A stretch of DNA of 64,000 bases, taken from Cellvibrionaceae bacterium 1162T.S.0a.05 (GTDB lineage: Bacteria > Pseudomonadota > Gammaproteobacteria > Pseudomonadales > Cellvibrionaceae). The stretch spans positions 1,700,392 through 1,764,391 of the forward strand of contig LANB01000001.1 in assembly GCA_000964245.1 (NCBI GenBank). The letters are read 5' to 3'. Shown here in pieces: positions 1-64,000 of this stretch. The position numbers and the translations under genes are program-made. Numbering within the stretch: the first letter of the stretch is position 1; every line of letters starts with the position of its first letter. The notes under the pieces were generated by a model. It ran no database searches and was not told where the DNA came from. It saw only the letters and a program-made list of their open reading frames with translations.

Positions 1-317
1 CAACGAGGTCAGGTTCGTGAGCCACAATTGTTTCGATACTGCTGATATTGTAGCCACCGACACGAGGTAAAGATTGAGCAGCGCTGGGAAAGTCTGCGTA
101 ATCGACGGTAGCAATGATGCGTTTACCGGCACCAATACTAAAAAGGTTTTCCGTAATGTGGGGTGCGAGAGCAACTATGCGCTGTGCGGCTTTCTGTAAG
201 CAGACATTGTTATCTTCATAATCCTTCACACAAAATTGCGGGTTTGCAAGAACGTCGGCAAACAGGGAAACGGCAAGAAGTGATGAAATTAATAGTGTTA
301 ATAAATGTTTAGCCATT
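1..317 (-). CDS. btuF: Periplasmic cobalamin/siderophore-type ABC substrate-binding protein (BtuF/FecB-like). N-terminal part only; the C-terminus runs off the window start.
   Basis: Own translation of the minus strand from the ATG at 317 gives MAKHLLTLLISSLLAVSLFA (signal peptide) followed by RIVALAPHITENLFSIGAGKRIIATVDYADFP, which is a typical BtuF/FhuD-type binding-protein N-terminus. It is last in the btuB-cobO-btuC-btuD operon. Confidence 0.6.
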
Positions 318-342
318 GTTAGGGTGCCGGACTCTTTTTAAC

Positions 343-1116
343 CTATAGATAGACAGGATAGCGGTCCACTGGGTGTGAAAATACCTTGCCGGTTGTGTCG
401 TATAGTGGGTTGAGCACGTCCTCCTTGAATACAGCCTCCGGGCTGCCATCAATGACGGTGCGACCTTGCTTTAAAGCGATAATGCGCTTTGCATAGCGCG
501 AAGCGATATTCACGTCGTGAACGATAAATATTACGCTCAACCCTCGCGCACAAAAATTCTCCAGCAATCGAAATAACATCAGCGCGTGCCCAGGGTCGAG
601 CGCGCTGCAAGGTTCGTCGAGAAGCAAAAGCGAATTTGGGCCGTCTCCGGGCCATATTTGTGCGAGTACGCGCGCAAGTTGGCAGCGCTGCTTTTCTCCG
701 CCAGACAGTTCGGTATAGAACATGTCTGCCTGGTGTGTCATATCCATCGCGTCGAGCGCTTCATCTACAATAGCGACATCCTTACCAAAGCCACTTGCAT
801 GTGGGTAGCGGCCAAGGGTGACGACTTCTCGCACGGTATAGGGAAAAGCCAGCACGCTGTGTTGTGGTAGGACTGCGAGTTGCCGTGCGCGCAATTCCGG
901 AGACCACTCTTTTATTTCGGTCTGTTGAAAATAAATTCGGGAACTCACGGCTATTTCACCACTTATACAACGCAACAAGCTGCTTTTGCCGGCGCCGTTG
1001 GGGCCGATGATTGCGCAAAGCTCACCGCTGTTGAGGTGTAAATTAATTGCATCGAGGACGCAGTGTTGTCCCAGCTTGAGACTGAGTTGTTCAACACAGA
1101 GTAGGGAATCAGGCAT
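343..1116 (-). CDS. btuD: ABC transporter ATP-binding protein, cobalamin/heme/iron-siderophore type (BtuD/HmuV/FecE family)
   Basis: Walker A GPNGAGKSS, ABC signature LSGGEKQR and Walker B LLLLDEP are present. The gene overlaps the permease stop (operon coupling). Confidence 0.85.
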   Translation of the reverse strand: MPDSLLCVEQLSLKLGQHCVLDAINLHLNSGELCAIIGPNGAGKSSLLRCISGEIAVSSRIYFQQTEIKEWSPELRARQLAVLPQHSVLAFPYTVREVVTLGRYPHASGFGKDVAIVDEALDAMDMTHQADMFYTELSGGEKQRCQLARVLAQIWPGDGPNSLLLLDEPCSALDPGHALMLFRLLENFCARGLSVIFIVHDVNIASRYAKRIIALKQGRTVIDGSPEAVFKEDVLNPLYDTTGKVFSHPVDRYPVYL

Positions 1117-2149
1117 GATGACCCCGCCGCAACAACAATATGAAAAAGGGTGCCCCGAGCAGCGCGGTAAGGAGGCCTACTGGTAATTCAGTCGGCGCAA
1201 AAATACTGCGTGAAAATGTATCCGCAAGGCTGAGCAAGATTGCTCCCCCCAGCGCCGAAGCGGGTAAGAGAACGCGGTGATTCGGACCGACTAGTATGCG
1301 CAGTACATGCGGTACGATCAAACCAATAAAAGCGATAGTGCCTGCGAGCGCAACAGCGGTACCAGTGCCCAGGGCGATAAAAATAATAAGATGTTTTTTG
1401 ATCTTTTCGACTTCAATACCGAGGTGACGGGCTTCAGATTCTCCGAGCAAAAAAGCATTGAGCGGCAAAGCATAAAAGCGGTAAGCCAAAAACAGTATGA
1501 ATAAGACGAAAGCGGCAATATACACCGAGAAATAATCCGCTCCCTGAAGGCCACCCATTCGCCACAAACTCATACGGCGCAGTTGTTCACTGTCCGCATA
1601 AAAATCCAGTAAGCCATTGATCGCGGACGTAAAGGCAGTGAGGGCGATACCCACCAATAACATGGTTAACACCGACCCCGGTTGAAGTTGTTGTGCAAGC
1701 TTGTAAACAAACACAACGGCGATAAGCCCCCCGAAAAAAGCGCCGAGTGAGACTAAACTGGCACCGCTGTGCGACAAGGACAAGCCCAAATGCCAACTGG
1801 CAGGCGCAAGTTGCAAAATACCGACAATCACCAGGCTTGCACCGAGTGAAGCGCCCGCAGTAACACCAATAAGCGAAGGGTCTGCCAATGCATTGCGAAA
1901 CAGACCTTGGGAAAGCGTGCCACAAAACGCGAGATTCGCACCTACCAGCGCGGCGAGTAAGGCACGTGGCAAGCGCAATTCAAAAAAGATTAGTTCATGT
2001 TGAACATTGAAATCGCCAAAGGGCAGAGCAACGGCTCCAAAAAAGCATGCAGCCAGTAAACAAAATAACAATATGGCAAACAAAAATGAAAACACCTTAA
2101 CCACAGGAAAACGCTTGTGTGTGAAGGCAGACACTAATGCTTCGCTCAT
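1109..2149 (-). CDS. btuC: FecCD-family ABC permease (BtuC/HmuU-like)
   Basis: 346-aa polytopic membrane protein. The GTLSQGLFRNALADPSLIGV and LLGAPFFILLLRR motifs are typical of the FecCD family. Confidence 0.85.
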   Translation of the reverse strand: MSEALVSAFTHKRFPVVKVFSFLFAILLFCLLAACFFGAVALPFGDFNVQHELIFFELRLPRALLAALVGANLAFCGTLSQGLFRNALADPSLIGVTAGASLGASLVIVGILQLAPASWHLGLSLSHSGASLVSLGAFFGGLIAVVFVYKLAQQLQPGSVLTMLLVGIALTAFTSAINGLLDFYADSEQLRRMSLWRMGGLQGADYFSVYIAAFVLFILFLAYRFYALPLNAFLLGESEARHLGIEVEKIKKHLIIFIALGTGTAVALAGTIAFIGLIVPHVLRILVGPNHRVLLPASALGGAILLSLADTFSRSIFAPTELPVGLLTALLGAPFFILLLRRGHHA

Positions 2150-2161
2150 CGGTCTAAAGGC

Positions 2162-2761
2162 CTAGTAGTCCACGCCTTTGCGTGCTTTGATACCGGCTTC
2201 ATAAGCGTGTTTACTGTTTTTAATTTCTGAAACCGTATCGGCGAGTGCGCGTAGCGCGCTACCACCACCACGGCCGGTGATCACCACGCTGAGTTGCGGA
2301 CTGCGTTTGCGTATGGCTTCTATGACTTGCTCCTCGTCCAGGTATTGGTAGGCAAGCATGTAAGTTAATTCATCCAGTATGAGCAAATCCAGTTGCTTAT
2401 CTTGTAAATGTTTTTCTGCTTCAGACCAGGTGCGTACAGCGGCGGCAGTGTCTTTTTCCCTGTCCTGGGTATCCCAGGTAAACCCGGTTGCCATTTGGTA
2501 AAAGGGAATTGCGGGAAGATGTTGCTTGATATAGATCTCTTCGCCCGATAACTGCTTCCCTTTTATAAATTGAATCACGGCAACTTTCTGCTCATAGCCC
2601 AGGGCGCGCAACACCATTCCAAAGGCCGAAGAAGACTTTCCTTTACCTTCGCCCGTTAATAACAGTACAACACTTTGTTCACTGTCGGCATCCAAAATGG
2701 CAGCGTCAACCGCGGCCTTTTGTTTTTCCATCGCTTTTTTATGTTTACTGTTTTTGTCCAT
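2162..2761 (-). CDS. cobO: Cob(I)yrinic acid a,c-diamide / corrinoid adenosyltransferase (CobO/BtuR/CobA)
   Basis: P-loop-like TGEGKGKSSSAFG and the conserved core IQFIKG...DELTYM are present. The size (199 aa) and position inside a btu operon fit. Confidence 0.8.
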   Translation of the reverse strand: MDKNSKHKKAMEKQKAAVDAAILDADSEQSVVLLLTGEGKGKSSSAFGMVLRALGYEQKVAVIQFIKGKQLSGEEIYIKQHLPAIPFYQMATGFTWDTQDREKDTAAAVRTWSEAEKHLQDKQLDLLILDELTYMLAYQYLDEEQVIEAIRKRSPQLSVVITGRGGGSALRALADTVSEIKNSKHAYEAGIKARKGVDY

Positions 2762-2805
2762 TCTTTACCGCCGTTCTGAAATTGTGATTAACGTTGAAGT
2801 CTGCG

Positions 2806-4689
2806 TTAAAAACGGTATTTAAGCCCGCCGTAGGCCGACGCTTCTGCGGCGTAGTAGCCGGGAACACTTTGGTAGGCTTCATCTGCGATATTTTCCATGC
2901 GCAGATAGAAGTCAAGGTTATCGTTAAATGCGTAGGAGATAGAGGCATCGAGCACAGAATAATTTTCCTGTTCACCAAGCGAAGCGACGTCGTAAATATC
3001 GGCGTTCGCACGCAGGTGCAACGCAAGTTGTAGACGCTCGTTCAACAGGTTTGCCAAAACACTCAAGGCGGCACTGTGTTTGGGAATACGGGAACGAACA
3101 CTACCATCGCTTTGTTCTGTATCTGTGTAACTGTAATTCAAGCGATAAGACCAGGTGGTTGAGAGAGGAACATCGGCGATGAGCTCAAAACCGCTGGCTT
3201 TGCTGTCACCGTCGCCCTGTAAATAGCCGGTGTAACTCAACAAGTCGTAGTAAATTTCATTTTCCACAGTTTGCGAAAAATAGATTGCCTCAAGGTGCAA
3301 ACCCTCACTGCCAAAATATTCCACACCGAGATCGAAGCCGCTGCTCTGCTCTTCTTCAAGTGCGGGCATGTCTACAGGGCCAAAGGCATTATTTAAATAC
3401 TCTTCATAAACAGAGGGTGCGCGAAAACCGGTACCGTAGCTCGCCTTGAATTTTAATTCGTCATCCTGATTAAGAGAGATTAATTTTGCCGCACCCAGGC
3501 GATAGCTGTTGTGGCTTCCAAAATCGTCGTTGTCGTCACGGCGCAAACCGGCATTCACAAAAATGTCGTGAGTGAATTCTCCAAGCAATTCAACATATAC
3601 GCCTTGTTGCCCTCTTTCATACTGGTCTTCACCGCTGATCGAATCGATATCCTCTGTTTTATCATCAAAGCCGAAAATCACACTGTGCTTACCGAGATTG
3701 GCGCGGCCCTTGTAGGCGAGGGTGTCTATGCTTCCTTTGGCGCCAAAAGAAAATTCGCCCTCAGAAAAATTATTGCGTTCAATTTCATTGCGACTATAGG
3801 AAAGTTCGTGAGTGCCGAAACCGTTGTAGTTCAATGCAAGGCGCTGGCTATCCTGCTCATAGTCAGAGAGGCAATTGTGAATAAAAGCAAACGTTGTTGT
3901 GGTGTAGCACCCGTCATATTCACTTTCACCTTCGACATGGCGATACGTGGCTTCCGCTGAGAGCTGCTCAAGAATTTGAACACTCACGCGAGAGTGGATC
4001 GTGGTATTGTCATAACCGTCGTCATCCCTGGTGTCGTCAACCACAAGGGTGTTAAACCCATCAGTTTCAAATTGGTTCGCCTGGATATAGAAGCCAATTT
4101 TTTCATGATTGTAGGCGAGGTCCCCGGCAAGCAGTTGTGTTGCATAACTTCCGGTTTGTGCTTCAATTCCGGCGCTCAAGCCTTCTTCTTCAGGGCGTCG
4201 GGTTTTGATATTTATCACGCCGCCGGCATCGGCACCGTAGGCAAGTCCATGCGGCCCGCGCAGCACTTCAATCCGCGAAAGTCCGCTACTTAAAATGTGT
4301 TCAGTAGACGCGACCGCTTGCGGTGCAGAAGGGTCCGCAAGGTCAATACCGTCCAGAAGAATCAAGGTTCGAAAGCCCGCTTCGCCACGGATACTGACCG
4401 ATGTGGCTTTGCCACGCCCGCCGTTGTTGGACACTGTTGTCGAAGGCAGGGTCGCTAAGGCTTCGCTGACGCTAAGATAACCAAGCTTCTGTAGTTCCGC
4501 TTCTGTGAGTAAGGACACCGATGTCGTCAGCTCGCGAAGCGCTTGCTCACTGCGCGAAGCCACAGTGACAGTCTGTTCTTGCAGGGCACTGGCCTGATCT
4601 TCAGCCTGCGCGAATGACGCAAATAAAGCGACCATACTGCACGTGATACAACGAGAAATTGCTAAGTGTGTAAAAGGTAAGTTCTTCAA
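2806..4689 (-). CDS. btuB: TonB-dependent outer-membrane cobalamin receptor
   Basis: Signal peptide, TonB-box region (EQTVTVASRSEQ), plug domain (NNGGRGKATSVSIRGEAGFRTLILLDGI) and C-terminal aromatic terminus (GGLKYRF). The size (627 aa) matches BtuB-type receptors. Confidence 0.8.
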   Translation of the reverse strand: MKNLPFTHLAISRCITCSMVALFASFAQAEDQASALQEQTVTVASRSEQALRELTTSVSLLTEAELQKLGYLSVSEALATLPSTTVSNNGGRGKATSVSIRGEAGFRTLILLDGIDLADPSAPQAVASTEHILSSGLSRIEVLRGPHGLAYGADAGGVINIKTRRPEEEGLSAGIEAQTGSYATQLLAGDLAYNHEKIGFYIQANQFETDGFNTLVVDDTRDDDGYDNTTIHSRVSVQILEQLSAEATYRHVEGESEYDGCYTTTTFAFIHNCLSDYEQDSQRLALNYNGFGTHELSYSRNEIERNNFSEGEFSFGAKGSIDTLAYKGRANLGKHSVIFGFDDKTEDIDSISGEDQYERGQQGVYVELLGEFTHDIFVNAGLRRDDNDDFGSHNSYRLGAAKLISLNQDDELKFKASYGTGFRAPSVYEEYLNNAFGPVDMPALEEEQSSGFDLGVEYFGSEGLHLEAIYFSQTVENEIYYDLLSYTGYLQGDGDSKASGFELIADVPLSTTWSYRLNYSYTDTEQSDGSVRSRIPKHSAALSVLANLLNERLQLALHLRANADIYDVASLGEQENYSVLDASISYAFNDNLDFYLRMENIADEAYQSVPGYYAAEASAYGGLKYRF

Positions 4690-4699
4690 GGTTCAACCC

Positions 4700-4950
4700 C
4701 GTTTAGTATTGCATTGGGATCGAGGGAGGCAAAAGAAGACGAGACTGCAAATGCAGGAAACAAGTCTGGATGGTAGCCCTCCGCTCCATCGTATTAAGTG
4801 TGATATTCACAGGCCGGTATCGGGCTTAGTACCAGAACTGCGTTCGGCACATCACCGTTGCGGGGGCAGCGTTGGAATGACAATGTTTGATCAGTTAACT
4901 CGAACTGAAGATTGGGTCACCAACTTCCCGTTTACCTTGCCCAGCATCTT
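4700..4950 (-). promoter_or_regulatory. Candidate cobalamin (AdoCbl) riboswitch in the about 470-nt btuB leader
   Basis: The 5' untranslated region upstream of btuB is long. The reverse complement contains GC-rich segments loosely resembling riboswitch core elements (cccGCaACgGTgA..., ...gcagtctcgtcttcttttgcc near the B12-box position). This was not verified by covariance model. Confidence 0.35.
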
Positions 4951-5165
4951 TGCGGCAAGCACCTGTAAACGCGGGCAATGTAGGGGATGTTTATGCTAAT
5001 GTCAACGTGGGGTCTGCTTGTGCTTTTTGGTCGAAGCGTATGATCGTGGCTTTTATTTCTGACTCAAGGCGGTGTCATTTGCTTATGAACATGGATCGTC
5101 TTATTGAAACACCACATCGGATAGCCGTTAATAACATTGCTGAATTAGAAGGGTTTTGAACGATT

Positions 5166-6824
5166 ATGTTTAGAAACTTTGTCATCGTACTCTTAATAGG
5201 CTTTATTGCGTATTTCTTTTATCTGGAAACCGAATTTCAACGCATGCCCAGGTTGAGCAGTGCTGATGCGCTGTTGCCGGATGGTAGCCGCTACTACGGT
5301 GAACTTAAAGACGGTGTTTTACACGGCAAGGGCGAGTTGCACTGGACGAACGGCGCGCGACTTAGCGGTAATTTTGTCGACGGTTTAATCGAAGGTGACG
5401 GGGAGCTAGCGCTTGCCGATGGTGGTCACTACACGGGAGGATTCGTTCAAGGCATGTTTCAAGGTCACGGTCGCTTGGAATATGCCAACGGTGATTGGTA
5501 TGAAGGTGAATTTGAAAAAGGTCTTTTTCAGGGGGTGGGAACCCTCGAAAGTCATGCTTTAGGCCGTTACGACGGTGAATTTAAACGCAATTACTTTGAT
5601 GGCGAAGGTGTGTTCACAGTAAACGGCGTAAGTTATAGTGGTCATTTTGAGAACAACGATTTTGTCAACGGAACAATGCTTGACCAGTCTGGAAACGAAT
5701 TTGAAGGTCAATTTAAAAACTGGATACTGAATGGTTCAGGGAGTTTTCGTAACCCCTCGGGCGACGAATATACCGGTAATTTTGTGGATGGCGTTTTGCA
5801 AGGTGAAGGTGAACACCGTGCTGTCACTGGAGAGTATTATAAAGGCGAGTTTCAGGATTTTTATTATTCAGGCATGGGTAAACTTGAGCTTGCAAATGGT
5901 GATTATTACGAAGGTGAATTTAACTTTGGTGAGTTTGATGGTAAAGGCAGCTACTACACCAAAACCGATAACGATGAACCCAAAGTTCTGAGTGGTACCT
6001 GGCGTTTTGGTGAAATACAACAAGGTTCACGAAATAAAAAGGAATCCGGGGAATATTTATCAAAATTTGAAAAGGCACTTTATCAGCAACCGGAACTTCT
6101 TGAGCAACAAGCGCAATCGGTTCAAGAAGGACAAGCAGGAAAAGCGGAATTATTTTTTCTAAGCGTCGCGGGTTATGGGAGACAAAAAGTCTTTCTTGAA
6201 GAGACAACACGTATTGCTGAACTGATGAATGAACATCAATTTTCAACCAACAGAAATTTTCAATTGGTCAATCATTACCGCGCTATCGACCAATTTCCGT
6301 TGGCAACACAAACGTCACTGAATATCGCCTTGGAAAATATTGCCGGCAAAATGAACCTGGATGAAGATATCCTTTTTCTCTATCTCACCAGCCACGGCAG
6401 TGAAAATCATGAATTCAGTATTGAACTACAAGGTGTAAAACTGCGGGATATTTCTGCAAAAGACCTCGCTGCGAGCCTTGAACAAAGCCCAATAAAATGG
6501 AAAGTCATCATGATTTCAGCCTGTTACTCAGGGGGCTTTATTCCGGAATTGGAAAATGAGCATCACCTGGTAATGACCGCGGCCCGCAAAGACCGTAAAT
6601 CTTTCGGTTGCAGTGATGACAGCACGATGACCTATTTTGCGCGCGCCTATTTCGAAGAAGCGCTGGACAAGAGTGGTGACTTTATCGCCGCTTTCCACCG
6701 AGCAGAAAAATTGGTTGCCGAATGGGAAGCACGTGACTTCCCCGACAGCGATGCATCACTCCCACAAATTTCTGTGGGCGCGGCGATAGAAGTGAAACTG
6801 CATGAGTGGCAACAGGGCTTGTGA
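5166..6824 (+). CDS. MORN-repeat protein fused to a C-terminal clan-CD cysteine peptidase-like domain (C13 legumain/GPI-transamidase-like His-Gly ... Ala-Cys dyad)
   Basis: An N-terminal TM helix is followed by about 12 MORN-type repeats (YxGEfkdGvlhGkGxL...). The C-terminal half has LYLTSHGSEN (His-Gly) and MISACYSGGF (Ala-Cys) at the spacing typical of caspase/legumain-fold peptidases. Confidence 0.65.
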   Translation: MFRNFVIVLLIGFIAYFFYLETEFQRMPRLSSADALLPDGSRYYGELKDGVLHGKGELHWTNGARLSGNFVDGLIEGDGELALADGGHYTGGFVQGMFQGHGRLEYANGDWYEGEFEKGLFQGVGTLESHALGRYDGEFKRNYFDGEGVFTVNGVSYSGHFENNDFVNGTMLDQSGNEFEGQFKNWILNGSGSFRNPSGDEYTGNFVDGVLQGEGEHRAVTGEYYKGEFQDFYYSGMGKLELANGDYYEGEFNFGEFDGKGSYYTKTDNDEPKVLSGTWRFGEIQQGSRNKKESGEYLSKFEKALYQQPELLEQQAQSVQEGQAGKAELFFLSVAGYGRQKVFLEETTRIAELMNEHQFSTNRNFQLVNHYRAIDQFPLATQTSLNIALENIAGKMNLDEDILFLYLTSHGSENHEFSIELQGVKLRDISAKDLAASLEQSPIKWKVIMISACYSGGFIPELENEHHLVMTAARKDRKSFGCSDDSTMTYFARAYFEEALDKSGDFIAAFHRAEKLVAEWEARDFPDSDASLPQISVGAAIEVKLHEWQQGL

Positions 6825-6857
6825 ATCGCGGTCGACCCAATTAAAAGGGTTGCATCA

Positions 6858-8033
6858 TTACTTGCCGGATTGAAAACCGATAAACGTTAATTTACGCCAA
6901 ACCCATTCGAGAGGTCCATAGCGCCGGTGCTGCACGTACCACATGGCGATAAACATTTGGACAAGCCAGCAAAGTATGCCGAGCAGTAAACTCCACGCTT
7001 GCCCAAGGCTGTCGTACCAGGCCAACCCAAAACCATAGTAAAGCGGCACGAATATCACGCTTTGGGCGATATAAAAGCTCAAAGTCATTTTCCCCGCGGG
7101 TGCAAAAGCAGAAAGTATTTTGCCGCCTAAATGTGTCTGGAAAAAAATCACAAAGAGCATGAGTTCAACCACAATCACACAAGAGTTCAAATAGTAGTTA
7201 AACAGTTCATTTGCGGCCCATGCGGCCATTTTCTGAGAAAAAAGTGCGGCGAAGGGGGTAGCGGTAAACTTTAGAATGAAAAACAGGAGGGCGGCTGCAC
7301 TGGCAATAATCAATAAGACGGACTTTTTGTGTACTTTTTCGAAAAACGCAAAACGCCCGAGTAAGTACCCACAAAACATGAGTCCAATAATATTCCATAA
7401 GCGCCCTGTTTCAATAAAAAAGGCCCATTTTCCTTTTTGCCCATTAAACGCATTGTAGTGAATGAGCTCGGGCAAACTGCCATGCGCAAACATCCGAAAG
7501 TTATTACCCATTAATTCCCAAAATGCTGGTTGCTCGTAAGCCTCTGACGGAAAAACACTGTGGTAGAAAATAATAAGAATTTGTGGCACTTGTAGCAGGA
7601 AAAACAAGCATAAGCCGCTAATCGCCCAAACCGGCAAGCGATAACACAGCACCAGAAGAATGCCACACAAGGCCAGGAGCTGAAGAATGTCACCGGCGTA
7701 GAGCAAACTGTGGAGATAGCCAAAAACTAAAAGCAGCGTAATTCGCCAGAGAAAGCGCCCGCGGAAATCAACACCGCGCTGCCGGTAATTGTCGAGAATA
7801 ATAAAAAAACTCAACCCGAAAAGCAGAGCAAACAAGCCGTAAGCCTTGCCACCGAAAATAAAGAAGATCAGATTGTGAATCCAGCCTGGCTCAGGTTTGT
7901 ACCAGTAGAGTTCAAAGTACTCCACCATATGGACAATAAAAAGCCCCATGAGGGCAAAACCGCGTAAGGCATCCGCAACAACAATACGTTCGCGTACGTC
8001 TGCAGTGAATTCTTTCGATTTAATTTCGCGCAT
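6858..8033 (-). CDS. DUF418/YeiB-family polytopic membrane protein
   Basis: The N-terminal RIVVADALRGFALMGLFIVH motif is typical of YeiB/DUF418, with multiple TM helices. The start was chosen at MREIKSKEF; a longer ORF to 8114 exists. Confidence 0.55.
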   Translation of the reverse strand: MREIKSKEFTADVRERIVVADALRGFALMGLFIVHMVEYFELYWYKPEPGWIHNLIFFIFGGKAYGLFALLFGLSFFIILDNYRQRGVDFRGRFLWRITLLLVFGYLHSLLYAGDILQLLALCGILLVLCYRLPVWAISGLCLFFLLQVPQILIIFYHSVFPSEAYEQPAFWELMGNNFRMFAHGSLPELIHYNAFNGQKGKWAFFIETGRLWNIIGLMFCGYLLGRFAFFEKVHKKSVLLIIASAAALLFFILKFTATPFAALFSQKMAAWAANELFNYYLNSCVIVVELMLFVIFFQTHLGGKILSAFAPAGKMTLSFYIAQSVIFVPLYYGFGLAWYDSLGQAWSLLLGILCWLVQMFIAMWYVQHRRYGPLEWVWRKLTFIGFQSGK

Positions 8034-8485
8034 CGACTTGAGGAACCAAGCGTTATTTTTCTTCCTGGAGGGGGAAGTGTACTGGAAAACCTTAAATCGT
8101 GCCTGAATACCCAATAGGTAAGGGTCGGCATTGAGTAGGAAATTCAGCTTATTCGCATTTGCCCATTGTTAACGGTTAGCAGTACGAGGTTGTAGCAGTC
8201 CTGGCATTCGCAGCCTGGTTTAGTGAGCGTAAAACCTCCCCATTCCCGCCAACCGCGCAGTGGAACTGGCTTCCGCTAACTCCCCAATCCAGCAATTCTT
8301 CATTACCAGACGGCCATTGGATTTCGCCTGAGCGGCACTTAAATAGGGGGCTGCGGGTGTATTTGCAAGCCAATCATCATATGATATCATCCATCAATGA
8401 TAATATAATAATATTTTATTCTCCGTTCTGTTCTATATCCAAATTGGTTCTAGCTAAAAATAATGATAATTGGGAGGAGTTCCAA

Positions 8486-11400
8486 ATGTTTAAGCAAAAG
8501 ATACTGACGCGAGCGATACTCGCTGCGATGGGGTCGGCCGGGGTTTGCACGACGGCTCAGGCGCAATCTGACAATCCGGTTTCATTGGAAGAAGTTGTTG
8601 TTACTGGTATTCGAAGCAGTTTAGAGCGCGCAATGGACATCAAAAGATCTTCTACTGGCGTTGTTGACGCGATCTCGGCGGAAGATATCGGTAAGTTTCC
8701 AGATACTAACCTTGCGGAATCACTGCAGCGTATCACGGGTGTTTCGATAGACCGTTCAAACGGCGAGGGCAGCAAAGTCACCGTTCGAGGCTTCGGTGCC
8801 GCCAATAATTTGATCACCTTAAATGGACGTCAATTACCAACCACAACAGGTGATAGAACCTTTGAGTTTGGCAATATCGCTTCGGAGAGTGTTACCGCAG
8901 TTGAGGTCTACAAAACCTCTGATGCCGGCGTAACCTCGGGAGGTATCGGGGCAACAATCAATTTAAAAACGCATAAACCACTTGATAGCCCCGGCTTGAA
9001 AGCGACCGTCGGCGGCAAGCTTTTGGATGACCAATCCACTAACGAAGGTGGAATTACACCGGAGCTTAGCGGTTTATATTCTCAAACTTTTGCTGACGAT
9101 ACCTTTGGTGTGTCTATCTCAGCGAGTTTTCAGGAGCGCGAAAGCGGAACGCAGGAATTTATTGATAGCCAGGGCTATCGTGCTAGCGATTATACAAATA
9201 CCGGTTGGGGTGGTGTTCCTGCAGGTGCTGCGGGTGGTACCAATCGTCCAACTTCCGGTATCTATTCAAACCCGCAACAACCACGTTATTCATTTGAAGA
9301 GCGTCAACGTGAACGTATTAATGGGCAGTTGGTTTTGCAGTACCAACCTGTTGAAGATTTCACTGCGACCTTTGATTACACCATGGTTCAAAACACCACG
9401 GAAGAACAGCACACTGACGCCTCGGTATGGTTTAACTATGCAGGTGATCGCAGTGAATCAGTTTGGGATGGTGAACCCAATGCGGTACCACTGATTTATT
9501 CTGAAATTTATCCGCAAAATGGTGAGCCTTCAGATTTACGGGATACATCGTTAACCGTAGGTGCGTGGGGCCAGGAAGAAACCATTGATTCTCTTGGTTT
9601 AAATCTAGATTGGCAGGCCACAGAAGAATTAAGTTTTGTTTTGGATATTCACAGTTCTGAAGCAGAATTAACGGCAACTGATCCTCGTCACGGTACTCGC
9701 AACAATATTCAGTTGCCTTCCTACACACGTACACGAACCGGTCTGGATTTGCGGGGTGCATTACCTGGTATTGCCACCAGCAATATTGAACAATTCAATC
9801 CCTCTACCATGAGGTTGTCTGGAAGTTGGTTCCAGAACAGCTGGTACACCTCTGAAGTCGATCAGGCACAACTCTCGGGTAAGTTTGAGTTTAGCGAAGA
9901 AGCAAGTATTGATTTTGGCCTTTCTGTTAATACCGTCAACAATCGCTTTCGCTTTACCAACGTAGAACGCGCCGACTGGGGTGGTGTTGGTGTAGTGGGT
10001 GACTTTGCTGATGGCATTGACTGGAGAGAAGATACAATTCTGAATCATTTCCAGGAATCGCCGTCAGATTTTTCCGGTGTTGCATCGCAGTCTGAATACG
10101 ACTTGTTTGATCGAATCTGGTTCGCTGATTTTGACGAAATCGTTGCCGCAGCGGAACTTGCTGACCCTGAAGCGAACCCAACCGGGGGAGTGTTTGGAGA
10201 CTGTCAAGCAGCACCGGGCGCAGCAGCAGGCCCTAACGGTGAAGGGCAATTTTGTCCGAATACCAATTGGGACGGAAACCGTAACGAATTTACCGAAGAG
10301 GAAACCACCGCGCTGTTCGTTAAATTTAATTATGCCGGTGAAATCTCTGACAAACCCTACAGTATGCACTTGGGTTTACGGCATGAAACGACGGATGTCT
10401 TCTCGTCGGCTTCGGCATCTGGCTACAGCAGCGTAGTGTGGACAGAAGGAACGGCCACAGCATTGACGGGAGTGACTGATATCGAAACACTCAGTCAAAG
10501 TGCTGATTACAGTGTCTTTTTACCTAACTTCAATTTCAACATTGAAGCAACGGACGATGTAACTGTTCGCACGGCGATTAGCAAAACAATTTCCCGCGCG
10601 AGTTATCTCGACTTGTTGGGTGGTACAACTCTGAACACCACAGGTACTTTAAGTGGCTATCAGGGTAATTCAGGTAACCCTGGTCTTGAACCCCTTGAAT
10701 CAACCAACTTTGACTTGTCTGTGGAGTGGTATTACGACGAAGGGAGTTACGCGTCGTTGGGTTACTTCAGGAAAGATGTCAAAAACTGGATTTCTGTCGG
10801 TACGGTAGAGTCAACGATTTACGAACTACCTAACCCATTTGACGGAGAGAAGTTTGATGCGGCGGTTGCCGCACTTGGCGAGAATGCGTCTAATCAGTTG
10901 ATAAGGGCATACATTTTTGAAAACTATGCAGACGACCCCTACGTATTGCCGGATGATTCAGTTAACGGTGGAACAATTATTGGTGACCCTGCCACGGACA
11001 ATATTGTCGTCTTTGACATTGAAGTACCAGTGAATGGAGATAGAGAACATACCATTGATGGTATTGAATTTAATGTCCAGCATTTATTTGGTGAGTCCGG
11101 TTTTGGTACGGTATTTAACTACACCATGGTCGACACTGATCTGGAGTACGACAAATCGTCGCTGGGAGACACCGAAGCATTGATTGGTTTGAGTGATACC
11201 AGTAACCTGGTGTTCTTCTATGACAAAAACGGATGGGAAGCACGAATTGCGTATAACTGGCGTGACGAATTCCTGAGCGAGCGTCGAGTTAATGCAGATT
11301 TAACTGCACCTATCTACACAGAAGCCTATTCACAAATTGACTTCAATGTTAGCTATGACATTCCAGCACTTGAGGGCTTAAACGTATTCCTTGAAGGTAT

Positions 11401-11509
11401 CAACATTACTGATGAATATATTAAGACTCATGGTCGTGACGATAGACTTGTTTATCAGCTCACGCAGTCTGGTGCGCGCTATGCAATCGGAGCTCGCTAT
11501 CGATTTTAA
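8486..11509 (+). CDS. TonB-dependent receptor (large, about 1007 aa)
   Basis: A GGAGG RBS lies 8 nt upstream of the ATG at 8486. The signal peptide is MFKQKILTRAILAAMGSAGVCTTAQA. TonB box/plug (VVVTGIRSSLERAMDIKRSSTGVVDAISAEDIGKFPDTNLAESLQRITGV) and the C-terminal ...GARYRF are present. Confidence 0.9.
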   Translation: MFKQKILTRAILAAMGSAGVCTTAQAQSDNPVSLEEVVVTGIRSSLERAMDIKRSSTGVVDAISAEDIGKFPDTNLAESLQRITGVSIDRSNGEGSKVTVRGFGAANNLITLNGRQLPTTTGDRTFEFGNIASESVTAVEVYKTSDAGVTSGGIGATINLKTHKPLDSPGLKATVGGKLLDDQSTNEGGITPELSGLYSQTFADDTFGVSISASFQERESGTQEFIDSQGYRASDYTNTGWGGVPAGAAGGTNRPTSGIYSNPQQPRYSFEERQRERINGQLVLQYQPVEDFTATFDYTMVQNTTEEQHTDASVWFNYAGDRSESVWDGEPNAVPLIYSEIYPQNGEPSDLRDTSLTVGAWGQEETIDSLGLNLDWQATEELSFVLDIHSSEAELTATDPRHGTRNNIQLPSYTRTRTGLDLRGALPGIATSNIEQFNPSTMRLSGSWFQNSWYTSEVDQAQLSGKFEFSEEASIDFGLSVNTVNNRFRFTNVERADWGGVGVVGDFADGIDWREDTILNHFQESPSDFSGVASQSEYDLFDRIWFADFDEIVAAAELADPEANPTGGVFGDCQAAPGAAAGPNGEGQFCPNTNWDGNRNEFTEEETTALFVKFNYAGEISDKPYSMHLGLRHETTDVFSSASASGYSSVVWTEGTATALTGVTDIETLSQSADYSVFLPNFNFNIEATDDVTVRTAISKTISRASYLDLLGGTTLNTTGTLSGYQGNSGNPGLEPLESTNFDLSVEWYYDEGSYASLGYFRKDVKNWISVGTVESTIYELPNPFDGEKFDAAVAALGENASNQLIRAYIFENYADDPYVLPDDSVNGGTIIGDPATDNIVVFDIEVPVNGDREHTIDGIEFNVQHLFGESGFGTVFNYTMVDTDLEYDKSSLGDTEALIGLSDTSNLVFFYDKNGWEARIAYNWRDEFLSERRVNADLTAPIYTEAYSQIDFNVSYDIPALEGLNVFLEGINITDEYIKTHGRDDRLVYQLTQSGARYAIGARYRF

Positions 11510-11542
11510 TTAGCGCTTCACGTAGTTAATAAAAAATAGTTT

Positions 11543-11582
11543 GGGCCACTGGATTTATTACAATTCACGTGGCCCTTTTTAA
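11543..11582 (+). terminator. Rho-independent terminator after the TonB-dependent receptor gene
   Basis: GGGCCAC...GTGGCCC stem followed by a TTTTTAATTTTTTT run. Confidence 0.6.
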
Positions 11583-11608
11583 TTTTTTTATCCTGGTTAT
11601 GTAGCTGT

Positions 11609-13177
11609 ATGAACAGCGTACTTAGAAAAATAACAATACTCGGTGGTGGTTCAGCTGGCTGGTTGAGCGCTGGAATTATTGCAGCGGAACACCTGGTTAA
11701 TGAAAAATCCGGTATCGAAGTGACTCTCATCGAGTCTAGCGATATTGCACCTTTGGGTGTCGGTGAGGGTACCTGGCCTTCAATGCGCGCGACCTTAAAA
11801 AAAATGGGTATTTCCGAGACAGAATTTATTCTTGAATGCGATGCCAGTTTCAAGCAAGGTTCGAGATTTCAAGCGTGGATAAATAATCACAATGACTACT
11901 ATTACCACCCGTTCAGCTTACCCGTAGGGCACGAAAAGCTGGACATCGCACCTTTCTGGCTCCCCTATCACGAAAAAATAAGTTTTGCGGATGCAGTTTG
12001 CGTTCAGTCCAGGCTAGGTGATAAAAATTTGGCACCAAAGCTGATTTCCAGCGGAGAATATGCGTTCAATGCAAATTACGCCTACCATTTGGACGCAGGA
12101 AAATTCGCGGTGCTGTTACGTGAACATTGCGTCGAGAGGCTGGGTGTTAAACATGTTGTCGATCACGTTACCGCGGTAAACAGCACGAGCACAGGGGATA
12201 TAGCCTCTCTTACCACCAAGGAAAACGGTGATATTACTGGTGATCTTTTTATTGATTGTAGCGGTGCGGCATCAGTACTACTGGGTAAGCATTTTAAAGT
12301 GCCTTTCCTGAGTAAAAAAGATGTCTTATTTAATGATACTGCGCTTGCCGCGCAGGCTCCCTACGATTCACCTGAGAGTCCTATTGCATCCTTTACAGTG
12401 TCTACAGCGCAAACAGCAGGTTGGATATGGGATATTGGGCTGCAGTCGCGAAGAGGGATTGGCTATACCTATTCAAGTGCACATACCACTGACGAGCAGG
12501 CTGAAAATATACTGCGCAAATACATCTCACCCACGCCGTCTATGGGCGTACAAAACAAGGATGAAATCCTTGTCAGAAAATTATCCTTTGAGCCCGGACA
12601 CCGTGAGCAATTCTGGTATAAAAATTGTGTAGCGATTGGTGTGTCAGCGGGTTTCATTGAGCCTCTGGAAGCATCGGCACTCGCACTGATTGAACTCTCG
12701 GCAAAGATGGTCAGTGATCAATTGCCCGCAGATAGACGCGCAATGGATATTGTAGCCAGGCGATTTAACGAGAAATTTTTATATCGTTGGCAAAAGATAG
12801 TAGAGTTTTTAAAACTCCACTATGTACTAAGTCAGCGATCAGACAGTGACTATTGGCTCGATAATCGCAAATTAAATACAGTCCCTGATAGCTTACAGGA
12901 CATGCTTGCCTTGTGGCGCTATCAATCACCGAATAAATACGACTTCCCTCAATTGGAAGAGCTATTCCCCTCTGCAAGTTTCCAGTATGTTCTTTATGGT
13001 ATGGGGTTTATACCTGAACTTCCGGAAAGAGTGAAAAGAAAGGATAGTCGTGATTTAGCAAATAAACTAATTGAAGAAAATATACAGCACACAAAGCAAC
13101 TCATGGCTGTTCTTCCAACGAACAGGGGTTTAGTAAATAAACTCAAGCAGTATCACCGGATAGGGCAAGCCTTGTAA
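11609..13177 (+). CDS. Tryptophan-halogenase-family flavin-dependent halogenase homolog (copy 1)
   Basis: N-terminal FAD-binding motif ILGGGSAGW plus GEGTWPS. Size 522 aa. The WxWxIP-like region is GWIWDIGLQ. Confidence 0.8.
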   Translation: MNSVLRKITILGGGSAGWLSAGIIAAEHLVNEKSGIEVTLIESSDIAPLGVGEGTWPSMRATLKKMGISETEFILECDASFKQGSRFQAWINNHNDYYYHPFSLPVGHEKLDIAPFWLPYHEKISFADAVCVQSRLGDKNLAPKLISSGEYAFNANYAYHLDAGKFAVLLREHCVERLGVKHVVDHVTAVNSTSTGDIASLTTKENGDITGDLFIDCSGAASVLLGKHFKVPFLSKKDVLFNDTALAAQAPYDSPESPIASFTVSTAQTAGWIWDIGLQSRRGIGYTYSSAHTTDEQAENILRKYISPTPSMGVQNKDEILVRKLSFEPGHREQFWYKNCVAIGVSAGFIEPLEASALALIELSAKMVSDQLPADRRAMDIVARRFNEKFLYRWQKIVEFLKLHYVLSQRSDSDYWLDNRKLNTVPDSLQDMLALWRYQSPNKYDFPQLEELFPSASFQYVLYGMGFIPELPERVKRKDSRDLANKLIEENIQHTKQLMAVLPTNRGLVNKLKQYHRIGQAL

Positions 13178-13179
13178 TT

Positions 13180-13926
13180 TTGGAATTGAATATGACAAAT
13201 CATGTACTACTGAATAGCATCGACCATAAAGATATAAAGATAGTGACAGAACGATCAGCCGAGTATGGTGACAACCTATGGTATGCGCAGACATTTATTC
13301 AAGAATTCAAACATGTTCAAGCGCACTATCCGATTGTATTTCAGAAAAACCCTGAAAATGACGAATATTTTCCGGTTGCATTATTTGGTTTTAAAAATGA
13401 AGAAAACCTTTTTTTAAAAAACAAGCGCTGGGACGCTCACTATATTCCCCTATCCGTGAAACGTTTGCCTTTTTACATTGGTTTTCAGGAATCTGATTCT
13501 TATGGTGCTAGTGAAAATCAGAGAGTCATCAGTATAGATTTGGATTCGCCCAGGGTCAGTAAAGAAAAAGGCATTGATCTGTTTTTGGAGTTTGGTGGAA
13601 ATAGTCAATATCTCGAAGAAATGGCAAATATTCTGGAAACCCTGCATCACGGTTTACAGGGAAATGCTGCTTTCTGCAAAGCACTGGAATCTCTAAACTT
13701 GATTGAATCATTTACACTTAAAGTTCAGTTACATGATGGCAGTAATAATCAATTAATGGGTTTTTCTACTATCAATGAAGATGCCTTAAATAATTTAAGT
13801 GACGATAAGCTTGTTGAGTTGCATCGGGCGGGCTACTTGCAGGCTGCTTATTTGATGTTGGCCTCTCAAGTACACTTTCAGGATTTGGTTGAGAGAAAAA
13901 ACCGCAATGTTTCCGGGCCGATGTAA
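13180..13926 (+). CDS. SapC-family protein
   Basis: 248 aa; the IVFQKNPENDEYFPVALFG region is typical of SapC. It sits in the canonical position between halogenase and cupin genes. Confidence 0.7.
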   Translation: MELNMTNHVLLNSIDHKDIKIVTERSAEYGDNLWYAQTFIQEFKHVQAHYPIVFQKNPENDEYFPVALFGFKNEENLFLKNKRWDAHYIPLSVKRLPFYIGFQESDSYGASENQRVISIDLDSPRVSKEKGIDLFLEFGGNSQYLEEMANILETLHHGLQGNAAFCKALESLNLIESFTLKVQLHDGSNNQLMGFSTINEDALNNLSDDKLVELHRAGYLQAAYLMLASQVHFQDLVERKNRNVSGPM

Positions 13927-14943
13927 ATGTTAAATGCCAGTCACACTGTGCCGGTTCTGGACGGGTTTAGTCCAGAAAATATTCCCGCAGAAATATTGTC
14001 GTCTGCCATGCCGCTAGTACTAAAAGATTTTTGTGCTAACTGGCAAATTGTTGAGGAAGGTAAAAATTCCGCGCGTAAAGCGGCAAATTACCTAATGGGT
14101 TTTGACCAAGGGAAAAAGTTGAAAGCGAGTTACTTGCCACCAGAGGCCCAGGGACGGGTTTTCTATAATAGTGACATGAGTGGATTTAATTTTACAAATA
14201 AGGAGTTAACCCTGGCTCATATCCTTGTAGATATTTTTTCTCAGAAAAATTTACCTGAACCAGCGGGTATCTATGTCGCATCTACAAGCCTTCACCATTT
14301 CTTTCCTGGCTTAGCAGAGCAAACAGCAGTTACTAATTTAACTAATGATTTATTGGTTAATATCTGGCTTGGTAACCAAAGTCGAATCGCAGCGCATTAT
14401 GATTTTGCACAAAATCTTGCTTGCTCAGTAGTAGGCCATCGGCGATTTACACTTTTTCCACCGGAACAAGGTAAAAACCTTTATGTTGGTCCACTTGATA
14501 AAGCGCCCGGAGGGCAAGAAATCAGCACGGTTGACTTCAGGAATCCCGATTTTGACCGTTATCCAAAATTCAAACAGGCCCTTGCTGTGGCACAGGTTGC
14601 TGAATTAGCGCCAGGAGATGCCCTGGTTTTGCCGAGTATGTGGTGGCACCATGTTGAAGGCCTGGATGAATTTAATGTGTTGATAACCCGTTGGTGGCGT
14701 GATTCCGCAGCGTTTATGGGGCGCCCAACAAATGCGTTGCTACTTGCCATGTTAAGTTTGCGTGACTTGCCCAAGGCGCAGCGAGATGCCTGGCAGGCGA
14801 TTTTTAAACACTATGTTTTTGATTATCAAGCAGAGAATTTCGAACATATTCCCGATAATGCCAAAGGTTATTTAGCAAGCCCGATGAGTGAACTTACAGC
14901 ACGAAAATTACGTGCAGAATTACAAAATAAGTTGAGACGATAG
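13927..14943 (+). CDS. Cupin-like / JmjC-like domain protein (Pass1-type)
   Basis: 338 aa with a WHH...H motif (MWWHHVEGLDEF) in a beta-rich core. It is translationally coupled to SapC (TAAATG). Confidence 0.65.
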   Translation: MLNASHTVPVLDGFSPENIPAEILSSAMPLVLKDFCANWQIVEEGKNSARKAANYLMGFDQGKKLKASYLPPEAQGRVFYNSDMSGFNFTNKELTLAHILVDIFSQKNLPEPAGIYVASTSLHHFFPGLAEQTAVTNLTNDLLVNIWLGNQSRIAAHYDFAQNLACSVVGHRRFTLFPPEQGKNLYVGPLDKAPGGQEISTVDFRNPDFDRYPKFKQALAVAQVAELAPGDALVLPSMWWHHVEGLDEFNVLITRWWRDSAAFMGRPTNALLLAMLSLRDLPKAQRDAWQAIFKHYVFDYQAENFEHIPDNAKGYLASPMSELTARKLRAELQNKLRR

Positions 14944-14979
14944 GCCCAGGCAATTTGTACAAATCAGGTTACAGATAAA

Positions 14980-16485
14980 ATGAATTCAGATGTAATAAAA
15001 AATGTTGTGATAGCAGGGGGTGGTACCGCTGGTTGGATGGCAGCAGCGGCTTTTTCGAAGCTCCTTGGTAAGAATTTAAATGTCACTTTAATTGAATCGG
15101 ATCTTATTCCAACTATTGGTGTTGGTGAGGCTACGATCCCTACGCTACATATTTTTAATGATTTACTCAAAATTAGAGAAGCTGACTTTATGGCTTCTAC
15201 AAATGCGAGTTTCAAGCTGGGAATCTCTTTCGAAAATTGGCGTAACATAAATCAGGATTATATCCATTCCTTTGGCTTTTTAGGCCAGGGATGTTGGGCA
15301 GCAGATTTTCAGCATTTCTGGTTGCGAGGTTTTCAAAATGGATCAGCAAGCGAAATTGGTGATTATGTCCATGAGCATGTCGCTTGCAGAAAGGAGAAAT
15401 TTGCTGTTTTCCCGGGAGAAGACCGAAACCACGCTTTTCATATTGACGCCGGTCTTTATGCAAGGTTTTTACGAAATCTTGCTGAACAGTATGGTACACG
15501 CAGAGTGGAAGGTAAAATTGCTTCGGTTAATCTGGATGAAAACAATGGCTATATAAAATCATTGACTCTTGAGAATGGTCAAACCTGTGAAGGGGACCTA
15601 TTTATCGATTGCACAGGCTTTCGCGGTTTGTTAATTGAACAAGCTCTTCATACCGGCTTTGAAGATTGGAGCCACTGGCTGTCTTGCGATAGAGCAATTG
15701 CCGTACAAACAGAACAAGTGACTCCCGCTGTTCCCTATACACGCTCAATTGCACATCAAAATGGTTGGCAATGGCGAATTCCCTTACAAAATAGAATGGG
15801 TAATGGCAATGTTTATTGCAGCAAATATTTATCGGACGACGCTGCGAAAGAACAATTACTGAGTAGCGTGAGCGGAAAGTTAATCAATGAGCCCAGAGTT
15901 ATCAAGTTTAGAACAGGCACGAGAAGAAAACACTGGAATAAAAATTGTGTTGCCCTGGGTCTCGCTAGCGGTTTTGTCGAACCTTTGGAATCGACCAGCA
16001 TTCATCTTATTCAACAAAGCATTATCAGGCTAATGCTTTTATTACCATCAAAAAAAATCGAGCAAGCGAATGTCGATCGATTCAATGAAAAAATGCAGTT
16101 TGAATTAAATAATATTCGTGACTTTATTGTCCTGCATTATCATGTGACGGAACGAAAAGACAGTGAATTTTGGCGCTATTGTAAAAGTATGCCTATCCCG
16201 GAGTCTTTGCAAGCGCGTATCGATTTGTTTAAACAAAATTCACAGGCATATAAGACAGACGAAGAGTTATTTGGCACAGCTTCCTGGATTCAGGTCATGC
16301 TTGGTCAGGGAATCATGCCTGAGCGTTACCACCCGATAGTAGATATGATGGGCGAAGCTGAATTAAAAGCATTTTTGGATAAAATCAAAAATTCAATTGC
16401 ACGCAGGGTGGACAGTTTACCAAATCACTTGGAGTTCATTAAAAATTATTGTCCTTCTAAGAGCATCAAGGTAAGTGAAGTTTGA
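14980..16485 (+). CDS. Tryptophan-halogenase-family flavin-dependent halogenase homolog (copy 2)
   Basis: IAGGGTAGWMAA and GEATIPT motifs, WQWRIP. 501 aa. Confidence 0.8.
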   Translation: MNSDVIKNVVIAGGGTAGWMAAAAFSKLLGKNLNVTLIESDLIPTIGVGEATIPTLHIFNDLLKIREADFMASTNASFKLGISFENWRNINQDYIHSFGFLGQGCWAADFQHFWLRGFQNGSASEIGDYVHEHVACRKEKFAVFPGEDRNHAFHIDAGLYARFLRNLAEQYGTRRVEGKIASVNLDENNGYIKSLTLENGQTCEGDLFIDCTGFRGLLIEQALHTGFEDWSHWLSCDRAIAVQTEQVTPAVPYTRSIAHQNGWQWRIPLQNRMGNGNVYCSKYLSDDAAKEQLLSSVSGKLINEPRVIKFRTGTRRKHWNKNCVALGLASGFVEPLESTSIHLIQQSIIRLMLLLPSKKIEQANVDRFNEKMQFELNNIRDFIVLHYHVTERKDSEFWRYCKSMPIPESLQARIDLFKQNSQAYKTDEELFGTASWIQVMLGQGIMPERYHPIVDMMGEAELKAFLDKIKNSIARRVDSLPNHLEFIKNYCPSKSIKVSEV

Positions 16486-17177
16486 AAAATATAATCAGCA
16501 AACCTGAACTGGAGTTTATTGGAGAAAGAAAAACACCAATCATTGTTGTCGATAATTATGCTGAGAGTACGGCAAATATTATTGGCAATGCAGTGAATCA
16601 ATGCACATTCAGCCCTGATCGACATACCTATTACCCTGGAATCAGATCTCCCTTACCAAAAGCCTATGTCATAGCGTGCCTAAGGCCGTTTATTCAACGT
16701 TTGTACTCTGTTTATAAAATTCCCCAGGATCTGAAACCGATACCGAAGGACAATTATTATTCACTTATCACCACCAAACCAGAAGATCTTGCGCCAGTCC
16801 AATCACTGCCACATTTTGATACGCTGAACCCTTTTCTTATTGCAGCGATTCACTATTTAAATGAAGGGGAGTACGGCGGAACGGGCTTTTTTCGACATAA
16901 AGTCAGCCAATTTGAATATATCGATGAGTCGCGTAAAGACAGGTACTTTGGGGAAATTGAAAAACATCTGCACACGGTTCGAGACCAGGTCCCCGGTTAC
17001 TGTACCGCCGACCATGACGAGTACGAATGTTACAAAATCATCGACTATAAGCCGAATCGGCTTATCCTGTTTCCGGGCTTTCTCCTGCATTCAACACTCG
17101 TGAATCCAGACACGGATATCAATGCAGATCCAGCAACGGGTCGTCTGACGGCCAATATGTTTATCGAGTTTCAGTAA
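16482..17177 (+). CDS. Putative 2OG-Fe(II) oxygenase-fold protein (HxD...H facial triad candidate)
   Basis: The TTG start overlaps the halogenase stop. HFDTLNP followed later by FLLHS suggests a cupin/2OG oxygenase triad. 231 aa. Confidence 0.5.
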   Translation: MKNIISKPELEFIGERKTPIIVVDNYAESTANIIGNAVNQCTFSPDRHTYYPGIRSPLPKAYVIACLRPFIQRLYSVYKIPQDLKPIPKDNYYSLITTKPEDLAPVQSLPHFDTLNPFLIAAIHYLNEGEYGGTGFFRHKVSQFEYIDESRKDRYFGEIEKHLHTVRDQVPGYCTADHDEYECYKIIDYKPNRLILFPGFLLHSTLVNPDTDINADPATGRLTANMFIEFQ

Positions 17178-17204
17178 GCGTTCGAATTCGCTTGGCAAAA
17201 AAAA

Positions 17205-17221
17205 CCGCTGCAATGCAGCGG
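17205..17221 (-). terminator. Hairpin (CCGCTGCAATGCAGCGG) with an A-run on plus and a U-run on minus
   Basis: The perfect 6-bp stem plus flanking poly-A/T reads as an intrinsic terminator on the minus strand. It is also the 3' boundary of the halogenase cluster. Confidence 0.5.
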
Positions 17222-17448
17222 TATCCTGAATTAGCCCTGTTGCATTCTCCAGGCAGACGGGACCTATTTGGACTAAGCGAGTGAGAAAATTAATACAGCT
17301 AGTATCATAATATAATATGATAATAATATAATACAGTGAATACGTCTCATTGTATATAAGCTGTCATGTGTCTCTGACTATTTAAGAAAGGTGCGTGAAA
17401 GGGAAAATAGGAAAATAGAGGGTTTCGGGAGAATATGGCGATCGAAAG

Positions 17449-17482
17449 CCTATTAGAAATCGGGCTCTGTAAACGCGTGTTT
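17449..17482 (-). terminator. Perfect 15-bp stem hairpin terminator downstream of the methyltransferase gene
   Basis: TCGGGCTCTGTAAAC-gcgt-GTTTACAGAGCCCGA, followed on the minus strand by a U-rich tract. Confidence 0.6.
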
Positions 17483-17531
17483 ACAGAGCCCGATGAGGCA
17501 CCCTAAAATTTTTTGATTTTTAGTTGGTCTT

Positions 17532-18458
17532 TTATTCAGGCTTTTTGAACTTCAGGGTCATACGGTTAGACTCACCCAATTTGCGCAATTTTTCACGCAA
17601 CTCCGGATTATCCTGGCTGGTGTAAAGGCCAGGGGGCAAGCGCCAGACAACATCGGATTCGGTAGGCTTGTCCAAGGGGTTTTCATTCATTGCGCTTTCA
17701 CCAATTAATTCAAAGCCTGCTTCCTGCATTTTCGCAATCACAAAACTTTTCTTCAGGTAGCCATTTTGGCCACCCGCCCATTGGTCGGGCATGTTTTCAC
17801 GCGCTTCGTGCTGCACGATGCCCACAATTCCGCCGGGTTTTAATACTTTATAAGTGGTGGCTAACGCAGAATCCAGATAACCGCCATCGACGTTGAATCT
17901 TGCCAGGTTATGCAGGGCACGAATAAACAAAACGGCATCAGCCGTGCCTTCAAGTTCGGCAGGCAAGCTGCTCAACTCATACGCTTTTACCGGCGCCGTA
18001 CCTTCGATTCCCCATCCAGCGACCTCGTTGGGCCAATCATTTGTCCAGGTTTTCATTTTGGCGAGCGTTTCGTCATTAAAGAAGCCAAACTTGGGCCACA
18101 CTTCATAGTCGTAATTCGCTCCAACCAGCGTGCCTTCCTCGCCGAGTAGGGGCAGTAAAATTTTCGTGTACCAGCCACCACCTGGAAGCGCTTCAACAAC
18201 TGTCATGCCAGGTTCAATGCCAAAGAAAGTTAAAGTTTCATTAGGGTGGCGAAATTGATAGCGCGCTTTTACGTCATCTGGCTGTGAATCCAGAACAATA
18301 TCGAGTTTTCGAGGGCCATCGGTTTTGTTTACCGCGGGTGCTTGCGCTTCGGGTTTTTTCTCTGCATTCTGTGTAGCGCTTTCTGTTGGCTCAGTACTTT
18401 TTCCGCAAGCGGCTACCATACTAAGACCGCAGAAAATTAATAGGATCTTGAGTCGCAT
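17532..18458 (-). CDS. Periplasmic lipoprotein, class I SAM-dependent methyltransferase-like (COG4798-type)
   Basis: Lipobox MVAACG. The motifs VVEALPGGGWYTKILLPLLG and VLKPGGIVGI are typical of the Rossmann MTase fold. Confidence 0.6.
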   Translation of the reverse strand: MRLKILLIFCGLSMVAACGKSTEPTESATQNAEKKPEAQAPAVNKTDGPRKLDIVLDSQPDDVKARYQFRHPNETLTFFGIEPGMTVVEALPGGGWYTKILLPLLGEEGTLVGANYDYEVWPKFGFFNDETLAKMKTWTNDWPNEVAGWGIEGTAPVKAYELSSLPAELEGTADAVLFIRALHNLARFNVDGGYLDSALATTYKVLKPGGIVGIVQHEARENMPDQWAGGQNGYLKKSFVIAKMQEAGFELIGESAMNENPLDKPTESDVVWRLPPGLYTSQDNPELREKLRKLGESNRMTLKFKKPE

Positions 18459-18533
18459 TATTCTCTCCTGATTTTTTGTGAGGGGGCTTTTTACTCCTTA
18501 AGGAGGTGAAGTGTACCCGAGCACAGTGAAAGG

Positions 18534-19736
18534 TTGTATATGTTTACCACACTTAGTCGTCTGCCTGCCAATGTCTGGATTATTGCTTTAAGTTTATCCT
18601 TGGCTTTTTCCGGCGTGCCTTTACTGGTTTTAATCAGCGGCTTGCTTGCAGCTGAGTTAGCACCGGTAAAAGAAATGGCGACCTTGCCCCTTGCATTAAA
18701 TGTAATTGGGGTGGCGGTTTCAAGTATACCGGCAGCATTGCTTGCGAAACGTATTGGTCGCAAAGCGACCGGCTTTACGGGTTTAACGCTTTCGTTTTGT
18801 GGGAGTTTACTCTGTGCATTTTCGACCTTCGTCGGCAGTTTCACTTTTTTGTTGATTGGCGCGTTTTTCATTGGGACTAGTTCGGCTGTTTTTCAGCAGT
18901 TTCGATTTGCTGCGATTGAAAGTCTGCAATACAAGGAAGACACGGGTCCGGCCATTTCCATGATTTTACTTTGTAGTGTTATCGCGGGTTTTATTGGTCC
19001 GGAAATTGGTGAGCGAGGTCGAGATTTAATTCCACAAGCACATTATGCGGGCTCGTTTTTGTTGATGGCTTGCGTCACCATTATCGCAATGCTGGTATGG
19101 ACACGTTTTAGCAACCCCGTTGTTGTCGCGCAGCAGGACGAAGGGAAAGCGCGTCCGCTCAGTGTGATCATCAAGCAACCCGTTTTCTTCATTGCACTCA
19201 GTGCGTCTCTCATTGGATACGCCGTGATGAGTTTTTTAATGACGTCAACGCCCATCAGTATGACGGCGATGCACGGCCACAGTTTGGTTGATTCCAAATG
19301 GGTAATCCAAAGCCACCTTGCCGCCATGTTTGCGCCATCATTGATTACTGGCTTTCTAATCCAGCGCTTTGGTCTCGCCTCCATTCTGGTGACAGGTAGT
19401 TTGTTGTTTATTGCCGTTTTGATCGTGGCCCTGCAAGGGCATGCACTGATGCATTACTGGTGGTCTCTTGTTTTATTAGGTCTGGCCTGGAATTTCCTGT
19501 TCATCAGTGGAACCAGTTTGCTGCCACAAAGTTATCGGCACAGCGAGCGTTTTAAGGTTCAGGCGGTGAATGATTTTGCCGTATTCAGTAGCCAGGCCCT
19601 CGCTTCTCTCAGTGCCGGTTGGGTGCTTTTTCAATTGGGCTGGGAAAAACAGGTGTGGATGTGTGCGCCCCCTTGTTTGCTAATGTTAGGCATTTCCATC
19701 TACTGGCTCCTGCGTGAAAAACACAATTCGCCATAA
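18534..19736 (+). CDS. MFS transporter
   Basis: 400 aa with about 12 TM helices. The LAKRIGRKAT loop motif is present. Confidence 0.75.
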   Translation: MYMFTTLSRLPANVWIIALSLSLAFSGVPLLVLISGLLAAELAPVKEMATLPLALNVIGVAVSSIPAALLAKRIGRKATGFTGLTLSFCGSLLCAFSTFVGSFTFLLIGAFFIGTSSAVFQQFRFAAIESLQYKEDTGPAISMILLCSVIAGFIGPEIGERGRDLIPQAHYAGSFLLMACVTIIAMLVWTRFSNPVVVAQQDEGKARPLSVIIKQPVFFIALSASLIGYAVMSFLMTSTPISMTAMHGHSLVDSKWVIQSHLAAMFAPSLITGFLIQRFGLASILVTGSLLFIAVLIVALQGHALMHYWWSLVLLGLAWNFLFISGTSLLPQSYRHSERFKVQAVNDFAVFSSQALASLSAGWVLFQLGWEKQVWMCAPPCLLMLGISIYWLLREKHNSP

Positions 19737-19820
19737 TTAATCAGTAAAGTGCGCCGTTCCTGCCCTCGCGCGGCCCTTTTTTCTCGCTCTAATAACGTCA
19801 TTAAGAGGGAGGAATAGGCT

Positions 19821-20006
19821 ATGAATACACCCCAACCCCCGAACCTGGAAAAATTACGAGAGCGCCGCAAAGTGCCACTTGAAGGCATTGCATGGCTGAG
19901 CTTTGTGCTACTGACGCTTGCCTTTGGTATTTTTATGACGTTTAAATCTTATGGAGTAAGTACTAACCTGGTTGAGAACCACCAGCAGTATTCGACACGG
20001 AAATAA
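19821..20006 (+). CDS. Small hypothetical membrane protein (61 aa)
   Basis: Strong RBS AAGAGGGAGG and a single TM helix. Confidence 0.3.
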   Translation: MNTPQPPNLEKLRERRKVPLEGIAWLSFVLLTLAFGIFMTFKSYGVSTNLVENHQQYSTRK

Positions 20007-20080
20007 AGAGAGGCTGTTGGCACATAGCGGCTCATGTTATCCTCTTCGTCAATACGAAATGATATTGCCAGGAGGAATAA

Positions 20081-20608
20081 ATGAAAAGGATATTATTGAT
20101 TGCTATTGTGCTTACATCGTCACTGACAAATCTGGCAAGTGCAGAAGATTTTGTTCTGGATTCCGCTAACGAAGGATTAATCGAGAAAAAACTACTTTGG
20201 GGGCCTTCTCGTTTAAGCTTTGACTTGGTGCTCGAGATGCCGGTTTCGGAAGATACCGTACCCAAATTTTTTCTGGAGAGCAACGGTAACTACAGGCATA
20301 ACCTTTTTAAGCTTAGTGTATCGGATGAACAATGCACTGGAGAGTATGAGGTGATGGTTAGTTTCAGGCAGGATAAAAATAAATTAATCACTCATTATTT
20401 TGAATTAAAAGTTCCTTGGCCTGAGGCAATCGAATTGAAACTCGAAGCCAATAGAAAAAGCAAGAAAGGATTTCATCACACGTTAACGGTTAATGGTGAA
20501 TCTAAAGATATTTTTACCTATAAAAAAATTAAGCAGATGGCTTTGCATGGTTCGGGTAAAGCCGAAGTTTTTGATTTAAGTGTTGAAAAAATGGAGAAAG
20601 AGTCATGA
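20081..20608 (+). CDS. Secreted/lipoprotein of unknown function
   Basis: RBS CAGGAGGAATAA and a signal peptide. It is stop/start coupled (ATGA) to the next gene. Confidence 0.5.
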   Translation: MKRILLIAIVLTSSLTNLASAEDFVLDSANEGLIEKKLLWGPSRLSFDLVLEMPVSEDTVPKFFLESNGNYRHNLFKLSVSDEQCTGEYEVMVSFRQDKNKLITHYFELKVPWPEAIELKLEANRKSKKGFHHTLTVNGESKDIFTYKKIKQMALHGSGKAEVFDLSVEKMEKES

Positions 20609-21999
20609 GGGCACTTATATTATTTATTATTCTCGGATGTTCTCTCCCTCTTCGCGCTACTACTATTGAAATTGCTCTCTTTAACTATCAAGAAGGAAAA
20701 TTCTCTGAAGCTTATAAAGCATTTCAGGAACTGGCAGCGATTGGTAACACAAAAGCTCAATTTAATATTGGTGTAATGTATGCTCGTGGAGAACATGTTG
20801 AGACGGATTTTGCCGAATCCTGGGCCTGGTTCAAGTTGACCGAAATGAATCAGGGAGATGATGTTCAGAAAATTATTAACTTGCTTGAAAGCAAAATGAC
20901 AGACCAGAATAAAACGAAAGCTATTCAGCGATTCGAACAATTACGGGAAAGTCATAGTAACGAAGCAATAGCTCAGCGGTATTTACCCCAAAACGAAGCA
21001 ACTGAATCCAGTAGTTTCAAGACAGCACGTAAAATTTTATCAGTACAAGCGCGATATCCCAGTAGAATGCTAAATCGAGGCTTTTCGGGCGCGGTTGATG
21101 TCGAGTTCATGATTGATAAAGATGGTACAGTTCGATATCCCTCGGTGCTTGCTTCTACCAATGCTGCATTTTCTGATGCTTCTATTACGGCAATTTTAAA
21201 AAACCGCTATGAGCCTGCGATGCTCGATGGTAAACCTGTCCACGAATATGGCCGTCGTATGAGGTTTGTATTTAATATGGAGGGTGCTGAAATAAATTAT
21301 AAAAAAGTTGAAAAAATATTTAATCCTTTAAAAGAAAAAGCTGAGACTGGAGGTGGTAGCGATAAATACCAATATGCTTACACTGTTTCTATGGTATTGA
21401 CTATGGGCAATTACATGGATGAAGAAAATAGTTTGCAGCTCGATAACCCGAACTCCTGGTTTTCAAAAGCCGCCCAGGACGGATTCAGCCCCGCGAAATA
21501 TGAATTGGGTAAGCGATTGGCCTATGGTAAATACTGTGCGGTAGATACAAACAAAGCTTTTTTCTGGTTGGAACAAGCAGCCGAGCAAGGCTTGGCTGAA
21601 GCGCAGCTCATGTTGGGGTTGGAATATCTTTCCGGAGTAAGAACTACTAAAGACCCTGTTAAAGGGCTCGATCTTATCAAGAAAGCAGCCGACAAAGGCT
21701 ATGATCATGCAAGTTTACGCTTTGGACTAATTGTGAGTACTAAAACAGAATTGAATCCAAAAGAGTTATCTTTAGCGAAGTCCTTCTTCGAGAAAGTAAA
21801 TGAGAAAGATTACCCTGATAGCCTTTCTTACTATGAAACGGCAGCAACTTTATATTATGCCGTGGGAGAAAAAAAGAAAGCACAAAAAATGTGTAAAAAA
21901 GGATTAAAGGCCGCAAATGAACGAGAGCTGGAAGCGGTGAGGATAACAAAAATTATTACAGCAATAGAGTCTGATCAAAGGTATATCGAGGCAATTTAG
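20605..21999 (+). CDS. Sel1-repeat protein with an embedded TonB C-terminal (TonB_C) domain
   Basis: Sel1/TPR-like repeats (GNTKAQFNIGVMYARGEH; KYELGKRLAYGKYCAVDTNKAFFWLEQAAEQGLAEAQLMLGLEYLSG). The central ARYPSRMLNRGFSGAVDVEFMIDKDGTV...YEPAMLDGKPV is a TonB_C fold. Confidence 0.65.
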   Translation: MRALILFIILGCSLPLRATTIEIALFNYQEGKFSEAYKAFQELAAIGNTKAQFNIGVMYARGEHVETDFAESWAWFKLTEMNQGDDVQKIINLLESKMTDQNKTKAIQRFEQLRESHSNEAIAQRYLPQNEATESSSFKTARKILSVQARYPSRMLNRGFSGAVDVEFMIDKDGTVRYPSVLASTNAAFSDASITAILKNRYEPAMLDGKPVHEYGRRMRFVFNMEGAEINYKKVEKIFNPLKEKAETGGGSDKYQYAYTVSMVLTMGNYMDEENSLQLDNPNSWFSKAAQDGFSPAKYELGKRLAYGKYCAVDTNKAFFWLEQAAEQGLAEAQLMLGLEYLSGVRTTKDPVKGLDLIKKAADKGYDHASLRFGLIVSTKTELNPKELSLAKSFFEKVNEKDYPDSLSYYETAATLYYAVGEKKKAQKMCKKGLKAANERELEAVRITKIITAIESDQRYIEAI

Positions 22000-23184
22000 T
22001 TGAAGTTTGAAGCTCAAGTCCGTGATCTAGCGAGTGACGGGCGTGGTATTGTTGTGTCGCCTGAGGGTGAAAGTTGTTTTGTCGCGGGCGTTTGGAGAGG
22101 CGAAACGGTATATGTCGAAAAGCGCCTGAAAAAATCCAAAGTCGCGGAGGCGAAACTGCTTGACGTGATTGAAGCCAGCGATGCACGCCGTGATGCGCCC
22201 TGTCGTTATCATGGCCACGGGCAACGCTATTGTGGTGGTTGTGCCTGGCAATTTGTCTCGTATGACGCTCAGCTTGAGGCCAAGCAGCAGCGCATTGAAC
22301 AACAAATTGCGCGTATTATTGAAAATGCTCCCATAAAGCAAATCAAGGCATCGCCCGAGGAATGGGCTTATCGTAATCGTGCGCAATTGAAAAGCGATGG
22401 GCAGGTCCTTGGCTTCGAAGCCTCTCAAAGTCATGCACTTATTGAGATTACGGATTGTTTGGTACTGAGTGACAAAAATCGTAAACACCTGCAATCACTT
22501 CTAACACGATTGCCGAATAAAGAATGGCAACCAAAAGGCAAACATCACAAAACGCGGCAAAAAGTTAGGTCCAACGGGCGAGTAAAGTTCTCCCGAAAGA
22601 AATGGACGACGCTGGATATTGATGAAAGTCTTGATATCGGTGAGGTGAGTGTAAATCAGCGTTTGCCTTTCCAGCAGGCAAACACGGCGCAAAATAGCTA
22701 TATGCAAGAATGGTTGCGAGATCACTTGCTCACACTGGACGCAACACAGGAAATTCTTGAGCTTTTTTGTGGGTCAGGTAACTTTACAGACGTTATTAGT
22801 GCAAACGCGAAAGCGTGCATTCGAGCCATTGAGCTGGACGAGCGTGCCGTATCTGCCCTGAACGCACGGCAATTGGCAGGAGTCAAAGCGTTAACTGGAA
22901 ATTTATTTGACGAAGCAGCGATTGAACAATTGGTCCCGGAAATAAAAAATACCAATATTCTGGTGTTGGACCCGCCACGTGATGGTTTTAAACTTATGGC
23001 GGCCTTGTTAAAGAATCTGCCCCGGCTTGAAACTGTGTTTTATATAAGCTGCGATTTGGCTAGTTTTTGTAGGGATACGCGAGCGCTGTTAGAAGCGGGT
23101 TTCGAAATGCAGGAATTGCAACCATTGGATTTATTCCCGCAAACCCCTCATGTTGAAACGCTAGCCTGCTTTAAAAGAATGTAA
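22000..23184 (+). CDS. rlmD: TRAM-domain SAM-dependent RNA (uracil-5) methyltransferase, RlmD/RumA family
   Basis: N-terminal TRAM-like beta domain, Cys cluster CRYHGHGQRYCGGCAWQ and MTase motifs (LELFCGSGNFT; VLDPPRDG). It has a TTG start and an unusual basic insertion KGKHHKTRQKVRSNGRVKFSRKK. Confidence 0.65.
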   Translation: MKFEAQVRDLASDGRGIVVSPEGESCFVAGVWRGETVYVEKRLKKSKVAEAKLLDVIEASDARRDAPCRYHGHGQRYCGGCAWQFVSYDAQLEAKQQRIEQQIARIIENAPIKQIKASPEEWAYRNRAQLKSDGQVLGFEASQSHALIEITDCLVLSDKNRKHLQSLLTRLPNKEWQPKGKHHKTRQKVRSNGRVKFSRKKWTTLDIDESLDIGEVSVNQRLPFQQANTAQNSYMQEWLRDHLLTLDATQEILELFCGSGNFTDVISANAKACIRAIELDERAVSALNARQLAGVKALTGNLFDEAAIEQLVPEIKNTNILVLDPPRDGFKLMAALLKNLPRLETVFYISCDLASFCRDTRALLEAGFEMQELQPLDLFPQTPHVETLACFKRM

Positions 23185-23225
23185 GTGGGATATCCTCTAA
23201 AAAAAGGAATCGGGTGTTTACCTGG

Positions 23226-23822
23226 TTAATAATGCCCGAGTTTTTTAGAAACGGTTTCTCTCGCGAGTCGCAGTGAGTTACGCATATGGTTAGCGTCTGT
23301 ACCCGTCGAGTATGTGTGCTTGAGTAAATTCATATCAAAATAATTTTCAATGCGGTGCTTGTTGGCCGCCTCCTTTCCGTAGAGTATTTTTGCCCAGATA
23401 TTAATGCACTTTAAATACCGTACTGTCGATAAATTCACGTATTTGGAAAAAGCGGAGTGCATACCTTGAATGTTGCGTTCGCCAGGTGGGCGGAAGCCGG
23501 GTGGCAGGTAATAGGTTGAATAGTAACGCCAGGGAAAAATAAGCACACGAAAACCCAACTTCGCGAGCCAGAACAAAAGTATAAGTGGCAGCCCAACCAG
23601 CATAATTATGAAATAGACAAAGCGCGTTAATACGTTGTGTTGCATTGCAACGCGATAGAGAGGCAGTTTGGGCACCAATGCGGCTTTCAAGCCGTCCAGC
23701 ACGTCCTCGCGTTGCAATGCGCGAGCAGCCTTGAAACAAGCAGCCTCGGCATTCGTCATCATGGCGGCCTGCTTTGCCTTATTTGCCTTGTTGGTCATGG
23801 CGTCCATTGCGAGTGTGTGCAA
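23226..23822 (-). CDS. Hypothetical membrane protein
   Basis: 198-aa ORF with one or two TM segments. No recognisable family. Confidence 0.35.
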   Translation of the reverse strand: MHTLAMDAMTNKANKAKQAAMMTNAEAACFKAARALQREDVLDGLKAALVPKLPLYRVAMQHNVLTRFVYFIIMLVGLPLILLFWLAKLGFRVLIFPWRYYSTYYLPPGFRPPGERNIQGMHSAFSKYVNLSTVRYLKCINIWAKILYGKEAANKHRIENYFDMNLLKHTYSTGTDANHMRNSLRLARETVSKKLGHY

Positions 23823-23921
23823 AAAGCGCCTATGTTAAAAACTTGCGCAGTAATTTGGAAGGCTTTTTGGTTTGTCGCGCTTCAGATAAGCAGGTTCCGC
23901 TTCATAGATGTGCACAAACTA

Positions 23922-24767
23922 TCATTTAGTCTGTAAGGCATTTGCGTGAAAGCGAATGTGATCTTCTATAAAACTCGCAATGAAGAAGTAGCTGTGGTCA
24001 TAGCCTGTGTGGCGTCGCAGAGTCAGTTCAACACCTGCATTAGAGGCCGCTTGCTCAAGTAGCTCAGGTTTAAGTTGCTCAGCAAAAAAATTATCTGCTT
24101 CACCTTGATCAACCAGAATGGGTAAATGACAACCACGTGTTTGCAGAAGTGCGCAGCTGTCGTACTCCGACCACTGTTCGCGATCATCCCCTAAATAAAG
24201 TCCGAGGGCCTTATGGCCCCAGGGGCAATTGAGGGGCGAGCAAATTGGTGCAAAGGCAGAAATGGAACTAAAGCGCTCCGGGTTTTTCAATGCAATTGTC
24301 AACGCACCGTGGCCACCCATCGAGTGCCCCATGATGGACTGGCGATCAAGAATTTGCGGAAAATTCGCTGCAACGAGAGCGGGCAACTCTTCGGTAATAT
24401 AGGAATACATTTTGTAGTGCTCTGACCAGGGTGTTGCTGTTGCATCGACATAAAAGCCGGCGCCGAGACCAAAGTCCCAGGCACCGTCAGGGTCGTCAGG
24501 CACGGTCTCGCCCCGTGGGCTGGTATCGGGGCATAAAATGGCGACATAATGTTCGGCTGCAAATTTTTGTGCGCCGGCTTTTTGCACAAAATTTTCATCT
24601 GTACAGGTCAAGCCGGACAGCCAGTAAATTAATGGAACGGGTTGTTCGGCAGACGCCTGCGGTGGCAGGTATAAAGAAAAATGCATTTCACAGGCTGTTG
24701 TTGATGCCTGATGTTTAAAACGCAGCTGCTGACCACCAAAACAAAGATTATTTGAAAGCTGTTCCAT
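23922..24767 (-). CDS. frmB: S-formylglutathione hydrolase (esterase D)
   Basis: GHSMGGHGAL serine motif, 281 aa, immediately downstream of frmA. Confidence 0.85.
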   Translation of the reverse strand: MEQLSNNLCFGGQQLRFKHQASTTACEMHFSLYLPPQASAEQPVPLIYWLSGLTCTDENFVQKAGAQKFAAEHYVAILCPDTSPRGETVPDDPDGAWDFGLGAGFYVDATATPWSEHYKMYSYITEELPALVAANFPQILDRQSIMGHSMGGHGALTIALKNPERFSSISAFAPICSPLNCPWGHKALGLYLGDDREQWSEYDSCALLQTRGCHLPILVDQGEADNFFAEQLKPELLEQAASNAGVELTLRRHTGYDHSYFFIASFIEDHIRFHANALQTK

Positions 24768-24797
24768 TTGTTGTCCCTTTACGACGCCTTTATACGA

Positions 24798-25922
<1,125 letters not shown>

Positions 25923-27023
25923 TTAATTTATTCGATTATGTGGATATTCGTCTGCGAGTTGTTTTTGTTTTTCGCTCACAGTTTTATTGTCAGTAGACCA
26001 TCCTTGAAGATTTTCTTCTATCAAGGATTTTAGAAAAGCAATGTGTTCGGGGCGATCATTCAATGCGGCAATATATTCATAGCTCTCACCGCCGGCTTCA
26101 ATAAAATAGTCTCGATTCTCTTCACCAATTTCTTCAATGGTTTCCAGGCAGTCGGCAGAAAAACCCGGGCAAATTAGCTGTACAGATTTGCAGCCCTCTG
26201 AAGCCAGGGTTTTTAACGTTTCATCTGTATAAGGTTGCAACCAGGCTTCACGGCCGAAGCGCGATTGAAAAGTTGTTATATATTCCTCTTTTTTCAGGCC
26301 TAGTTTTTCAGCAACCATGCGTGTCGTGCGCAAGCATTGACAGTGGTAGGGATCACCGGCGTGCAGATAGCGCAAGGGTACACCATGGTAGGTGAATACT
26401 AATTTTTCAGCGCGGCTGTGGCTTTGCCAATGTTGCTCAATGCTTGAACACAGCGCTGCGATATATGCTGGGTGTGTGTGGTAGCTGTCTACAAAACGTA
26501 AGGCAGGCAGCCAGCGACGTGAAACAAAATCCTTGGCCACGGCGTCAAAAGTAGAGGCTGTTGTGCTTGCGGAATACTGAGGATACAGGGGCAAAACCAA
26601 TAATTTACGAACACCTTGTTCGAGCATGGCGTCAATGCGCTCGGCAATGGCCGGTTTTCCATAACGCATACCCCAGTCGATCAGAACACTTTCACCGAAT
26701 TCAGCACGGAGAGCATCTGCCTGCTTGCGTGTATTCTCCGCGAGAGGTGAGCCCAGAGCGGCATCTTCTGACCAAATACTCTGGTAGGCCTTGGCGGAAC
26801 GCGCGGGACGAAAAATAAGAATAATGCGCAAGATAAACCACCACAGAAGCCGGTTGACCTCAATCACGCGGGGATCTGAAAGGAATTCCTTCAGGTAGCG
26901 CCGAAGGGCCGGGGCAGTGGGGGCATCGGGTGTGCCGAGGTTGGTGATGAGGACCCCGATTCGGGGAGGTTCACTGTGATCAAACTGACTGCGTCCGGAA
27001 TATTTCACGACTTCTTGTCCCAA
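25923..27023 (-). CDS. hemH: Ferrochelatase
   Basis: N-terminal IGVLITNLGTPDAPTAPALRRYLKEFLSDPRVIEV is the ferrochelatase signature. 366 aa. Confidence 0.85.
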   Translation of the reverse strand: MGQEVVKYSGRSQFDHSEPPRIGVLITNLGTPDAPTAPALRRYLKEFLSDPRVIEVNRLLWWFILRIILIFRPARSAKAYQSIWSEDAALGSPLAENTRKQADALRAEFGESVLIDWGMRYGKPAIAERIDAMLEQGVRKLLVLPLYPQYSASTTASTFDAVAKDFVSRRWLPALRFVDSYHTHPAYIAALCSSIEQHWQSHSRAEKLVFTYHGVPLRYLHAGDPYHCQCLRTTRMVAEKLGLKKEEYITTFQSRFGREAWLQPYTDETLKTLASEGCKSVQLICPGFSADCLETIEEIGEENRDYFIEAGGESYEYIAALNDRPEHIAFLKSLIEENLQGWSTDNKTVSEKQKQLADEYPHNRIN

Positions 27024-27149
27024 GTGAGTGCAGTGCAGATTATAGGCCAGCCCTGCGGTTCGCCAAAGTCATATACGAAGAAGATGATAAGAGAGATCTA
27101 AATGCGCTTGTTTTTTAACTTTTTCCTTAATAATCAAGGCATTAAATTT

Positions 27150-27220
27150 CAAAATCCTGTTACATGTAATAAATTTGTTTTTGTTACATGTAAAACGCTT
27201 TACATATCACATGTAATAGA
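27150..27220 (+). promoter_or_regulatory. Three phased palindromic TTACATGTAA-type operator candidates upstream of the 27226 operon
   Basis: TTACATGTAA at 27160-27169 and 27184-27193, cACATGTAAt at 27208-27217, and a TTACATAT half-site at 27200. The spacing is about 24-25 bp, and the sites lie 20-75 bp upstream of the start codon. Confidence 0.45.
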
Positions 27221-27225
27221 TTAAA

Positions 27226-27876
27226 GTGGGCCTCATGAAAGCGAAGTCTTCAGCGCATTACCAAAGAGAATATCGTCGTCGTTTGCGCGAGCAGGGCCTT
27301 GTGAAAAAGGAAGTCTGGATTCGCCCTGAAAACGCGAAGCAGCTGGCCGTATTCGAAAAAATCCTGCGTGATGTCATCGAGACACCGCTGGACCCTAACA
27401 AACTGTTGCGTAAAGGAGAGCACACAATGACAGACTTGAAATGTTGGACGACAGACTCTCTCTACGAGGCCATGAAAGATGAAGAGTTGATTCTCAGTGG
27501 GCAGGCCTCGGTAGAACTTATAGGTGGCGTGCATCCAACCTTGCATATCGTGATGCATGAGTACGGGGATTTACCCCTTTTTATGACCGTAGCCGGGGAG
27601 CAGCTTGTCGTTGAAGCCGTACTGTGGTCAACAGAGGAAGTCAGCGATCTTGCGAAATTTAATGATGCTGTGCTGCGAACACACAAGTATTTTCCGCTGT
27701 CCACCATAAGCCTGGACACTCTGGGCGACGGCAAGGATTACTACCACATGTTTGGCGCCTTGAGCTCCGCCTCGATTTTGCCGAACGTGATTTTTGAAAT
27801 TGAAACACTCGCTGCCAATGTGATTCAGGCAACGGAAGCCTACAGCGATCTGTTAAACCCCGCCAAAGAAGCTTAG
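27226..27876 (+). CDS. Hypothetical protein. An N-terminal basic, probably DNA-binding segment is fused to a YjfI/DUF2170-like domain (assignment tentative).
   Basis: The N-terminus KSSAHYQREYRRRLREQGLVKKEVWIRPE resembles RHH/phage-repressor-like basic motifs. It is followed immediately by a PspA/IM30 gene, as in E. coli yjfI-yjfJ. The ATG at 27235 is an alternative start. Confidence 0.4.
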   Translation: MGLMKAKSSAHYQREYRRRLREQGLVKKEVWIRPENAKQLAVFEKILRDVIETPLDPNKLLRKGEHTMTDLKCWTTDSLYEAMKDEELILSGQASVELIGGVHPTLHIVMHEYGDLPLFMTVAGEQLVVEAVLWSTEEVSDLAKFNDAVLRTHKYFPLSTISLDTLGDGKDYYHMFGALSSASILPNVIFEIETLAANVIQATEAYSDLLNPAKEA

Positions 27877-27892
27877 TGCTGAGGAGATAGAA

Positions 27893-28576
27893 ATGAATAT
27901 CTGGGCGAAAATGATGACCGCTTTGCGCGGAGGCATTAACGAAGCCGGCGAAGCCATCGTCGACACGCAAGCCTTGCGCATTTTGGACCAGGAAGTCCGT
28001 GAGGCTACGGATGAGCTTGAGCAATCCAGGGATGGTTTGGCGGCAATTTTGGCTCGCCAAAAACTGGCCGAAGAAAAAGCGGCAAGTTTAAAAAAACAAA
28101 TTGGTGAATACGAAGGCTATGCCACCCAGGCGCTGGAAAAAGGTGACGACGCGCTTGCGCTTGAAGTCGCGCAGAAAATTGCCGACCTGGAGAACCAATT
28201 GCAAACTGAAAATGATGCGGCTGCGGGTTTTGCTGACAGTGCGAAGGATTTACGTTCCGCTATCAAGCAGGCAGAGAGCAATATCAAACGTATCAAGCAG
28301 CAAATCGATACAGTCAAAGCCAAGGAAAGTGTGCAAAAAGCACAAACGGCGGTTGCCGAAAGGCACAGTGGTTCCAATTCAAAAATGCGCACGGCGATGG
28401 ATTCACTGGAGCGCATTAAGGAAAAGCAAGCACTTAAAGATGCGCAAATAAAAGCGGCTGCTGAAATGTCACGTGAAAAAGGTGATGACAGCCTGCAAAC
28501 AAAACTGGAAGAAGCCGGGATCGCACCGACGGGTAAAAAAGCACAAGAGGTGCTGGACCGACTGAAAAAGAAATAG
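27893..28576 (+). CDS. PspA/IM30-family protein (YjfJ-like)
   Basis: The MNIWAKMMTALRGGINEAGEAIVD N-terminus and the long coiled coil (227 aa) are typical of PspA/Vipp1/YjfJ. Confidence 0.8.
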   Translation: MNIWAKMMTALRGGINEAGEAIVDTQALRILDQEVREATDELEQSRDGLAAILARQKLAEEKAASLKKQIGEYEGYATQALEKGDDALALEVAQKIADLENQLQTENDAAAGFADSAKDLRSAIKQAESNIKRIKQQIDTVKAKESVQKAQTAVAERHSGSNSKMRTAMDSLERIKEKQALKDAQIKAAAEMSREKGDDSLQTKLEEAGIAPTGKKAQEVLDRLKKK

Positions 28577-28759
28577 CAAAACAGCTGTTACACGGACGTT
28601 GGGCCTGACTGCAAAGCAGGTACACGAAGGACCGACATGGAAGAGGCCTAATGATTAGGAAATGTATCACAGGACGTGATCCATGGATGAAGCGATTGGC
28701 TCAAGGATGAGCGCACTTAAACAACCCGCCTGATCTGGGCTGTAGAAAAGGAAAGTGAT

Positions 28760-28972
28760 ATGGATCGTTTTGAAAAAATTGCCTACAGCATTCTCTTTAT
28801 TCTCGCCGTCTTATACGGGCTCGCTTTGATTGTTGGCATGATGGCCGCTTTCCCTTTCGGTCTGCTTGGTCTGGCTGCAATGGTGGCTTTTGGCTTGCTC
28901 TTTATCAAAGTGCTGTGTGAGCGCATGAATAGCAAGGAAGACGATTATTACGATAAGCACGTGGAGAAATAG
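28760..28972 (+). CDS. Small two-TM membrane protein
   Basis: 70 aa with two hydrophobic helices. It is stop/start adjacent to the ybjQ-like gene (28972/28974). Confidence 0.4.
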   Translation: MDRFEKIAYSILFILAVLYGLALIVGMMAAFPFGLLGLAAMVAFGLLFIKVLCERMNSKEDDYYDKHVEK

Positions 28973-28973
28973 C

Positions 28974-29288
28974 ATGATTATCACCACCCAGGATCGCATT
29001 GAAGAAAAAGAAATCGTTGAAACGCTCGGTCTTGTTCGGGGAAATACAATTCGGGCAAGGCACATTGGTAAGGATATTCTCGCGGGGCTGCGCACTATCG
29101 TCGGTGGTGAAATCAGTGAATACACCAAAATGCTGGCGGAAGCGCGTGAACAGGCCATTGACCGCATGACGGAAGAAGCAAGGAAGTTAGGTGCTGACGC
29201 GATTGTATGTTTACGTTTTACGACGTCGCCGGTTCTACAAGGCGCGGCGGAACTTCTAGCCTATGGAACAGCTGTAAAATTAAATTAA
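28974..29288 (+). CDS. YbjQ/UPF0145 (DUF74) family protein
   Basis: 104 aa; the EIVETLGLVRGNTIRARHIGKDILAGLRTIVGGEI core is typical of YbjQ. Confidence 0.75.
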   Translation: MIITTQDRIEEKEIVETLGLVRGNTIRARHIGKDILAGLRTIVGGEISEYTKMLAEAREQAIDRMTEEARKLGADAIVCLRFTTSPVLQGAAELLAYGTAVKLN

Positions 29289-29341
29289 GTTTGCTGGCTT
29301 AAGCTTCCATAGCTAAGTAATGACAGATACAGGAGCATCCC

Positions 29342-30283
29342 ATGTTTAATCTCATTCTAATTTTTATATTATTTGTATTGTCAGTGCTTAGCGTGACGAA
29401 AATAGCGAGCGCTGTACAGGAAAAAGAAGCCGCACCCGTGTTTAGATACGGAGGCTATTTAGGTCTGGCAGCAGCGACAGTGTGGTTGGCATTCAGCTGT
29501 GTGATGACCGTGCCTGCAGGCCACGTCAAAGTGGCTACGCTCTTTGGTAAAGTACTTGATAATACCTATAAAGAAGGGTTTCATGTCGTCAATCCGCTAC
29601 TCGACTTTACGGTATTTGACCTCCGCCAAAAAACGCATAAAGAAACGGCAGGCATTCCTGCTGAGGATAAGTTGATTACCCGTATGGATGTGTCTGTGCA
29701 ATATCGAACTATCGGTAGCATGGCACCAGACATACTGAGAAACACCGGTACGACAGAATCACTTATCCAGGTTCATATGATTCCCAAGTTGCGTTCAATC
29801 TTGAGAGAGCAGGGTAAAGGAGTGCCGATGTCACAGGATTTTTTCAAGGAGTCGATTCAAAGACAGCTACAAGAGAGTTTACAAGTTGGCTTGGCGGATT
29901 TTCTTGCGGATAAAGGTATTCAGGTTGAGACTGTGCTTATTCGTGAAGTGCAACTGCCAGAAGTGATTCGCACGGCGATTACCGAAACCAAAAAACGTGA
30001 ACAGGAAGTATTAAAGCAGCAAGCAGAATTGGAGCGTTTCGCGACAGAGCAAGATCAGAAAGTGAAACAAGCCGAATCAGAGTTAAAAGCTGCGAAGCTT
30101 GAAGCTCAGAAAATCAAGGAGTTAGCTGATGCTGAAGCCTACAAAATCAAGGTGATTAACGAAACCCTGGCGAAATCACCTAACTACATTGAATTAAAGC
30201 GTGTTGAGCAATGGAATGGCGTTCTGCCAGTATACGCAGGCGGAGAAAACATCCCGATGATTGACTTAAGAAAACCACGCTAA
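29342..30283 (+). CDS. SPFH/band-7 (prohibitin-like) membrane protein
   Basis: N-terminal TM helix, then the SPFH core (VPAGHVKVATLFGKV...FHVVNPLLDFTVFDLRQ) and a C-terminal coiled coil. Confidence 0.8.
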   Translation: MFNLILIFILFVLSVLSVTKIASAVQEKEAAPVFRYGGYLGLAAATVWLAFSCVMTVPAGHVKVATLFGKVLDNTYKEGFHVVNPLLDFTVFDLRQKTHKETAGIPAEDKLITRMDVSVQYRTIGSMAPDILRNTGTTESLIQVHMIPKLRSILREQGKGVPMSQDFFKESIQRQLQESLQVGLADFLADKGIQVETVLIREVQLPEVIRTAITETKKREQEVLKQQAELERFATEQDQKVKQAESELKAAKLEAQKIKELADAEAYKIKVINETLAKSPNYIELKRVEQWNGVLPVYAGGENIPMIDLRKPR

Positions 30284-30336
30284 CAATTACAGGAGCAGCC
30301 GCGCAGCGGTTGCTCTAAAGACCAAAAGGGAAATTT

Positions 30337-31023
30337 ATGTTTGCAATTCTCGTCACTGACAAAATGGATGTGTTCTACGGAAACATTACCAGCTTCCCCA
30401 CGGTCGTTTTCACCGTTTTACTTTTGTTTTGTTTTCTCTATTGGTTGGTTGCCGTCATTGGTTTGATCGACTTTGATTTTCTTGATTTCGATTTGCCGTC
30501 CGATGATATTGACCTGGGTGGAAACGATAGCCTCGAAAACGTGAATGTGCTGGCGGGCTTGCTGTTAAGGTTGGGCTTAAACGGTGTTCCCTTTCCCATT
30601 GTTTTTTCTATCATAACCATTATTGGCTGGCTAATCTGCTACTACGCGGTGTACTTTATTTTTCCGCTTGTGCCGGGCAGTGTACTCGAGTTTCTGGTCG
30701 GTATACCCATTCTTATAGCAACGTTTTATTTCAGTGCGTTAATTACCGGGAAAATCATTAAGCCACTCAAGTCTATATTTCGAGCTGCCAATCAGGAAGT
30801 TCAGAAAACCATCCTGGGAAAAGTTGCCATTGTTCGTACAGCAAGAGTGGATGCAGATTTTGGTGAAGCGGTTGTGGAAGATGGGGGTGCAGGTCTCATA
30901 GTGAAGGTAAGGCCGTACAAAAAACAAACCTTTACGCGCGGCGACCGTGTTGTATTACTGGAACACGTACGGGAAGAAAATATTTATAAAGTGATATCAG
31001 AACAAGAATTTAGCGATTCTTAA
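30337..31023 (+). CDS. NfeD/YqiJ-like membrane protein with a C-terminal OB-fold (flotillin partner)
   Basis: Multi-TM N-terminal half with an acidic DFDFLDFDLPSDDIDLGG loop. The C-terminal GKVAIVRTARVDADFGEAVVEDGGAGLIVKVRP is an NfeD-type OB fold. It sits immediately upstream of flotillin, as yqiJ does with yqiK. Confidence 0.6.
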   Translation: MFAILVTDKMDVFYGNITSFPTVVFTVLLLFCFLYWLVAVIGLIDFDFLDFDLPSDDIDLGGNDSLENVNVLAGLLLRLGLNGVPFPIVFSIITIIGWLICYYAVYFIFPLVPGSVLEFLVGIPILIATFYFSALITGKIIKPLKSIFRAANQEVQKTILGKVAIVRTARVDADFGEAVVEDGGAGLIVKVRPYKKQTFTRGDRVVLLEHVREENIYKVISEQEFSDS

Positions 31024-31036
31024 AAGGAGAAAAGAA

Positions 31037-32965
31037 ATGTCAGAATATATTGGCGCATTGGGAGGCATAATGGTGGCGGTTTTTGCCATCTTTATATTTC
31101 TCGTGGTTGTGGCTGCGCTGTTTAAATCTTTCTATGTAAAGGTTGAGCAGGGCACCGCGTTAATTAAAAACGACCTTAGCACTCGTCCAAAAGTGTTTTT
31201 TACTGGTGCCTGGATTATTCCTGTCATCCATAAAAAGGAATTAATGCGTATCTCCTTGATTACCATGGAGGTCGATCGGCGAGGTAAAGATGGCTTGATC
31301 TGTAAGGACAATATGCGGGCGGATATCACGGTTGCGTTTTACCTGCGAGTCAATGAAACACCTGAAGATGTACTCAAAGTCGCCAAGTCACTCGGCTCCA
31401 GTCGCGCATCAAATAAAGATGCCGTAAATGAACTCTTCAATGCCAAATTTTCTGAGGCGTTGAAAACAGTGGGTAAGCGCTTTGACTTTGTGAACCTTTT
31501 TGAAAATCGTCAGGAGTTTCGCGACGCGATCATCGAAGTTATCGGCAACGACTTGAACGGTTACGTACTGGAAGACGTTGCAATTGATTATCTGGAGCAA
31601 ACGCCAAAAGTCTCACTGGACCCAAGCAATATTCTTGATGCAGAGGGTATTCGCAAGATCACTGAACTGACAGCGACTCAAAATGTACAAACCAATAATT
31701 ATGAGCGTGACGAAGAGCTCGCAATTAAGAAGAAAAACGTAGAAACCGTTGAAGCGATGCTGGAACTCGAACGCCAGCAGGCAGATGCGGAAGCCAAACA
31801 GCAACGTGAAATTGCCACCATTCAAGCGCGAGAAGAAGCGGAAACCATTAAAGTTCAGGAAGAAGAACGCAAAAAATCCTCTTCAGCAACCATCCAGGTT
31901 GACCAGGATCTCGCCGTACAAAAAGAAAATCAACAGCGTGAAATCGAAGTGGCCGAACAAAATCGCCAACGTGCAGTGGTTATTGAGGTCGAAAAAGTCA
32001 CGCGCGCACGAGATCTTGAAATTGTCGCCCGTGAACGCGAGGTCGAACTGCAACGTATTGATGCAGAAAAAGCAGTTGAAGTTGAGAAGAAAGAAATTGC
32101 CAATGTCATTCGGGAACGTGTTGCGGTTGATAAAACGGTTGCGATTGAAGAAGAGCGTATCAAGGAAGTGCGTGAAGTGTCTGAAGCAGATCGCCTGAAG
32201 CAAACCCAGGTATTGGCAGCAGAAGCTAAAGCGGAAGAAGAGAAAGTTAAACGTGTGAAAGAAGCGGAAGCTGAAGAGATTGCAGCGAAGCATAAAGCGG
32301 TTGAGGTCACCACTATCGCGCAGGCCGATCTCGAAGCGGCTGCGAAAGAAGCCGATGCCAAGAAGAAACTTGCAGAAGGTGTACAGGCTGAACGTGCAGC
32401 GCCGGGGCTTGCGGATGCCAAAGTGCAGGAAGCTAAAGCGGATGCGCTAGAGAAAGAAGGCCTTGCTGAAGCGAAAGTGATTGCATCAAAAGGTCAGAGC
32501 GAAGCGGAAGTGATTGCTGCGAAAGGCGATGCCGAGGCGCGTGCTACGAAAGAAACAGGTCTTGCGGGTGCTGAAGTTATTCGTCAGAAGTTCAAAGCGG
32601 AAGCGGACGGCCTTGTAGATAAATTCGAAGCGATGGGCACTATGAGTGATCAGGCGCGTAATCACGAAGAATTCCGTATGGCGCTGGAAACAGCTCTCAA
32701 GGAAGCGCTGGCCTCGATTGAAGCGGGTAAGGAAATCGCGAAGGAAAATGCCGAAGTGCTGGCCACAGCGCTGCAAAAAGCGAAGATCGATATTGTCGGT
32801 GGAGAAGATCACTTCTTCGATAACTTTGCGAAATCGCTTTCCATTGGTAAAGCGGTCGACGGGTTGGCCAACAAGAGCAGCACGATTTCGACTTTGTTGG
32901 AAAAAGTGATGGCCTTCTCTGCGGGTGCGCAGGCTACGAAAAGCTCCGATTTGGAAACCCAATAA
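31037..32965 (+). CDS. Flotillin-family protein (YqiK-like)
   Basis: N-terminal TM and SPFH domain (VEQGTALIKNDLSTRPKVFFTGAWIIPVIHK...), then a very long E/A/K-rich coiled-coil tail. 642 aa. Confidence 0.85.
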   Translation: MSEYIGALGGIMVAVFAIFIFLVVVAALFKSFYVKVEQGTALIKNDLSTRPKVFFTGAWIIPVIHKKELMRISLITMEVDRRGKDGLICKDNMRADITVAFYLRVNETPEDVLKVAKSLGSSRASNKDAVNELFNAKFSEALKTVGKRFDFVNLFENRQEFRDAIIEVIGNDLNGYVLEDVAIDYLEQTPKVSLDPSNILDAEGIRKITELTATQNVQTNNYERDEELAIKKKNVETVEAMLELERQQADAEAKQQREIATIQAREEAETIKVQEEERKKSSSATIQVDQDLAVQKENQQREIEVAEQNRQRAVVIEVEKVTRARDLEIVAREREVELQRIDAEKAVEVEKKEIANVIRERVAVDKTVAIEEERIKEVREVSEADRLKQTQVLAAEAKAEEEKVKRVKEAEAEEIAAKHKAVEVTTIAQADLEAAAKEADAKKKLAEGVQAERAAPGLADAKVQEAKADALEKEGLAEAKVIASKGQSEAEVIAAKGDAEARATKETGLAGAEVIRQKFKAEADGLVDKFEAMGTMSDQARNHEEFRMALETALKEALASIEAGKEIAKENAEVLATALQKAKIDIVGGEDHFFDNFAKSLSIGKAVDGLANKSSTISTLLEKVMAFSAGAQATKSSDLETQ

Positions 32966-32996
32966 AAATTAACTCAAAACCTCGTAAGGAATTAGC

Positions 32997-33488
32997 ATGA
33001 AAACTCTAGTGAAAATTAGCCTTTTACTCATTCTGTCAGTGCCGGTATTTGCTGCAGATAACGAAAAGGCCGCACGCGCCGAACTGGATAAAATGTTCGA
33101 ACTAACGAATATGACTGCAATGGTCGATCAAATGTACGCCCAAATTGGGAATATGTGGCAACAAATGGCGGCGCAGCAAAATATTCCTGCTGACAAAGCG
33201 GGTGTCACTAAAAAATATTTTGAGAGACTCGAAGCCATAATGCGTGAAGACATGAGCTGGGAAAAAATGAAAGAACCAATGATGCAGGTCTACATTCGCG
33301 CTTTCAGTCTTGAAGAAATAAAAGCCATGAATGAATTCTACGAAACACCGGCAGGTTCTGCGATGTTGAAAAAAATGCCCCAGGTCATGCAGGAAAGCAT
33401 GATGGTGGGTCAACAACTTGCACAAGCAATGATGCCTAAAATCCAGGCTTTATCGCAGGAAATGTCTGCCGAACTGCAAGCGAAATAA
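32997..33488 (+). CDS. Periplasmic DUF2059-like protein
   Basis: Signal peptide and Met/Gln-rich helices (FYETPAGSAMLKKMPQVMQESMM). Confidence 0.55.
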   Translation: MKTLVKISLLLILSVPVFAADNEKAARAELDKMFELTNMTAMVDQMYAQIGNMWQQMAAQQNIPADKAGVTKKYFERLEAIMREDMSWEKMKEPMMQVYIRAFSLEEIKAMNEFYETPAGSAMLKKMPQVMQESMMVGQQLAQAMMPKIQALSQEMSAELQAK

Positions 33489-33512
33489 AGTCAACAGAAA
33501 AAGGAAGCTCAG

Positions 33513-36500
33513 GTGTCAATAGAACGGGAAAGCGCACAAGTCGATCAAGCCGTTGCTGAAGGTGGCGCATACGAGGTTCTGCGCAAGCGCTTGCTTGAGC
33601 AGGGTACAGCGCTGGAGACTGCGATCAAAGCGCTCAATACAGCACGGCTGGATGAATTTGGTTCGTCAGATATGGAAGTCTGCGCGCGGGTTCGTATCCG
33701 CACGGAGAACAATTGTGTAGCGCGTGACATTGTCCAGGTTGGCCCTTTGCTTCTTTTTGGTTACAACGTTTTTATCGGTTTAAAAAAAGAAACACGCGTA
33801 GAGGATGTTTTTTCTGTTTTTTCACTAAAGGGTGAGGGAAAGGACCTGACGCTTGAAGAGGTCAAAGCAGAAAACTGCTTCCTGGCAAACAAGGCCTTCC
33901 GCAAAGACTTTAAAGAACTTTATCATTATTACAGCCAAACCAAATTGCTGGAGCTCACTGTCAAGGACGGCAAATTATTGATGGGCTTTCAAATCGGCGA
34001 GCGCCTGGAAGACCAGCGTGTTTTCCGTTGGGCATTTTCTCCAGACGGCACACAACTGGAATACATTGATAATCGCGGTGAGCGTGATATCGCGTTGCCA
34101 CCTTCCTATGATTTTGAATGGTTGAAACTCGGCCGTGACGATACCGTACATGGCAAACACGCGCATGTGAATGTGCTCGACAAGGTTTTTGTTGAAACAA
34201 CACGCGGCGATCTTACCATCAAAATTGAAAACAATACTGAAAGTGGATTGGGTATTTACAGCGAAGCGGTCGAAGAACCAAACCAATCCATAGACGACGC
34301 TGAATATTATTACGCTGCACTGGGGGATTTGATTCTTTTAAAAATCTTACCCTACAAAGAAGATCACTTCCGTTATTTTATTTTTAATACCCTAACGAAT
34401 GATATCCGCCGGCTTGATGCCATTGGCGGTTCTTGTGTGCAGCTCCCGGAAGATCACGGCGTGGTTTTTCCAGGTGGTTATTACTTGCAAAGTGGTGAAT
34501 ACAAAACCTTCGATAGCAATAGCGAAAACCTTCGTTTCAAACGGGTATTGAAATCGCCCAACGGCGAAGATGTACTTTACGTTTTCTACGAGCCTGAAAA
34601 GGGTATTTGCGGCCTGTTTGCTTACAACATGATCAATAAGAGCTTGCAAAACCCGATTTACGGGCATGGCTACGCGCTCAGAAACGACGGCAAGCTCATC
34701 ATATTTTCAGCCGAAAAAGAGGCGACACGTGTTCACCCCATGCAAATTTGGGAAACACCCTATTTCAGTGACGAGTACGCGAGCACCCAGCCCGCGAGTC
34801 AAAGTTACTATGGCCGTATTGGTAACGCTGCTCTGGTCCGAGGCATATCTGACGTTCTGTCTGTTGTCCGCATGATTAAAAACCAGAGTGTTAGCTCGCG
34901 GCTTTACGAAGAAATGGCCAGAGCCTCGCTCAAGGTGTTTGATGATCACTATTGGTTAGCGGAAGATGAATGTGCGGAAATTCAGGCACAGCTCAAAGAC
35001 ATTGCTTCGAGCGCCAATCTTGCAATTGATGAATTTGAGAAAGTCAAAAGCATTCAAAAACAAAGTGCACAGGCACTAAGAGAAGCGGATAGCAAACAGA
35101 AGGCGCTGGTATCGCGCATTCGCACAGCGAGTTGGGAAAATGCAGAAGACTATGTGAAAGCGCTCGATGAATGTCGCCACCAGCGTGGTCGTCTGGCAAC
35201 AATTAAAGATTACCGTTATATCGATCTCGAAAAAATCGGCGCGCTGGATGAAGAAATTGCTGAAGTCCAGGAGCAGCTTGGTGTTAAAACGATAGAATTT
35301 CTGAGCGCTGGCGATGCGCTAGCGCCCTACCTGGAAAAAATCAGTGGCATCGACAGTGAGGTGCAAGAAGCAGAAACGATTGCAACGCTAACCCCCTTGG
35401 TTGAGCAGATCGAAAACATTGCCTCTGGTCTGGACTTGCTGTCGGAATTACTTGCGAGCTTACAAGTTGGTGATACCACAGTACGCACCCGCATCGTCGA
35501 CAGCATCTCTGAAGTGTATGCGAAGCTGAACCAGAGTAAGGCGCAAGCACAACACAAGCAAAAAAATCTTGGCTCCGAAGAGGCCATCGCACAATTTGCC
35601 GCGCAATTTAAGTTGTTCTCACAAAGCATTACCAATGCCTTGGGTTTGGCAACAAGCCCGGAAGCTTGCGACGAGCAAATGTCGCGCTTGCTCATTCAGC
35701 TGGAAGAACTTGAAAGCCAATTCAGTGAATACGAACAATTCCTCGCAGATATTATGGAAAAGCGCGAGGAAATTTACGAAACCTTTGAAAGTCACAAGCA
35801 AAAATTGTTAGACGATTGTCAGCGGCGCGCGCAAGGCATTGCTGATGCGGCAGACAGGGTTCTGAGCAGTATTCAGCGGCGCAGCCAAAAATTTACCGAC
35901 CAGGATGAGCTCAATACCTATTTTGCTTCTGATGCTCTGGTGCTCAAGGTACGTGAATTCGTTGCGCAATTGCACAAACTGGATGCCAGTGTAAGCGCTG
36001 AAGACATCGATGCCCGTTTTAAAGCCCTGAAAGAACAAAGCATCCGAATTTTGCGTGATAAAAGTGATATTTACGAAGAGGGCGGTGCGGTTATCAAGTT
36101 GGGGCCGCGTCATAAATTTTCGGTGAATACCCAGGAGCTGGATCTCACCATCATACCCCGCAAAGATGCACTCTTTATTCATTTATCGGGAACAGATTAC
36201 TACCAGCGCATTGAGCATGAAGAGCTCAACGCGTTAAAACCCTGGTGGCATGTCAATCTGGAATCAGAAAGCGACGAGGTGTATCGCGCAGAATATCTGG
36301 CTGCCAGTATTTTGTGGGCAGCCCAATCCCGGCGCGATGATCTGGATATGGAGACCTTGCGTCTTGCCAGCTCAGACGACAAAGCGTTGAATAAACTTTG
36401 CCGAAATTTTGCCGCGCCACGCTACAAGGAAGGCTATGAAAAAGGCATACACGACCACGATGCTGCGCGGATTCTTTCTGCTCTTATTCCTGCAATGGAA

Positions 36501-38831
36501 AGTGCAGACTTGCTGCGTTTTGATCCGCAATGCCGGGGTTTTGCTCAGGTATTTTGGGCAAACATTGAAAGAATTTCGGCAGAACTAAAGAACAAACGCC
36601 TCACGTTTGAGACCTGGGTTGAGCGCGCGCAATCAGCACATCAGATGCAAGCTCAGCTACAAAGCCGCGACGCCGCTGAATTGCTCGCAGAAGAAGTGTT
36701 TGCAGCAATGCAGGAGTTTATCGCCTATCACCCCTTTGACCTCAGCGAACTGGAGTTAAAACGTGCTGCTGATTATCTTGTGGCTGAGTTGGGCGAGGAC
36801 CGACCGCAATTTGTTGGCTCAAAATATGCGAGAACACTGGCAGATGAATTAAAACGCTCATTGAATGATGAAAGCTGGCGGCAATTTCAAACCGCACTGA
36901 AGAAAATGCAGGGTTGGCCAGCAGAACGTTGGAAGCTCAGTTGTGCCTGGTTGAAAGCGATGGTCAAGGAGCGGAACCTGGAATCCTTGATGCGCTATGT
37001 CCCCGAAGCGGCAGCACTGATCAATGCAGACGAACGGATCGAACGACGCCCCTCGGAAGTGGATTTGGAATTAAATGTTGAAAAGCTCCTTGGGGATCAC
37101 AAACGTATCCAGAACCAATGTTTGCAACTAGGCGTCGATGAATTCCTTTTGCGTATGCACAAACATCGCAATGAATTTATTCCATCCTACCAGCGCTTTC
37201 ATCACTTGCGTCAGCGCATTGCCGATGAACAAAAGGCCCGCTTGCGCTTGCAGGAATTCAAAGCCAGGCCCTTGAGCTCGTTCGTACGCAACAAACTGAT
37301 TAACGAAGCCTACCTGCCTATTATTGGCGACAACCTGGCAAAACAAATGGGAACGGTCGGCGACAGTAAGCGCACGGATTTGATGGGCTTATTAATGATG
37401 ATCTCGCCTCCCGGCTACGGTAAAACCACATTAATGGAATATGTGGCGAGCCGCCTGGGATTGATATTCATGAAAATAAATTGCCCGGCCCTTGGACATG
37501 ATGTGCTATCACTGGACCCACAACAAGCGCCAAACGCAACGGCGGCTCAGGAGTTGAACAAACTCAATCTGGGTCTTGAAATGGGCAACAATGTCATGCT
37601 GTATCTGGATGATATTCAACATACTCATCCGGAATTTCTGCAAAAATTTATTTCTCTTTGCGATGGTACGCGCCGTATAGAAGGGGTATGGGACGGTCAA
37701 ACAAAAACCTACGATATGCGTGGCAAAAAATTCTGCGTTGTTATGGCCGGTAACCCCTACACCGAGTCTGGGGAAGTGTTCAAAATTCCGGACATGTTGG
37801 CTAACCGCGCCGACATTTATAATCTTGGTGATATTCTGGGCGGCATGGATGAGGCGTTCGCACTCAGTTATGTGGAGAACAGCCTAACATCAAACTCCGT
37901 GCTCGCGCCTCTCGCGACTCGGGATTTGAAAGACGTGTACCTTTTTGCGCGCATGGCACAAGGTGAAGATGTCGCGACCACAGATCTGAGCCATCAGTAT
38001 TCAGCGGCAGAAATCGGTGAAATTGTCGATGTCCTGAAAAAACTTTTCATGATTCGCGATGTCGTGTTGAAAATTAATCAACAATACATCGCCTCCGCAG
38101 CACAAGCGGACAAGTATCGCGTAGAGCCGCCCTTTAAACTGCAAGGTAGCTATCGCAACATGAATAAAATGGCAGAAAAGGTTTCTGCCATCATGAATGA
38201 AAAAGAACTTCAACAACTTATTGAAGATCATTACCTCGGTGAAGCACAGTTATTAACAACAGGTGCCGAAGAAAACCTGTTGAAACTGATGGAATTGCGC
38301 GGCGTTCTTCAAGGTGAAAAAGCGCAACGTTGGCAAGCCATTAAGAAAGATTTCTTGCGCGTTAAATCTCTTGGTGGAGACGACGCAGATACCGGAACCA
38401 AAATCATAACGCAGCTCGGCGTGTTGGGTGAAAGCTTGAATAGCATTGCTGTGGCTACCCAGCGAGCGGGCAAGGATTTTGGTAAGGCGGTGAGTAAAAC
38501 AGACAAAAGTCGTGATCATGCTGCTATGGATTCAAGAGTGGCGGACGCATTACTCGCCTTAAAATCCGTAATCGAGAAAATTGAATCAACAACAAAAAAT
38601 ACGCCACCTCCCAAGGTTGAAGTTATCAATCAACCCGTACCTGGCGTTGATAAAATATTGAGAGTGTTGGCAAAAACTATCGAAGGAACAATCTTTCCAC
38701 TGGTTCGCAGTATGGATAAGAAGCTGGAAATCGACCTGCGAACCCATGAAAAAATGTCTGAAGTTTCGAACCAACTCAGAGAACTGGAAAAGGAAGTTCG
38801 TACAGGTAGTTTTGAAAAAGGTCAGTCCTGA
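33513..38831 (+). CDS. Giant (1772 aa) protein with an N-terminal beta-rich domain, a long coiled coil and a C-terminal MoxR/AAA_5-like ATPase domain
   Basis: GTG start with an AGGAAG RBS. Walker A MMISPPGYGKTTLM, Walker B MLYLDDIQH and the MoxR-like sensor block VVMAGNPYTESGEVFKIPDMLANRADIYNLGD are present. About 600 aa of heptad-rich helix precede the ATPase. Confidence 0.8.
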   Translation: MSIERESAQVDQAVAEGGAYEVLRKRLLEQGTALETAIKALNTARLDEFGSSDMEVCARVRIRTENNCVARDIVQVGPLLLFGYNVFIGLKKETRVEDVFSVFSLKGEGKDLTLEEVKAENCFLANKAFRKDFKELYHYYSQTKLLELTVKDGKLLMGFQIGERLEDQRVFRWAFSPDGTQLEYIDNRGERDIALPPSYDFEWLKLGRDDTVHGKHAHVNVLDKVFVETTRGDLTIKIENNTESGLGIYSEAVEEPNQSIDDAEYYYAALGDLILLKILPYKEDHFRYFIFNTLTNDIRRLDAIGGSCVQLPEDHGVVFPGGYYLQSGEYKTFDSNSENLRFKRVLKSPNGEDVLYVFYEPEKGICGLFAYNMINKSLQNPIYGHGYALRNDGKLIIFSAEKEATRVHPMQIWETPYFSDEYASTQPASQSYYGRIGNAALVRGISDVLSVVRMIKNQSVSSRLYEEMARASLKVFDDHYWLAEDECAEIQAQLKDIASSANLAIDEFEKVKSIQKQSAQALREADSKQKALVSRIRTASWENAEDYVKALDECRHQRGRLATIKDYRYIDLEKIGALDEEIAEVQEQLGVKTIEFLSAGDALAPYLEKISGIDSEVQEAETIATLTPLVEQIENIASGLDLLSELLASLQVGDTTVRTRIVDSISEVYAKLNQSKAQAQHKQKNLGSEEAIAQFAAQFKLFSQSITNALGLATSPEACDEQMSRLLIQLEELESQFSEYEQFLADIMEKREEIYETFESHKQKLLDDCQRRAQGIADAADRVLSSIQRRSQKFTDQDELNTYFASDALVLKVREFVAQLHKLDASVSAEDIDARFKALKEQSIRILRDKSDIYEEGGAVIKLGPRHKFSVNTQELDLTIIPRKDALFIHLSGTDYYQRIEHEELNALKPWWHVNLESESDEVYRAEYLAASILWAAQSRRDDLDMETLRLASSDDKALNKLCRNFAAPRYKEGYEKGIHDHDAARILSALIPAMESADLLRFDPQCRGFAQVFWANIERISAELKNKRLTFETWVERAQSAHQMQAQLQSRDAAELLAEEVFAAMQEFIAYHPFDLSELELKRAADYLVAELGEDRPQFVGSKYARTLADELKRSLNDESWRQFQTALKKMQGWPAERWKLSCAWLKAMVKERNLESLMRYVPEAAALINADERIERRPSEVDLELNVEKLLGDHKRIQNQCLQLGVDEFLLRMHKHRNEFIPSYQRFHHLRQRIADEQKARLRLQEFKARPLSSFVRNKLINEAYLPIIGDNLAKQMGTVGDSKRTDLMGLLMMISPPGYGKTTLMEYVASRLGLIFMKINCPALGHDVLSLDPQQAPNATAAQELNKLNLGLEMGNNVMLYLDDIQHTHPEFLQKFISLCDGTRRIEGVWDGQTKTYDMRGKKFCVVMAGNPYTESGEVFKIPDMLANRADIYNLGDILGGMDEAFALSYVENSLTSNSVLAPLATRDLKDVYLFARMAQGEDVATTDLSHQYSAAEIGEIVDVLKKLFMIRDVVLKINQQYIASAAQADKYRVEPPFKLQGSYRNMNKMAEKVSAIMNEKELQQLIEDHYLGEAQLLTTGAEENLLKLMELRGVLQGEKAQRWQAIKKDFLRVKSLGGDDADTGTKIITQLGVLGESLNSIAVATQRAGKDFGKAVSKTDKSRDHAAMDSRVADALLALKSVIEKIESTTKNTPPPKVEVINQPVPGVDKILRVLAKTIEGTIFPLVRSMDKKLEIDLRTHEKMSEVSNQLRELEKEVRTGSFEKGQS

Positions 38832-38834
38832 TCT

Positions 38835-39392
38835 ATGGCCAGCGAGAGTATAGTTGCGCGCGTAAAATTGCTGTTCAGCTTATGCATGTTTCTGATTCTG
38901 GTTCATGCAGCGAATGTGTTTCTACAAGGCTATTTACTGCAATTCGGCATTTTACCGCGGGAACCCACTAGCCTGCCTTTTATATTCACCACCGTATTTA
39001 TTCATGGGTCCTGGGCGCATTTATTTAACAACCTCTTCGGCCTTGTAATTTTTGGTTCGCTTTGTCTTTTGCGCGGTCGCCGATATTTCATTAACGCCAG
39101 CCTCTTTATTATTGTAGTCGGTGGGCTACTGGTATGGGCGTTTGGTCGGCCAGCAATACACATCGGTGCGAGTGGATGGATATTTGGCTTGTGGAGTTTA
39201 AGTATTGCTCTTGCCTGGTACCAAAAAAGCTTTATCAACTTCGCTATAGCGGTGCTTGTTCTATTTTTTTATGGCGGGATGATATACGGCGTACTGCCAG
39301 CGGATAAAGCGATTTCATTTGAAGCGCACCTGGCGGGCGCCTTCGCAGGCATTCTATGTGCTGCAAATAGCAGAACACGAAAAATACGGTAA
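38835..39392 (+). CDS. Rhomboid-family intramembrane serine protease
   Basis: GASGWIFGL (GxSG) and AHLAGAFAGIL (catalytic His helix) with 6 TM helices. The start lies 4 nt after the giant ORF stop. Confidence 0.8.
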   Translation: MASESIVARVKLLFSLCMFLILVHAANVFLQGYLLQFGILPREPTSLPFIFTTVFIHGSWAHLFNNLFGLVIFGSLCLLRGRRYFINASLFIIVVGGLLVWAFGRPAIHIGASGWIFGLWSLSIALAWYQKSFINFAIAVLVLFFYGGMIYGVLPADKAISFEAHLAGAFAGILCAANSRTRKIR

Positions 39393-39452
39393 ACATACAC
39401 CTCAGAGCAATTTTTTTAACAAAGGAGAGTTACAAAAAGGAAAGGAGAAAAA

Positions 39453-39704
39453 ATGAAAAGGAAATTTTCAGTAAAAGTCAATCATTATGCAGCAAAAGCA
39501 ATAGATGTAAATTTTAATAGTAATGAAGAGACAATCGCAATCAACCTTGTTTTATTGATGATTGTTGGTGGAGTCGCATGGTATGGAATCGAACATAAAA
39601 TATGGGGATTGTTCTGGTTTTTTATCGTTGCCGGTACCCTTATAGGGATATCCCTGTTAATCGATTTATACTTGCTTATTAAGAAAAAGATATGTCCAGA
39701 TTAA
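39453..39704 (+). CDS. Small two-TM membrane protein
   Basis: RBS AAAGGAGAAAAAATG. 83 aa. It overlaps the start of the PLD-like gene. Confidence 0.4.
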   Translation: MKRKFSVKVNHYAAKAIDVNFNSNEETIAINLVLLMIVGGVAWYGIEHKIWGLFWFFIVAGTLIGISLLIDLYLLIKKKICPD

Positions 39705-40387
39705 AAGAGCTTGAACAAAAACTTCTAATCACATTCGAAGATCTGCGTTTATCCAAGCTGGAAAAATATGAGTTGCAGAAGCTTGTGACTGAATGCTCGG
39801 AAGAGGAGCGTCGTTTTCTCAAGAATCGGGCTTTTGCTATTTTCAGGGAGCATTTAAATCATTTTGAAGATGCTGCTGATGCTTATTCGTGGCTTGAGCG
39901 TTGCGTAAAGGCACTAGCGCTTCCGCAAAATCATTTGGCGAAACCACGGGTCTATTTTTCGCCAGGTGAAACGTGCCGGCAGGCCATCGTACATGAAATA
40001 AAAAACGCCCGAGAGAAAATACAGATTTGCGTGTTTACCATTTCAGACAACGTAATAAGTGAAGCACTATTGCAAGCTTTTGAAAAGGGTATAGACCTAA
40101 AAATTATTACCGACAATGAAAAAAAGGAAGATCGGGGATCCGATATTAATGCGCTAAAAAACGCGGGCATCGCAGTAAGAGAAGATGCGAGCCCGGATCA
40201 TATGCATCACAAATTTGCGATTTTTGATAACGACGTACTTATAAATGGCAGTTTCAATTGGACGCGAAGTGCAAGCCTTCGAAACCACGAGAATATCGTG
40301 GTCCACCGCCAACCGCAGCTTGTTGCTGAATTTCAAAGAGAGTTTGCTAGACTGTGGACTCAATTTTCCAAAGAGGGGAGACGATAA
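39692..40387 (+). CDS. Phospholipase-D-superfamily (single HKD, Nuc-like) protein with an N-terminal helical extension
   Basis: HKD motif HHKFAIFDNDVLINGSFNWTRSA. About 140-aa PLD core after a 90-aa coiled-coil N-terminus. Confidence 0.7.
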   Translation: MSRLKELEQKLLITFEDLRLSKLEKYELQKLVTECSEEERRFLKNRAFAIFREHLNHFEDAADAYSWLERCVKALALPQNHLAKPRVYFSPGETCRQAIVHEIKNAREKIQICVFTISDNVISEALLQAFEKGIDLKIITDNEKKEDRGSDINALKNAGIAVREDASPDHMHHKFAIFDNDVLINGSFNWTRSASLRNHENIVVHRQPQLVAEFQREFARLWTQFSKEGRR

Positions 40388-40917
40388 TGCATTGCCCGGT
40401 ATGTAAAGAACCCGATCTGGAGCCCAGAGAACTTGAACGTGGACTGGTAGGCGCAGTGTGTCAATCTTGCGAAGGCGCACTTTTATCATTGATACAGTAC
40501 CGCTATTGGGTCGATCATCATGATGACAAGGAACTTAAACCTTTGGAGGAGGGGCCAATCAAGGAAAGTGAAAATGCCTTGCTGTGCCCAAAGTGCCAAA
40601 AAATGATGACTAAATATCGCTTGGGGGCTGGAACTCGCCACCGTATAGATCTTTGCGGTCATTGCGATGAGGCCTGGCTTGACAAGGGGGAATGGCAATT
40701 GCTCAAACAATTGGATTTACACAATCAATTGCCTTCTGTTTTTACCGAGGCTTGGCAGCGCAATATTCGTAAACAAAAAGAACGTCAAAGCCTGGAAAAA
40801 CACTATGAACAAGAAATTGGAGAAGAAGATTTTTTAAAAGTAAAAACATTTAAAGAGTGGCTCGACAAGCATCCGAAACTGGGGCAGATAAAACACTATA
40901 TCAATATCAAGTTTTAA
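40387..40917 (+). CDS. Zinc-ribbon protein with four CxxC pairs
   Basis: CPVCKE...CQSCEG and CPKCQK...CGHCDE. The start ATG overlaps the PLD stop (TAATG). Confidence 0.6.
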   Translation: MHCPVCKEPDLEPRELERGLVGAVCQSCEGALLSLIQYRYWVDHHDDKELKPLEEGPIKESENALLCPKCQKMMTKYRLGAGTRHRIDLCGHCDEAWLDKGEWQLLKQLDLHNQLPSVFTEAWQRNIRKQKERQSLEKHYEQEIGEEDFLKVKTFKEWLDKHPKLGQIKHYINIKF

Positions 40918-40929
40918 GGGGAGTGATTA

Positions 40930-41165
40930 TGACTGAAGCAAGAGACTATCTGGAGTTAACCTTTCGTTCGATCAATTGCTTTGCCGACGATGGCAAGCTC
41001 GATGTTCAGGAGTTGGATAGTTTAATCAGCATCGCGCTACGCGATGGTGTTGTTGATGATAACGAAAAGCGTGTTTTGCAAGCGATTATCGGTCGATTGA
41101 ACCAACAAGAGCTGACTGAGGAAATGCAGGCTAGAATCAAACAAATCCAGAACACTTATTTCTGA
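40930..41165 (+). CDS. TerB-like (tellurite-resistance TerB fold) small protein
   Basis: [38 protein letters not shown] is a TerB/DjlA-N type acidic helix pair. 78 aa. Confidence 0.5.
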
Positions 41166-41272
41166 TCCCGGTGTTCATTTTGAGAGGGTTTGCGATTGTG
41201 AATGCCGTCACGCAACTTTCTCCTTTCATTTTGCGTATAGATTCAGGACTTTCCAACAAAAGGATGTACGCA

Positions 41273-41470
41273 ATGTTAGTGTTAACTCGAAAAATCGGCG
41301 AAACCGTCATGATCGGCGATGATACTGCTGTAACCGTGTTGGGCATGCGCGGTGGCCATGTCCGTATCGGAATCGCCGCACCAAAGGAACTGCCCGTTCA
41401 TCGTGAAGAAGTGTATATAAAAATCAAGCGTGGGATGGGTGTACCCGGCTATACCTTCGAGAATTGCTGA
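41273..41470 (+). CDS. csrA: Carbon storage regulator CsrA
   Basis: [48 protein letters not shown] is near-identical in pattern to E. coli CsrA. 65 aa. Confidence 0.9.
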
Positions 41471-41709
41471 ACGTTGATAAAACAGGGCCCTCATCAAACG
41501 GGCAAATGCGGGCCTTGTATATTCGTGCAGCCCCTGTATATTCGATAGTACAGGCATAACAGCGCTCAGACGCCGATCAAACAGCCGCAGTCTATGCCTA
41601 CTTGCATAGCGTGGCGAGTTGGCATTTCAAACGCCCTTTCCCCCCTAAAAGCGGTTTTTTTGGTATAAAGTGCCCTCCCAAATTTCCTGCACTTTGTCAT
41701 GGAGGCCAT

Positions 41710-43317
41710 ATGCGCTTACTTTTCGGGCTAATCGGCACAGTTCTTTTAATTTCCTGCAGCACCAGGGACGCTGAACTCTTTAATGAAGATCGCTATCGTG
41801 AGCATATTAAAGTGCTTGCATCAGATGAATTCGAGGGGCGCGCACCAGCGTCGGCAGGCGAAGTTAAAACCATAAACTATCTCTCTGAACAATTTGCAGC
41901 ACTGGGCATACCAGGTGCAAATAACGGTTCTTATACTCAAGGCGTTCCCCTCACATCTTTGGAAGTCACGAATAAACCTGTACTTAAAATCCATGGCCAG
42001 GGTGAACACGCCGAATATGCTTACCAACAAGACTTTATGGTCGCGTCATTTCAACAGCAAGCGCGTATAGGCCTGGACTCTGAACTGGTTTTTGTCGGGT
42101 ATGGCATTAATGCACCGGAGCGCAATTGGAACGATTACGAGGGCCTGGATGTAAAAGGTAAAACCGTGATCGTGTTGGTGAACGATCCGGGCTTTGCGAC
42201 CCAGGACCCCGCCATCTTCAATGGCAATGCAATGACCTACTACGGCCGTTGGACTTATAAATATGAAGAAGCGGCGAGGCAAGGTGCTGCAGCGGCAATC
42301 ATTGTTCACGAAACGGCGCCAGCTTCCTACCCCTGGTCTGTGGTCACGGGAAGTTGGTCGGGTAAACAATTTGATATTCAACGCGAAGACGGTGGTAAAA
42401 ACCTGTTAAAGGCTGAAGCCTGGATAAATATTGACACCGCGCAACAGGTGTTCGGCATGGCCGGGATGGACTTCAATAAACTGAAACTTGCTGCACAACA
42501 GCCAGGGTTTCGCGCAGTGAATTTGAATTTACGCGCGCAGACTGAATTGGAAATGGCAATTGAGCACACCGCTTCCAATAATATTGCCGCTTATATTGAA
42601 GGCAGCGAAAAACCCGATGAAGTCTTTATTTTTACCGCACACTGGGATCACCTTGGTGTAAACCCGCAGTTGGAAGGTGACCAAATTTACAATGGCGCTA
42701 TCGACAATGCCACCGGAACGGCTGCACTTCTGGAGCTGGCTGCCGCGTATAAAAATGATAAAACACCGCCGAAACGCAGTGTGCTCTTCCTTGCTGTGAC
42801 GGCAGAGGAACAAGGGCTATTAGGGTCGAACTACTATGCGGAATTCCCCTTGTTTCCAATCGAAAAAACCGTCGCGGGTTTAAATATGGATGCCTTGAGA
42901 GCGATAGGCCCTGTAAAGGATGTGGTTGTGATGGGTTACGGTTTTAGTGATTTGGACAACTACCTCAAAGATGCGGCAGTGCAATTAGACCGCGAAATAT
43001 TACCGGATGATAAACCGCAAAATGGTTACTACTTTCGCTCGGACCATTTTGAATTAGCAAAAAAAGGCGTGCCCATGATTTATGCTCGTGGCGGTATCAA
43101 TCATTTGGAAAAGGGGCCGGAATATGGCAAGGAAATGTCGCAAGCCTATTCAGAAAATGAATACCACCAAGTGTCTGATGAATACCGTGAAGACTGGGAT
43201 TTACGTGGCGCCTTGCGTGACCTTGAACTGTATTACCGTACTTCGCGCTTGATTGTTGATGGTGATAATTGGCCTGCCTGGAGCGAAGGCAGTGAATTCA
43301 AAAAACTTCGTCCCTAA
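41710..43317 (+). CDS. M28-family aminopeptidase with a PA domain, lipoprotein
   Basis: A GGAGG RBS precedes the ATG at 41710. The lipobox is LISCST. M28 metal ligands are in HWDHLG...DNATG...EEQGLLGS. Confidence 0.8.
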   Translation: MRLLFGLIGTVLLISCSTRDAELFNEDRYREHIKVLASDEFEGRAPASAGEVKTINYLSEQFAALGIPGANNGSYTQGVPLTSLEVTNKPVLKIHGQGEHAEYAYQQDFMVASFQQQARIGLDSELVFVGYGINAPERNWNDYEGLDVKGKTVIVLVNDPGFATQDPAIFNGNAMTYYGRWTYKYEEAARQGAAAAIIVHETAPASYPWSVVTGSWSGKQFDIQREDGGKNLLKAEAWINIDTAQQVFGMAGMDFNKLKLAAQQPGFRAVNLNLRAQTELEMAIEHTASNNIAAYIEGSEKPDEVFIFTAHWDHLGVNPQLEGDQIYNGAIDNATGTAALLELAAAYKNDKTPPKRSVLFLAVTAEEQGLLGSNYYAEFPLFPIEKTVAGLNMDALRAIGPVKDVVVMGYGFSDLDNYLKDAAVQLDREILPDDKPQNGYYFRSDHFELAKKGVPMIYARGGINHLEKGPEYGKEMSQAYSENEYHQVSDEYREDWDLRGALRDLELYYRTSRLIVDGDNWPAWSEGSEFKKLRP

Positions 43318-43493
43318 CCAGGGCAGAGCATAAGGCGTTCGGGTAGGCGTGTGTTTCTACCGCAGGGCTGAACACACCGCCCGCTACCCGGCCCCTAAAG
43401 CGCAGCGTCACGTGTCGAGCCCTGCTATAATAGCGGTTTTTTACAGGAAGGCCCTAAGGGCCTTCCGCTTCCAGTTGTACATTTCGGACTAGC

Positions 43494-44903
43494 ATGAACT
43501 CCAGATATTTAAGCCTGATTGCGACGTTTATCGTAAGCACATTGATTTACATCCCCACCGCCCACGCCGGCTTTATTGATTATTTCAAAGACGAAGAGGG
43601 CGAAACCAAGTGGCAATACGTCGCGAACTTCACAGGGTCGGTGTTGATTGTCTTGCTGACCATCACCGCTCTGGCCCTGCTGGTGAATTCTTTTAAATTA
43701 CGTCGTTCCAACCGGGCACTTCGTGAGATTCGTAAAAACCTCCAGCGTATGGTTGATGAGCGCACTGCGAATTTAAATGAATCCAATCGCCTCTTGCAAA
43801 AATCAATGGATGACCTCGAAATGTCCGAGGCCTACCTGAAGAGTATTCTTGATTCGATGCCGCTGATGCTTATCGGCCTGGACAGTGAATTAAAGATCAC
43901 CCAATGGAATGCCAGCGCTGAAAAAATTTCTGGTGTAAATAGCGAGAAAGTATTGGGCCAGTATTTATGGGATGCCTACCCCACCATCAGCATCATGCCC
44001 GACCAGGTAAAAGAAGCGATGGAAGAGAAAAAACCTGTGAACATTCGTCAGGGCCAACGCGGCATGTTCTATTTCGATATCACACTGTATGCGCTCAAAA
44101 CATCGCGCGGCAAAGGCATGGTGATTCTTGTTGACGATGTTACACAGCAAACCAAAACTGAAAACCTCGCAATACAACGCGATAAAATGTCTGCGATTGG
44201 TGAATTAACCTCCACCATGGGCTACGATCTTTTACCACCCTTGCGTGCGATTTTAAGCGGCCTGGATTTATTGCAAAATCAAATTGGCAGTGAAGGAGAA
44301 GCACTCAGCAAAGGCACAATAGCACCCGTTTTAATTGATGCAGTAGAACACGGTAAACAAGCTTCAGCCATTATTAACAATTTATTGCATTTCTCTCGCA
44401 GCCTGGATGATAAAAAACAAAAAGCCGCTTTGCCCGAGCTTATTGATCATTCGCTTGACTTGGCTGAATCACTTTTCAGTTCCTCATCGGGTTTGCGATT
44501 CAAGGAAATAAAAATCATAAAAAATTATTCACCCGACTTACCTCAAGTACCCTGTTTTGCTGTGGGCTTGCAGCAAGTGTTCCTGAGTTTATTTCGCCAC
44601 GCTTTTCAAACTTTTGATCGCGGTGAAAAAGCCAATATCGAGCCGACTATCACCGTTGATTTAAGCATGTTCTATGATTCACTCTGGATCAAAGTCCAAC
44701 ACAACGGACGCGGTTTGAGCGGCGAAGAACAGCAGGTCATTTTCGAGCCCTTTTTTCAAAGCGAGCAGAATCCGGACGAAAACGTTGAAAATCGATTGTC
44801 GTTTTCCTACTTTATTATCACGGAAGACCACGGAGGGCGTATGTCAGTGACCTCCGACCTGGAAATCGGAACCACCTTCCATATTCAATTGGAACTGCGC
44901 TAA
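43494..44903 (+). CDS. Sensor histidine kinase (TM-anchored, PAS domain, HisKA, HATPase_c)
   Basis: A PAS-like segment (ILDSMPLMLIGLDSELKITQWNASAEKISG), an H-box region and the G-boxes of the ATPase domain are present. Confidence 0.75.
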   Translation: MNSRYLSLIATFIVSTLIYIPTAHAGFIDYFKDEEGETKWQYVANFTGSVLIVLLTITALALLVNSFKLRRSNRALREIRKNLQRMVDERTANLNESNRLLQKSMDDLEMSEAYLKSILDSMPLMLIGLDSELKITQWNASAEKISGVNSEKVLGQYLWDAYPTISIMPDQVKEAMEEKKPVNIRQGQRGMFYFDITLYALKTSRGKGMVILVDDVTQQTKTENLAIQRDKMSAIGELTSTMGYDLLPPLRAILSGLDLLQNQIGSEGEALSKGTIAPVLIDAVEHGKQASAIINNLLHFSRSLDDKKQKAALPELIDHSLDLAESLFSSSSGLRFKEIKIIKNYSPDLPQVPCFAVGLQQVFLSLFRHAFQTFDRGEKANIEPTITVDLSMFYDSLWIKVQHNGRGLSGEEQQVIFEPFFQSEQNPDENVENRLSFSYFIITEDHGGRMSVTSDLEIGTTFHIQLELR

Positions 44904-44928
44904 CAGAGCGTGGCGGGGAAATGAAAAA

Positions 44929-44947
44929 GGGCTTGTGAAACAAGCCC
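44929..44947 (-). terminator. Terminator hairpin between convergent genes
   Basis: GGGCTTG-tgaaa-CAAGCCC with a poly-T on the minus strand. Confidence 0.55.
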
Positions 44948-44956
44948 CTGGTAATC

Positions 44957-45187
44957 TTACTCAGCGTCGCCTTCAGAAGCTTCCGCTTCAGCTGCAACTT
45001 CTTCTTCAGCCGCGGCTTCGGGTTCAGGTTCTGGCTTGGGCTCTGGCTTCTTCAGCAGGCCTTCTTTTTGCAGAATTGCGACTTTCTCTTCGCCATTGAT
45101 CCACTTTCTGCCAGCAGCACGAATCGCGTAACGCTTGTCATTGCGCTCGAAAATGGCGTACTCGGCGGTCTTCTTTACTAGTTTCAT
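44957..45187 (-). CDS. Small hypothetical protein with a PEPK/E-A-rich acidic tail
   Basis: RBS GAGGAAAGG. 76 aa (MKLVKKTAEYAIFERNDKRYAIRAAGRKWINGEEK...). The longer annotated ORF would overlap the tRNA and is rejected. Confidence 0.45.
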   Translation of the reverse strand: MKLVKKTAEYAIFERNDKRYAIRAAGRKWINGEEKVAILQKEGLLKKPEPKPEPEPEAAAEEEVAAEAEASEGDAE

Positions 45188-45283
45188 TTGCCTTTCCTCG
45201 TTGATTAAAGGGTGCGCGATTGTATAGCGTGTTTTGACTGGTTGCAATAATGGCCTAAGGCCAGGTATCATTCGTGCCGCACC

Positions 45284-45360
45284 GCACCCGTAGCTCAGCT
45301 GGATAGAGTAGGTGGCTTCGAACCACTTGGTCGGGAGTTCGAATCTCTCCGGGTGCGCCA
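45284..45360 (+). tRNA. tRNA-Arg (anticodon reads TCG)
   Basis: Manual cloverleaf: 7-bp acceptor stem GCACCCG/CGGGTGC, D-arm GCTC/GAGT, anticodon stem GGTGG/CCACT with loop CTTCGAA, T-arm GGGAG-TTCGAAT-CTCTC, 3' CCA. It is near-identical in architecture to E. coli tRNA-Arg(ACG). Confidence 0.85.
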
Positions 45361-45364
45361 AATA

Positions 45365-45398
45365 AAAAAACCCCTGCAGAAATGCAGGGGTTTTTTTA
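45365..45398 (+). terminator. Bidirectional intrinsic terminator after the tRNA
   Basis: A-run, CCCCTGCA-gaaa-TGCAGGGG, T-run. Confidence 0.7.
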
Positions 45399-45492
45399 TT
45401 TGGTGGTCCTGGAAGATGAAAACTCCTCAGTTCGACAAATTTGACAGGATCAAATTTGGGCGCCCAAAGGGCGGGCGAAGCCCGAGCCACAG

Positions 45493-45558
45493 GGAGGTGG
45501 CGAGTCCATCTCTCCGGTTGCACCAGATCAAAACCCCTGCAGAAATGCAGGGGTTTTT
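45493..45558 (+). repeat. Direct repeat of the tRNA-Arg 3' end (degenerate T-arm/acceptor) plus a second copy of the terminator hairpin; att-like remnant
   Basis: GGCGAGTCCATCTCTCCGGTTGCACCA compares with the tRNA GGGAGTTCGAATCTCTCCGGGTGCGCCA. It is followed by an identical CCCCTGCAGAAATGCAGGGG hairpin. Confidence 0.6.
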
Positions 45559-45569
45559 GATTCCAGGGC

Positions 45570-46085
45570 CTACTGCAAACAATCTGCGGGGCTCAATACA
45601 CCTTTACCCCCTCTATTCACGACATGTGTATAGATTTCTGTTGTAGAAATATCAGCGTGCCCTAACAATTCCTGAATAGTACGGAGATCATAGCCAGACT
45701 CGAGTAGGTGCGTAGCAAAACTATGTCGGAAACCATGAGCCTTGGCAGGTTTATGAATTTTCGCTGCTTTTAGCGCCTTTCGAATTTGCTTGCTCAGTGC
45801 GCTTGCGTGTAGATGATGTCGTCGGAGTTCACCATTCCTGGGGTCAGGCCCTATGCGGGAAGATGGAAAAAGAAATTGCCAGGCAGTTTCGCGTGAAGCA
45901 CTCGGGTACTTCCTTTCAAGGGCATCCGGTAAATAAACACTGCCAAAGCCATTGCTAATATCTTTACGGTGTAAGCGCTCAGCTTTTTTAATTTGTTCTT
46001 TCAAATCTGGAACAAGTTTTTGTGGAAGTATCGTTGTACGATCCTTGTTTCCTTTTCCAGCCCTTACATAAATGTTATTGGCATA
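45570..46085 (-). pseudogene. intI: Integron integrase (IntI) fragment; the C-terminal about 170 aa are intact and the N-terminal about 150 aa are missing
   Basis: The translation matches the IntI-specific C-terminus, including the additional domain and catalytic residues. This window reads [18 protein letters not shown]...[41 protein letters not shown]...[12 protein letters not shown]. Recalled IntI1 reads SGIDPRSGVRRRHHMY...[56 protein letters not shown]. Upstream in frame, [18 protein letters not shown] is like IntI1 IIVREGKGSKDRALMLPE. An in-frame stop follows, with no N-terminal homolog in any frame. Confidence 0.8.
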
Positions 46086-46213
46086 GAAACCTATATTCCA
46101 TTTTCAATTGTCCTGCGGCAATATAATTCGAAATGCTTAGAGTTAAGTTACTGATTTGATTTAACTTTTGAATTTGTTCAAGGGACCCCTGAAATTAATT
46201 CCCCGTAGATCGC

Positions 46214-46361
46214 TTGGCTTGTTAATTCTGAGCTGTTAAAGTCATAGACAAACCTATGTTATTGAATTTAAATAGGAATTTTTTAATTTCAAGATTTCAT
46301 TAGCCGAGTTATAAGGCGAGGTGTTATGTGGCCTCTTGGCTTATTAATTAACTGTTAAGGC
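46214..46361 (+). promoter_or_regulatory. attI-like region with two imperfect 27-bp direct repeats and a GTTAAGG core at the first cassette junction
   Basis: cttggcttgttaattctgagctgttaaagtc (46214-46244) versus cttggcttattaattaactgttaaggc (46335-46361). GTTAAGG at 46354-46360 lies 8 bp before the first cassette ATG. Confidence 0.5.
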
Positions 46362-46367
46362 TACCTA

Positions 46368-46703
46368 ATGAAGAAAGCACTACTTTTCTGCATATTTATA
46401 TCAAGCTGCGCGTTTAATAACGGATATTTCGTGGCAAGGGAATTCTATGGCAAGCCCTATAACATTCCTGTTTACGATGGCCTAGATTTAGGTGAAGCAG
46501 AAAGCGCAGTTAGCTTTGTTCAAACAATCATTGATGAAAATGAATATATTATGAATGTATCAACTGTCACAAGTTATGTAGTTATTAGGACTCATGTTGG
46601 CATTCCAAATAAGAACCAAGCCGGAAAAGCGGGCCCCAGCTACTATCTTCGAAAAACTGAGTCTGGATGGGAAGCAAATGAACCAGTCACATGGATAGAA
46701 TAA
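46368..46703 (+). CDS. Integron cassette ORF 1: small lipoprotein/secreted hypothetical
   Basis: Signal/lipobox MKKALLFCIFISSCAF. 111 aa. The stop lies 10 bp before the attC inverse core. Confidence 0.5.
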   Translation: MKKALLFCIFISSCAFNNGYFVAREFYGKPYNIPVYDGLDLGEAESAVSFVQTIIDENEYIMNVSTVTSYVVIRTHVGIPNKNQAGKAGPSYYLRKTESGWEANEPVTWIE

Positions 46704-46712
46704 ATTCTACAT

Positions 46713-46804
46713 GCCTTAACAAGCCAAAGCACTATTCGCCGCAAAAAGCGCGGCGCGGACTCGCTACACGTTGTTTCGCTCGCCCGTGTTTGGGGCGTTA
46801 AGGC
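46713..46804 (+). repeat. attC site 1 (92 bp)
   Basis: Inverse core GCCTTAAC-AAGCC at the 5' end and GGGGC-GTTAAGGC at the 3' end form an imperfect palindrome. The next ORF starts 6 bp after the core. Confidence 0.7.
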
Positions 46805-46809
46805 TCACT

Positions 46810-47262
46810 ATGAAAAAATTAATAACAAGTACACTGTTTTTGTTTTCTCTAAATGTTCATGCCATTGAATGCCCTGAGTCGGATAAGCTCGATCTAAATG
46901 GATTTTGGGATAAGTCCATCGAAGTGTTTCTTGGCAGGGTTGTTTCTTCGAAGTTAATTGAAAGCAGTGACCCAGAACTAATTGAAATAACAATAAAAGT
47001 TAAAGAAGTATTTAAAGGCAATCCGAAAGCAGAAATTACAACCAAATCATACGAGTCACTTTCTTGGGCAGGAACTACGGTTGGAATGAACTCAATCTAC
47101 TTCAGTGATGGTAAAAACTATATTGATGTATGCTCAAAAATACTTGAAATAAACCCAGGAGAAATTGATTTAGAGGAATTATTCGTTTACACAGACAGAG
47201 CAGATATAACATATGCAAAGGATATTGAGAAAGTGCTTAAGCTTTCCGGGAAAATGCCTTAA
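46810..47262 (+). CDS. Integron cassette ORF 2: secreted hypothetical protein
   Basis: Signal peptide MKKLITSTLFLFSLNVHA. The stop codon TAA lies inside the next attC inverse core GCCTTAAC. Confidence 0.5.
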   Translation: MKKLITSTLFLFSLNVHAIECPESDKLDLNGFWDKSIEVFLGRVVSSKLIESSDPELIEITIKVKEVFKGNPKAEITTKSYESLSWAGTTVGMNSIYFSDGKNYIDVCSKILEINPGEIDLEELFVYTDRADITYAKDIEKVLKLSGKMP

Positions 47263-47380
47263 CAAGCCGGTGAACTACAGGCAGCAAGCTGCCCCGGACC
47301 TCCACCGCGTGGTTCGCTTATGTGCTTTAATAGCACAACGGAAACAACTCCATTCCGGCCCGTTACCGGAACGTTATGTT
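47256..47380 (+). repeat. attC site 2 (about 125 bp)
   Basis: It begins GCCTTAACAAGCCGG and ends ...CCGGAACGTTATG, with an internal palindromic segment (GGTTCGC / CGGAAC). Confidence 0.5.
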
Positions 47381-47777
47381 TCGAGTAATTTAATCTGCAA
47401 ATGTTTCGCGTAACTAATGAAGTCTTTATCGGTAGTAAAAATATTTAATCTAAGGCGCACAGATACGGCGCAAATTAGAAAATCTGTATGTGAACCCTGA
47501 ACGCCTTTCGCACGGCAAAAATTTGAATACTCAGCAGCACATTCATAATCAGCGTCTAACACTGGCTCATTGGGAAAATACTGGAGTTTTTGTCTGAGCT
47601 TATAGTACTTGTTTTTATCAGAGTACCCAGAGAGCAACTCTTGGCGTATCGGTCCAATTTCCTTACTTGGTTGTCATCTATTATCTGGGATAGCTGGGTC
47701 GCTATAGAGGTCTCTTTGGGGGTGCTGCCTCGTAACGCTAGGGACCAAACGCAAGTATCTACAAGTACCCCGCTCAT
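47374..47777 (-). pseudogene. vapC: PIN-domain toxin VapC, frameshifted (N-terminal ORF 47556-47777 and C-terminal ORF 47374-47637 overlap out of frame)
   Basis: N-terminal LVDTCVWS (PIN Asp motif) and C-terminal TDKDFISYAKHLQIKLLE are split over two frames. The ATG overlaps the vapB stop (ATGA). Confidence 0.6.
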
Positions 47778-47968
47778 TTGCGGCCCTTTTTGTAGTCATA
47801 ATCAGTATCTTGGGGTAGGCTGCCAAATAGAGAAGTTATTTCTCGTTGTTTGCGGCGCTGTACGAACTCCATAAGTGCTTGATTTGCAGTGTCTTTTTTC
47901 GTGGAGAGCCCACTAATTATGAGGGCTTCATTTAATAGTTCAGTATCAATTGAAAGGTTGGTAGCCAT
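47774..47968 (-). CDS. vapB: VapB-type RHH antitoxin
   Basis: MATNLSIDTELLNEALIISG is an Arc/MetJ-type N-terminus. 64 aa. Confidence 0.6.
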   Translation of the reverse strand: MATNLSIDTELLNEALIISGLSTKKDTANQALMEFVQRRKQREITSLFGSLPQDTDYDYKKGRK

Positions 47969-48014
47969 GCTCACACCTCTTGGCACACAAGTATCCACAC
48001 AAAGCGTTACACAA

Positions 48015-48128
48015 AGCTAACAAGGCAGTCAACCTGACGCCGCGTGCTACGTTCAGCTTTGGGATGGCTACGCCATTTTACTCCAAAGCTTCTCTCCACA
48101 CGCAACGCAGGTTACTGCGACGTTAAGA
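48015..48128 (+). repeat. attC site 3
   Basis: AGCTAACAAGGCAG at 5' and CTGCGACGTTAAGAG at 3'. The GTTA overlaps the parE stop codon on the opposite strand. Confidence 0.45.
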
Positions 48129-48425
48129 GTTTTTGAGATTTCTCGCGACGTCCATTCGCTTGTGAAGAATGCGAATTATTTCAATGTGAGAGCCGGAGCC
48201 ATCTTTATAAAAAATAACATGGCTTCCTTGAGGAAATTTTTTATATCCTGGCAAAATGTAATCGCACTTAGCGCCGAGGTCAGGAGATTCAGCTAAAGCA
48301 TGAAAAATTTCATCTAATTGTTTTAGGTATATGTTTCGTTGGTTTCGACCCCACTCTTCTTCAGTGTAAATTGCAATATTCTTTAGGTCTGCTTTAGCTT
48401 TGGCCGTAAGCTTGAAAGGAATCAT
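48123..48425 (-). CDS. parE: ParE/RelE-family toxin
   Basis: 100 aa; the IAIYTEEEWGRNQRNIYLKQLDEIFHALAESPDLG pattern is typical of ParE. Confidence 0.7.
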   Translation of the reverse strand: MIPFKLTAKAKADLKNIAIYTEEEWGRNQRNIYLKQLDEIFHALAESPDLGAKCDYILPGYKKFPQGSHVIFYKDGSGSHIEIIRILHKRMDVARNLKNS

Positions 48426-48426
48426 T

Positions 48427-48666
48427 TTAATGGCTGTCTTCGTCCAACTCAGATATCAAACCTTCAAGGCTGTAATCTACAAAACCACTTTCTTCCCCTT
48501 CATTAAGCAAGCGTCTCAAGGTCCCAAGCTTAGATTCGGTATCTTCCAACATTCTCAATCCGGCTCTCACCACTTCACTAGCAGAGCCATACCGTCCGGA
48601 CTCAATTTGCTGGGCAATAAAATCCTCAAAGTGCTCCCCAAGGGTTATGCTCGTGTTTTTAGCCAT
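48427..48666 (-). CDS. parD: ParD-family RHH antitoxin
   Basis: [41 protein letters not shown] is the canonical ParD/CC2985 pattern. It is 1 bp from parE. Confidence 0.75.
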
Positions 48667-48699
48667 AATTCACCACCAGTAGTACCAAATATTGGTATA

Positions 48700-48810
48700 T
48701 ATTGGTATAAAGCTCTTGGCAAGTCAATTAACTTAGAGCCTTTGGCGCCGGACAGCCTGCACGCCGCTTTGCTCTGTTCCGGTTGACGGTTATTGAGGTG
48801 TTATGGCCCT
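48700..48810 (+). repeat. attC site 4 (boundaries approximate)
   Basis: The 3' core GGTGTTATGGCCCTCACTA parallels the attC1 3' end GGGCGTTAAGGCTCACTA. The internal CTCTTGGC...AATTAAC echoes the attI repeats. Confidence 0.35.
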
Positions 48811-48834
48811 CACTAAACGAGAGATATTTAGCTA

Positions 48835-49374
48835 ATGCTAATTTGGTTTATTATTGCTTGCGAGGTTGGTTTTTGGGTAGTTCTTGTATTAGGCCTATTT
48901 GTTAGATTTGTACTGAAATTACATGTTCTAAGTAAATATATTTTACTATGCGTACCGCTTTTAGACCTCATGCTTCTCGTAGCAACTGCTATAGATCTCA
49001 ATAATGGAGCATCAGCAGAGTTTGCACATGGATTAGCTGCGGTATATTTAGGCTTTACAGTGGTGTACGGAAATAGGGTTATTAGATGGGCGGATAGTTA
49101 TGTATCTTATAAATTCTATTCTGGCAAGAACCCTAAAAGCCAAGTCTATGGTTGGTCATATGCTAAATACGAGTGGTTTGAGTGGTTTAATGGGCTATTA
49201 GCGTGCGCTGTAGCTGTAATACTGCTAAGCATTGCAATACTTTATATTGATAATTCTGAAAGGACTGAGGCCTTGGTTCAGTGGTTCTCACACTTATTTT
49301 GGTTGTTGCTCATTTGGCTTTTAGGTTGGCCTGTTTGGTATACAGTATTTCCAAAAAAAGAGAAAAAGCCATAA
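48835..49374 (+). CDS. Integron cassette ORF 5: polytopic membrane protein of unknown function
   Basis: 179 aa with about 5 TM helices. The stop TAA lies inside GCCATAACAAACGGC, an inverse-core-like motif. Confidence 0.45.
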   Translation: MLIWFIIACEVGFWVVLVLGLFVRFVLKLHVLSKYILLCVPLLDLMLLVATAIDLNNGASAEFAHGLAAVYLGFTVVYGNRVIRWADSYVSYKFYSGKNPKSQVYGWSYAKYEWFEWFNGLLACAVAVILLSIAILYIDNSERTEALVQWFSHLFWLLLIWLLGWPVWYTVFPKKEKKP

Positions 49375-49421
49375 CAAACGGCTCCACGCAAACGGCCAAA
49401 CCTACGCTGCGTCATTCTTGA

Positions 49422-50114
49422 CTAAAGACGACGCACTTTTATATTACGAAACCAGACCTTTTCCCCATGATGTTGAAACATGATATGCCCTTCGCGAGAC
49501 TGGCCGAAGATGGGGTTATCTTTGAATTTACTGTCTTTAATTTTTCTTTTTAATTCATCACTGCCAATAGTAAAATCCAGAACTTTAACGCCATTCAAAT
49601 AATGTGTTACCCGTCCGTTATCAACTACCAAGCGAGCCTCGTTAAACTCACCCCAGGGCCGGACAGCACGACTTGCAGGAGCGATCAGATCATATAAAGA
49701 ACCTGCAGAGCGTTCTGGGTCTTTATCATAGAAATTTACATCATCCTGAATCTGTATTTCGAAATCATTTAGCCAATTGGGGCTATTGCCATTTCCTGAT
49801 TCCATATCGTTAAGTTCTTTAACATGAAAAAATAGCCCGCTGTTTCCTGCTTTTGATACCTTCCAATCGTAAACCAGTTCAAAACTTTCAAATGTATCTC
49901 GCGTTACGATGTCTACGTTGTCTACATCCGAAAGTGTCGCCAGTGTACCGTCCTCGATCGCCCATGCGTTCGCTGGAAACGTCTCCATCCGGTAACCACG
50001 CAATAAACTTGTATCCTGTCCATCAAATAATACAATCCACTTTGGTTCAGCTTGAACTGAATAAACAGACAACATACAGATGAGGCTTAGCAAGCCTTTA
50101 GCTTTATTTATCAT
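49422..50114 (-). CDS. DUF1080 (3-keto-disaccharide hydrolase / LamG-like) secreted protein
   Basis: Signal peptide; the ...GHIMFQHHGEKVWFRNIKV C-terminus is typical of DUF1080. Confidence 0.7.
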   Translation of the reverse strand: MINKAKGLLSLICMLSVYSVQAEPKWIVLFDGQDTSLLRGYRMETFPANAWAIEDGTLATLSDVDNVDIVTRDTFESFELVYDWKVSKAGNSGLFFHVKELNDMESGNGNSPNWLNDFEIQIQDDVNFYDKDPERSAGSLYDLIAPASRAVRPWGEFNEARLVVDNGRVTHYLNGVKVLDFTIGSDELKRKIKDSKFKDNPIFGQSREGHIMFQHHGEKVWFRNIKVRRL

Positions 50115-50654
50115 TATTGTTACCTTTTTTGATTTTTAACCCTGGTCTGCTATCTAAGAGATAATGGAGTTATTGAGACCACGATTAGTGAAATAGTTGG
50201 TTCACTTTTGTGGCCGTGAAGCGTAAGTAGTTCTCACGAGGTTATCACCCTTATGGTTAAGACTCGGTGGAAACAAGGCCATACATTGTGATTTCACCAA
50301 ATATTGCTGAAGTAGAACCCATGCTATTGTTTTATAAGTATTTTTTTTGTTTGCGGAAACACTTATTTCGCCTGCCCATTGACAATGGGTGCGATTTGTA
50401 GCGTTGGTTTAACATGATAGACTCTTAATTTCTTTATTAGCTTTTTCGTTTTTGGCAGCAGTAAATGAAATTTAATCTAAAGAAGAGAAAGTTCATACTT
50501 GGGGCCATGGCTTACGCTATCAGCAGCCTATATGCTCGAGTTATGAAGGTTTGAGTCTATAGAGCTTGTTCTCACAGCGCTATGAATGGCTATCCAGCGC
50601 CTCTGTGGCCCATGCACCCCAGTCAAAACGCAACTCACAAAGCGATAGAAGCTT

Positions 50655-51320
50655 ATGAAAATCGTTCTCCTACCAGGGCTAGACGGTACAGGTAATTTAT
50701 TTGATTCGTTAATAAGGTTCTTACCTGCAGAGGATGTAGAAGTTATTGCATTACCGGATACAGGTGAACAAACATACGAAGCCTTAGTTGAATATTGCCA
50801 AGCAAAGATGCCAAAGGAACCTTACATTTTGGTTGCTGAATCCTTTTCAGGTCCCATAGGTATCAAGCTGGCTGAAAGCGATATTGGAATAATGACGAGG
50901 CTTGTACTTGTTGCAACTTTTGCCGCCCCACCAAAACCCCTTTTATCGAGAATTTGTTCATTACTTCCCATGAAGGGGCTTTTGCGCTTACCTTTTTCGA
51001 TGCTAGTGTCGCGAACACTATTCCTGGGATTTAACACGTCTAAAGAAGTCCTGGAAAAATTTCTAAGCTCCATTGCTAGTGTTCCATCGGAAATTTTAGC
51101 GCAACGCTTGCGCGTGGCGTCTTCATTTGAGTGTGGAGTAGCATCTATAAAAGTGCCAGTAATCTATATCCAAGCGACAAACGATGTATTAGTTCCTAAA
51201 AAATGTTTTGGCCTGGTAGAGAAGCTTGCACATAATTTAGAGCTAAAAAGGGTGGATGGACCACATTTTATATTGCAATCCAATCCTGAAGAATGTGCAC
51301 AAATCATTGTTTCTGAGTAA
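50655..51320 (+). CDS. Alpha/beta-hydrolase-fold protein (serine esterase-like)
   Basis: Nucleophile elbow VAESFSG. 221 aa. Confidence 0.55.
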   Translation: MKIVLLPGLDGTGNLFDSLIRFLPAEDVEVIALPDTGEQTYEALVEYCQAKMPKEPYILVAESFSGPIGIKLAESDIGIMTRLVLVATFAAPPKPLLSRICSLLPMKGLLRLPFSMLVSRTLFLGFNTSKEVLEKFLSSIASVPSEILAQRLRVASSFECGVASIKVPVIYIQATNDVLVPKKCFGLVEKLAHNLELKRVDGPHFILQSNPEECAQIIVSE

Positions 51321-51406
51321 GGCTTCTTGAAAAAACATGTGATGGCTGAATCCCAAACGAACCTCGAAAATACCTGGTTGGCTTTCGCCTTTTATGACGA
51401 GTTGCT

Positions 51407-52489
51407 TTAGGGCAGATCAACCACTTCCACCCAGCTTGGATTTTTGCCAACAGCGTAACGAGCCAAATGAGTGAGTTGGCCACTGGATTGATCAATTTTG
51501 TATACGCTCAGATGGTTTGAGAGCTGTCCCGCTGATAGTAAGAACTTTCCATCAGGGCTTAAGGTAAAACTTCGGGGTTTGGTTTCGGTGGGAACGCTTT
51601 CAATCAAGGTCAGGAGACCGCTTTGTTGGTCTCGCTGAAAAACATTGATTGTATTTGTGCGGCGCTCAGAGGTGTAAACAAACTTTCCATTCGGTGTAAT
51701 CTGAATTTCCGCTGCTGAGGGTTTTTCCTTGAAGGGTTTCTTTGCCATGAGAATCGATTGTTTCTCGGTGAGTACACCGCGGGCCTTATCGAAGGCATAA
51801 ACATTGACTGTGCCATCCAGCTCGTTAAGTAGGTACACAAATTTTTGATCTGGTGAAAAGCGTATATGGCGGGGGCCTGACTCCTTAGCTGTTTTAATGC
51901 TGGCAGGAGAGTTCGGGCTCACTTTTCCTGTACTGGCATCGAATTTAAATTGCATGACCTGGTCGCTGCCCTTGTTGGCAACAAAAAGAAATTGGTTGCT
52001 GCTATCAAGCAAGAGTGAGTGCGCATAGAGCCCCGTGGGGTACACACTCACACTTGCTTCCTGTACGAGGCGCTTGTCATCGAGCCTGTTAACCATCAAT
52101 GCGGAACTGCCATAAGAGGTTGTTAATACATTTTTTCCGGAAGTATCGGCGTGTACAAAGCAAATATCGTGGGGAAGCACGGCTTGCGATTGCTCGGTCA
52201 GTTCGCCGTTAGTGGACTGTATTGAAAATGATACGATGGAATAAGGCGTAGAACGAATGGCGGCGTAGAGGGTTTTTTTATCGGGGCTTACCGCGAGGGG
52301 CATAACGGAATCGCCTGCTTTAACGCGTTGCGCTAAATGAAGTTTGCCCGTTTCTTTGTCCATGTTGTAGGCAGCAATTTCACCGTCATCTGCATTGGAA
52401 ACGTATACCATGGTGCGTGCAAGTGATGTATTGCTGAAAAATAAAACCGACAATACAGACAAACAATAGCTAAAAAAAAGTGATTTCAT
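51407..52489 (-). CDS. Lactonase, 7-bladed beta-propeller (6-phosphogluconolactonase/Pgl-like), secreted
   Basis: Signal peptide MKSLFFSYCLSVLSVLFFSNTSLA. Repeated propeller blades (YVSNADDGEIAAYNMDKETGKL...). The start was chosen at the M of MKSLFF. Confidence 0.75.
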   Translation of the reverse strand: MKSLFFSYCLSVLSVLFFSNTSLARTMVYVSNADDGEIAAYNMDKETGKLHLAQRVKAGDSVMPLAVSPDKKTLYAAIRSTPYSIVSFSIQSTNGELTEQSQAVLPHDICFVHADTSGKNVLTTSYGSSALMVNRLDDKRLVQEASVSVYPTGLYAHSLLLDSSNQFLFVANKGSDQVMQFKFDASTGKVSPNSPASIKTAKESGPRHIRFSPDQKFVYLLNELDGTVNVYAFDKARGVLTEKQSILMAKKPFKEKPSAAEIQITPNGKFVYTSERRTNTINVFQRDQQSGLLTLIESVPTETKPRSFTLSPDGKFLLSAGQLSNHLSVYKIDQSSGQLTHLARYAVGKNPSWVEVVDLP

Positions 52490-55451
52490 GATGAACTCTT
52501 CGTTTGGGTATTCTTCACTTAGGCATTTTTTATTTAAAACGTTATTTAGATCTTTATTCAGGAGTGGCCTGATACTTGTTGTATGCAGCGTGGGTATGCA
52601 CCCCTGTTTTGGCGCGTCCTTTGTTGAAACGAGCCCTGACCAGTATACCCAGGACGAAGTGGTCATTTCGGCAGGAGAACGCCTCTACGGCCGCTATTGT
52701 GCAAGTTGTCACTTACTTGAGGGCGAAAGTTTTGGTCCGCAATTGGGCGGCGTTACCCAGGTAGTGTCAACAGAGGACCTGCACGATTTTATTCGCAACC
52801 CGGCCTCGATCATGGCCTCCGGGAATCCACGTGCCTCAGCGTTAATGCAGCGCTACAAAGTCATGATGCCGGGGTTTGATCAGCTTAAGCAGCAAGAAAT
52901 CCAGGCAATTCTGGCCTACATTCACCTGCAATCCAACAAACGTGAAATTGCAGCTCTCACACTGGACGCCATTTTAAATACAGGCAGCCACAAGCGCCTT
53001 CTCCCGCCGGTGGTGCAGTCGGGCATTGTGGTCGAGCTGGAAGAGTTTGCTCGCCTCCCGACCCTGGAAAATCGCCCTGCCTATAAAGGCATTACCTCCA
53101 TGCGTGTGGACCCACGCAGAAAATCAGCGTATTTCGTTAATGAACTTATGGGGATTTTGTATTCTGTAAGGAAGGGCAAGCATGCAGTTTTTCTGGATTT
53201 GCGGCCCCACTTCCCGAAATTTATGTATGAACCGGGCGTGGCCAGTGGGCTCGGTAGTTTTGCGATGCACCCCAACTTTAAAGAAAACGGAATTTTTTAT
53301 ACCACGCACTCGGAAATTCGTCGCGGCTCGCCCGCCATCAATGAAGACGATATACCCGCAGATGTGCCTGAACATGAATCGCCCCCCCTTGAGTGGGTGC
53401 TAAGTGAATGGACTTTAAAGCAACCCGCTGCACCGCACTTTGAAGGCAGCCGACGAGAAGTGTTGCGTTTTGTGACGCCAACCACTGCGCACGGCGCCCA
53501 GGAAATTAAATTTTCGCCCGTGCGTGACCCACATCATCCGGATTACGGCATGCTTTACATCGCTTGTGGTGACGGTGGTGCAATTAATCTAAAACGCCCT
53601 GATATGGCAGGCCATCCGCATACCCTTCTGGGCACGATTATGCGTATTGATCCCGCCGGCACCAATGGTAAAGGCGGTGGTTATGGCATTCCTGAAGACA
53701 ACCCTTTTGCAAACAGTGAAGACCCGATGGTGCACAAGGAAATCTGGGCCTACGGTTTTCGCAACCCTCATCGTTTTTCCTGGGATGCCAAAAAATACAA
53801 ACCGATGATTGCGATTGATATTGGTGAATCCAATATTGAAGAGATCAATATTATTAAAGCCGGTGGTAATTATGGTTGGGGGCAGGGCGGCCTTGAAGGA
53901 ACTATGGCCATCGACCCCATAAAAGACCCGACACAGGTTTCACCAGCGAGTGCTGAACTTTTGCGTCAACATTTATCGCCCTACGGGCAATATGATCACA
54001 ACGATGGCACGGCCATTACGGGGGGCTATATTTACCGTGGCCCACTCAAAGCATTGCAGGGAAAATATATTTTTGGCGATATCGTCAATGGCCGATTGTT
54101 TTATATGAATATGGATGCGCATCAATTTGCCGGTGTGAGGGACAAAACGATTTACGAAATACAAATACAACAAAAGGGCCAGCTCACCAGTGTACGTGAA
54201 ATGTCGCAAGTTGAACGGGCGCATTTACGCCTTGCTTACGATGCAGCTAAAGGCGAACTTTTTATACTGACAAAAGATGACGGACGTATTCGGCGTATTG
54301 TTTCAGCACGTTATAGCGAAGACGCGAAGAGTGATAGTGCGAGTGAAAACACAGCCCATGCCCAAATAAAAGGAAAAGAAAAAGAAAAAACAAAAACCTT
54401 CGGCATCCACAGTGAAACTTTTGGTTTAAATGAAGCTGGCGAAATGGTCACGCAATACAGCCTCACCAACAAACAAGGTAGCCAGGTCAATATCATTGAT
54501 TACGGCGCAACAGTAGTTTCGCTTTTTGTTCCCGACCGTAAGGGGAACTTGGCCGACGTGGTAATAGGCTACGACAACATGCCGGACTATGAACAGCGCA
54601 GTCACAATTTTGGCTCCACCATTGGACGCGTTGCCGGGCGCATTGCGAATGCGCAATTTGAATTGGACGGCAAACGTTATCAACTACCGAAAAATTTGGG
54701 TGAGCATACACTTCACGGTGGCCCGCAAGGTTTTGATAAAGTGATGTGGCATATGACGGAGCAAAGTTATACCAGCGAAGGTGCAACACTGACATTGCGC
54801 TATGAAAGTGCAGATGGTGAAATGGGTTTTCCCGGTAACTTGATTGCTTATGTCAGTTATACCTTTACGGAAGACAATGCTCTAAAAATACAGTATTCCG
54901 CCACCAGCGATAAGCCGACACCCTACAACCCCACCCATCACAGTTATTTCAATTTAAAGGGGGAGGGCAAGGGCAATATTTTTGATCACAGCCTACAAAT
55001 TTTTGCTTCAAAAACGCCTGCCACGCTCAATGTTTTTCCGACAGGCGAGATTAAAAATATAGAAGGCAGTGTGCTGGATTTTCGACGCCCCACATTGATT
55101 GGAAAGCGTATTCTCGACCCGAGCCTGGAAGCACGAAGAGGTTACAATGATTTTTATATTTTCGATAAGGTCGGCGATGAGCTTGCGCACGTGGCGACCC
55201 TGGCGGAAGAAAAAAGTGGGCGCAAAATGGAAGTGTGGACAACCGAGCCTGGCTTGCAACTCTACACCGGGAATTGGTTGAATGATCAATTAGTGGGTAA
55301 AAGTGGTGTGCCCTACGTGCAGTATGGCGGTGTGTGTTTGGAAGCGCAGCACTACCCGGATTCACCCAACCAGCCCTTGTTTCCCGATACGATTTTAAGG
55401 CCAGGTGAAAAATTTGAATCGACAACGGTTTATAAATTTTCAGCGCGATAA
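52488..55451 (+). CDS. Tri-domain periplasmic oxidoreductase: cytochrome c, PQQ-dependent (soluble) sugar dehydrogenase beta-propeller and aldose 1-epimerase (mutarotase)
   Basis: CASCH heme motif. An sGDH-like region (GLGSFAMHPNF...GGNYGWGQGG). The C-terminal galactose-mutarotase fold has VCLEAQHYPDSPNQ. The exact start is uncertain, since the annotated start overlaps the divergent lactonase start. Confidence 0.7.
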   Translation: MMNSSFGYSSLRHFLFKTLFRSLFRSGLILVVCSVGMHPCFGASFVETSPDQYTQDEVVISAGERLYGRYCASCHLLEGESFGPQLGGVTQVVSTEDLHDFIRNPASIMASGNPRASALMQRYKVMMPGFDQLKQQEIQAILAYIHLQSNKREIAALTLDAILNTGSHKRLLPPVVQSGIVVELEEFARLPTLENRPAYKGITSMRVDPRRKSAYFVNELMGILYSVRKGKHAVFLDLRPHFPKFMYEPGVASGLGSFAMHPNFKENGIFYTTHSEIRRGSPAINEDDIPADVPEHESPPLEWVLSEWTLKQPAAPHFEGSRREVLRFVTPTTAHGAQEIKFSPVRDPHHPDYGMLYIACGDGGAINLKRPDMAGHPHTLLGTIMRIDPAGTNGKGGGYGIPEDNPFANSEDPMVHKEIWAYGFRNPHRFSWDAKKYKPMIAIDIGESNIEEINIIKAGGNYGWGQGGLEGTMAIDPIKDPTQVSPASAELLRQHLSPYGQYDHNDGTAITGGYIYRGPLKALQGKYIFGDIVNGRLFYMNMDAHQFAGVRDKTIYEIQIQQKGQLTSVREMSQVERAHLRLAYDAAKGELFILTKDDGRIRRIVSARYSEDAKSDSASENTAHAQIKGKEKEKTKTFGIHSETFGLNEAGEMVTQYSLTNKQGSQVNIIDYGATVVSLFVPDRKGNLADVVIGYDNMPDYEQRSHNFGSTIGRVAGRIANAQFELDGKRYQLPKNLGEHTLHGGPQGFDKVMWHMTEQSYTSEGATLTLRYESADGEMGFPGNLIAYVSYTFTEDNALKIQYSATSDKPTPYNPTHHSYFNLKGEGKGNIFDHSLQIFASKTPATLNVFPTGEIKNIEGSVLDFRRPTLIGKRILDPSLEARRGYNDFYIFDKVGDELAHVATLAEEKSGRKMEVWTTEPGLQLYTGNWLNDQLVGKSGVPYVQYGGVCLEAQHYPDSPNQPLFPDTILRPGEKFESTTVYKFSAR

Positions 55452-55754
55452 AAATCGACAAGGAATCTGAACCGTACTCTGCCGGTTGCGAATGTTTCTC
55501 GTTATCAATTGGCTAGGTCTTGCCTGTGCGCTGTTTGTGCGTCCACCTTGAAAGACATCCATTTTTGTTATGCCTCCGTATACTTTTATGAGCCTAAGCC
55601 AGTTGTCCTGGCTCCATACGGTGTTAAAGGGTGGCCGAAACGCGCATTCACTGGTATTTGCGGGCGATTTTGCCCCTGGTTACTGCTAGCGGCAGCATTT
55701 GCCGCTATAATTCAGCCACAAATTTTGAACTGACTGATTCTTAAGGTGAATTAC

Positions 55755-56153
55755 ATGAAAAAAGTGTCCTGGTTGGCGCTAGCAGTTGTGGCTTTGGCGT
55801 CATTTGCCTCGGCGGAAACGGTTGAAGATCGTATCAAGCCAGTGGGTTCTGTCTGTATGGCAGGCGATGATTGTGCTTCGGGCGCAATACAGTTGGCTGC
55901 GGCTGACGGCCCTCGTAGTGGTGAAGATGTGTATAAGAAAGCGTGTACAACCTGTCACGCAGCAGGTATTGCCGGCGCACCCAAGTTGGGTGATGTGGCG
56001 GCATGGGCGCCTCGCATCGAGAAAGGTATTGATGTGCTGTACACCAGCGCGATCAAGGGTTTGAACGGGATGCCTGCGAAAGGTATGTGTTTTGACTGTT
56101 CTGACGACGAGCTGAAGGCATCCGTTGATTATATGGTGGAAAACTCCAAATAA
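55755..56153 (+). CDS. Cytochrome c5-family monoheme cytochrome
   Basis: RBS AGGTG, signal peptide, CTTCHAAG heme-binding motif. Confidence 0.8.
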   Translation: MKKVSWLALAVVALASFASAETVEDRIKPVGSVCMAGDDCASGAIQLAAADGPRSGEDVYKKACTTCHAAGIAGAPKLGDVAAWAPRIEKGIDVLYTSAIKGLNGMPAKGMCFDCSDDELKASVDYMVENSK

Positions 56154-56177
56154 GCGTAACGTGTCAGATGAATTGCA

Positions 56178-56207
56178 AACGGGGGCCTTGGCCCCCGTTT
56201 TTGTTTT
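56178..56207. terminator. Bidirectional intrinsic terminator
   Basis: AAACGGGGGCC-tt-GGCCCCCGTTT with a TTTTGTTTTT run. It lies between convergent genes. Confidence 0.7.
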
Positions 56208-56227
56208 TGAGGTCTCTGTTTTCGTCT

Positions 56228-57466
56228 TTACTGGAAGAGTGTGAGGTCTACGGCACTTCCCATAATGACGTAGCCATTTTCATTCGGGTGCAAATGATCA
56301 CCGGTATCACCATCCGCCCGCAGTAAACCGGGTTGTTCGGGGTCGGTCATAACGGCTTCGAAATCGATCACTGCATCAAACTCGCCACTGTTTCGAATCC
56401 AGCTATTGACCGTGCGCCAGGCGTCGAGTCGTTCAGGTGTATCGTAAAAGGAGGTGGCAAAGGGCAACAGGGTTGCGCCATAAACCTTGATGTTGGCAGC
56501 ATGCGCCTGGTTGATCATACTTTGATAGGCGGCAATTAACGCATCAGCAATTTTTTCGGCGTCTTCGGCATTTTTTGCCTGGCCGATATCATTTATGCCT
56601 TCAAAAATAATCAGCCATTTCACACCTGCCTGATTCAGCACATCGCGCTCGAAGCGGTCCAGTGCCGAAGGCCCCAGACAAGCGCGGGTAACGCAGTTGC
56701 CACCAATTCCCTGATTAATGACCGCAATGTTTTGTGTGTTCGCATTCGCGCGTAATTTTTCGGCAAAAATATCGGGCCAACGATTTTGTTTGTTTGTGCC
56801 CGATCCGCGTCCATCGGTAATTGAATCACCGAGCACGACCACGGCCGCTGCATTTTCCGGCGCTTGCACTTCAATACCCGTTACAACATACCAGCGGTCT
56901 GCCGTAACCTGCGTACTCAAATCCGCAGCATTGAGTTGATTACCCTCAGCAATATAAGACGTTGTGCGGGAGCCGGGGTGGCCGGTAACATCTTTTGAGG
57001 TTTCAGCGAAATAAATATTAATTGCAACGGTTGAACCAGCTTGGAGATTAAAATCCAAAGGGTCTGATACGTGCTCACTACCGGGAGCCATCGTAATGGC
57101 TTCCGCACCCGAAAATAAAACGGGTCTCGCTGTTTGTGGATCAATCTCACCGGCGTGTCGATGTTGCGCGATACTGACTTTTTGTAGTGTCACGGGCTCA
57201 CTGCTGAAGGCATTTGAAAAGCGCAAGCGGATGTGATCTCCACCTTGCGTAACGCGAACGATACTGCGCAAGGTATTGTTGCTGAGGCCGGGCTCGGGTG
57301 GCATGTTGTGAGGCTCAACCAGTTGGGGCCCGGTGCTCCAGGTAGCGAGCCATTGTGTGGCTGCGGTGTCTTTTTCTGTTGGCGCGTTATCGTTGGTACA
57401 CGCACCAAGCAGTAAAAGCATTGCCAGGGAACAGCAATACAGGTGGAGTTTAAAAGAATTTGTCAT
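56228..57466 (-). CDS. Secreted SGNH/GDSL-family hydrolase with an N-terminal beta domain
   Basis: Signal/lipobox LLLGACT. The GDSITDG block (VVVLGDSITDGRG) and the C-terminal DxxH (DTGDHLHPN) are present. Confidence 0.7.
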   Translation of the reverse strand: MTNSFKLHLYCCSLAMLLLLGACTNDNAPTEKDTAATQWLATWSTGPQLVEPHNMPPEPGLSNNTLRSIVRVTQGGDHIRLRFSNAFSSEPVTLQKVSIAQHRHAGEIDPQTARPVLFSGAEAITMAPGSEHVSDPLDFNLQAGSTVAINIYFAETSKDVTGHPGSRTTSYIAEGNQLNAADLSTQVTADRWYVVTGIEVQAPENAAAVVVLGDSITDGRGSGTNKQNRWPDIFAEKLRANANTQNIAVINQGIGGNCVTRACLGPSALDRFERDVLNQAGVKWLIIFEGINDIGQAKNAEDAEKIADALIAAYQSMINQAHAANIKVYGATLLPFATSFYDTPERLDAWRTVNSWIRNSGEFDAVIDFEAVMTDPEQPGLLRADGDTGDHLHPNENGYVIMGSAVDLTLFQ

Positions 57467-57531
57467 GTGCTTCCCCCTATCATTTATTGTTGCTTTTTAT
57501 TTTGCTTTTTCGATTTATTTTCAGAGGTTCC

Positions 57532-60297
57532 CTAGTTGTGCTCATTACCGGAAAGCAAAGTAAAGCCGGTGATAATAAACAGCGCTTTGTCGGCATTTTT
57601 ATCATCGTTTCTGAAAATAAAGGTGAGTTTGTGTTGGCCTTGTTGTTGATTAATCGCAATGGTTTTACTGAAGCCTCTGCCAGCAATATCCTTCGCATCA
57701 AAGTACGCCGTCTTGCCGAGTAGTGTGCCGTGTTCATCACCAAGTCGAAGTTCAATATACCCCCCCACAGTAAATTCCGGGTCAGCATTACCGTGAATGT
57801 GTAATCCGCTTACACCGTTTAAATCCATTTCCGGGAATTGTAGAAAAGCGCCATCTTTAAGCCCCACTTTAAGTGAAATAGGTGGGTCAGATACTGTAAG
57901 GAAATTAATTTCCTTTTCGGCAATGATTTCATTTGCATCAATGTAGGGGTTGTCCAGTGTCAGGGTTTTTTCTGTTTTAATTGAAGGTAAGTCCCCGGCA
58001 CCCTTGTCTTCATACGCAGCGCGTAAAATGACTGTGCCATCGCGTGCAATAATGTCTTCTTGCTTAATGGTGTATTCGCCCGCTAAGGGAAGAGGGATAC
58101 CGATTTTTTCTTCATCTACTGCGAGAATATATTTCACTGCAAGGCGGGCCTCAACGACGCTCATATCCTGATGGGGCGGCATCGCCGTTTCGCCCCACAC
58201 ACCGCTGCCACCCTGAATAATTTTATCGACCAGGTGGGCCTGGGCGTTGAGCGTGTTTTTATCGTTGTTCTCTTTGTAGTAGCGCGCAATATCCACATAG
58301 CTTGGCCCAATCGACGCCCCGTGTTTTTTGTGGCACGCGGTGCAGTCGCTTTGGCTTATGACTTTTTCTCCGGCAGACATATTGGCTGCGTTTTCTGCTG
58401 CAAGATGCCCTTGTTGAATATCAACCTTATCGAAACCGACAGGAAGAAAATCGAGCGTGAGTGCAACGTCCTCTGCTTTTACGTCACCGTCTTCACTATC
58501 ACTCACACGCGCTTGATAACGAATGGGGGTATTCGGGAAAAAGAACATACTGTTGCCCTCAACAATATCAAGATGCACTTCCGGTGGGCTGTTCCCCGCT
58601 AACAGTTCAAAACTTGTTTGACTATGTGCTGCATGCTGATCTGTCACGGTGAGCAAGGCTTGATACTGTCCGGCTTGTGTCAGACGATAGTGAAAATCTT
58701 TTTCGCTGCTTTCGGCAATGGCTTGGCCTTCTGCGTTTTTAATTTGCCAGAGATAGCTCAGTTGATCGCCATCGGGGTCGGTACTGCCTTCAGCACTTAA
58801 GGACACCTCAAAAGGGAGGGCGCCGTGTTGCGCAGCCAGCGTCGCGCGCGCCACGGGGTTGCGATTACCTTGAATGTAGTCGACGCGCACGATACGCGCA
58901 TCGGCATTTGGCTGAAACCAGGCACGACCGTACTCAAGAATATAAAGGCTGCCGTCGGGGCCGAATAACATATCGACCGGTGCACTGAAAGACATCTCCG
59001 GCAAAAAACGTTGCATGGAAACGTAGTCACCACTTTCACTTAGCGTGACAGTATTGACCCAGCCGCGCATCCATTCGTAAATAAATAATTTATTGTCGAA
59101 CCAGGCGGGAAAGGGCGAGGGCTGGTCTGCATAAAACTGATGACGATAGACCGGCCCTGCCATTGCGGTACGGCCACCTTTGCCTAGCTCGGGGAAGGAA
59201 GATGATTTCGCATAGGAATACCAGATAAACGCACCTTGTGCCGGTGGCAAGCTTTGCAAGCCGGTGTTATTCGGTGAATTGTTTATTGGTGTGTGTGGAT
59301 TAAAATTTCCAAGGGATTTTTTTGTTGCAAAATCAAATTCTGCATAGGCCTGATTGTCGCCAATAAAATAGGGCCAGCCAAAAAAACCGGGTTCGCGTAA
59401 TTGATTGATTTCATCGTAACCTATAGGTCCCTTTTCTTTTATTAGGCGGCTCGCATCCGGGCCGACATCGCCCCAATACAGATAGGATGTAACGGGGTCG
59501 ATTGAAATGCGATAGGGGTTGCGCACACCCATTGCGTAAATTTCCGGGCGGGTATTGGCGGTTCCAGGAGGGAAAAGATTACCTTCTGGAATGGCGTAGC
59601 TGCCGTCAGCGAGTGGCAATATGCGCAGAATTTTTCCACGTAAATCATTGGTGTTGGCTGAGCTTTTTTGTGCATCCCAGGGTGAGCGCCCGGGGCGTTC
59701 ATCAATGGGGGCGTAGTGCGAGGCGTGTGGGTTGGTATTGTCACCCGTTGATAGATACAGGTGGCCTTCACGGTCGAATTCTATCGCGCCGCCGGTATGG
59801 CAACACTGCTCGCGTTGCACGGGGACTTCCAAAACACGTTTTCCGGAGCCTGCTTGCAAGGCATCGTTTTTAAATGTCCAGCGCGTTAGGACGTTAACGG
59901 GTTTATCGCCTGCCAGTGAATAATACAAATACAACCAGCCGTTAGTGGCAAAGTTCGGGTCTAGCGCGAGGCCGAGGAGTCCGTCTTCGGAGCCGCCGCC
60001 GTCGACAAGTGTTGTGTTCACGTCAAGGCTATGAATGGTCTTTATTTTTTGAATTTTTGGATCGAGTAAGCGAAGCCTGCCAGTGCGCTCTATAAACAGA
60101 ATGCGCCCATCGGGCAAGATATCGAATTCGAGTGGCTCATTGAGATTGTTTGCCAGAACCTTGACTTGAAAACGGCTGGGGTCGGGAGCTGATGTCTGGT
60201 CTGTAACCGCAGCTGAATTTTCGTTGGTGGAATTCGAGTCTGTTTGCGTGCACGCTACCAACAGCAACGCTGTGGCGAGAGAGGAAAATATTTTCAC
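57532..60297 (-). CDS. Multi-domain PQQ-dependent sugar dehydrogenase: beta-propeller, PKD-like, cytochrome c, and a C-terminal carbohydrate-binding-like domain
   Basis: Lipoprotein signal. The sGDH-like propeller (GDVGPDASR...EINQL) is followed by a PKD-like segment (LSAEGSTDPDGDQLSYLW) and the heme motif CTACH. Confidence 0.7.
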   Translation of the reverse strand: MKIFSSLATALLLVACTQTDSNSTNENSAAVTDQTSAPDPSRFQVKVLANNLNEPLEFDILPDGRILFIERTGRLRLLDPKIQKIKTIHSLDVNTTLVDGGGSEDGLLGLALDPNFATNGWLYLYYSLAGDKPVNVLTRWTFKNDALQAGSGKRVLEVPVQREQCCHTGGAIEFDREGHLYLSTGDNTNPHASHYAPIDERPGRSPWDAQKSSANTNDLRGKILRILPLADGSYAIPEGNLFPPGTANTRPEIYAMGVRNPYRISIDPVTSYLYWGDVGPDASRLIKEKGPIGYDEINQLREPGFFGWPYFIGDNQAYAEFDFATKKSLGNFNPHTPINNSPNNTGLQSLPPAQGAFIWYSYAKSSSFPELGKGGRTAMAGPVYRHQFYADQPSPFPAWFDNKLFIYEWMRGWVNTVTLSESGDYVSMQRFLPEMSFSAPVDMLFGPDGSLYILEYGRAWFQPNADARIVRVDYIQGNRNPVARATLAAQHGALPFEVSLSAEGSTDPDGDQLSYLWQIKNAEGQAIAESSEKDFHYRLTQAGQYQALLTVTDQHAAHSQTSFELLAGNSPPEVHLDIVEGNSMFFFPNTPIRYQARVSDSEDGDVKAEDVALTLDFLPVGFDKVDIQQGHLAAENAANMSAGEKVISQSDCTACHKKHGASIGPSYVDIARYYKENNDKNTLNAQAHLVDKIIQGGSGVWGETAMPPHQDMSVVEARLAVKYILAVDEEKIGIPLPLAGEYTIKQEDIIARDGTVILRAAYEDKGAGDLPSIKTEKTLTLDNPYIDANEIIAEKEINFLTVSDPPISLKVGLKDGAFLQFPEMDLNGVSGLHIHGNADPEFTVGGYIELRLGDEHGTLLGKTAYFDAKDIAGRGFSKTIAINQQQGQHKLTFIFRNDDKNADKALFIITGFTLLSGNEHN

Positions 60298-60442
60298 TGG
60301 CGAACCTGAATTATTGTTATGCAGTTTTAATTATCTACCAAACGTAGGTAGAACACGGAAAAGGCAGAATAACAGTCAGCAATGCGAATTCAAAGGCTAT
60401 GACCTATGGGGTGGTAACAACGAGCAGTTGGTAGCAAGAAAA

Positions 60443-60970
60443 TTATTGCCGTTCGCTGCTCTCAAGAATAACAACTTTCCTGCCTTGGCGTTCGCTGTGG
60501 TGCTTTTGCGTTTTTTGTTGCGCAAGTGTCTTTCCAGCCTGAATGAGCCCAACCTGAACGGGCCCAACCTGAATGGGTAATTCGAAAACACGCCGGAGCT
60601 CACGGCCACTGGTATCAACAGTGGAGACATGGATTCCGATATAGTGTTTACCATTTTGTACCGCAGTCACTTGCAGTGGCAGACTGGATGTATGTGCGTC
60701 GAAGTCACCTTTCTGTATTTGCAGGCCTGCAGGTGTATGGATTTTCACATCGAATTTCAGGATGTCCTCGGCTTTCCGAAATGTCAGTAACAGCTGTTCG
60801 AGCTCGCCGATGTCACTCCGGCCATCGTAGTTGTGGCTGAACGCTACATTTGCACCGGGCTTTTCCATGCGGCCTTCATCGTGGGCGTGGACAAACCAGG
60901 CGCTGACGATCAGGGCGAAACTTAATGTTGCCTTTGAAAAATGTGCGGATAGGGATTTGACGTTTTTCAT
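60443..60970 (-). CDS. Secreted hypothetical protein
   Basis: Signal peptide. The PIQVGPVQVGLIQAG tail is encoded by a 15-bp tandem duplication. Confidence 0.4.
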   Translation of the reverse strand: MKNVKSLSAHFSKATLSFALIVSAWFVHAHDEGRMEKPGANVAFSHNYDGRSDIGELEQLLLTFRKAEDILKFDVKIHTPAGLQIQKGDFDAHTSSLPLQVTAVQNGKHYIGIHVSTVDTSGRELRRVFELPIQVGPVQVGLIQAGKTLAQQKTQKHHSERQGRKVVILESSERQ

Positions 60971-60988
60971 CTGTATTCTCCGCTTGAC

Positions 60989-63001
60989 CTAGTTGCTGCT
61001 CATGCTGACATTAAAGCAAACGTTGCCACCGCCACTTTCGTTGTCGTAGTTGCTGGCTTCCCACACAATAATTAAACCCGGGCCGGCGTTATACACACGG
61101 GTCAACTCTTCATTATTTTGCTGTGAACCATCGGCGATACCGAAAAGGGCACCTTCTTGCATGAACCAAAAATCCGGATCGGAACCTGTCATGCCGGAAC
61201 TGCGCACGACATTAATGTCGTAACTGCCAAGACTGGGAACATCGACGCGAATGTAATTGGCATTCCCCAATTTGTTGTACTCGCCTCCAGTGTTGGTGCT
61301 GCAAACGGTTGTCGCGGCACCATCGACAGTCAGGCTGTGGTAGATCGGGAGGGCAATGCTCACTCCGCCATCGTTGCTTTCGCTGCTGCCATAAATATCG
61401 CTGAGCGTAAAACCATGTTCACTGGCAAGTTGATCGACGACAGATACGAGGCCGGTATTTTGCGCTTTTAGAATTGAACCGAATGTGTGAACACTGGTGA
61501 GTGCGGCTGTGTTCACGTAGTCATCGCTCGCCAGGGTATTAAACATCGCAGCAAAATTATTCGCGCCGGCCTGGTGAATGGCGTACACAAAGGCATGCAC
61601 TGAGGCTTCATTAAACCAGCCGGGGTTGGCGTTACTGCCTTCAGACACATCGAAAACGAAGCCCACTGACTGGGAACTTCCGGATGAATCCCGGTATTCA
61701 GGATCATTCAATGACATCGCAGCAAAGGCATTGGCATAACCCTCACCAAAGGCCACCCGCATATCCAACTCTTCTGACAGTGTGTGCGTGCCGCCAATGG
61801 AATCGGAGCGGAAAACGTTGTAATCCAGGTAGTGGCCAAACTCATGCGTAACAACGTGGCGATCATATTCATCGGTGTCGTTGTTGGCGGAGCCGAGGAG
61901 GTAAATGGCGTTGTCACCACTGAAAAAGTGACTGTTGCCGATATCACCATCGGCATTCGCGCCCGGCGTTGCGCGGTTATTCGGGCTCCAGAAAATATCC
62001 ATCGCGGGCAATACGATATCCGGATCTGCTTGCTGAATAATACTCAGGCTTTCGTAGACGGCATCCAGGATGGCGAAAGGCGCGGCAGAGCGTGTACCTG
62101 TATAGGCATTGACCCCGTTCCAGCCGGAACTGGCGTGCAAGTGTCGTTCGGAATTTTCAGTGCCCGAGGACGCGAGTGTGCCTTGAATCGCATAAAGGGC
62201 ATTGCCGTCGGTATTGTCGCCAACTTCGATATCCCAGGCGGGGCTATCACTTTGCATGGACGCATAAGCGCGAATACGCACATTGGTTTCGGCATCAACA
62301 ATCACGCTGTAGGCCCCCGCGCTGTCAGTCACAGTAGACGCAAGAACCTGGTCGGACGCATTCAAGGCTTCAACCACAATACCGCGCGCTGGCGCTTCGA
62401 TGGTGGCGTTGTAGTTCAAACCATTGGTGAATTCATTGTGTGGGACCAAATCAAAGGTGATGGTGCCGGAAATGGCCACACTGCTCCCCGTCAGTACTTT
62501 GCTTACGTTGGAAACAATAGTCTGGCCGACATTGCCCGCGCTGTCGGCGAGCTGTAGGGCGATTTGTATCTGGCCCTCGGCAAAACTACTGAGATCGAGG
62601 GTTTCGGTGATTTCTGCTGAAGTCACGACGGCGTTATTGGACGCTGTGCCTGTAGCGCTGTCGCTCCAGCTCAAGGTGTAGGTCGCACCGACTTCCAGAC
62701 CTGTGAGCGTCACATCAAAGCTGCTTTGGTTGCTCTCGCTCACCACGGCGTTCTCCGGCGTCAGTTCATATCCGCTGGGTGCGGTTGTATCGGCCCCGCC
62801 GGAGCTTGAACTGGCGCTGGAGCTGGAACTGCTGCTTGAACTACTGCTGGAAGCGCTTGAGGCGCTGCTGCTTGATGTTGCACTGGATGCCGAACTTGAG
62901 GAAGACGACGAACCACCGCTATCGTCGCCACCGCCGCCGCACGAGGCTAAAAATAAACTGAAAACAAGCAGAGAATAGGGTGCAAACCTGAATGACAACA
63001 T
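60989..63001 (-). CDS. Secreted/lipoprotein zinc metalloprotease (HEFGH) with an N-terminal polyserine linker
   Basis: Lipobox LASCGGGG. About 45 consecutive Ser/Ala residues. HExxH (VVTHEFGHYLD) is present. Confidence 0.6.
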   Translation of the reverse strand: MLSFRFAPYSLLVFSLFLASCGGGGDDSGGSSSSSSSASSATSSSSASSASSSSSSSSSSSSASSSSGGADTTAPSGYELTPENAVVSESNQSSFDVTLTGLEVGATYTLSWSDSATGTASNNAVVTSAEITETLDLSSFAEGQIQIALQLADSAGNVGQTIVSNVSKVLTGSSVAISGTITFDLVPHNEFTNGLNYNATIEAPARGIVVEALNASDQVLASTVTDSAGAYSVIVDAETNVRIRAYASMQSDSPAWDIEVGDNTDGNALYAIQGTLASSGTENSERHLHASSGWNGVNAYTGTRSAAPFAILDAVYESLSIIQQADPDIVLPAMDIFWSPNNRATPGANADGDIGNSHFFSGDNAIYLLGSANNDTDEYDRHVVTHEFGHYLDYNVFRSDSIGGTHTLSEELDMRVAFGEGYANAFAAMSLNDPEYRDSSGSSQSVGFVFDVSEGSNANPGWFNEASVHAFVYAIHQAGANNFAAMFNTLASDDYVNTAALTSVHTFGSILKAQNTGLVSVVDQLASEHGFTLSDIYGSSESNDGGVSIALPIYHSLTVDGAATTVCSTNTGGEYNKLGNANYIRVDVPSLGSYDINVVRSSGMTGSDPDFWFMQEGALFGIADGSQQNNEELTRVYNAGPGLIIVWEASNYDNESGGGNVCFNVSMSSN

Positions 63002-63049
63002 TGAATTTCCCGCGATAAAAACGGACGCATTACGAAAAGTATAGACAGA

Positions 63050-64000
63050 CTAATCGAAGAGATTCATCAATGTAGTTATCGTTTCTTCACCTTTTTGTGC
63101 AATTTGTTCTTTAGAGGCCTCGCTAAAGCCTTCGCGTTCGACGTCCTCCTGAGGCAATTCCTCGATAAAACGACTGGCTTCCGTTTCAATTTTTTCGCCG
63201 AACTGTTTACGTGAGGCTGCCAGTGTCATGGTGAGTTTGCGCTGTGCGCGGGTAATACCGACATAGGCCAAGCGGCGTTCTTCTTCGATATTGTCTTCTT
63301 CGATACTGCTGCGATGGGGTAATAAATTCTCTTCCATGCCGACTAGAAACACAAAGGGAAACTCCAGACCTTTGGATGCATGCAAGGTCATCAATTGTAC
63401 ACGGTCGGTTAAATCTTCTTCTTCCTGGCGTTCAAGGAGATCCTGTAACAACAATTTACTCAGGGCGCGTTTTAATTGTTCTTCGTTGTCGAGTTCTTCT
63501 TCAACGAATTCATCGCCAAATTCATTTTCCTGTTTTCGTTTGAGTGAATTGTTAATCGAGTCGACAAGGAAATTAACATTTTCCCAGCGGCGCTCAGCGA
63601 CTGAGGCGGCACTTGCATTCTGATGCAGCCAGCCCTCGTAATCCATGTCGCTGAGCATTTCGCGGATTGCTGCTATCGGTTCATTATCGTGGCAGTTTGT
63701 GCGTACGGCATGCAACCAACTGACAAATTTGCGTAAACGCTCAAGGCCGTTCTTGGGGAGCACGCTTTGCAGCCCAACTTCATCGCAGGCGTTGAGTAAA
63801 CTGATTTCACGTTCAGTTGCATAGCGACTGAGCGCTTCCAGTGTGCCGGTTCCGATTTGTCGGCGCGGTGTGTTAACGATACGCAAAAACGCATTGTCAT
63901 CGTCGGGGTTAACCACAATGCGCAAATAAGCCATAACGTCCTTGACTTCAGTGCGCGAAAAAAAGCTTGTTCCACCGCTAATGTTGTAGGGGATTTGATG
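63050..64000 (-). CDS. rep: ATP-dependent DNA helicase Rep/UvrD, C-terminal part; the gene continues past the window end
   Basis: UvrD_C motifs LMTLHASKGLEFPFVFLVGMEE and RRLAYVGITRAQ are present. The ORF is open to position 64000. Confidence 0.7.
   Translation of the reverse strand, partial: HQIPYNISGGTSFFSRTEVKDVMAYLRIVVNPDDDNAFLRIVNTPRRQIGTGTLEALSRYATEREISLLNACDEVGLQSVLPKNGLERLRKFVSWLHAVRTNCHDNEPIAAIREMLSDMDYEGWLHQNASAASVAERRWENVNFLVDSINNSLKRKQENEFGDEFVEEELDNEEQLKRALSKLLLQDLLERQEEEDLTDRVQLMTLHASKGLEFPFVFLVGMEENLLPHRSSIEEDNIEEERRLAYVGITRAQRKLTMTLAASRKQFGEKIETEASRFIEELPQEDVEREGFSEASKEQIAQKGEETITTLMNLFD

Follow-up and report, generated by a model that had tools for sequence, protein, structure and literature searches.

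Of the five adjacent genes at the centre of this analysis, four probably belong to two independent modules that flank the fifth, cytochrome c5, and its tRNA-Arg/c5/rep backbone in the window (the whole 64,000-nucleotide stretch analysed, from Cellvibrionaceae bacterium 1162T.S.0a.05): module A for periplasmic aldose oxidation and module B for xylan-linked sugar oxidation. Module A is a conserved unit of a lactonase gene and a tri-domain gene, the latter a fusion of neighbouring cytochrome c-propeller and mutarotase genes; module B is a separate conserved pair, a gene for a 921-aa lipoprotein and an esterase gene. All ORFs were found at the coordinates given in the earlier note, and the features are collected in Table 1.

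Table 1. Features of the two modules and the surrounding backbone (positions in the window).
Feature	Position	Strand	Basis or detail
tRNA-Arg(TCG), edge of variable region holding module A	45284..45360	+	ARAGORN
Exported DUF1080 / 3-keto-disaccharide-hydrolase-like protein	49422..50114	-	Pfam PF06439, E 5e-43
Exported 7-bladed lactonase, 360 aa from Met60 of listed ORF	51407..52489	-	Pfam PF10282
Gene for the 987-aa tri-domain protein (signal peptide, then cytochrome c, sGDH-type propeller, linker and aldose 1-epimerase)	52488..55451	+	
Long Sec signal peptide (predicted), aa 1-43, ...LILVVCSVGMHPCFGA/S	52488..52616	+	inferred from sequence reading
Class I monoheme cytochrome c domain, aa 61-146	52668..52925	+	Pfam PF00034/PF13442
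Six-bladed GSDH/sGDH-type propeller, aa ~165-607, presumed PQQ site	52980..54308	+	Pfam GSDH
Hydrophilic Lys/Glu/Ser-rich linker, aa 608-650	54309..54437	+	alignment with unfused homologues
GalM-type aldose 1-epimerase domain, aa 651-987	54438..55448	+	Pfam, NF008277
Cytochrome c5, housekeeping respiratory carrier	55746..56153	+	full-length match to 8SMR_L
Strong palindromic terminator-like hairpin between c5 gene and convergent esterase gene	56177..56200		10-bp stem, 7 GC pairs, T-run
FjoAcXE-type acetyl-(glucurono)xylan esterase, lipoprotein, CBM-like N-domain and SGNH	56228..57466	-	
921-aa lipoprotein: GSDH propeller, PKD, cytochrome c, CBM6-like domain	57532..60297	-	
C-terminal CBM6-like domain, aa ~745-921, weak assignment	57535..58065	-	sub-threshold Pfam CBM_6
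c551/c552-type monoheme cytochrome c domain, aa 639-727, CTACH at 652, Met706	58117..58383	-	Pfam
PKD domain, aa 478-562	58612..58866	-	Pfam PKD_4/PKD
Propeller of 921-aa protein, aa ~40-475	58873..60180	-	hhalign, AF2, Foldseek

The lactonase belongs to PF10282 (E 8e-83), with YbhE/6PGL and the periplasmic gluconolactonase PpgL (6IGB) among its PDB matches. In the listed ORF the true start codon is that of Met60, and the resulting N-terminus, MKSLFFSYCLSVLSVLFFSNTSLA, looks by eye like a signal peptide; on the same by-eye inspection, a signal peptide or lipobox is predicted for five of five proteins. The tri-domain gene corresponds to an NCBI product of 986 aa (P0241) from the same genome; with the alternative start at Met37, chosen by MetaClust (P0001), the c-type cytochrome would have no export signal. 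Pfam places Cytochrom_C at aa 61-146 (E 3e-11), GSDH at aa 250-591 (E 1.6e-24) and Aldose_epim, with the whole profile covered, at aa 656-983 (E 7.9e-87), values far past chance expectation. The single CxxCH of the protein is CASCH (C71-H75, encoded at 52698-52712), the axial ligand is Met127 (52866-52868), and C71, C74, H75, M127 and P128 are invariant across 23 homologues; the best PDB matches of this domain are ACIII ActA and a Rhodothermus cytochrome c. The epimerase domain scores 299 bits against NF008277 (cut-off 240), matches human GALM (1SNZ) at E 3.5e-77 and aligns its H743, H818 and E952 with H96, H170 and E304 of the L. lactis enzyme. It carries N887 where L. lactis has D243, an exchange shared by its mutarotase clade and a point against the proposed function. 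Profile analysis thus bears out the earlier reading of the C-terminal domain as a real mutarotase with its catalytic His/His/Glu, and domain annotation bears out that of the 987-aa and 921-aa proteins as sGDH-type propellers each joined to a monoheme cytochrome c.

The lactonase and the dehydrogenase gene are divergently paired at seven independent loci, and the pairing is shared with L001, L002, L004, L008, L090 and L091, so the partnership suggested for lactonase and fusion gene stands. Separate genes in the order lactonase, divergent cytochrome c-GSDH, mutarotase are found at L008 (4-bp overlap between the latter two), L090 (3-bp gap) and L091 (1-nt overlap), and in DG1235 (L004) the mutarotase gene lies 2.8 kb downstream. 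The parts co-vary in identity (lactonase 57-59%, the range for the L001 and L008 copies; dehydrogenase 57-62%; mutarotase 60-65%, with 62% to the standalone DG1235 mutarotase), and dehydrogenases and mutarotases give roughly congruent trees. Neither a mutarotase nor a lactonase lies near the more distant cytochrome c-GSDH homologues at L006 and L007.

Could the tri-domain ORF be an assembly or sequencing artefact that unites two neighbouring genes? This lineage is represented by one genome only, and a single indel could join genes that in relatives abut or overlap by 1-4 nt. The junction, however, is a 35-aa hydrophilic linker rather than a stop codon followed by a hydrophobic signal peptide: unfused dehydrogenase homologues stop at about residue 612 of the tri-domain protein, the closest standalone mutarotases have signal or lipoprotein leaders, and in the fused gene the linker stands where that stop codon and leader would be. 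A fused orthologue (59-61% identity) was moreover recovered from two separate metagenome assemblies (L001/L002), and a third, unrelated fused protein (P0312) has its domains in the same order, around a propeller of the canonical Asd type with canonical PQQ motifs, which makes an artefact extremely improbable. In the tree the window protein and the L001 fusion are not sisters, and their linkers measure about 35 and about 8 aa; the fusion arose at least three times independently. The architecture is indeed rare, as had been supposed, but every part of it is of a known kind.

Both propellers would use PQQ, as their fold and partly conserved active-site residues suggest. The 987-aa propeller matches sGDH (1C9U) with an hhalign probability of 98%, its AF2 model has pLDDT 89 and pTM 0.90, and its top Foldseek matches are the PQQ sugar dehydrogenases 3A9G, 7CDY, 1C9U and 2ISM together with HHIP. 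For the 921-aa propeller the hhalign probability against sGDH is 99.6% (AF2 pLDDT 79.5, pTM 0.86), with sGDH and Asd as top Foldseek matches. For the earlier PQQ assignment speak the catalytic His and an Arg-Asn pair, which both propellers possess, but several sGDH PQQ-binding residues are not conserved. In the 987-aa propeller, H335, R425 and N426 align with sGDH H144, R228 and N229; Gln246, Pro248 and Lys377 have no equivalents, and R581 corresponds to R408 by manual motif alignment only, the C-terminal part of the alignment being unreliable. The 921-aa propeller keeps C165-C166-H167 (the His144 equivalent), R259/N260 and G290/P291 and lacks equivalents of R406/R408. The two proteins score 28 and 81 bits against TIGR03606 in NCBIfam (cut-off 434.55).

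Partial conservation of the sGDH PQQ ligands also suits a reading in which one or both propellers rely on a cofactor other than PQQ (a different quinone, or a metal) or do no redox chemistry (binding, or a lactonase-like activity), with the cytochrome serving some other purpose. The 987-aa propeller is structurally equidistant, non-enzymatic HHIP being as near as Asd; no pqq or pqqU gene lies within the window; and the propeller of Teredinibacter turnerae TERTU_3803, which carries a PQQ glucose dehydrogenase annotation, showed neither PQQ binding nor activity (PMC10916295). Against this, the catalytic His and Arg-Asn pair are invariant within both propeller families, the Coprinopsis cinerea pyranose dehydrogenase CcPDH is PQQ-dependent although it lacks several bacterial PQQ ligands (PMC4133262), the independent P0312 fusion retains canonical PQQ motifs, and a fused heme domain with a recurrent mutarotase and lactonase link makes sense only with an aldose oxidoreductase. 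We consider a non-PQQ role unlikely.

In module B, the 921-aa protein contains GSDH (E 2.9e-36), PKD (E 7e-8) and a cytochrome domain whose PDB matches are cytochromes c-552/c-551 (E 3e-11); its CBM_6 match is sub-threshold (E 0.002; 18.7 bits, where the cut-off is 28.9), and precomputed annotation places PF03422 on most of its homologues. Most of these homologues also have an N-terminal ThuA domain; the family is very large, and the window protein is one of its members without ThuA. The lipoboxes LLLVAC and LLGAC, read by eye, mark it and the esterase as predicted lipoproteins. The SGNH esterase, which the earlier note had counted in the sugar-oxidation chain, aligns end to end with PbeAcXE (467 bits to 7TOG, 458 bits to 7TOJ), and its N54, R167, S215, R220, D390 and H393 correspond to PbeAcXE N26, R139, S188, R193, D363 and H366, so that the substrate-binding residues are conserved; the motif is GDSI, not GNSI, and H53 replaces R25, an exchange that is tolerated (PMC9105624). 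Its close homology to characterised glucuronoxylan acetylesterases of the FjoAcXE type puts it outside the lactone pathway, and its gene is co-inherited with that of the 921-aa protein (69% and 74% identity for the pair at L003), not with the lactonase module.

The esterase points to xylan-derived substrates for module B, but the 921-aa protein, perhaps with its whole family, could instead oxidise the secondary hydroxyls (C2/C3) of glycosides in a 3-keto-glycoside route with DUF1080/ThuA partners, or act as a CDH/PDH-like donor to LPMOs on polysaccharide surfaces, and so make no lactone. The ThuA domains of its homologues fit such a role, as does the nearest ThuA-bearing homologue (L092), whose neighbours are DUF1080 and ThuA genes rather than xylan genes; a DUF1080 protein is present in the window, though 7.4 kb from module B and inside the other insert. 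The combination of catalytic domain, cytochrome and CBM resembles the CcPDH layout, module B has no paired lactonase, and the R406/R408 equivalents are missing. On the other side, no LPMO or 3-keto-processing gene adjoins module B, the propeller fold is nearer sGDH/Asd (TMt 0.6-0.8) than AA12 (0.54-0.58), and a lipoprotein anchor is no proof of surface exposure. We hold C2/C3 oxidation or LPMO donation to be rather doubtful and retain xylan-linked sugar oxidation for module B.

The small cytochrome between the modules matches c5 of the P. aeruginosa bc1-cbb3 supercomplex over its full length (8SMR chain L, E 2e-31). The earlier proposal of a self-contained periplasmic chain can be read as uniting it with both dehydrogenases, the lactonase and the esterase in one co-evolved system, with c5 as dedicated acceptor and the esterase acting on the products. 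The five genes are physically adjacent, a class I heme domain could plausibly hand electrons to c5, co-transcription is possible since the stretch from the fusion gene to c5 has no terminator-like site, and CxxCH multi-domain genes stand immediately upstream of c5 in two other Cellvibrionaceae loci (L010, L012). Synteny nevertheless largely refutes a single chain, which we regard as very improbable. The c5-rep adjacency recurs in about 45 loci without the dehydrogenases, so c5 is a housekeeping gene whose location beside the modules is coincidental; heme proteins lie upstream of c5 in just two of 13 related loci, module orthologues occur without c5 at L001, L003, L004, L008, L090 and L091, and the esterase is a xylan acetylesterase. 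The closest relative, L010, shares the tRNA-Arg/c5/rep backbone and lacks both modules, and at L010 and L013 the tRNA-Arg adjoins c5. Modules A and B are lineage-specific inserts around c5, and c5 is a possible electron acceptor but one not specific to the cluster. An integrase fragment (45570-46004) and a toxin ORF lie near the tRNA-Arg, and GC content is 40-42% across 46-52 kb. The DUF1080-like protein encoded there is possibly related to the dehydrogenases.

Several known systems resemble parts of these modules. Both propellers share with sGDH (A. calcoaceticus, 1C9U) and Asd (E. coli/archaeal, 2G8S, 3A9G) the six-bladed fold, the His144 and Arg228-Asn229 equivalents, a periplasmic location and an expected aldose oxidation at C1; identity is only 16-23%, with several PQQ and Ca ligands replaced, and whereas sGDH and Asd have no fused cytochrome or mutarotase and pass electrons to free acceptors, the 987-aa protein has both fused. 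Type II quinohemoprotein alcohol dehydrogenases (e.g. 1YIQ) likewise join a PQQ propeller covalently to a class I heme c for intramolecular electron transfer (PMC6472588), but they are eight-bladed, carry the cytochrome C-terminally and act on alcohols; the list in that 2018 review includes no heme c-bearing enzyme with a six-bladed sGDH-type propeller. Engineered sGDH/Asd-cytochrome fusions for direct electron transfer (e.g. PMC12011955) also have a built-in heme relay; they are man-made, whereas the 987-aa protein is natural and adds a mutarotase. The 921-aa protein has the layout of CcPDH (AA8 cytochrome b, AA12 PQQ propeller, CBM1) in one secreted chain (PMC4133262, PMC4332668, PMC5960967), which differs in its heme b, its fungal origin and its AA12 propeller, a weaker fold match to those of the window; as a counterpoint for module B, fungal AA12 enzymes act at C2/C3, not C1 (PMC4133262). 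The esterase shares the catalytic triad and MeGlcA-binding Arg139 with FjoAcXE, PbeAcXE and CspAcXE (7TOG-7TOK; PMC9105624), and differs in its lipoprotein leader and in having a propeller-cytochrome gene as partner instead of lying in a Bacteroidota PUL. TERTU_3803 and Cellvibrio japonicus Cbp2D are also multi-domain Cellvibrionaceae proteins with c-type cytochrome domains and CBMs (PMC10916295, PMC8981238), the former with a propeller that bears a PQQ dehydrogenase annotation (PMC10916295); their propeller (PF08450-X173) and cytochrome (X183) families are different, and the propeller did not bind PQQ.

A functional parallel to module A is the set of Pseudomonas Gcd and PpgL (6IGB) and the exported Acinetobacter mutarotase, in which anomer equilibration, PQQ-linked aldose oxidation and lactone hydrolysis are all periplasmic and the lactonase is of the same Pfam family; there the dehydrogenase is an eight-bladed membrane protein reducing ubiquinone, and the three genes are unfused and unclustered. 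The beta-anomer is the form used by sGDH, and A. calcoaceticus exports its mutarotase to the periplasm. We propose that the C-terminal mutarotase domain of the tri-domain protein would equilibrate the anomers of free reducing sugars released in the periplasm, and that the propeller would oxidise the preferred anomer at C1 with presumed PQQ and metal and His335 as general base. The two electrons would pass one by one through the N-terminal heme c to soluble or anchored cytochromes (c5 or c4) and on to a terminal oxidase, while the divergently encoded lactonase would hydrolyse the aldonolactone. The tri-domain protein originated when abutting cytochrome c-propeller and mutarotase genes fused and the hydrophilic linker replaced the mutarotase signal peptide. 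In this lineage, the 921-aa lipoprotein of module B would most likely oxidise xylan-derived sugars or oligosaccharides and deliver the electrons to its own heme.

The 987-aa gene product was described in the earlier note as a fusion of a cytochrome c, a propeller of the type found in the soluble PQQ glucose dehydrogenase (sGDH) of Acinetobacter calcoaceticus and an aldose 1-epimerase, and matches in Pfam, NCBIfam and the PDB bear out this make-up. The cytochrome c domain (aa 61-146) has a single CASCH at 71-75 and an invariant Met127-Pro128, and thus the CxxCH motif (C71-H75), distal Met (M127) and cytochrome c fold of a class I c-type cytochrome. A start at Met37, as called in MetaClust, was rejected because the export signal needed by a c-type cytochrome would be lost; the export signals of this protein, the 921-aa lipoprotein, the lactonase, the cytochrome c5 (c5) and the SGNH esterase were read by eye. 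The start codons of the divergent lactonase and fusion genes overlap (CATG, 52487-52491), as do those of the fused locus L001 of another genome, by about 14 nt (its positions 9833-9846), and four unfused loci have 168-259 bp of intergenic DNA between the lactonase and cytochrome c-propeller genes. In the window and in L001, the promoters must be embedded in the adjacent coding sequence unless the starts have been wrongly assigned. A scan with the 987-aa protein gave no match in a genome collection from which the source genome and its close kin are absent.

Features of the window around the two dehydrogenase genes
Feature	Position	Strand	Remarks
tRNA-Arg(TCG)	45284-45360	+	10.4 kb upstream of c5, opposite orientation
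Tyrosine integrase, C-terminal fragment	45570-46004	-	ORF after tRNA-Arg
ParE/RelE-like toxin ORF	48123-48425	-	after integrase fragment
DUF1080 / 3-keto-disaccharide-hydrolase-like protein	49422-50114		exported, 230 aa
PF10282 lactonase	51407-52489	-	exported; true start Met60 of listed ORF
987-aa ORF	52488-55451	+	cytochrome c, GSDH-type propeller, full-length aldose 1-epimerase
Cytochrome c5	55746-56153	+	
921-aa ORF	57532-60297	-	lipobox LLLVAC, GSDH propeller, PKD, c551/c552-type cytochrome c, C-terminal domain
175-aa exported protein	60443-60970		no family match
670-aa lipoprotein	60989-63001		long Ser-rich linker, HEFGH zinc-protease motif

The C-terminal domain of the fusion stands as a mutarotase under profile analysis. 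It covers positions 2-299 of the 299 in Pfam PF01263 (E 8e-87), scores 299 bits against the galactose-1-epimerase subfamily NF008277 (cut-off 240) and matches human GALM (1SNZ, E 3.5e-77); its 314 bits against the equivalog TIGR02636 lie below the cut-off of 398. The equivalents of His96, His170, Glu304 and Arg71 of the L. lactis enzyme are kept as H743, H818, E952 and R718, and the substrate-positioning Asp243 is replaced by Asn887 (GYND, 55146-55148). The motif GYN(H/N)YY is common to all close mutarotases linked with a cytochrome c-propeller (P0391-P0396, with GYNHNF in P0396), and more distant mutarotases retain GYDHNW, so the Asp-to-Asn exchange may mark a changed sugar specificity in this clade. 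The neighbouring lactonase scores 279 bits against PF10282, above threshold, and 293 bits against the equivalog 6-phosphogluconolactonase NF008258, for which the cut-off is 370; its export signal argues for a periplasmic, non-phosphorylated lactone as the probable substrate, as with PpgL.

Among 5.8 billion proteins searched, hundreds of cytochrome c-propeller proteins of about 580 aa match the window protein with 50-64% identity; the family accounts for 916 matches among the scored candidates, and all named matches belong to Verrucomicrobiota (Opitutaceae and relatives). In that search the epimerase is carried only by the window protein and one other cluster, P0002, whose called start is truncated; its ORF extends upstream through a CVSCH motif and a leader peptide, and P0002 is therefore also tri-domain. 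Beside the closest unfused homologues a precursor order is found, consisting of a divergent lactonase gene, the cytochrome c-propeller gene and then a separate mutarotase gene, the last two overlapping by 4 nt in locus L008 and by 1 nt in L091 and lying 3 nt apart in L090; in Verrucomicrobiia DG1235 (L004) the mutarotase gene is 2.8 kb downstream. The partnership of lactonase and tri-domain gene that had been proposed is thus strengthened by its recurrence in these four loci. The window mutarotase domain is 62% identical to the standalone DG1235 enzyme, about equal to the dehydrogenase part, the window lactonase shares 57-59% identity with its L001 and L008 counterparts, and the dehydrogenase and mutarotase parts give roughly congruent trees. 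The shared gene order, similar identities and congruence indicate that the three functions travel together.

In this clade the standalone mutarotases begin with a signal or lipoprotein leader, and in the window fusion the leader is replaced by a 35-aa linker rich in Lys, Glu and Ser. This hydrophilic linker and the fact that two separate metagenome assemblies contain the other fused form speak against the tri-domain ORF being a sequencing artefact. L001 groups with the unfused homologues P0003 and P0004, the window protein branches below this whole group, and the linkers differ in length (about 35 aa in the window protein versus about 8 aa in L001); judged from the tree and linkers, the two fused proteins do not form a sister pair. 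A third fused case, P0312, emerged from an exhaustive HMMER scan of 1.84 billion representatives; it combines, in the order seen in the other two, a cytochrome c, a canonical propeller of the aldose sugar dehydrogenase (Asd) type (GSDH 388 bits, HRHPQG and EHGP motifs) and a mutarotase. From these comparisons we conclude that the cytochrome c-propeller-mutarotase order arose at least three times. Mutarotases are also fused to GH127, GH2, pectate lyase, a Gfo/Idh/MocA dehydrogenase and a solute-binding protein (in P0384, P0270, P0273, P0374 and P0348), and their fusion to sugar-handling enzymes, i.e. built-in anomer conversion, appears to be a recurrent design. Our literature searches, in which journal coverage was incomplete, returned no paper describing a mutarotase-PQQ dehydrogenase fusion.

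Both propellers match Pfam GSDH (PF07995) above its cut-off of 25, with 87 bits for the 987-aa and 126 bits for the 921-aa protein, and both were modelled with good scores by AF2 (pLDDT 89 and pTM 0.90; pLDDT 79.5 and pTM 0.86, respectively). The best Foldseek matches of both models are solved PQQ sugar dehydrogenases (3A9G, 1C9U, 2ISM and 7CDY); for the 987-aa propeller HHIP, a non-enzymatic propeller protein, scores as well as these enzymes. Since phmmer and profile searches against the PDB aligned only the central blades of the 987-aa family, family profiles were aligned by hhalign with an sGDH reference identical to 1C9U over all 454 residues; in this global alignment the C-terminal third of the 987-aa propeller is unreliable, and the Arg408 and Lys377 positions were assigned by manual motif alignment.

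Equivalents of sGDH cofactor and catalytic residues in the two propellers
sGDH	987-aa protein	921-aa protein
His144	H335	H167, after invariant vicinal Cys165-Cys166
Arg228/Asn229	R425/N426	R259/N260
Gln231	H428	Tyr
Gln246	I445	K289
Gly247	G446	G290
Pro248	E447	P291
Lys377	Val (manual alignment)	Met
Arg406/Arg408	H579/R581 (manual motif alignment, poorly aligned C-terminus)	no equivalents

The equivalents of His144 and Arg228-Asn229 are invariant in the 32 sequences of the 987-aa family and the 28 of the 921-aa family. The fold, the catalytic base and the Arg-Asn pair support an assignment of both propellers as sGDH-like oxidoreductases. The PQQ-binding residues that the earlier note had expected are found in part: this His and Arg-Asn pair are present in both proteins, but several other PQQ/Ca ligands are replaced or absent, the set Gln246, Gly247, Pro248, Lys377, Arg406 and Arg408 being incomplete in each. 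Against NCBIfam TIGR03606 (non_repeat_PQQ) the proteins score 28.4 (987-aa) and 80.6 bits (921-aa), below the cut-off of 434.55. In the 921-aa family two invariant adjacent Cys (QREQCCHTGG; aa 165-167 including the His, 59797-59805) just precede the catalytic-His equivalent, and the pair is kept across the whole ThuA/GSDH/cytochrome family. It is reminiscent of the eight-bladed methanol dehydrogenases, in which a disulfide between vicinal Cys stacks on PQQ. No PQQ supply genes were found within the 64-kb window, and a 627-aa TonB receptor considered as PqqU was rejected as B12-like. The pyranose dehydrogenase of Coprinopsis cinerea (CcPDH, AA12) is PQQ-dependent although it lacks several bacterial ligands (PMC4133262), which indicates that the sGDH ligand set is not universal. 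PQQ did not bind to a Teredinibacter propeller that carries a PQQ dehydrogenase annotation (PMC10916295). Membership of AA12 itself was rejected on fold ranking: AA12 structures (E 5e-9 to 6.5e-7 for the 987-aa and 1e-11 to 6e-11 for the 921-aa propeller, TMt 0.50-0.58) fall below all sGDH, Asd and HHIP matches in Foldseek.

For the 921-aa protein, Pfam matches and motifs agree with the proposed sGDH-type propeller, PKD domain and monoheme cytochrome c, the last having the CTACH at 652 (C652-H656) and distal Met706 of class I. For the carbohydrate-binding-like domain that had been described, CBM6 matches the C-terminal domain only below threshold, although most homologues carry PF03422. The adjacent SGNH esterase is a lipoprotein that aligns end to end with PbeAcXE (7TOG, 467 bits) and CspAcXE (458 bits), characterised enzymes that strip the 3-O-acetyl group from MeGlcA-substituted xylose (PMC9105624). 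It has the two-domain CBM-like plus SGNH architecture, the Ser-Asp-His triad (S215, D390, H393) and the MeGlcA-binding residues Arg139, Asn26 and Arg193 as R167, N54 and R220; the Arg25 position of PbeAcXE is His, a substitution permitted by its authors (PMC9105624), and at the catalytic Ser the sequence reads GDSI (GDSITDGRGSG) in place of the proposed family signature GNSI. In locus L003 homologues of the esterase (74% identity) and the 921-aa protein (69%) are likewise adjacent, and upstream of them are genes for a CBM15-containing regulator, an esterase, a TonB receptor and a halogenase-like protein; the two genes are thus co-inherited. The wider family (ThuA/propeller/cytochrome/CBM6) has more than 8000 matches, usually with an N-terminal ThuA domain, and its nearest ThuA-bearing member to the 921-aa protein (L092) adjoins a ThuA protein and a 1106-aa DUF1080 / 3-keto-disaccharide-hydrolase-like protein; a DUF1080 protein is likewise encoded in the window (49422-50114). 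Our best guess is that the module B substrate in this lineage is xylan-derived, with C1 or C2/C3 as the oxidised position. Literature searches for a ThuA-GSDH-cytochrome or bacterial AA12-cytochrome c protein returned no characterised example.

The earlier note had taken five genes, c5 among them, as one unit, and synteny contradicts this. The c5 protein is homologous over its full length to c5 from the P. aeruginosa bc1-cbb3 supercomplex (8SMR_L, E 2e-31) and also matches 1CC5; it has C67-H71 with M109 and a C-terminal Cys-x-x-Cys (CFDC). Scanning species-representative genomes with c5 placed the window in Cellvibrionaceae (best matches 78%, 69% and 61%), and about 45 loci in these genomes, from Cellvibrionales and Pseudomonadales, have c5 and rep facing each other convergently. 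In the closest relative, L010 (78% in c5, 88% in rep), the histidine kinase, c5, the 175-aa and 670-aa genes and rep are retained, the lactonase and fusion genes (module A, 51407-55451) and the esterase and 921-aa genes (module B, 56228-60297) are both missing, and other genes stand between the kinase and c5. The conserved c5 synteny and the gene content of L010 indicate that modules A and B are separate lineage-specific inserts flanking a housekeeping c5; the 175-aa and 670-aa genes, conserved beside rep in L010, are part of the backbone rather than of the dehydrogenase modules. A tRNA-Arg(TCG) lies directly upstream of c5, on the other strand, in L010 and L013, and the window DNA beyond its own tRNA-Arg is 40-42% GC; the stretch 45284-48425 resembles a cassette region or genomic island in decay. 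That heme-fusion genes precede c5 is not a general rule, as only two of the 13 related loci, both from other Cellvibrionaceae, show it: L010 has PKD-cytochrome c proteins with PSD/PSCyt3 (planctomycete-type) domains and DUF1552 (2972-9272), and L012 has an 828-aa GSDH plus cytochrome c protein (7412-9898). No terminator was found between the fusion gene and c5. A role as dedicated partner was rejected on synteny, the position of c5 being no evidence of a dedicated link to the fusion gene; it is a reasonable downstream electron acceptor.

Two other regions of the window were annotated. A TonB-dependent receptor (Xanthomonas/Caulobacter type, 623 bits), two tryptophan-halogenase-like genes, SapC, a cupin_8 gene and DUF6445 lie at 8357-17177, which we take to be a typical gammaproteobacterial glycan-uptake gene set; a similar receptor and halogenase pair precedes the 921-aa homologue in L003. 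At 33513-40387 the gene of a 1772-aa DUF3686/DUF7902/AAA ATPase precedes those of a rhomboid protease and a protein with a PLD-like nuclease fold; this group may be a defence or repair module and is unrelated to the dehydrogenases.

We propose that in module A the mutarotase would equilibrate the anomers of a free periplasmic aldose, the propeller would oxidise C1 of the preferred anomer and pass electrons to the fused heme c and then to respiratory cytochromes, and the exported lactonase would open the resulting lactone; the cofactor (PQQ), the oxidised position (C1), the sugar and the acceptor are all inferred. The beta-anomer is the form used by sGDH, anomers interconvert slowly on their own, and a mutarotase is exported by Acinetobacter. 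In its working the combination parallels the periplasmic glucose-oxidation route of Pseudomonas and Acinetobacter and the type II quinohemoprotein dehydrogenases, and it resembles man-made sGDH-cytochrome fusions. In module B the lipoprotein would dock via its CBM-like domain and oxidise xylan-derived sugars once the partner esterase has deacetylated them, in a layout that mirrors fungal CcPDH. The parts of both modules are thus of known kinds. A bolder joint reading, which we consider improbable, makes the 921-aa lipoprotein a polysaccharide-docked bacterial counterpart of fungal CDH or AA12 pyranose dehydrogenase, its cytochrome relaying electrons from xylan-derived sugars to redox partners, for example AA10 LPMOs, outside the cell or in the periplasm, and the tri-domain protein the first natural direct-electron-transfer sGDH with built-in anomer supply; if true, the electron-generating reaction still missing from bacterial LPMO systems in Cellvibrionaceae would be provided by the 921-aa protein.

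No six-bladed enzyme with heme c is listed in a 2018 review of cytochrome-bearing PQQ enzymes (PMC6472588). A 2026 preprint, in the passages covered, predicts that six-bladed PQQ proteins form complexes with c4 and c551 cytochromes encoded by separate genes, and mentions neither heme-fused nor mutarotase-fused forms. Our literature searches turned up no characterised enzyme of natural origin in which a six-bladed (sGDH-type) PQQ dehydrogenase is fused to a c-type cytochrome; such sGDH-cytochrome fusions have been built by hand by engineers for third-generation glucose sensors. Should the propellers turn out not to use PQQ, the finding would shrink to an annotation caveat. The cytochrome c-propeller and ThuA/propeller/cytochrome/CBM6 proteins make up large uncharacterised families, and module B ties the second of these propeller-cytochrome groups to a glucuronoxylan-specific acetylesterase. 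For the first, the repeated independent fusion of a mutarotase and the conserved exported lactonase imply that cytochrome c-propeller proteins would act in the periplasm on free aldoses, oxidising their anomeric carbon in an anomer-selective manner.
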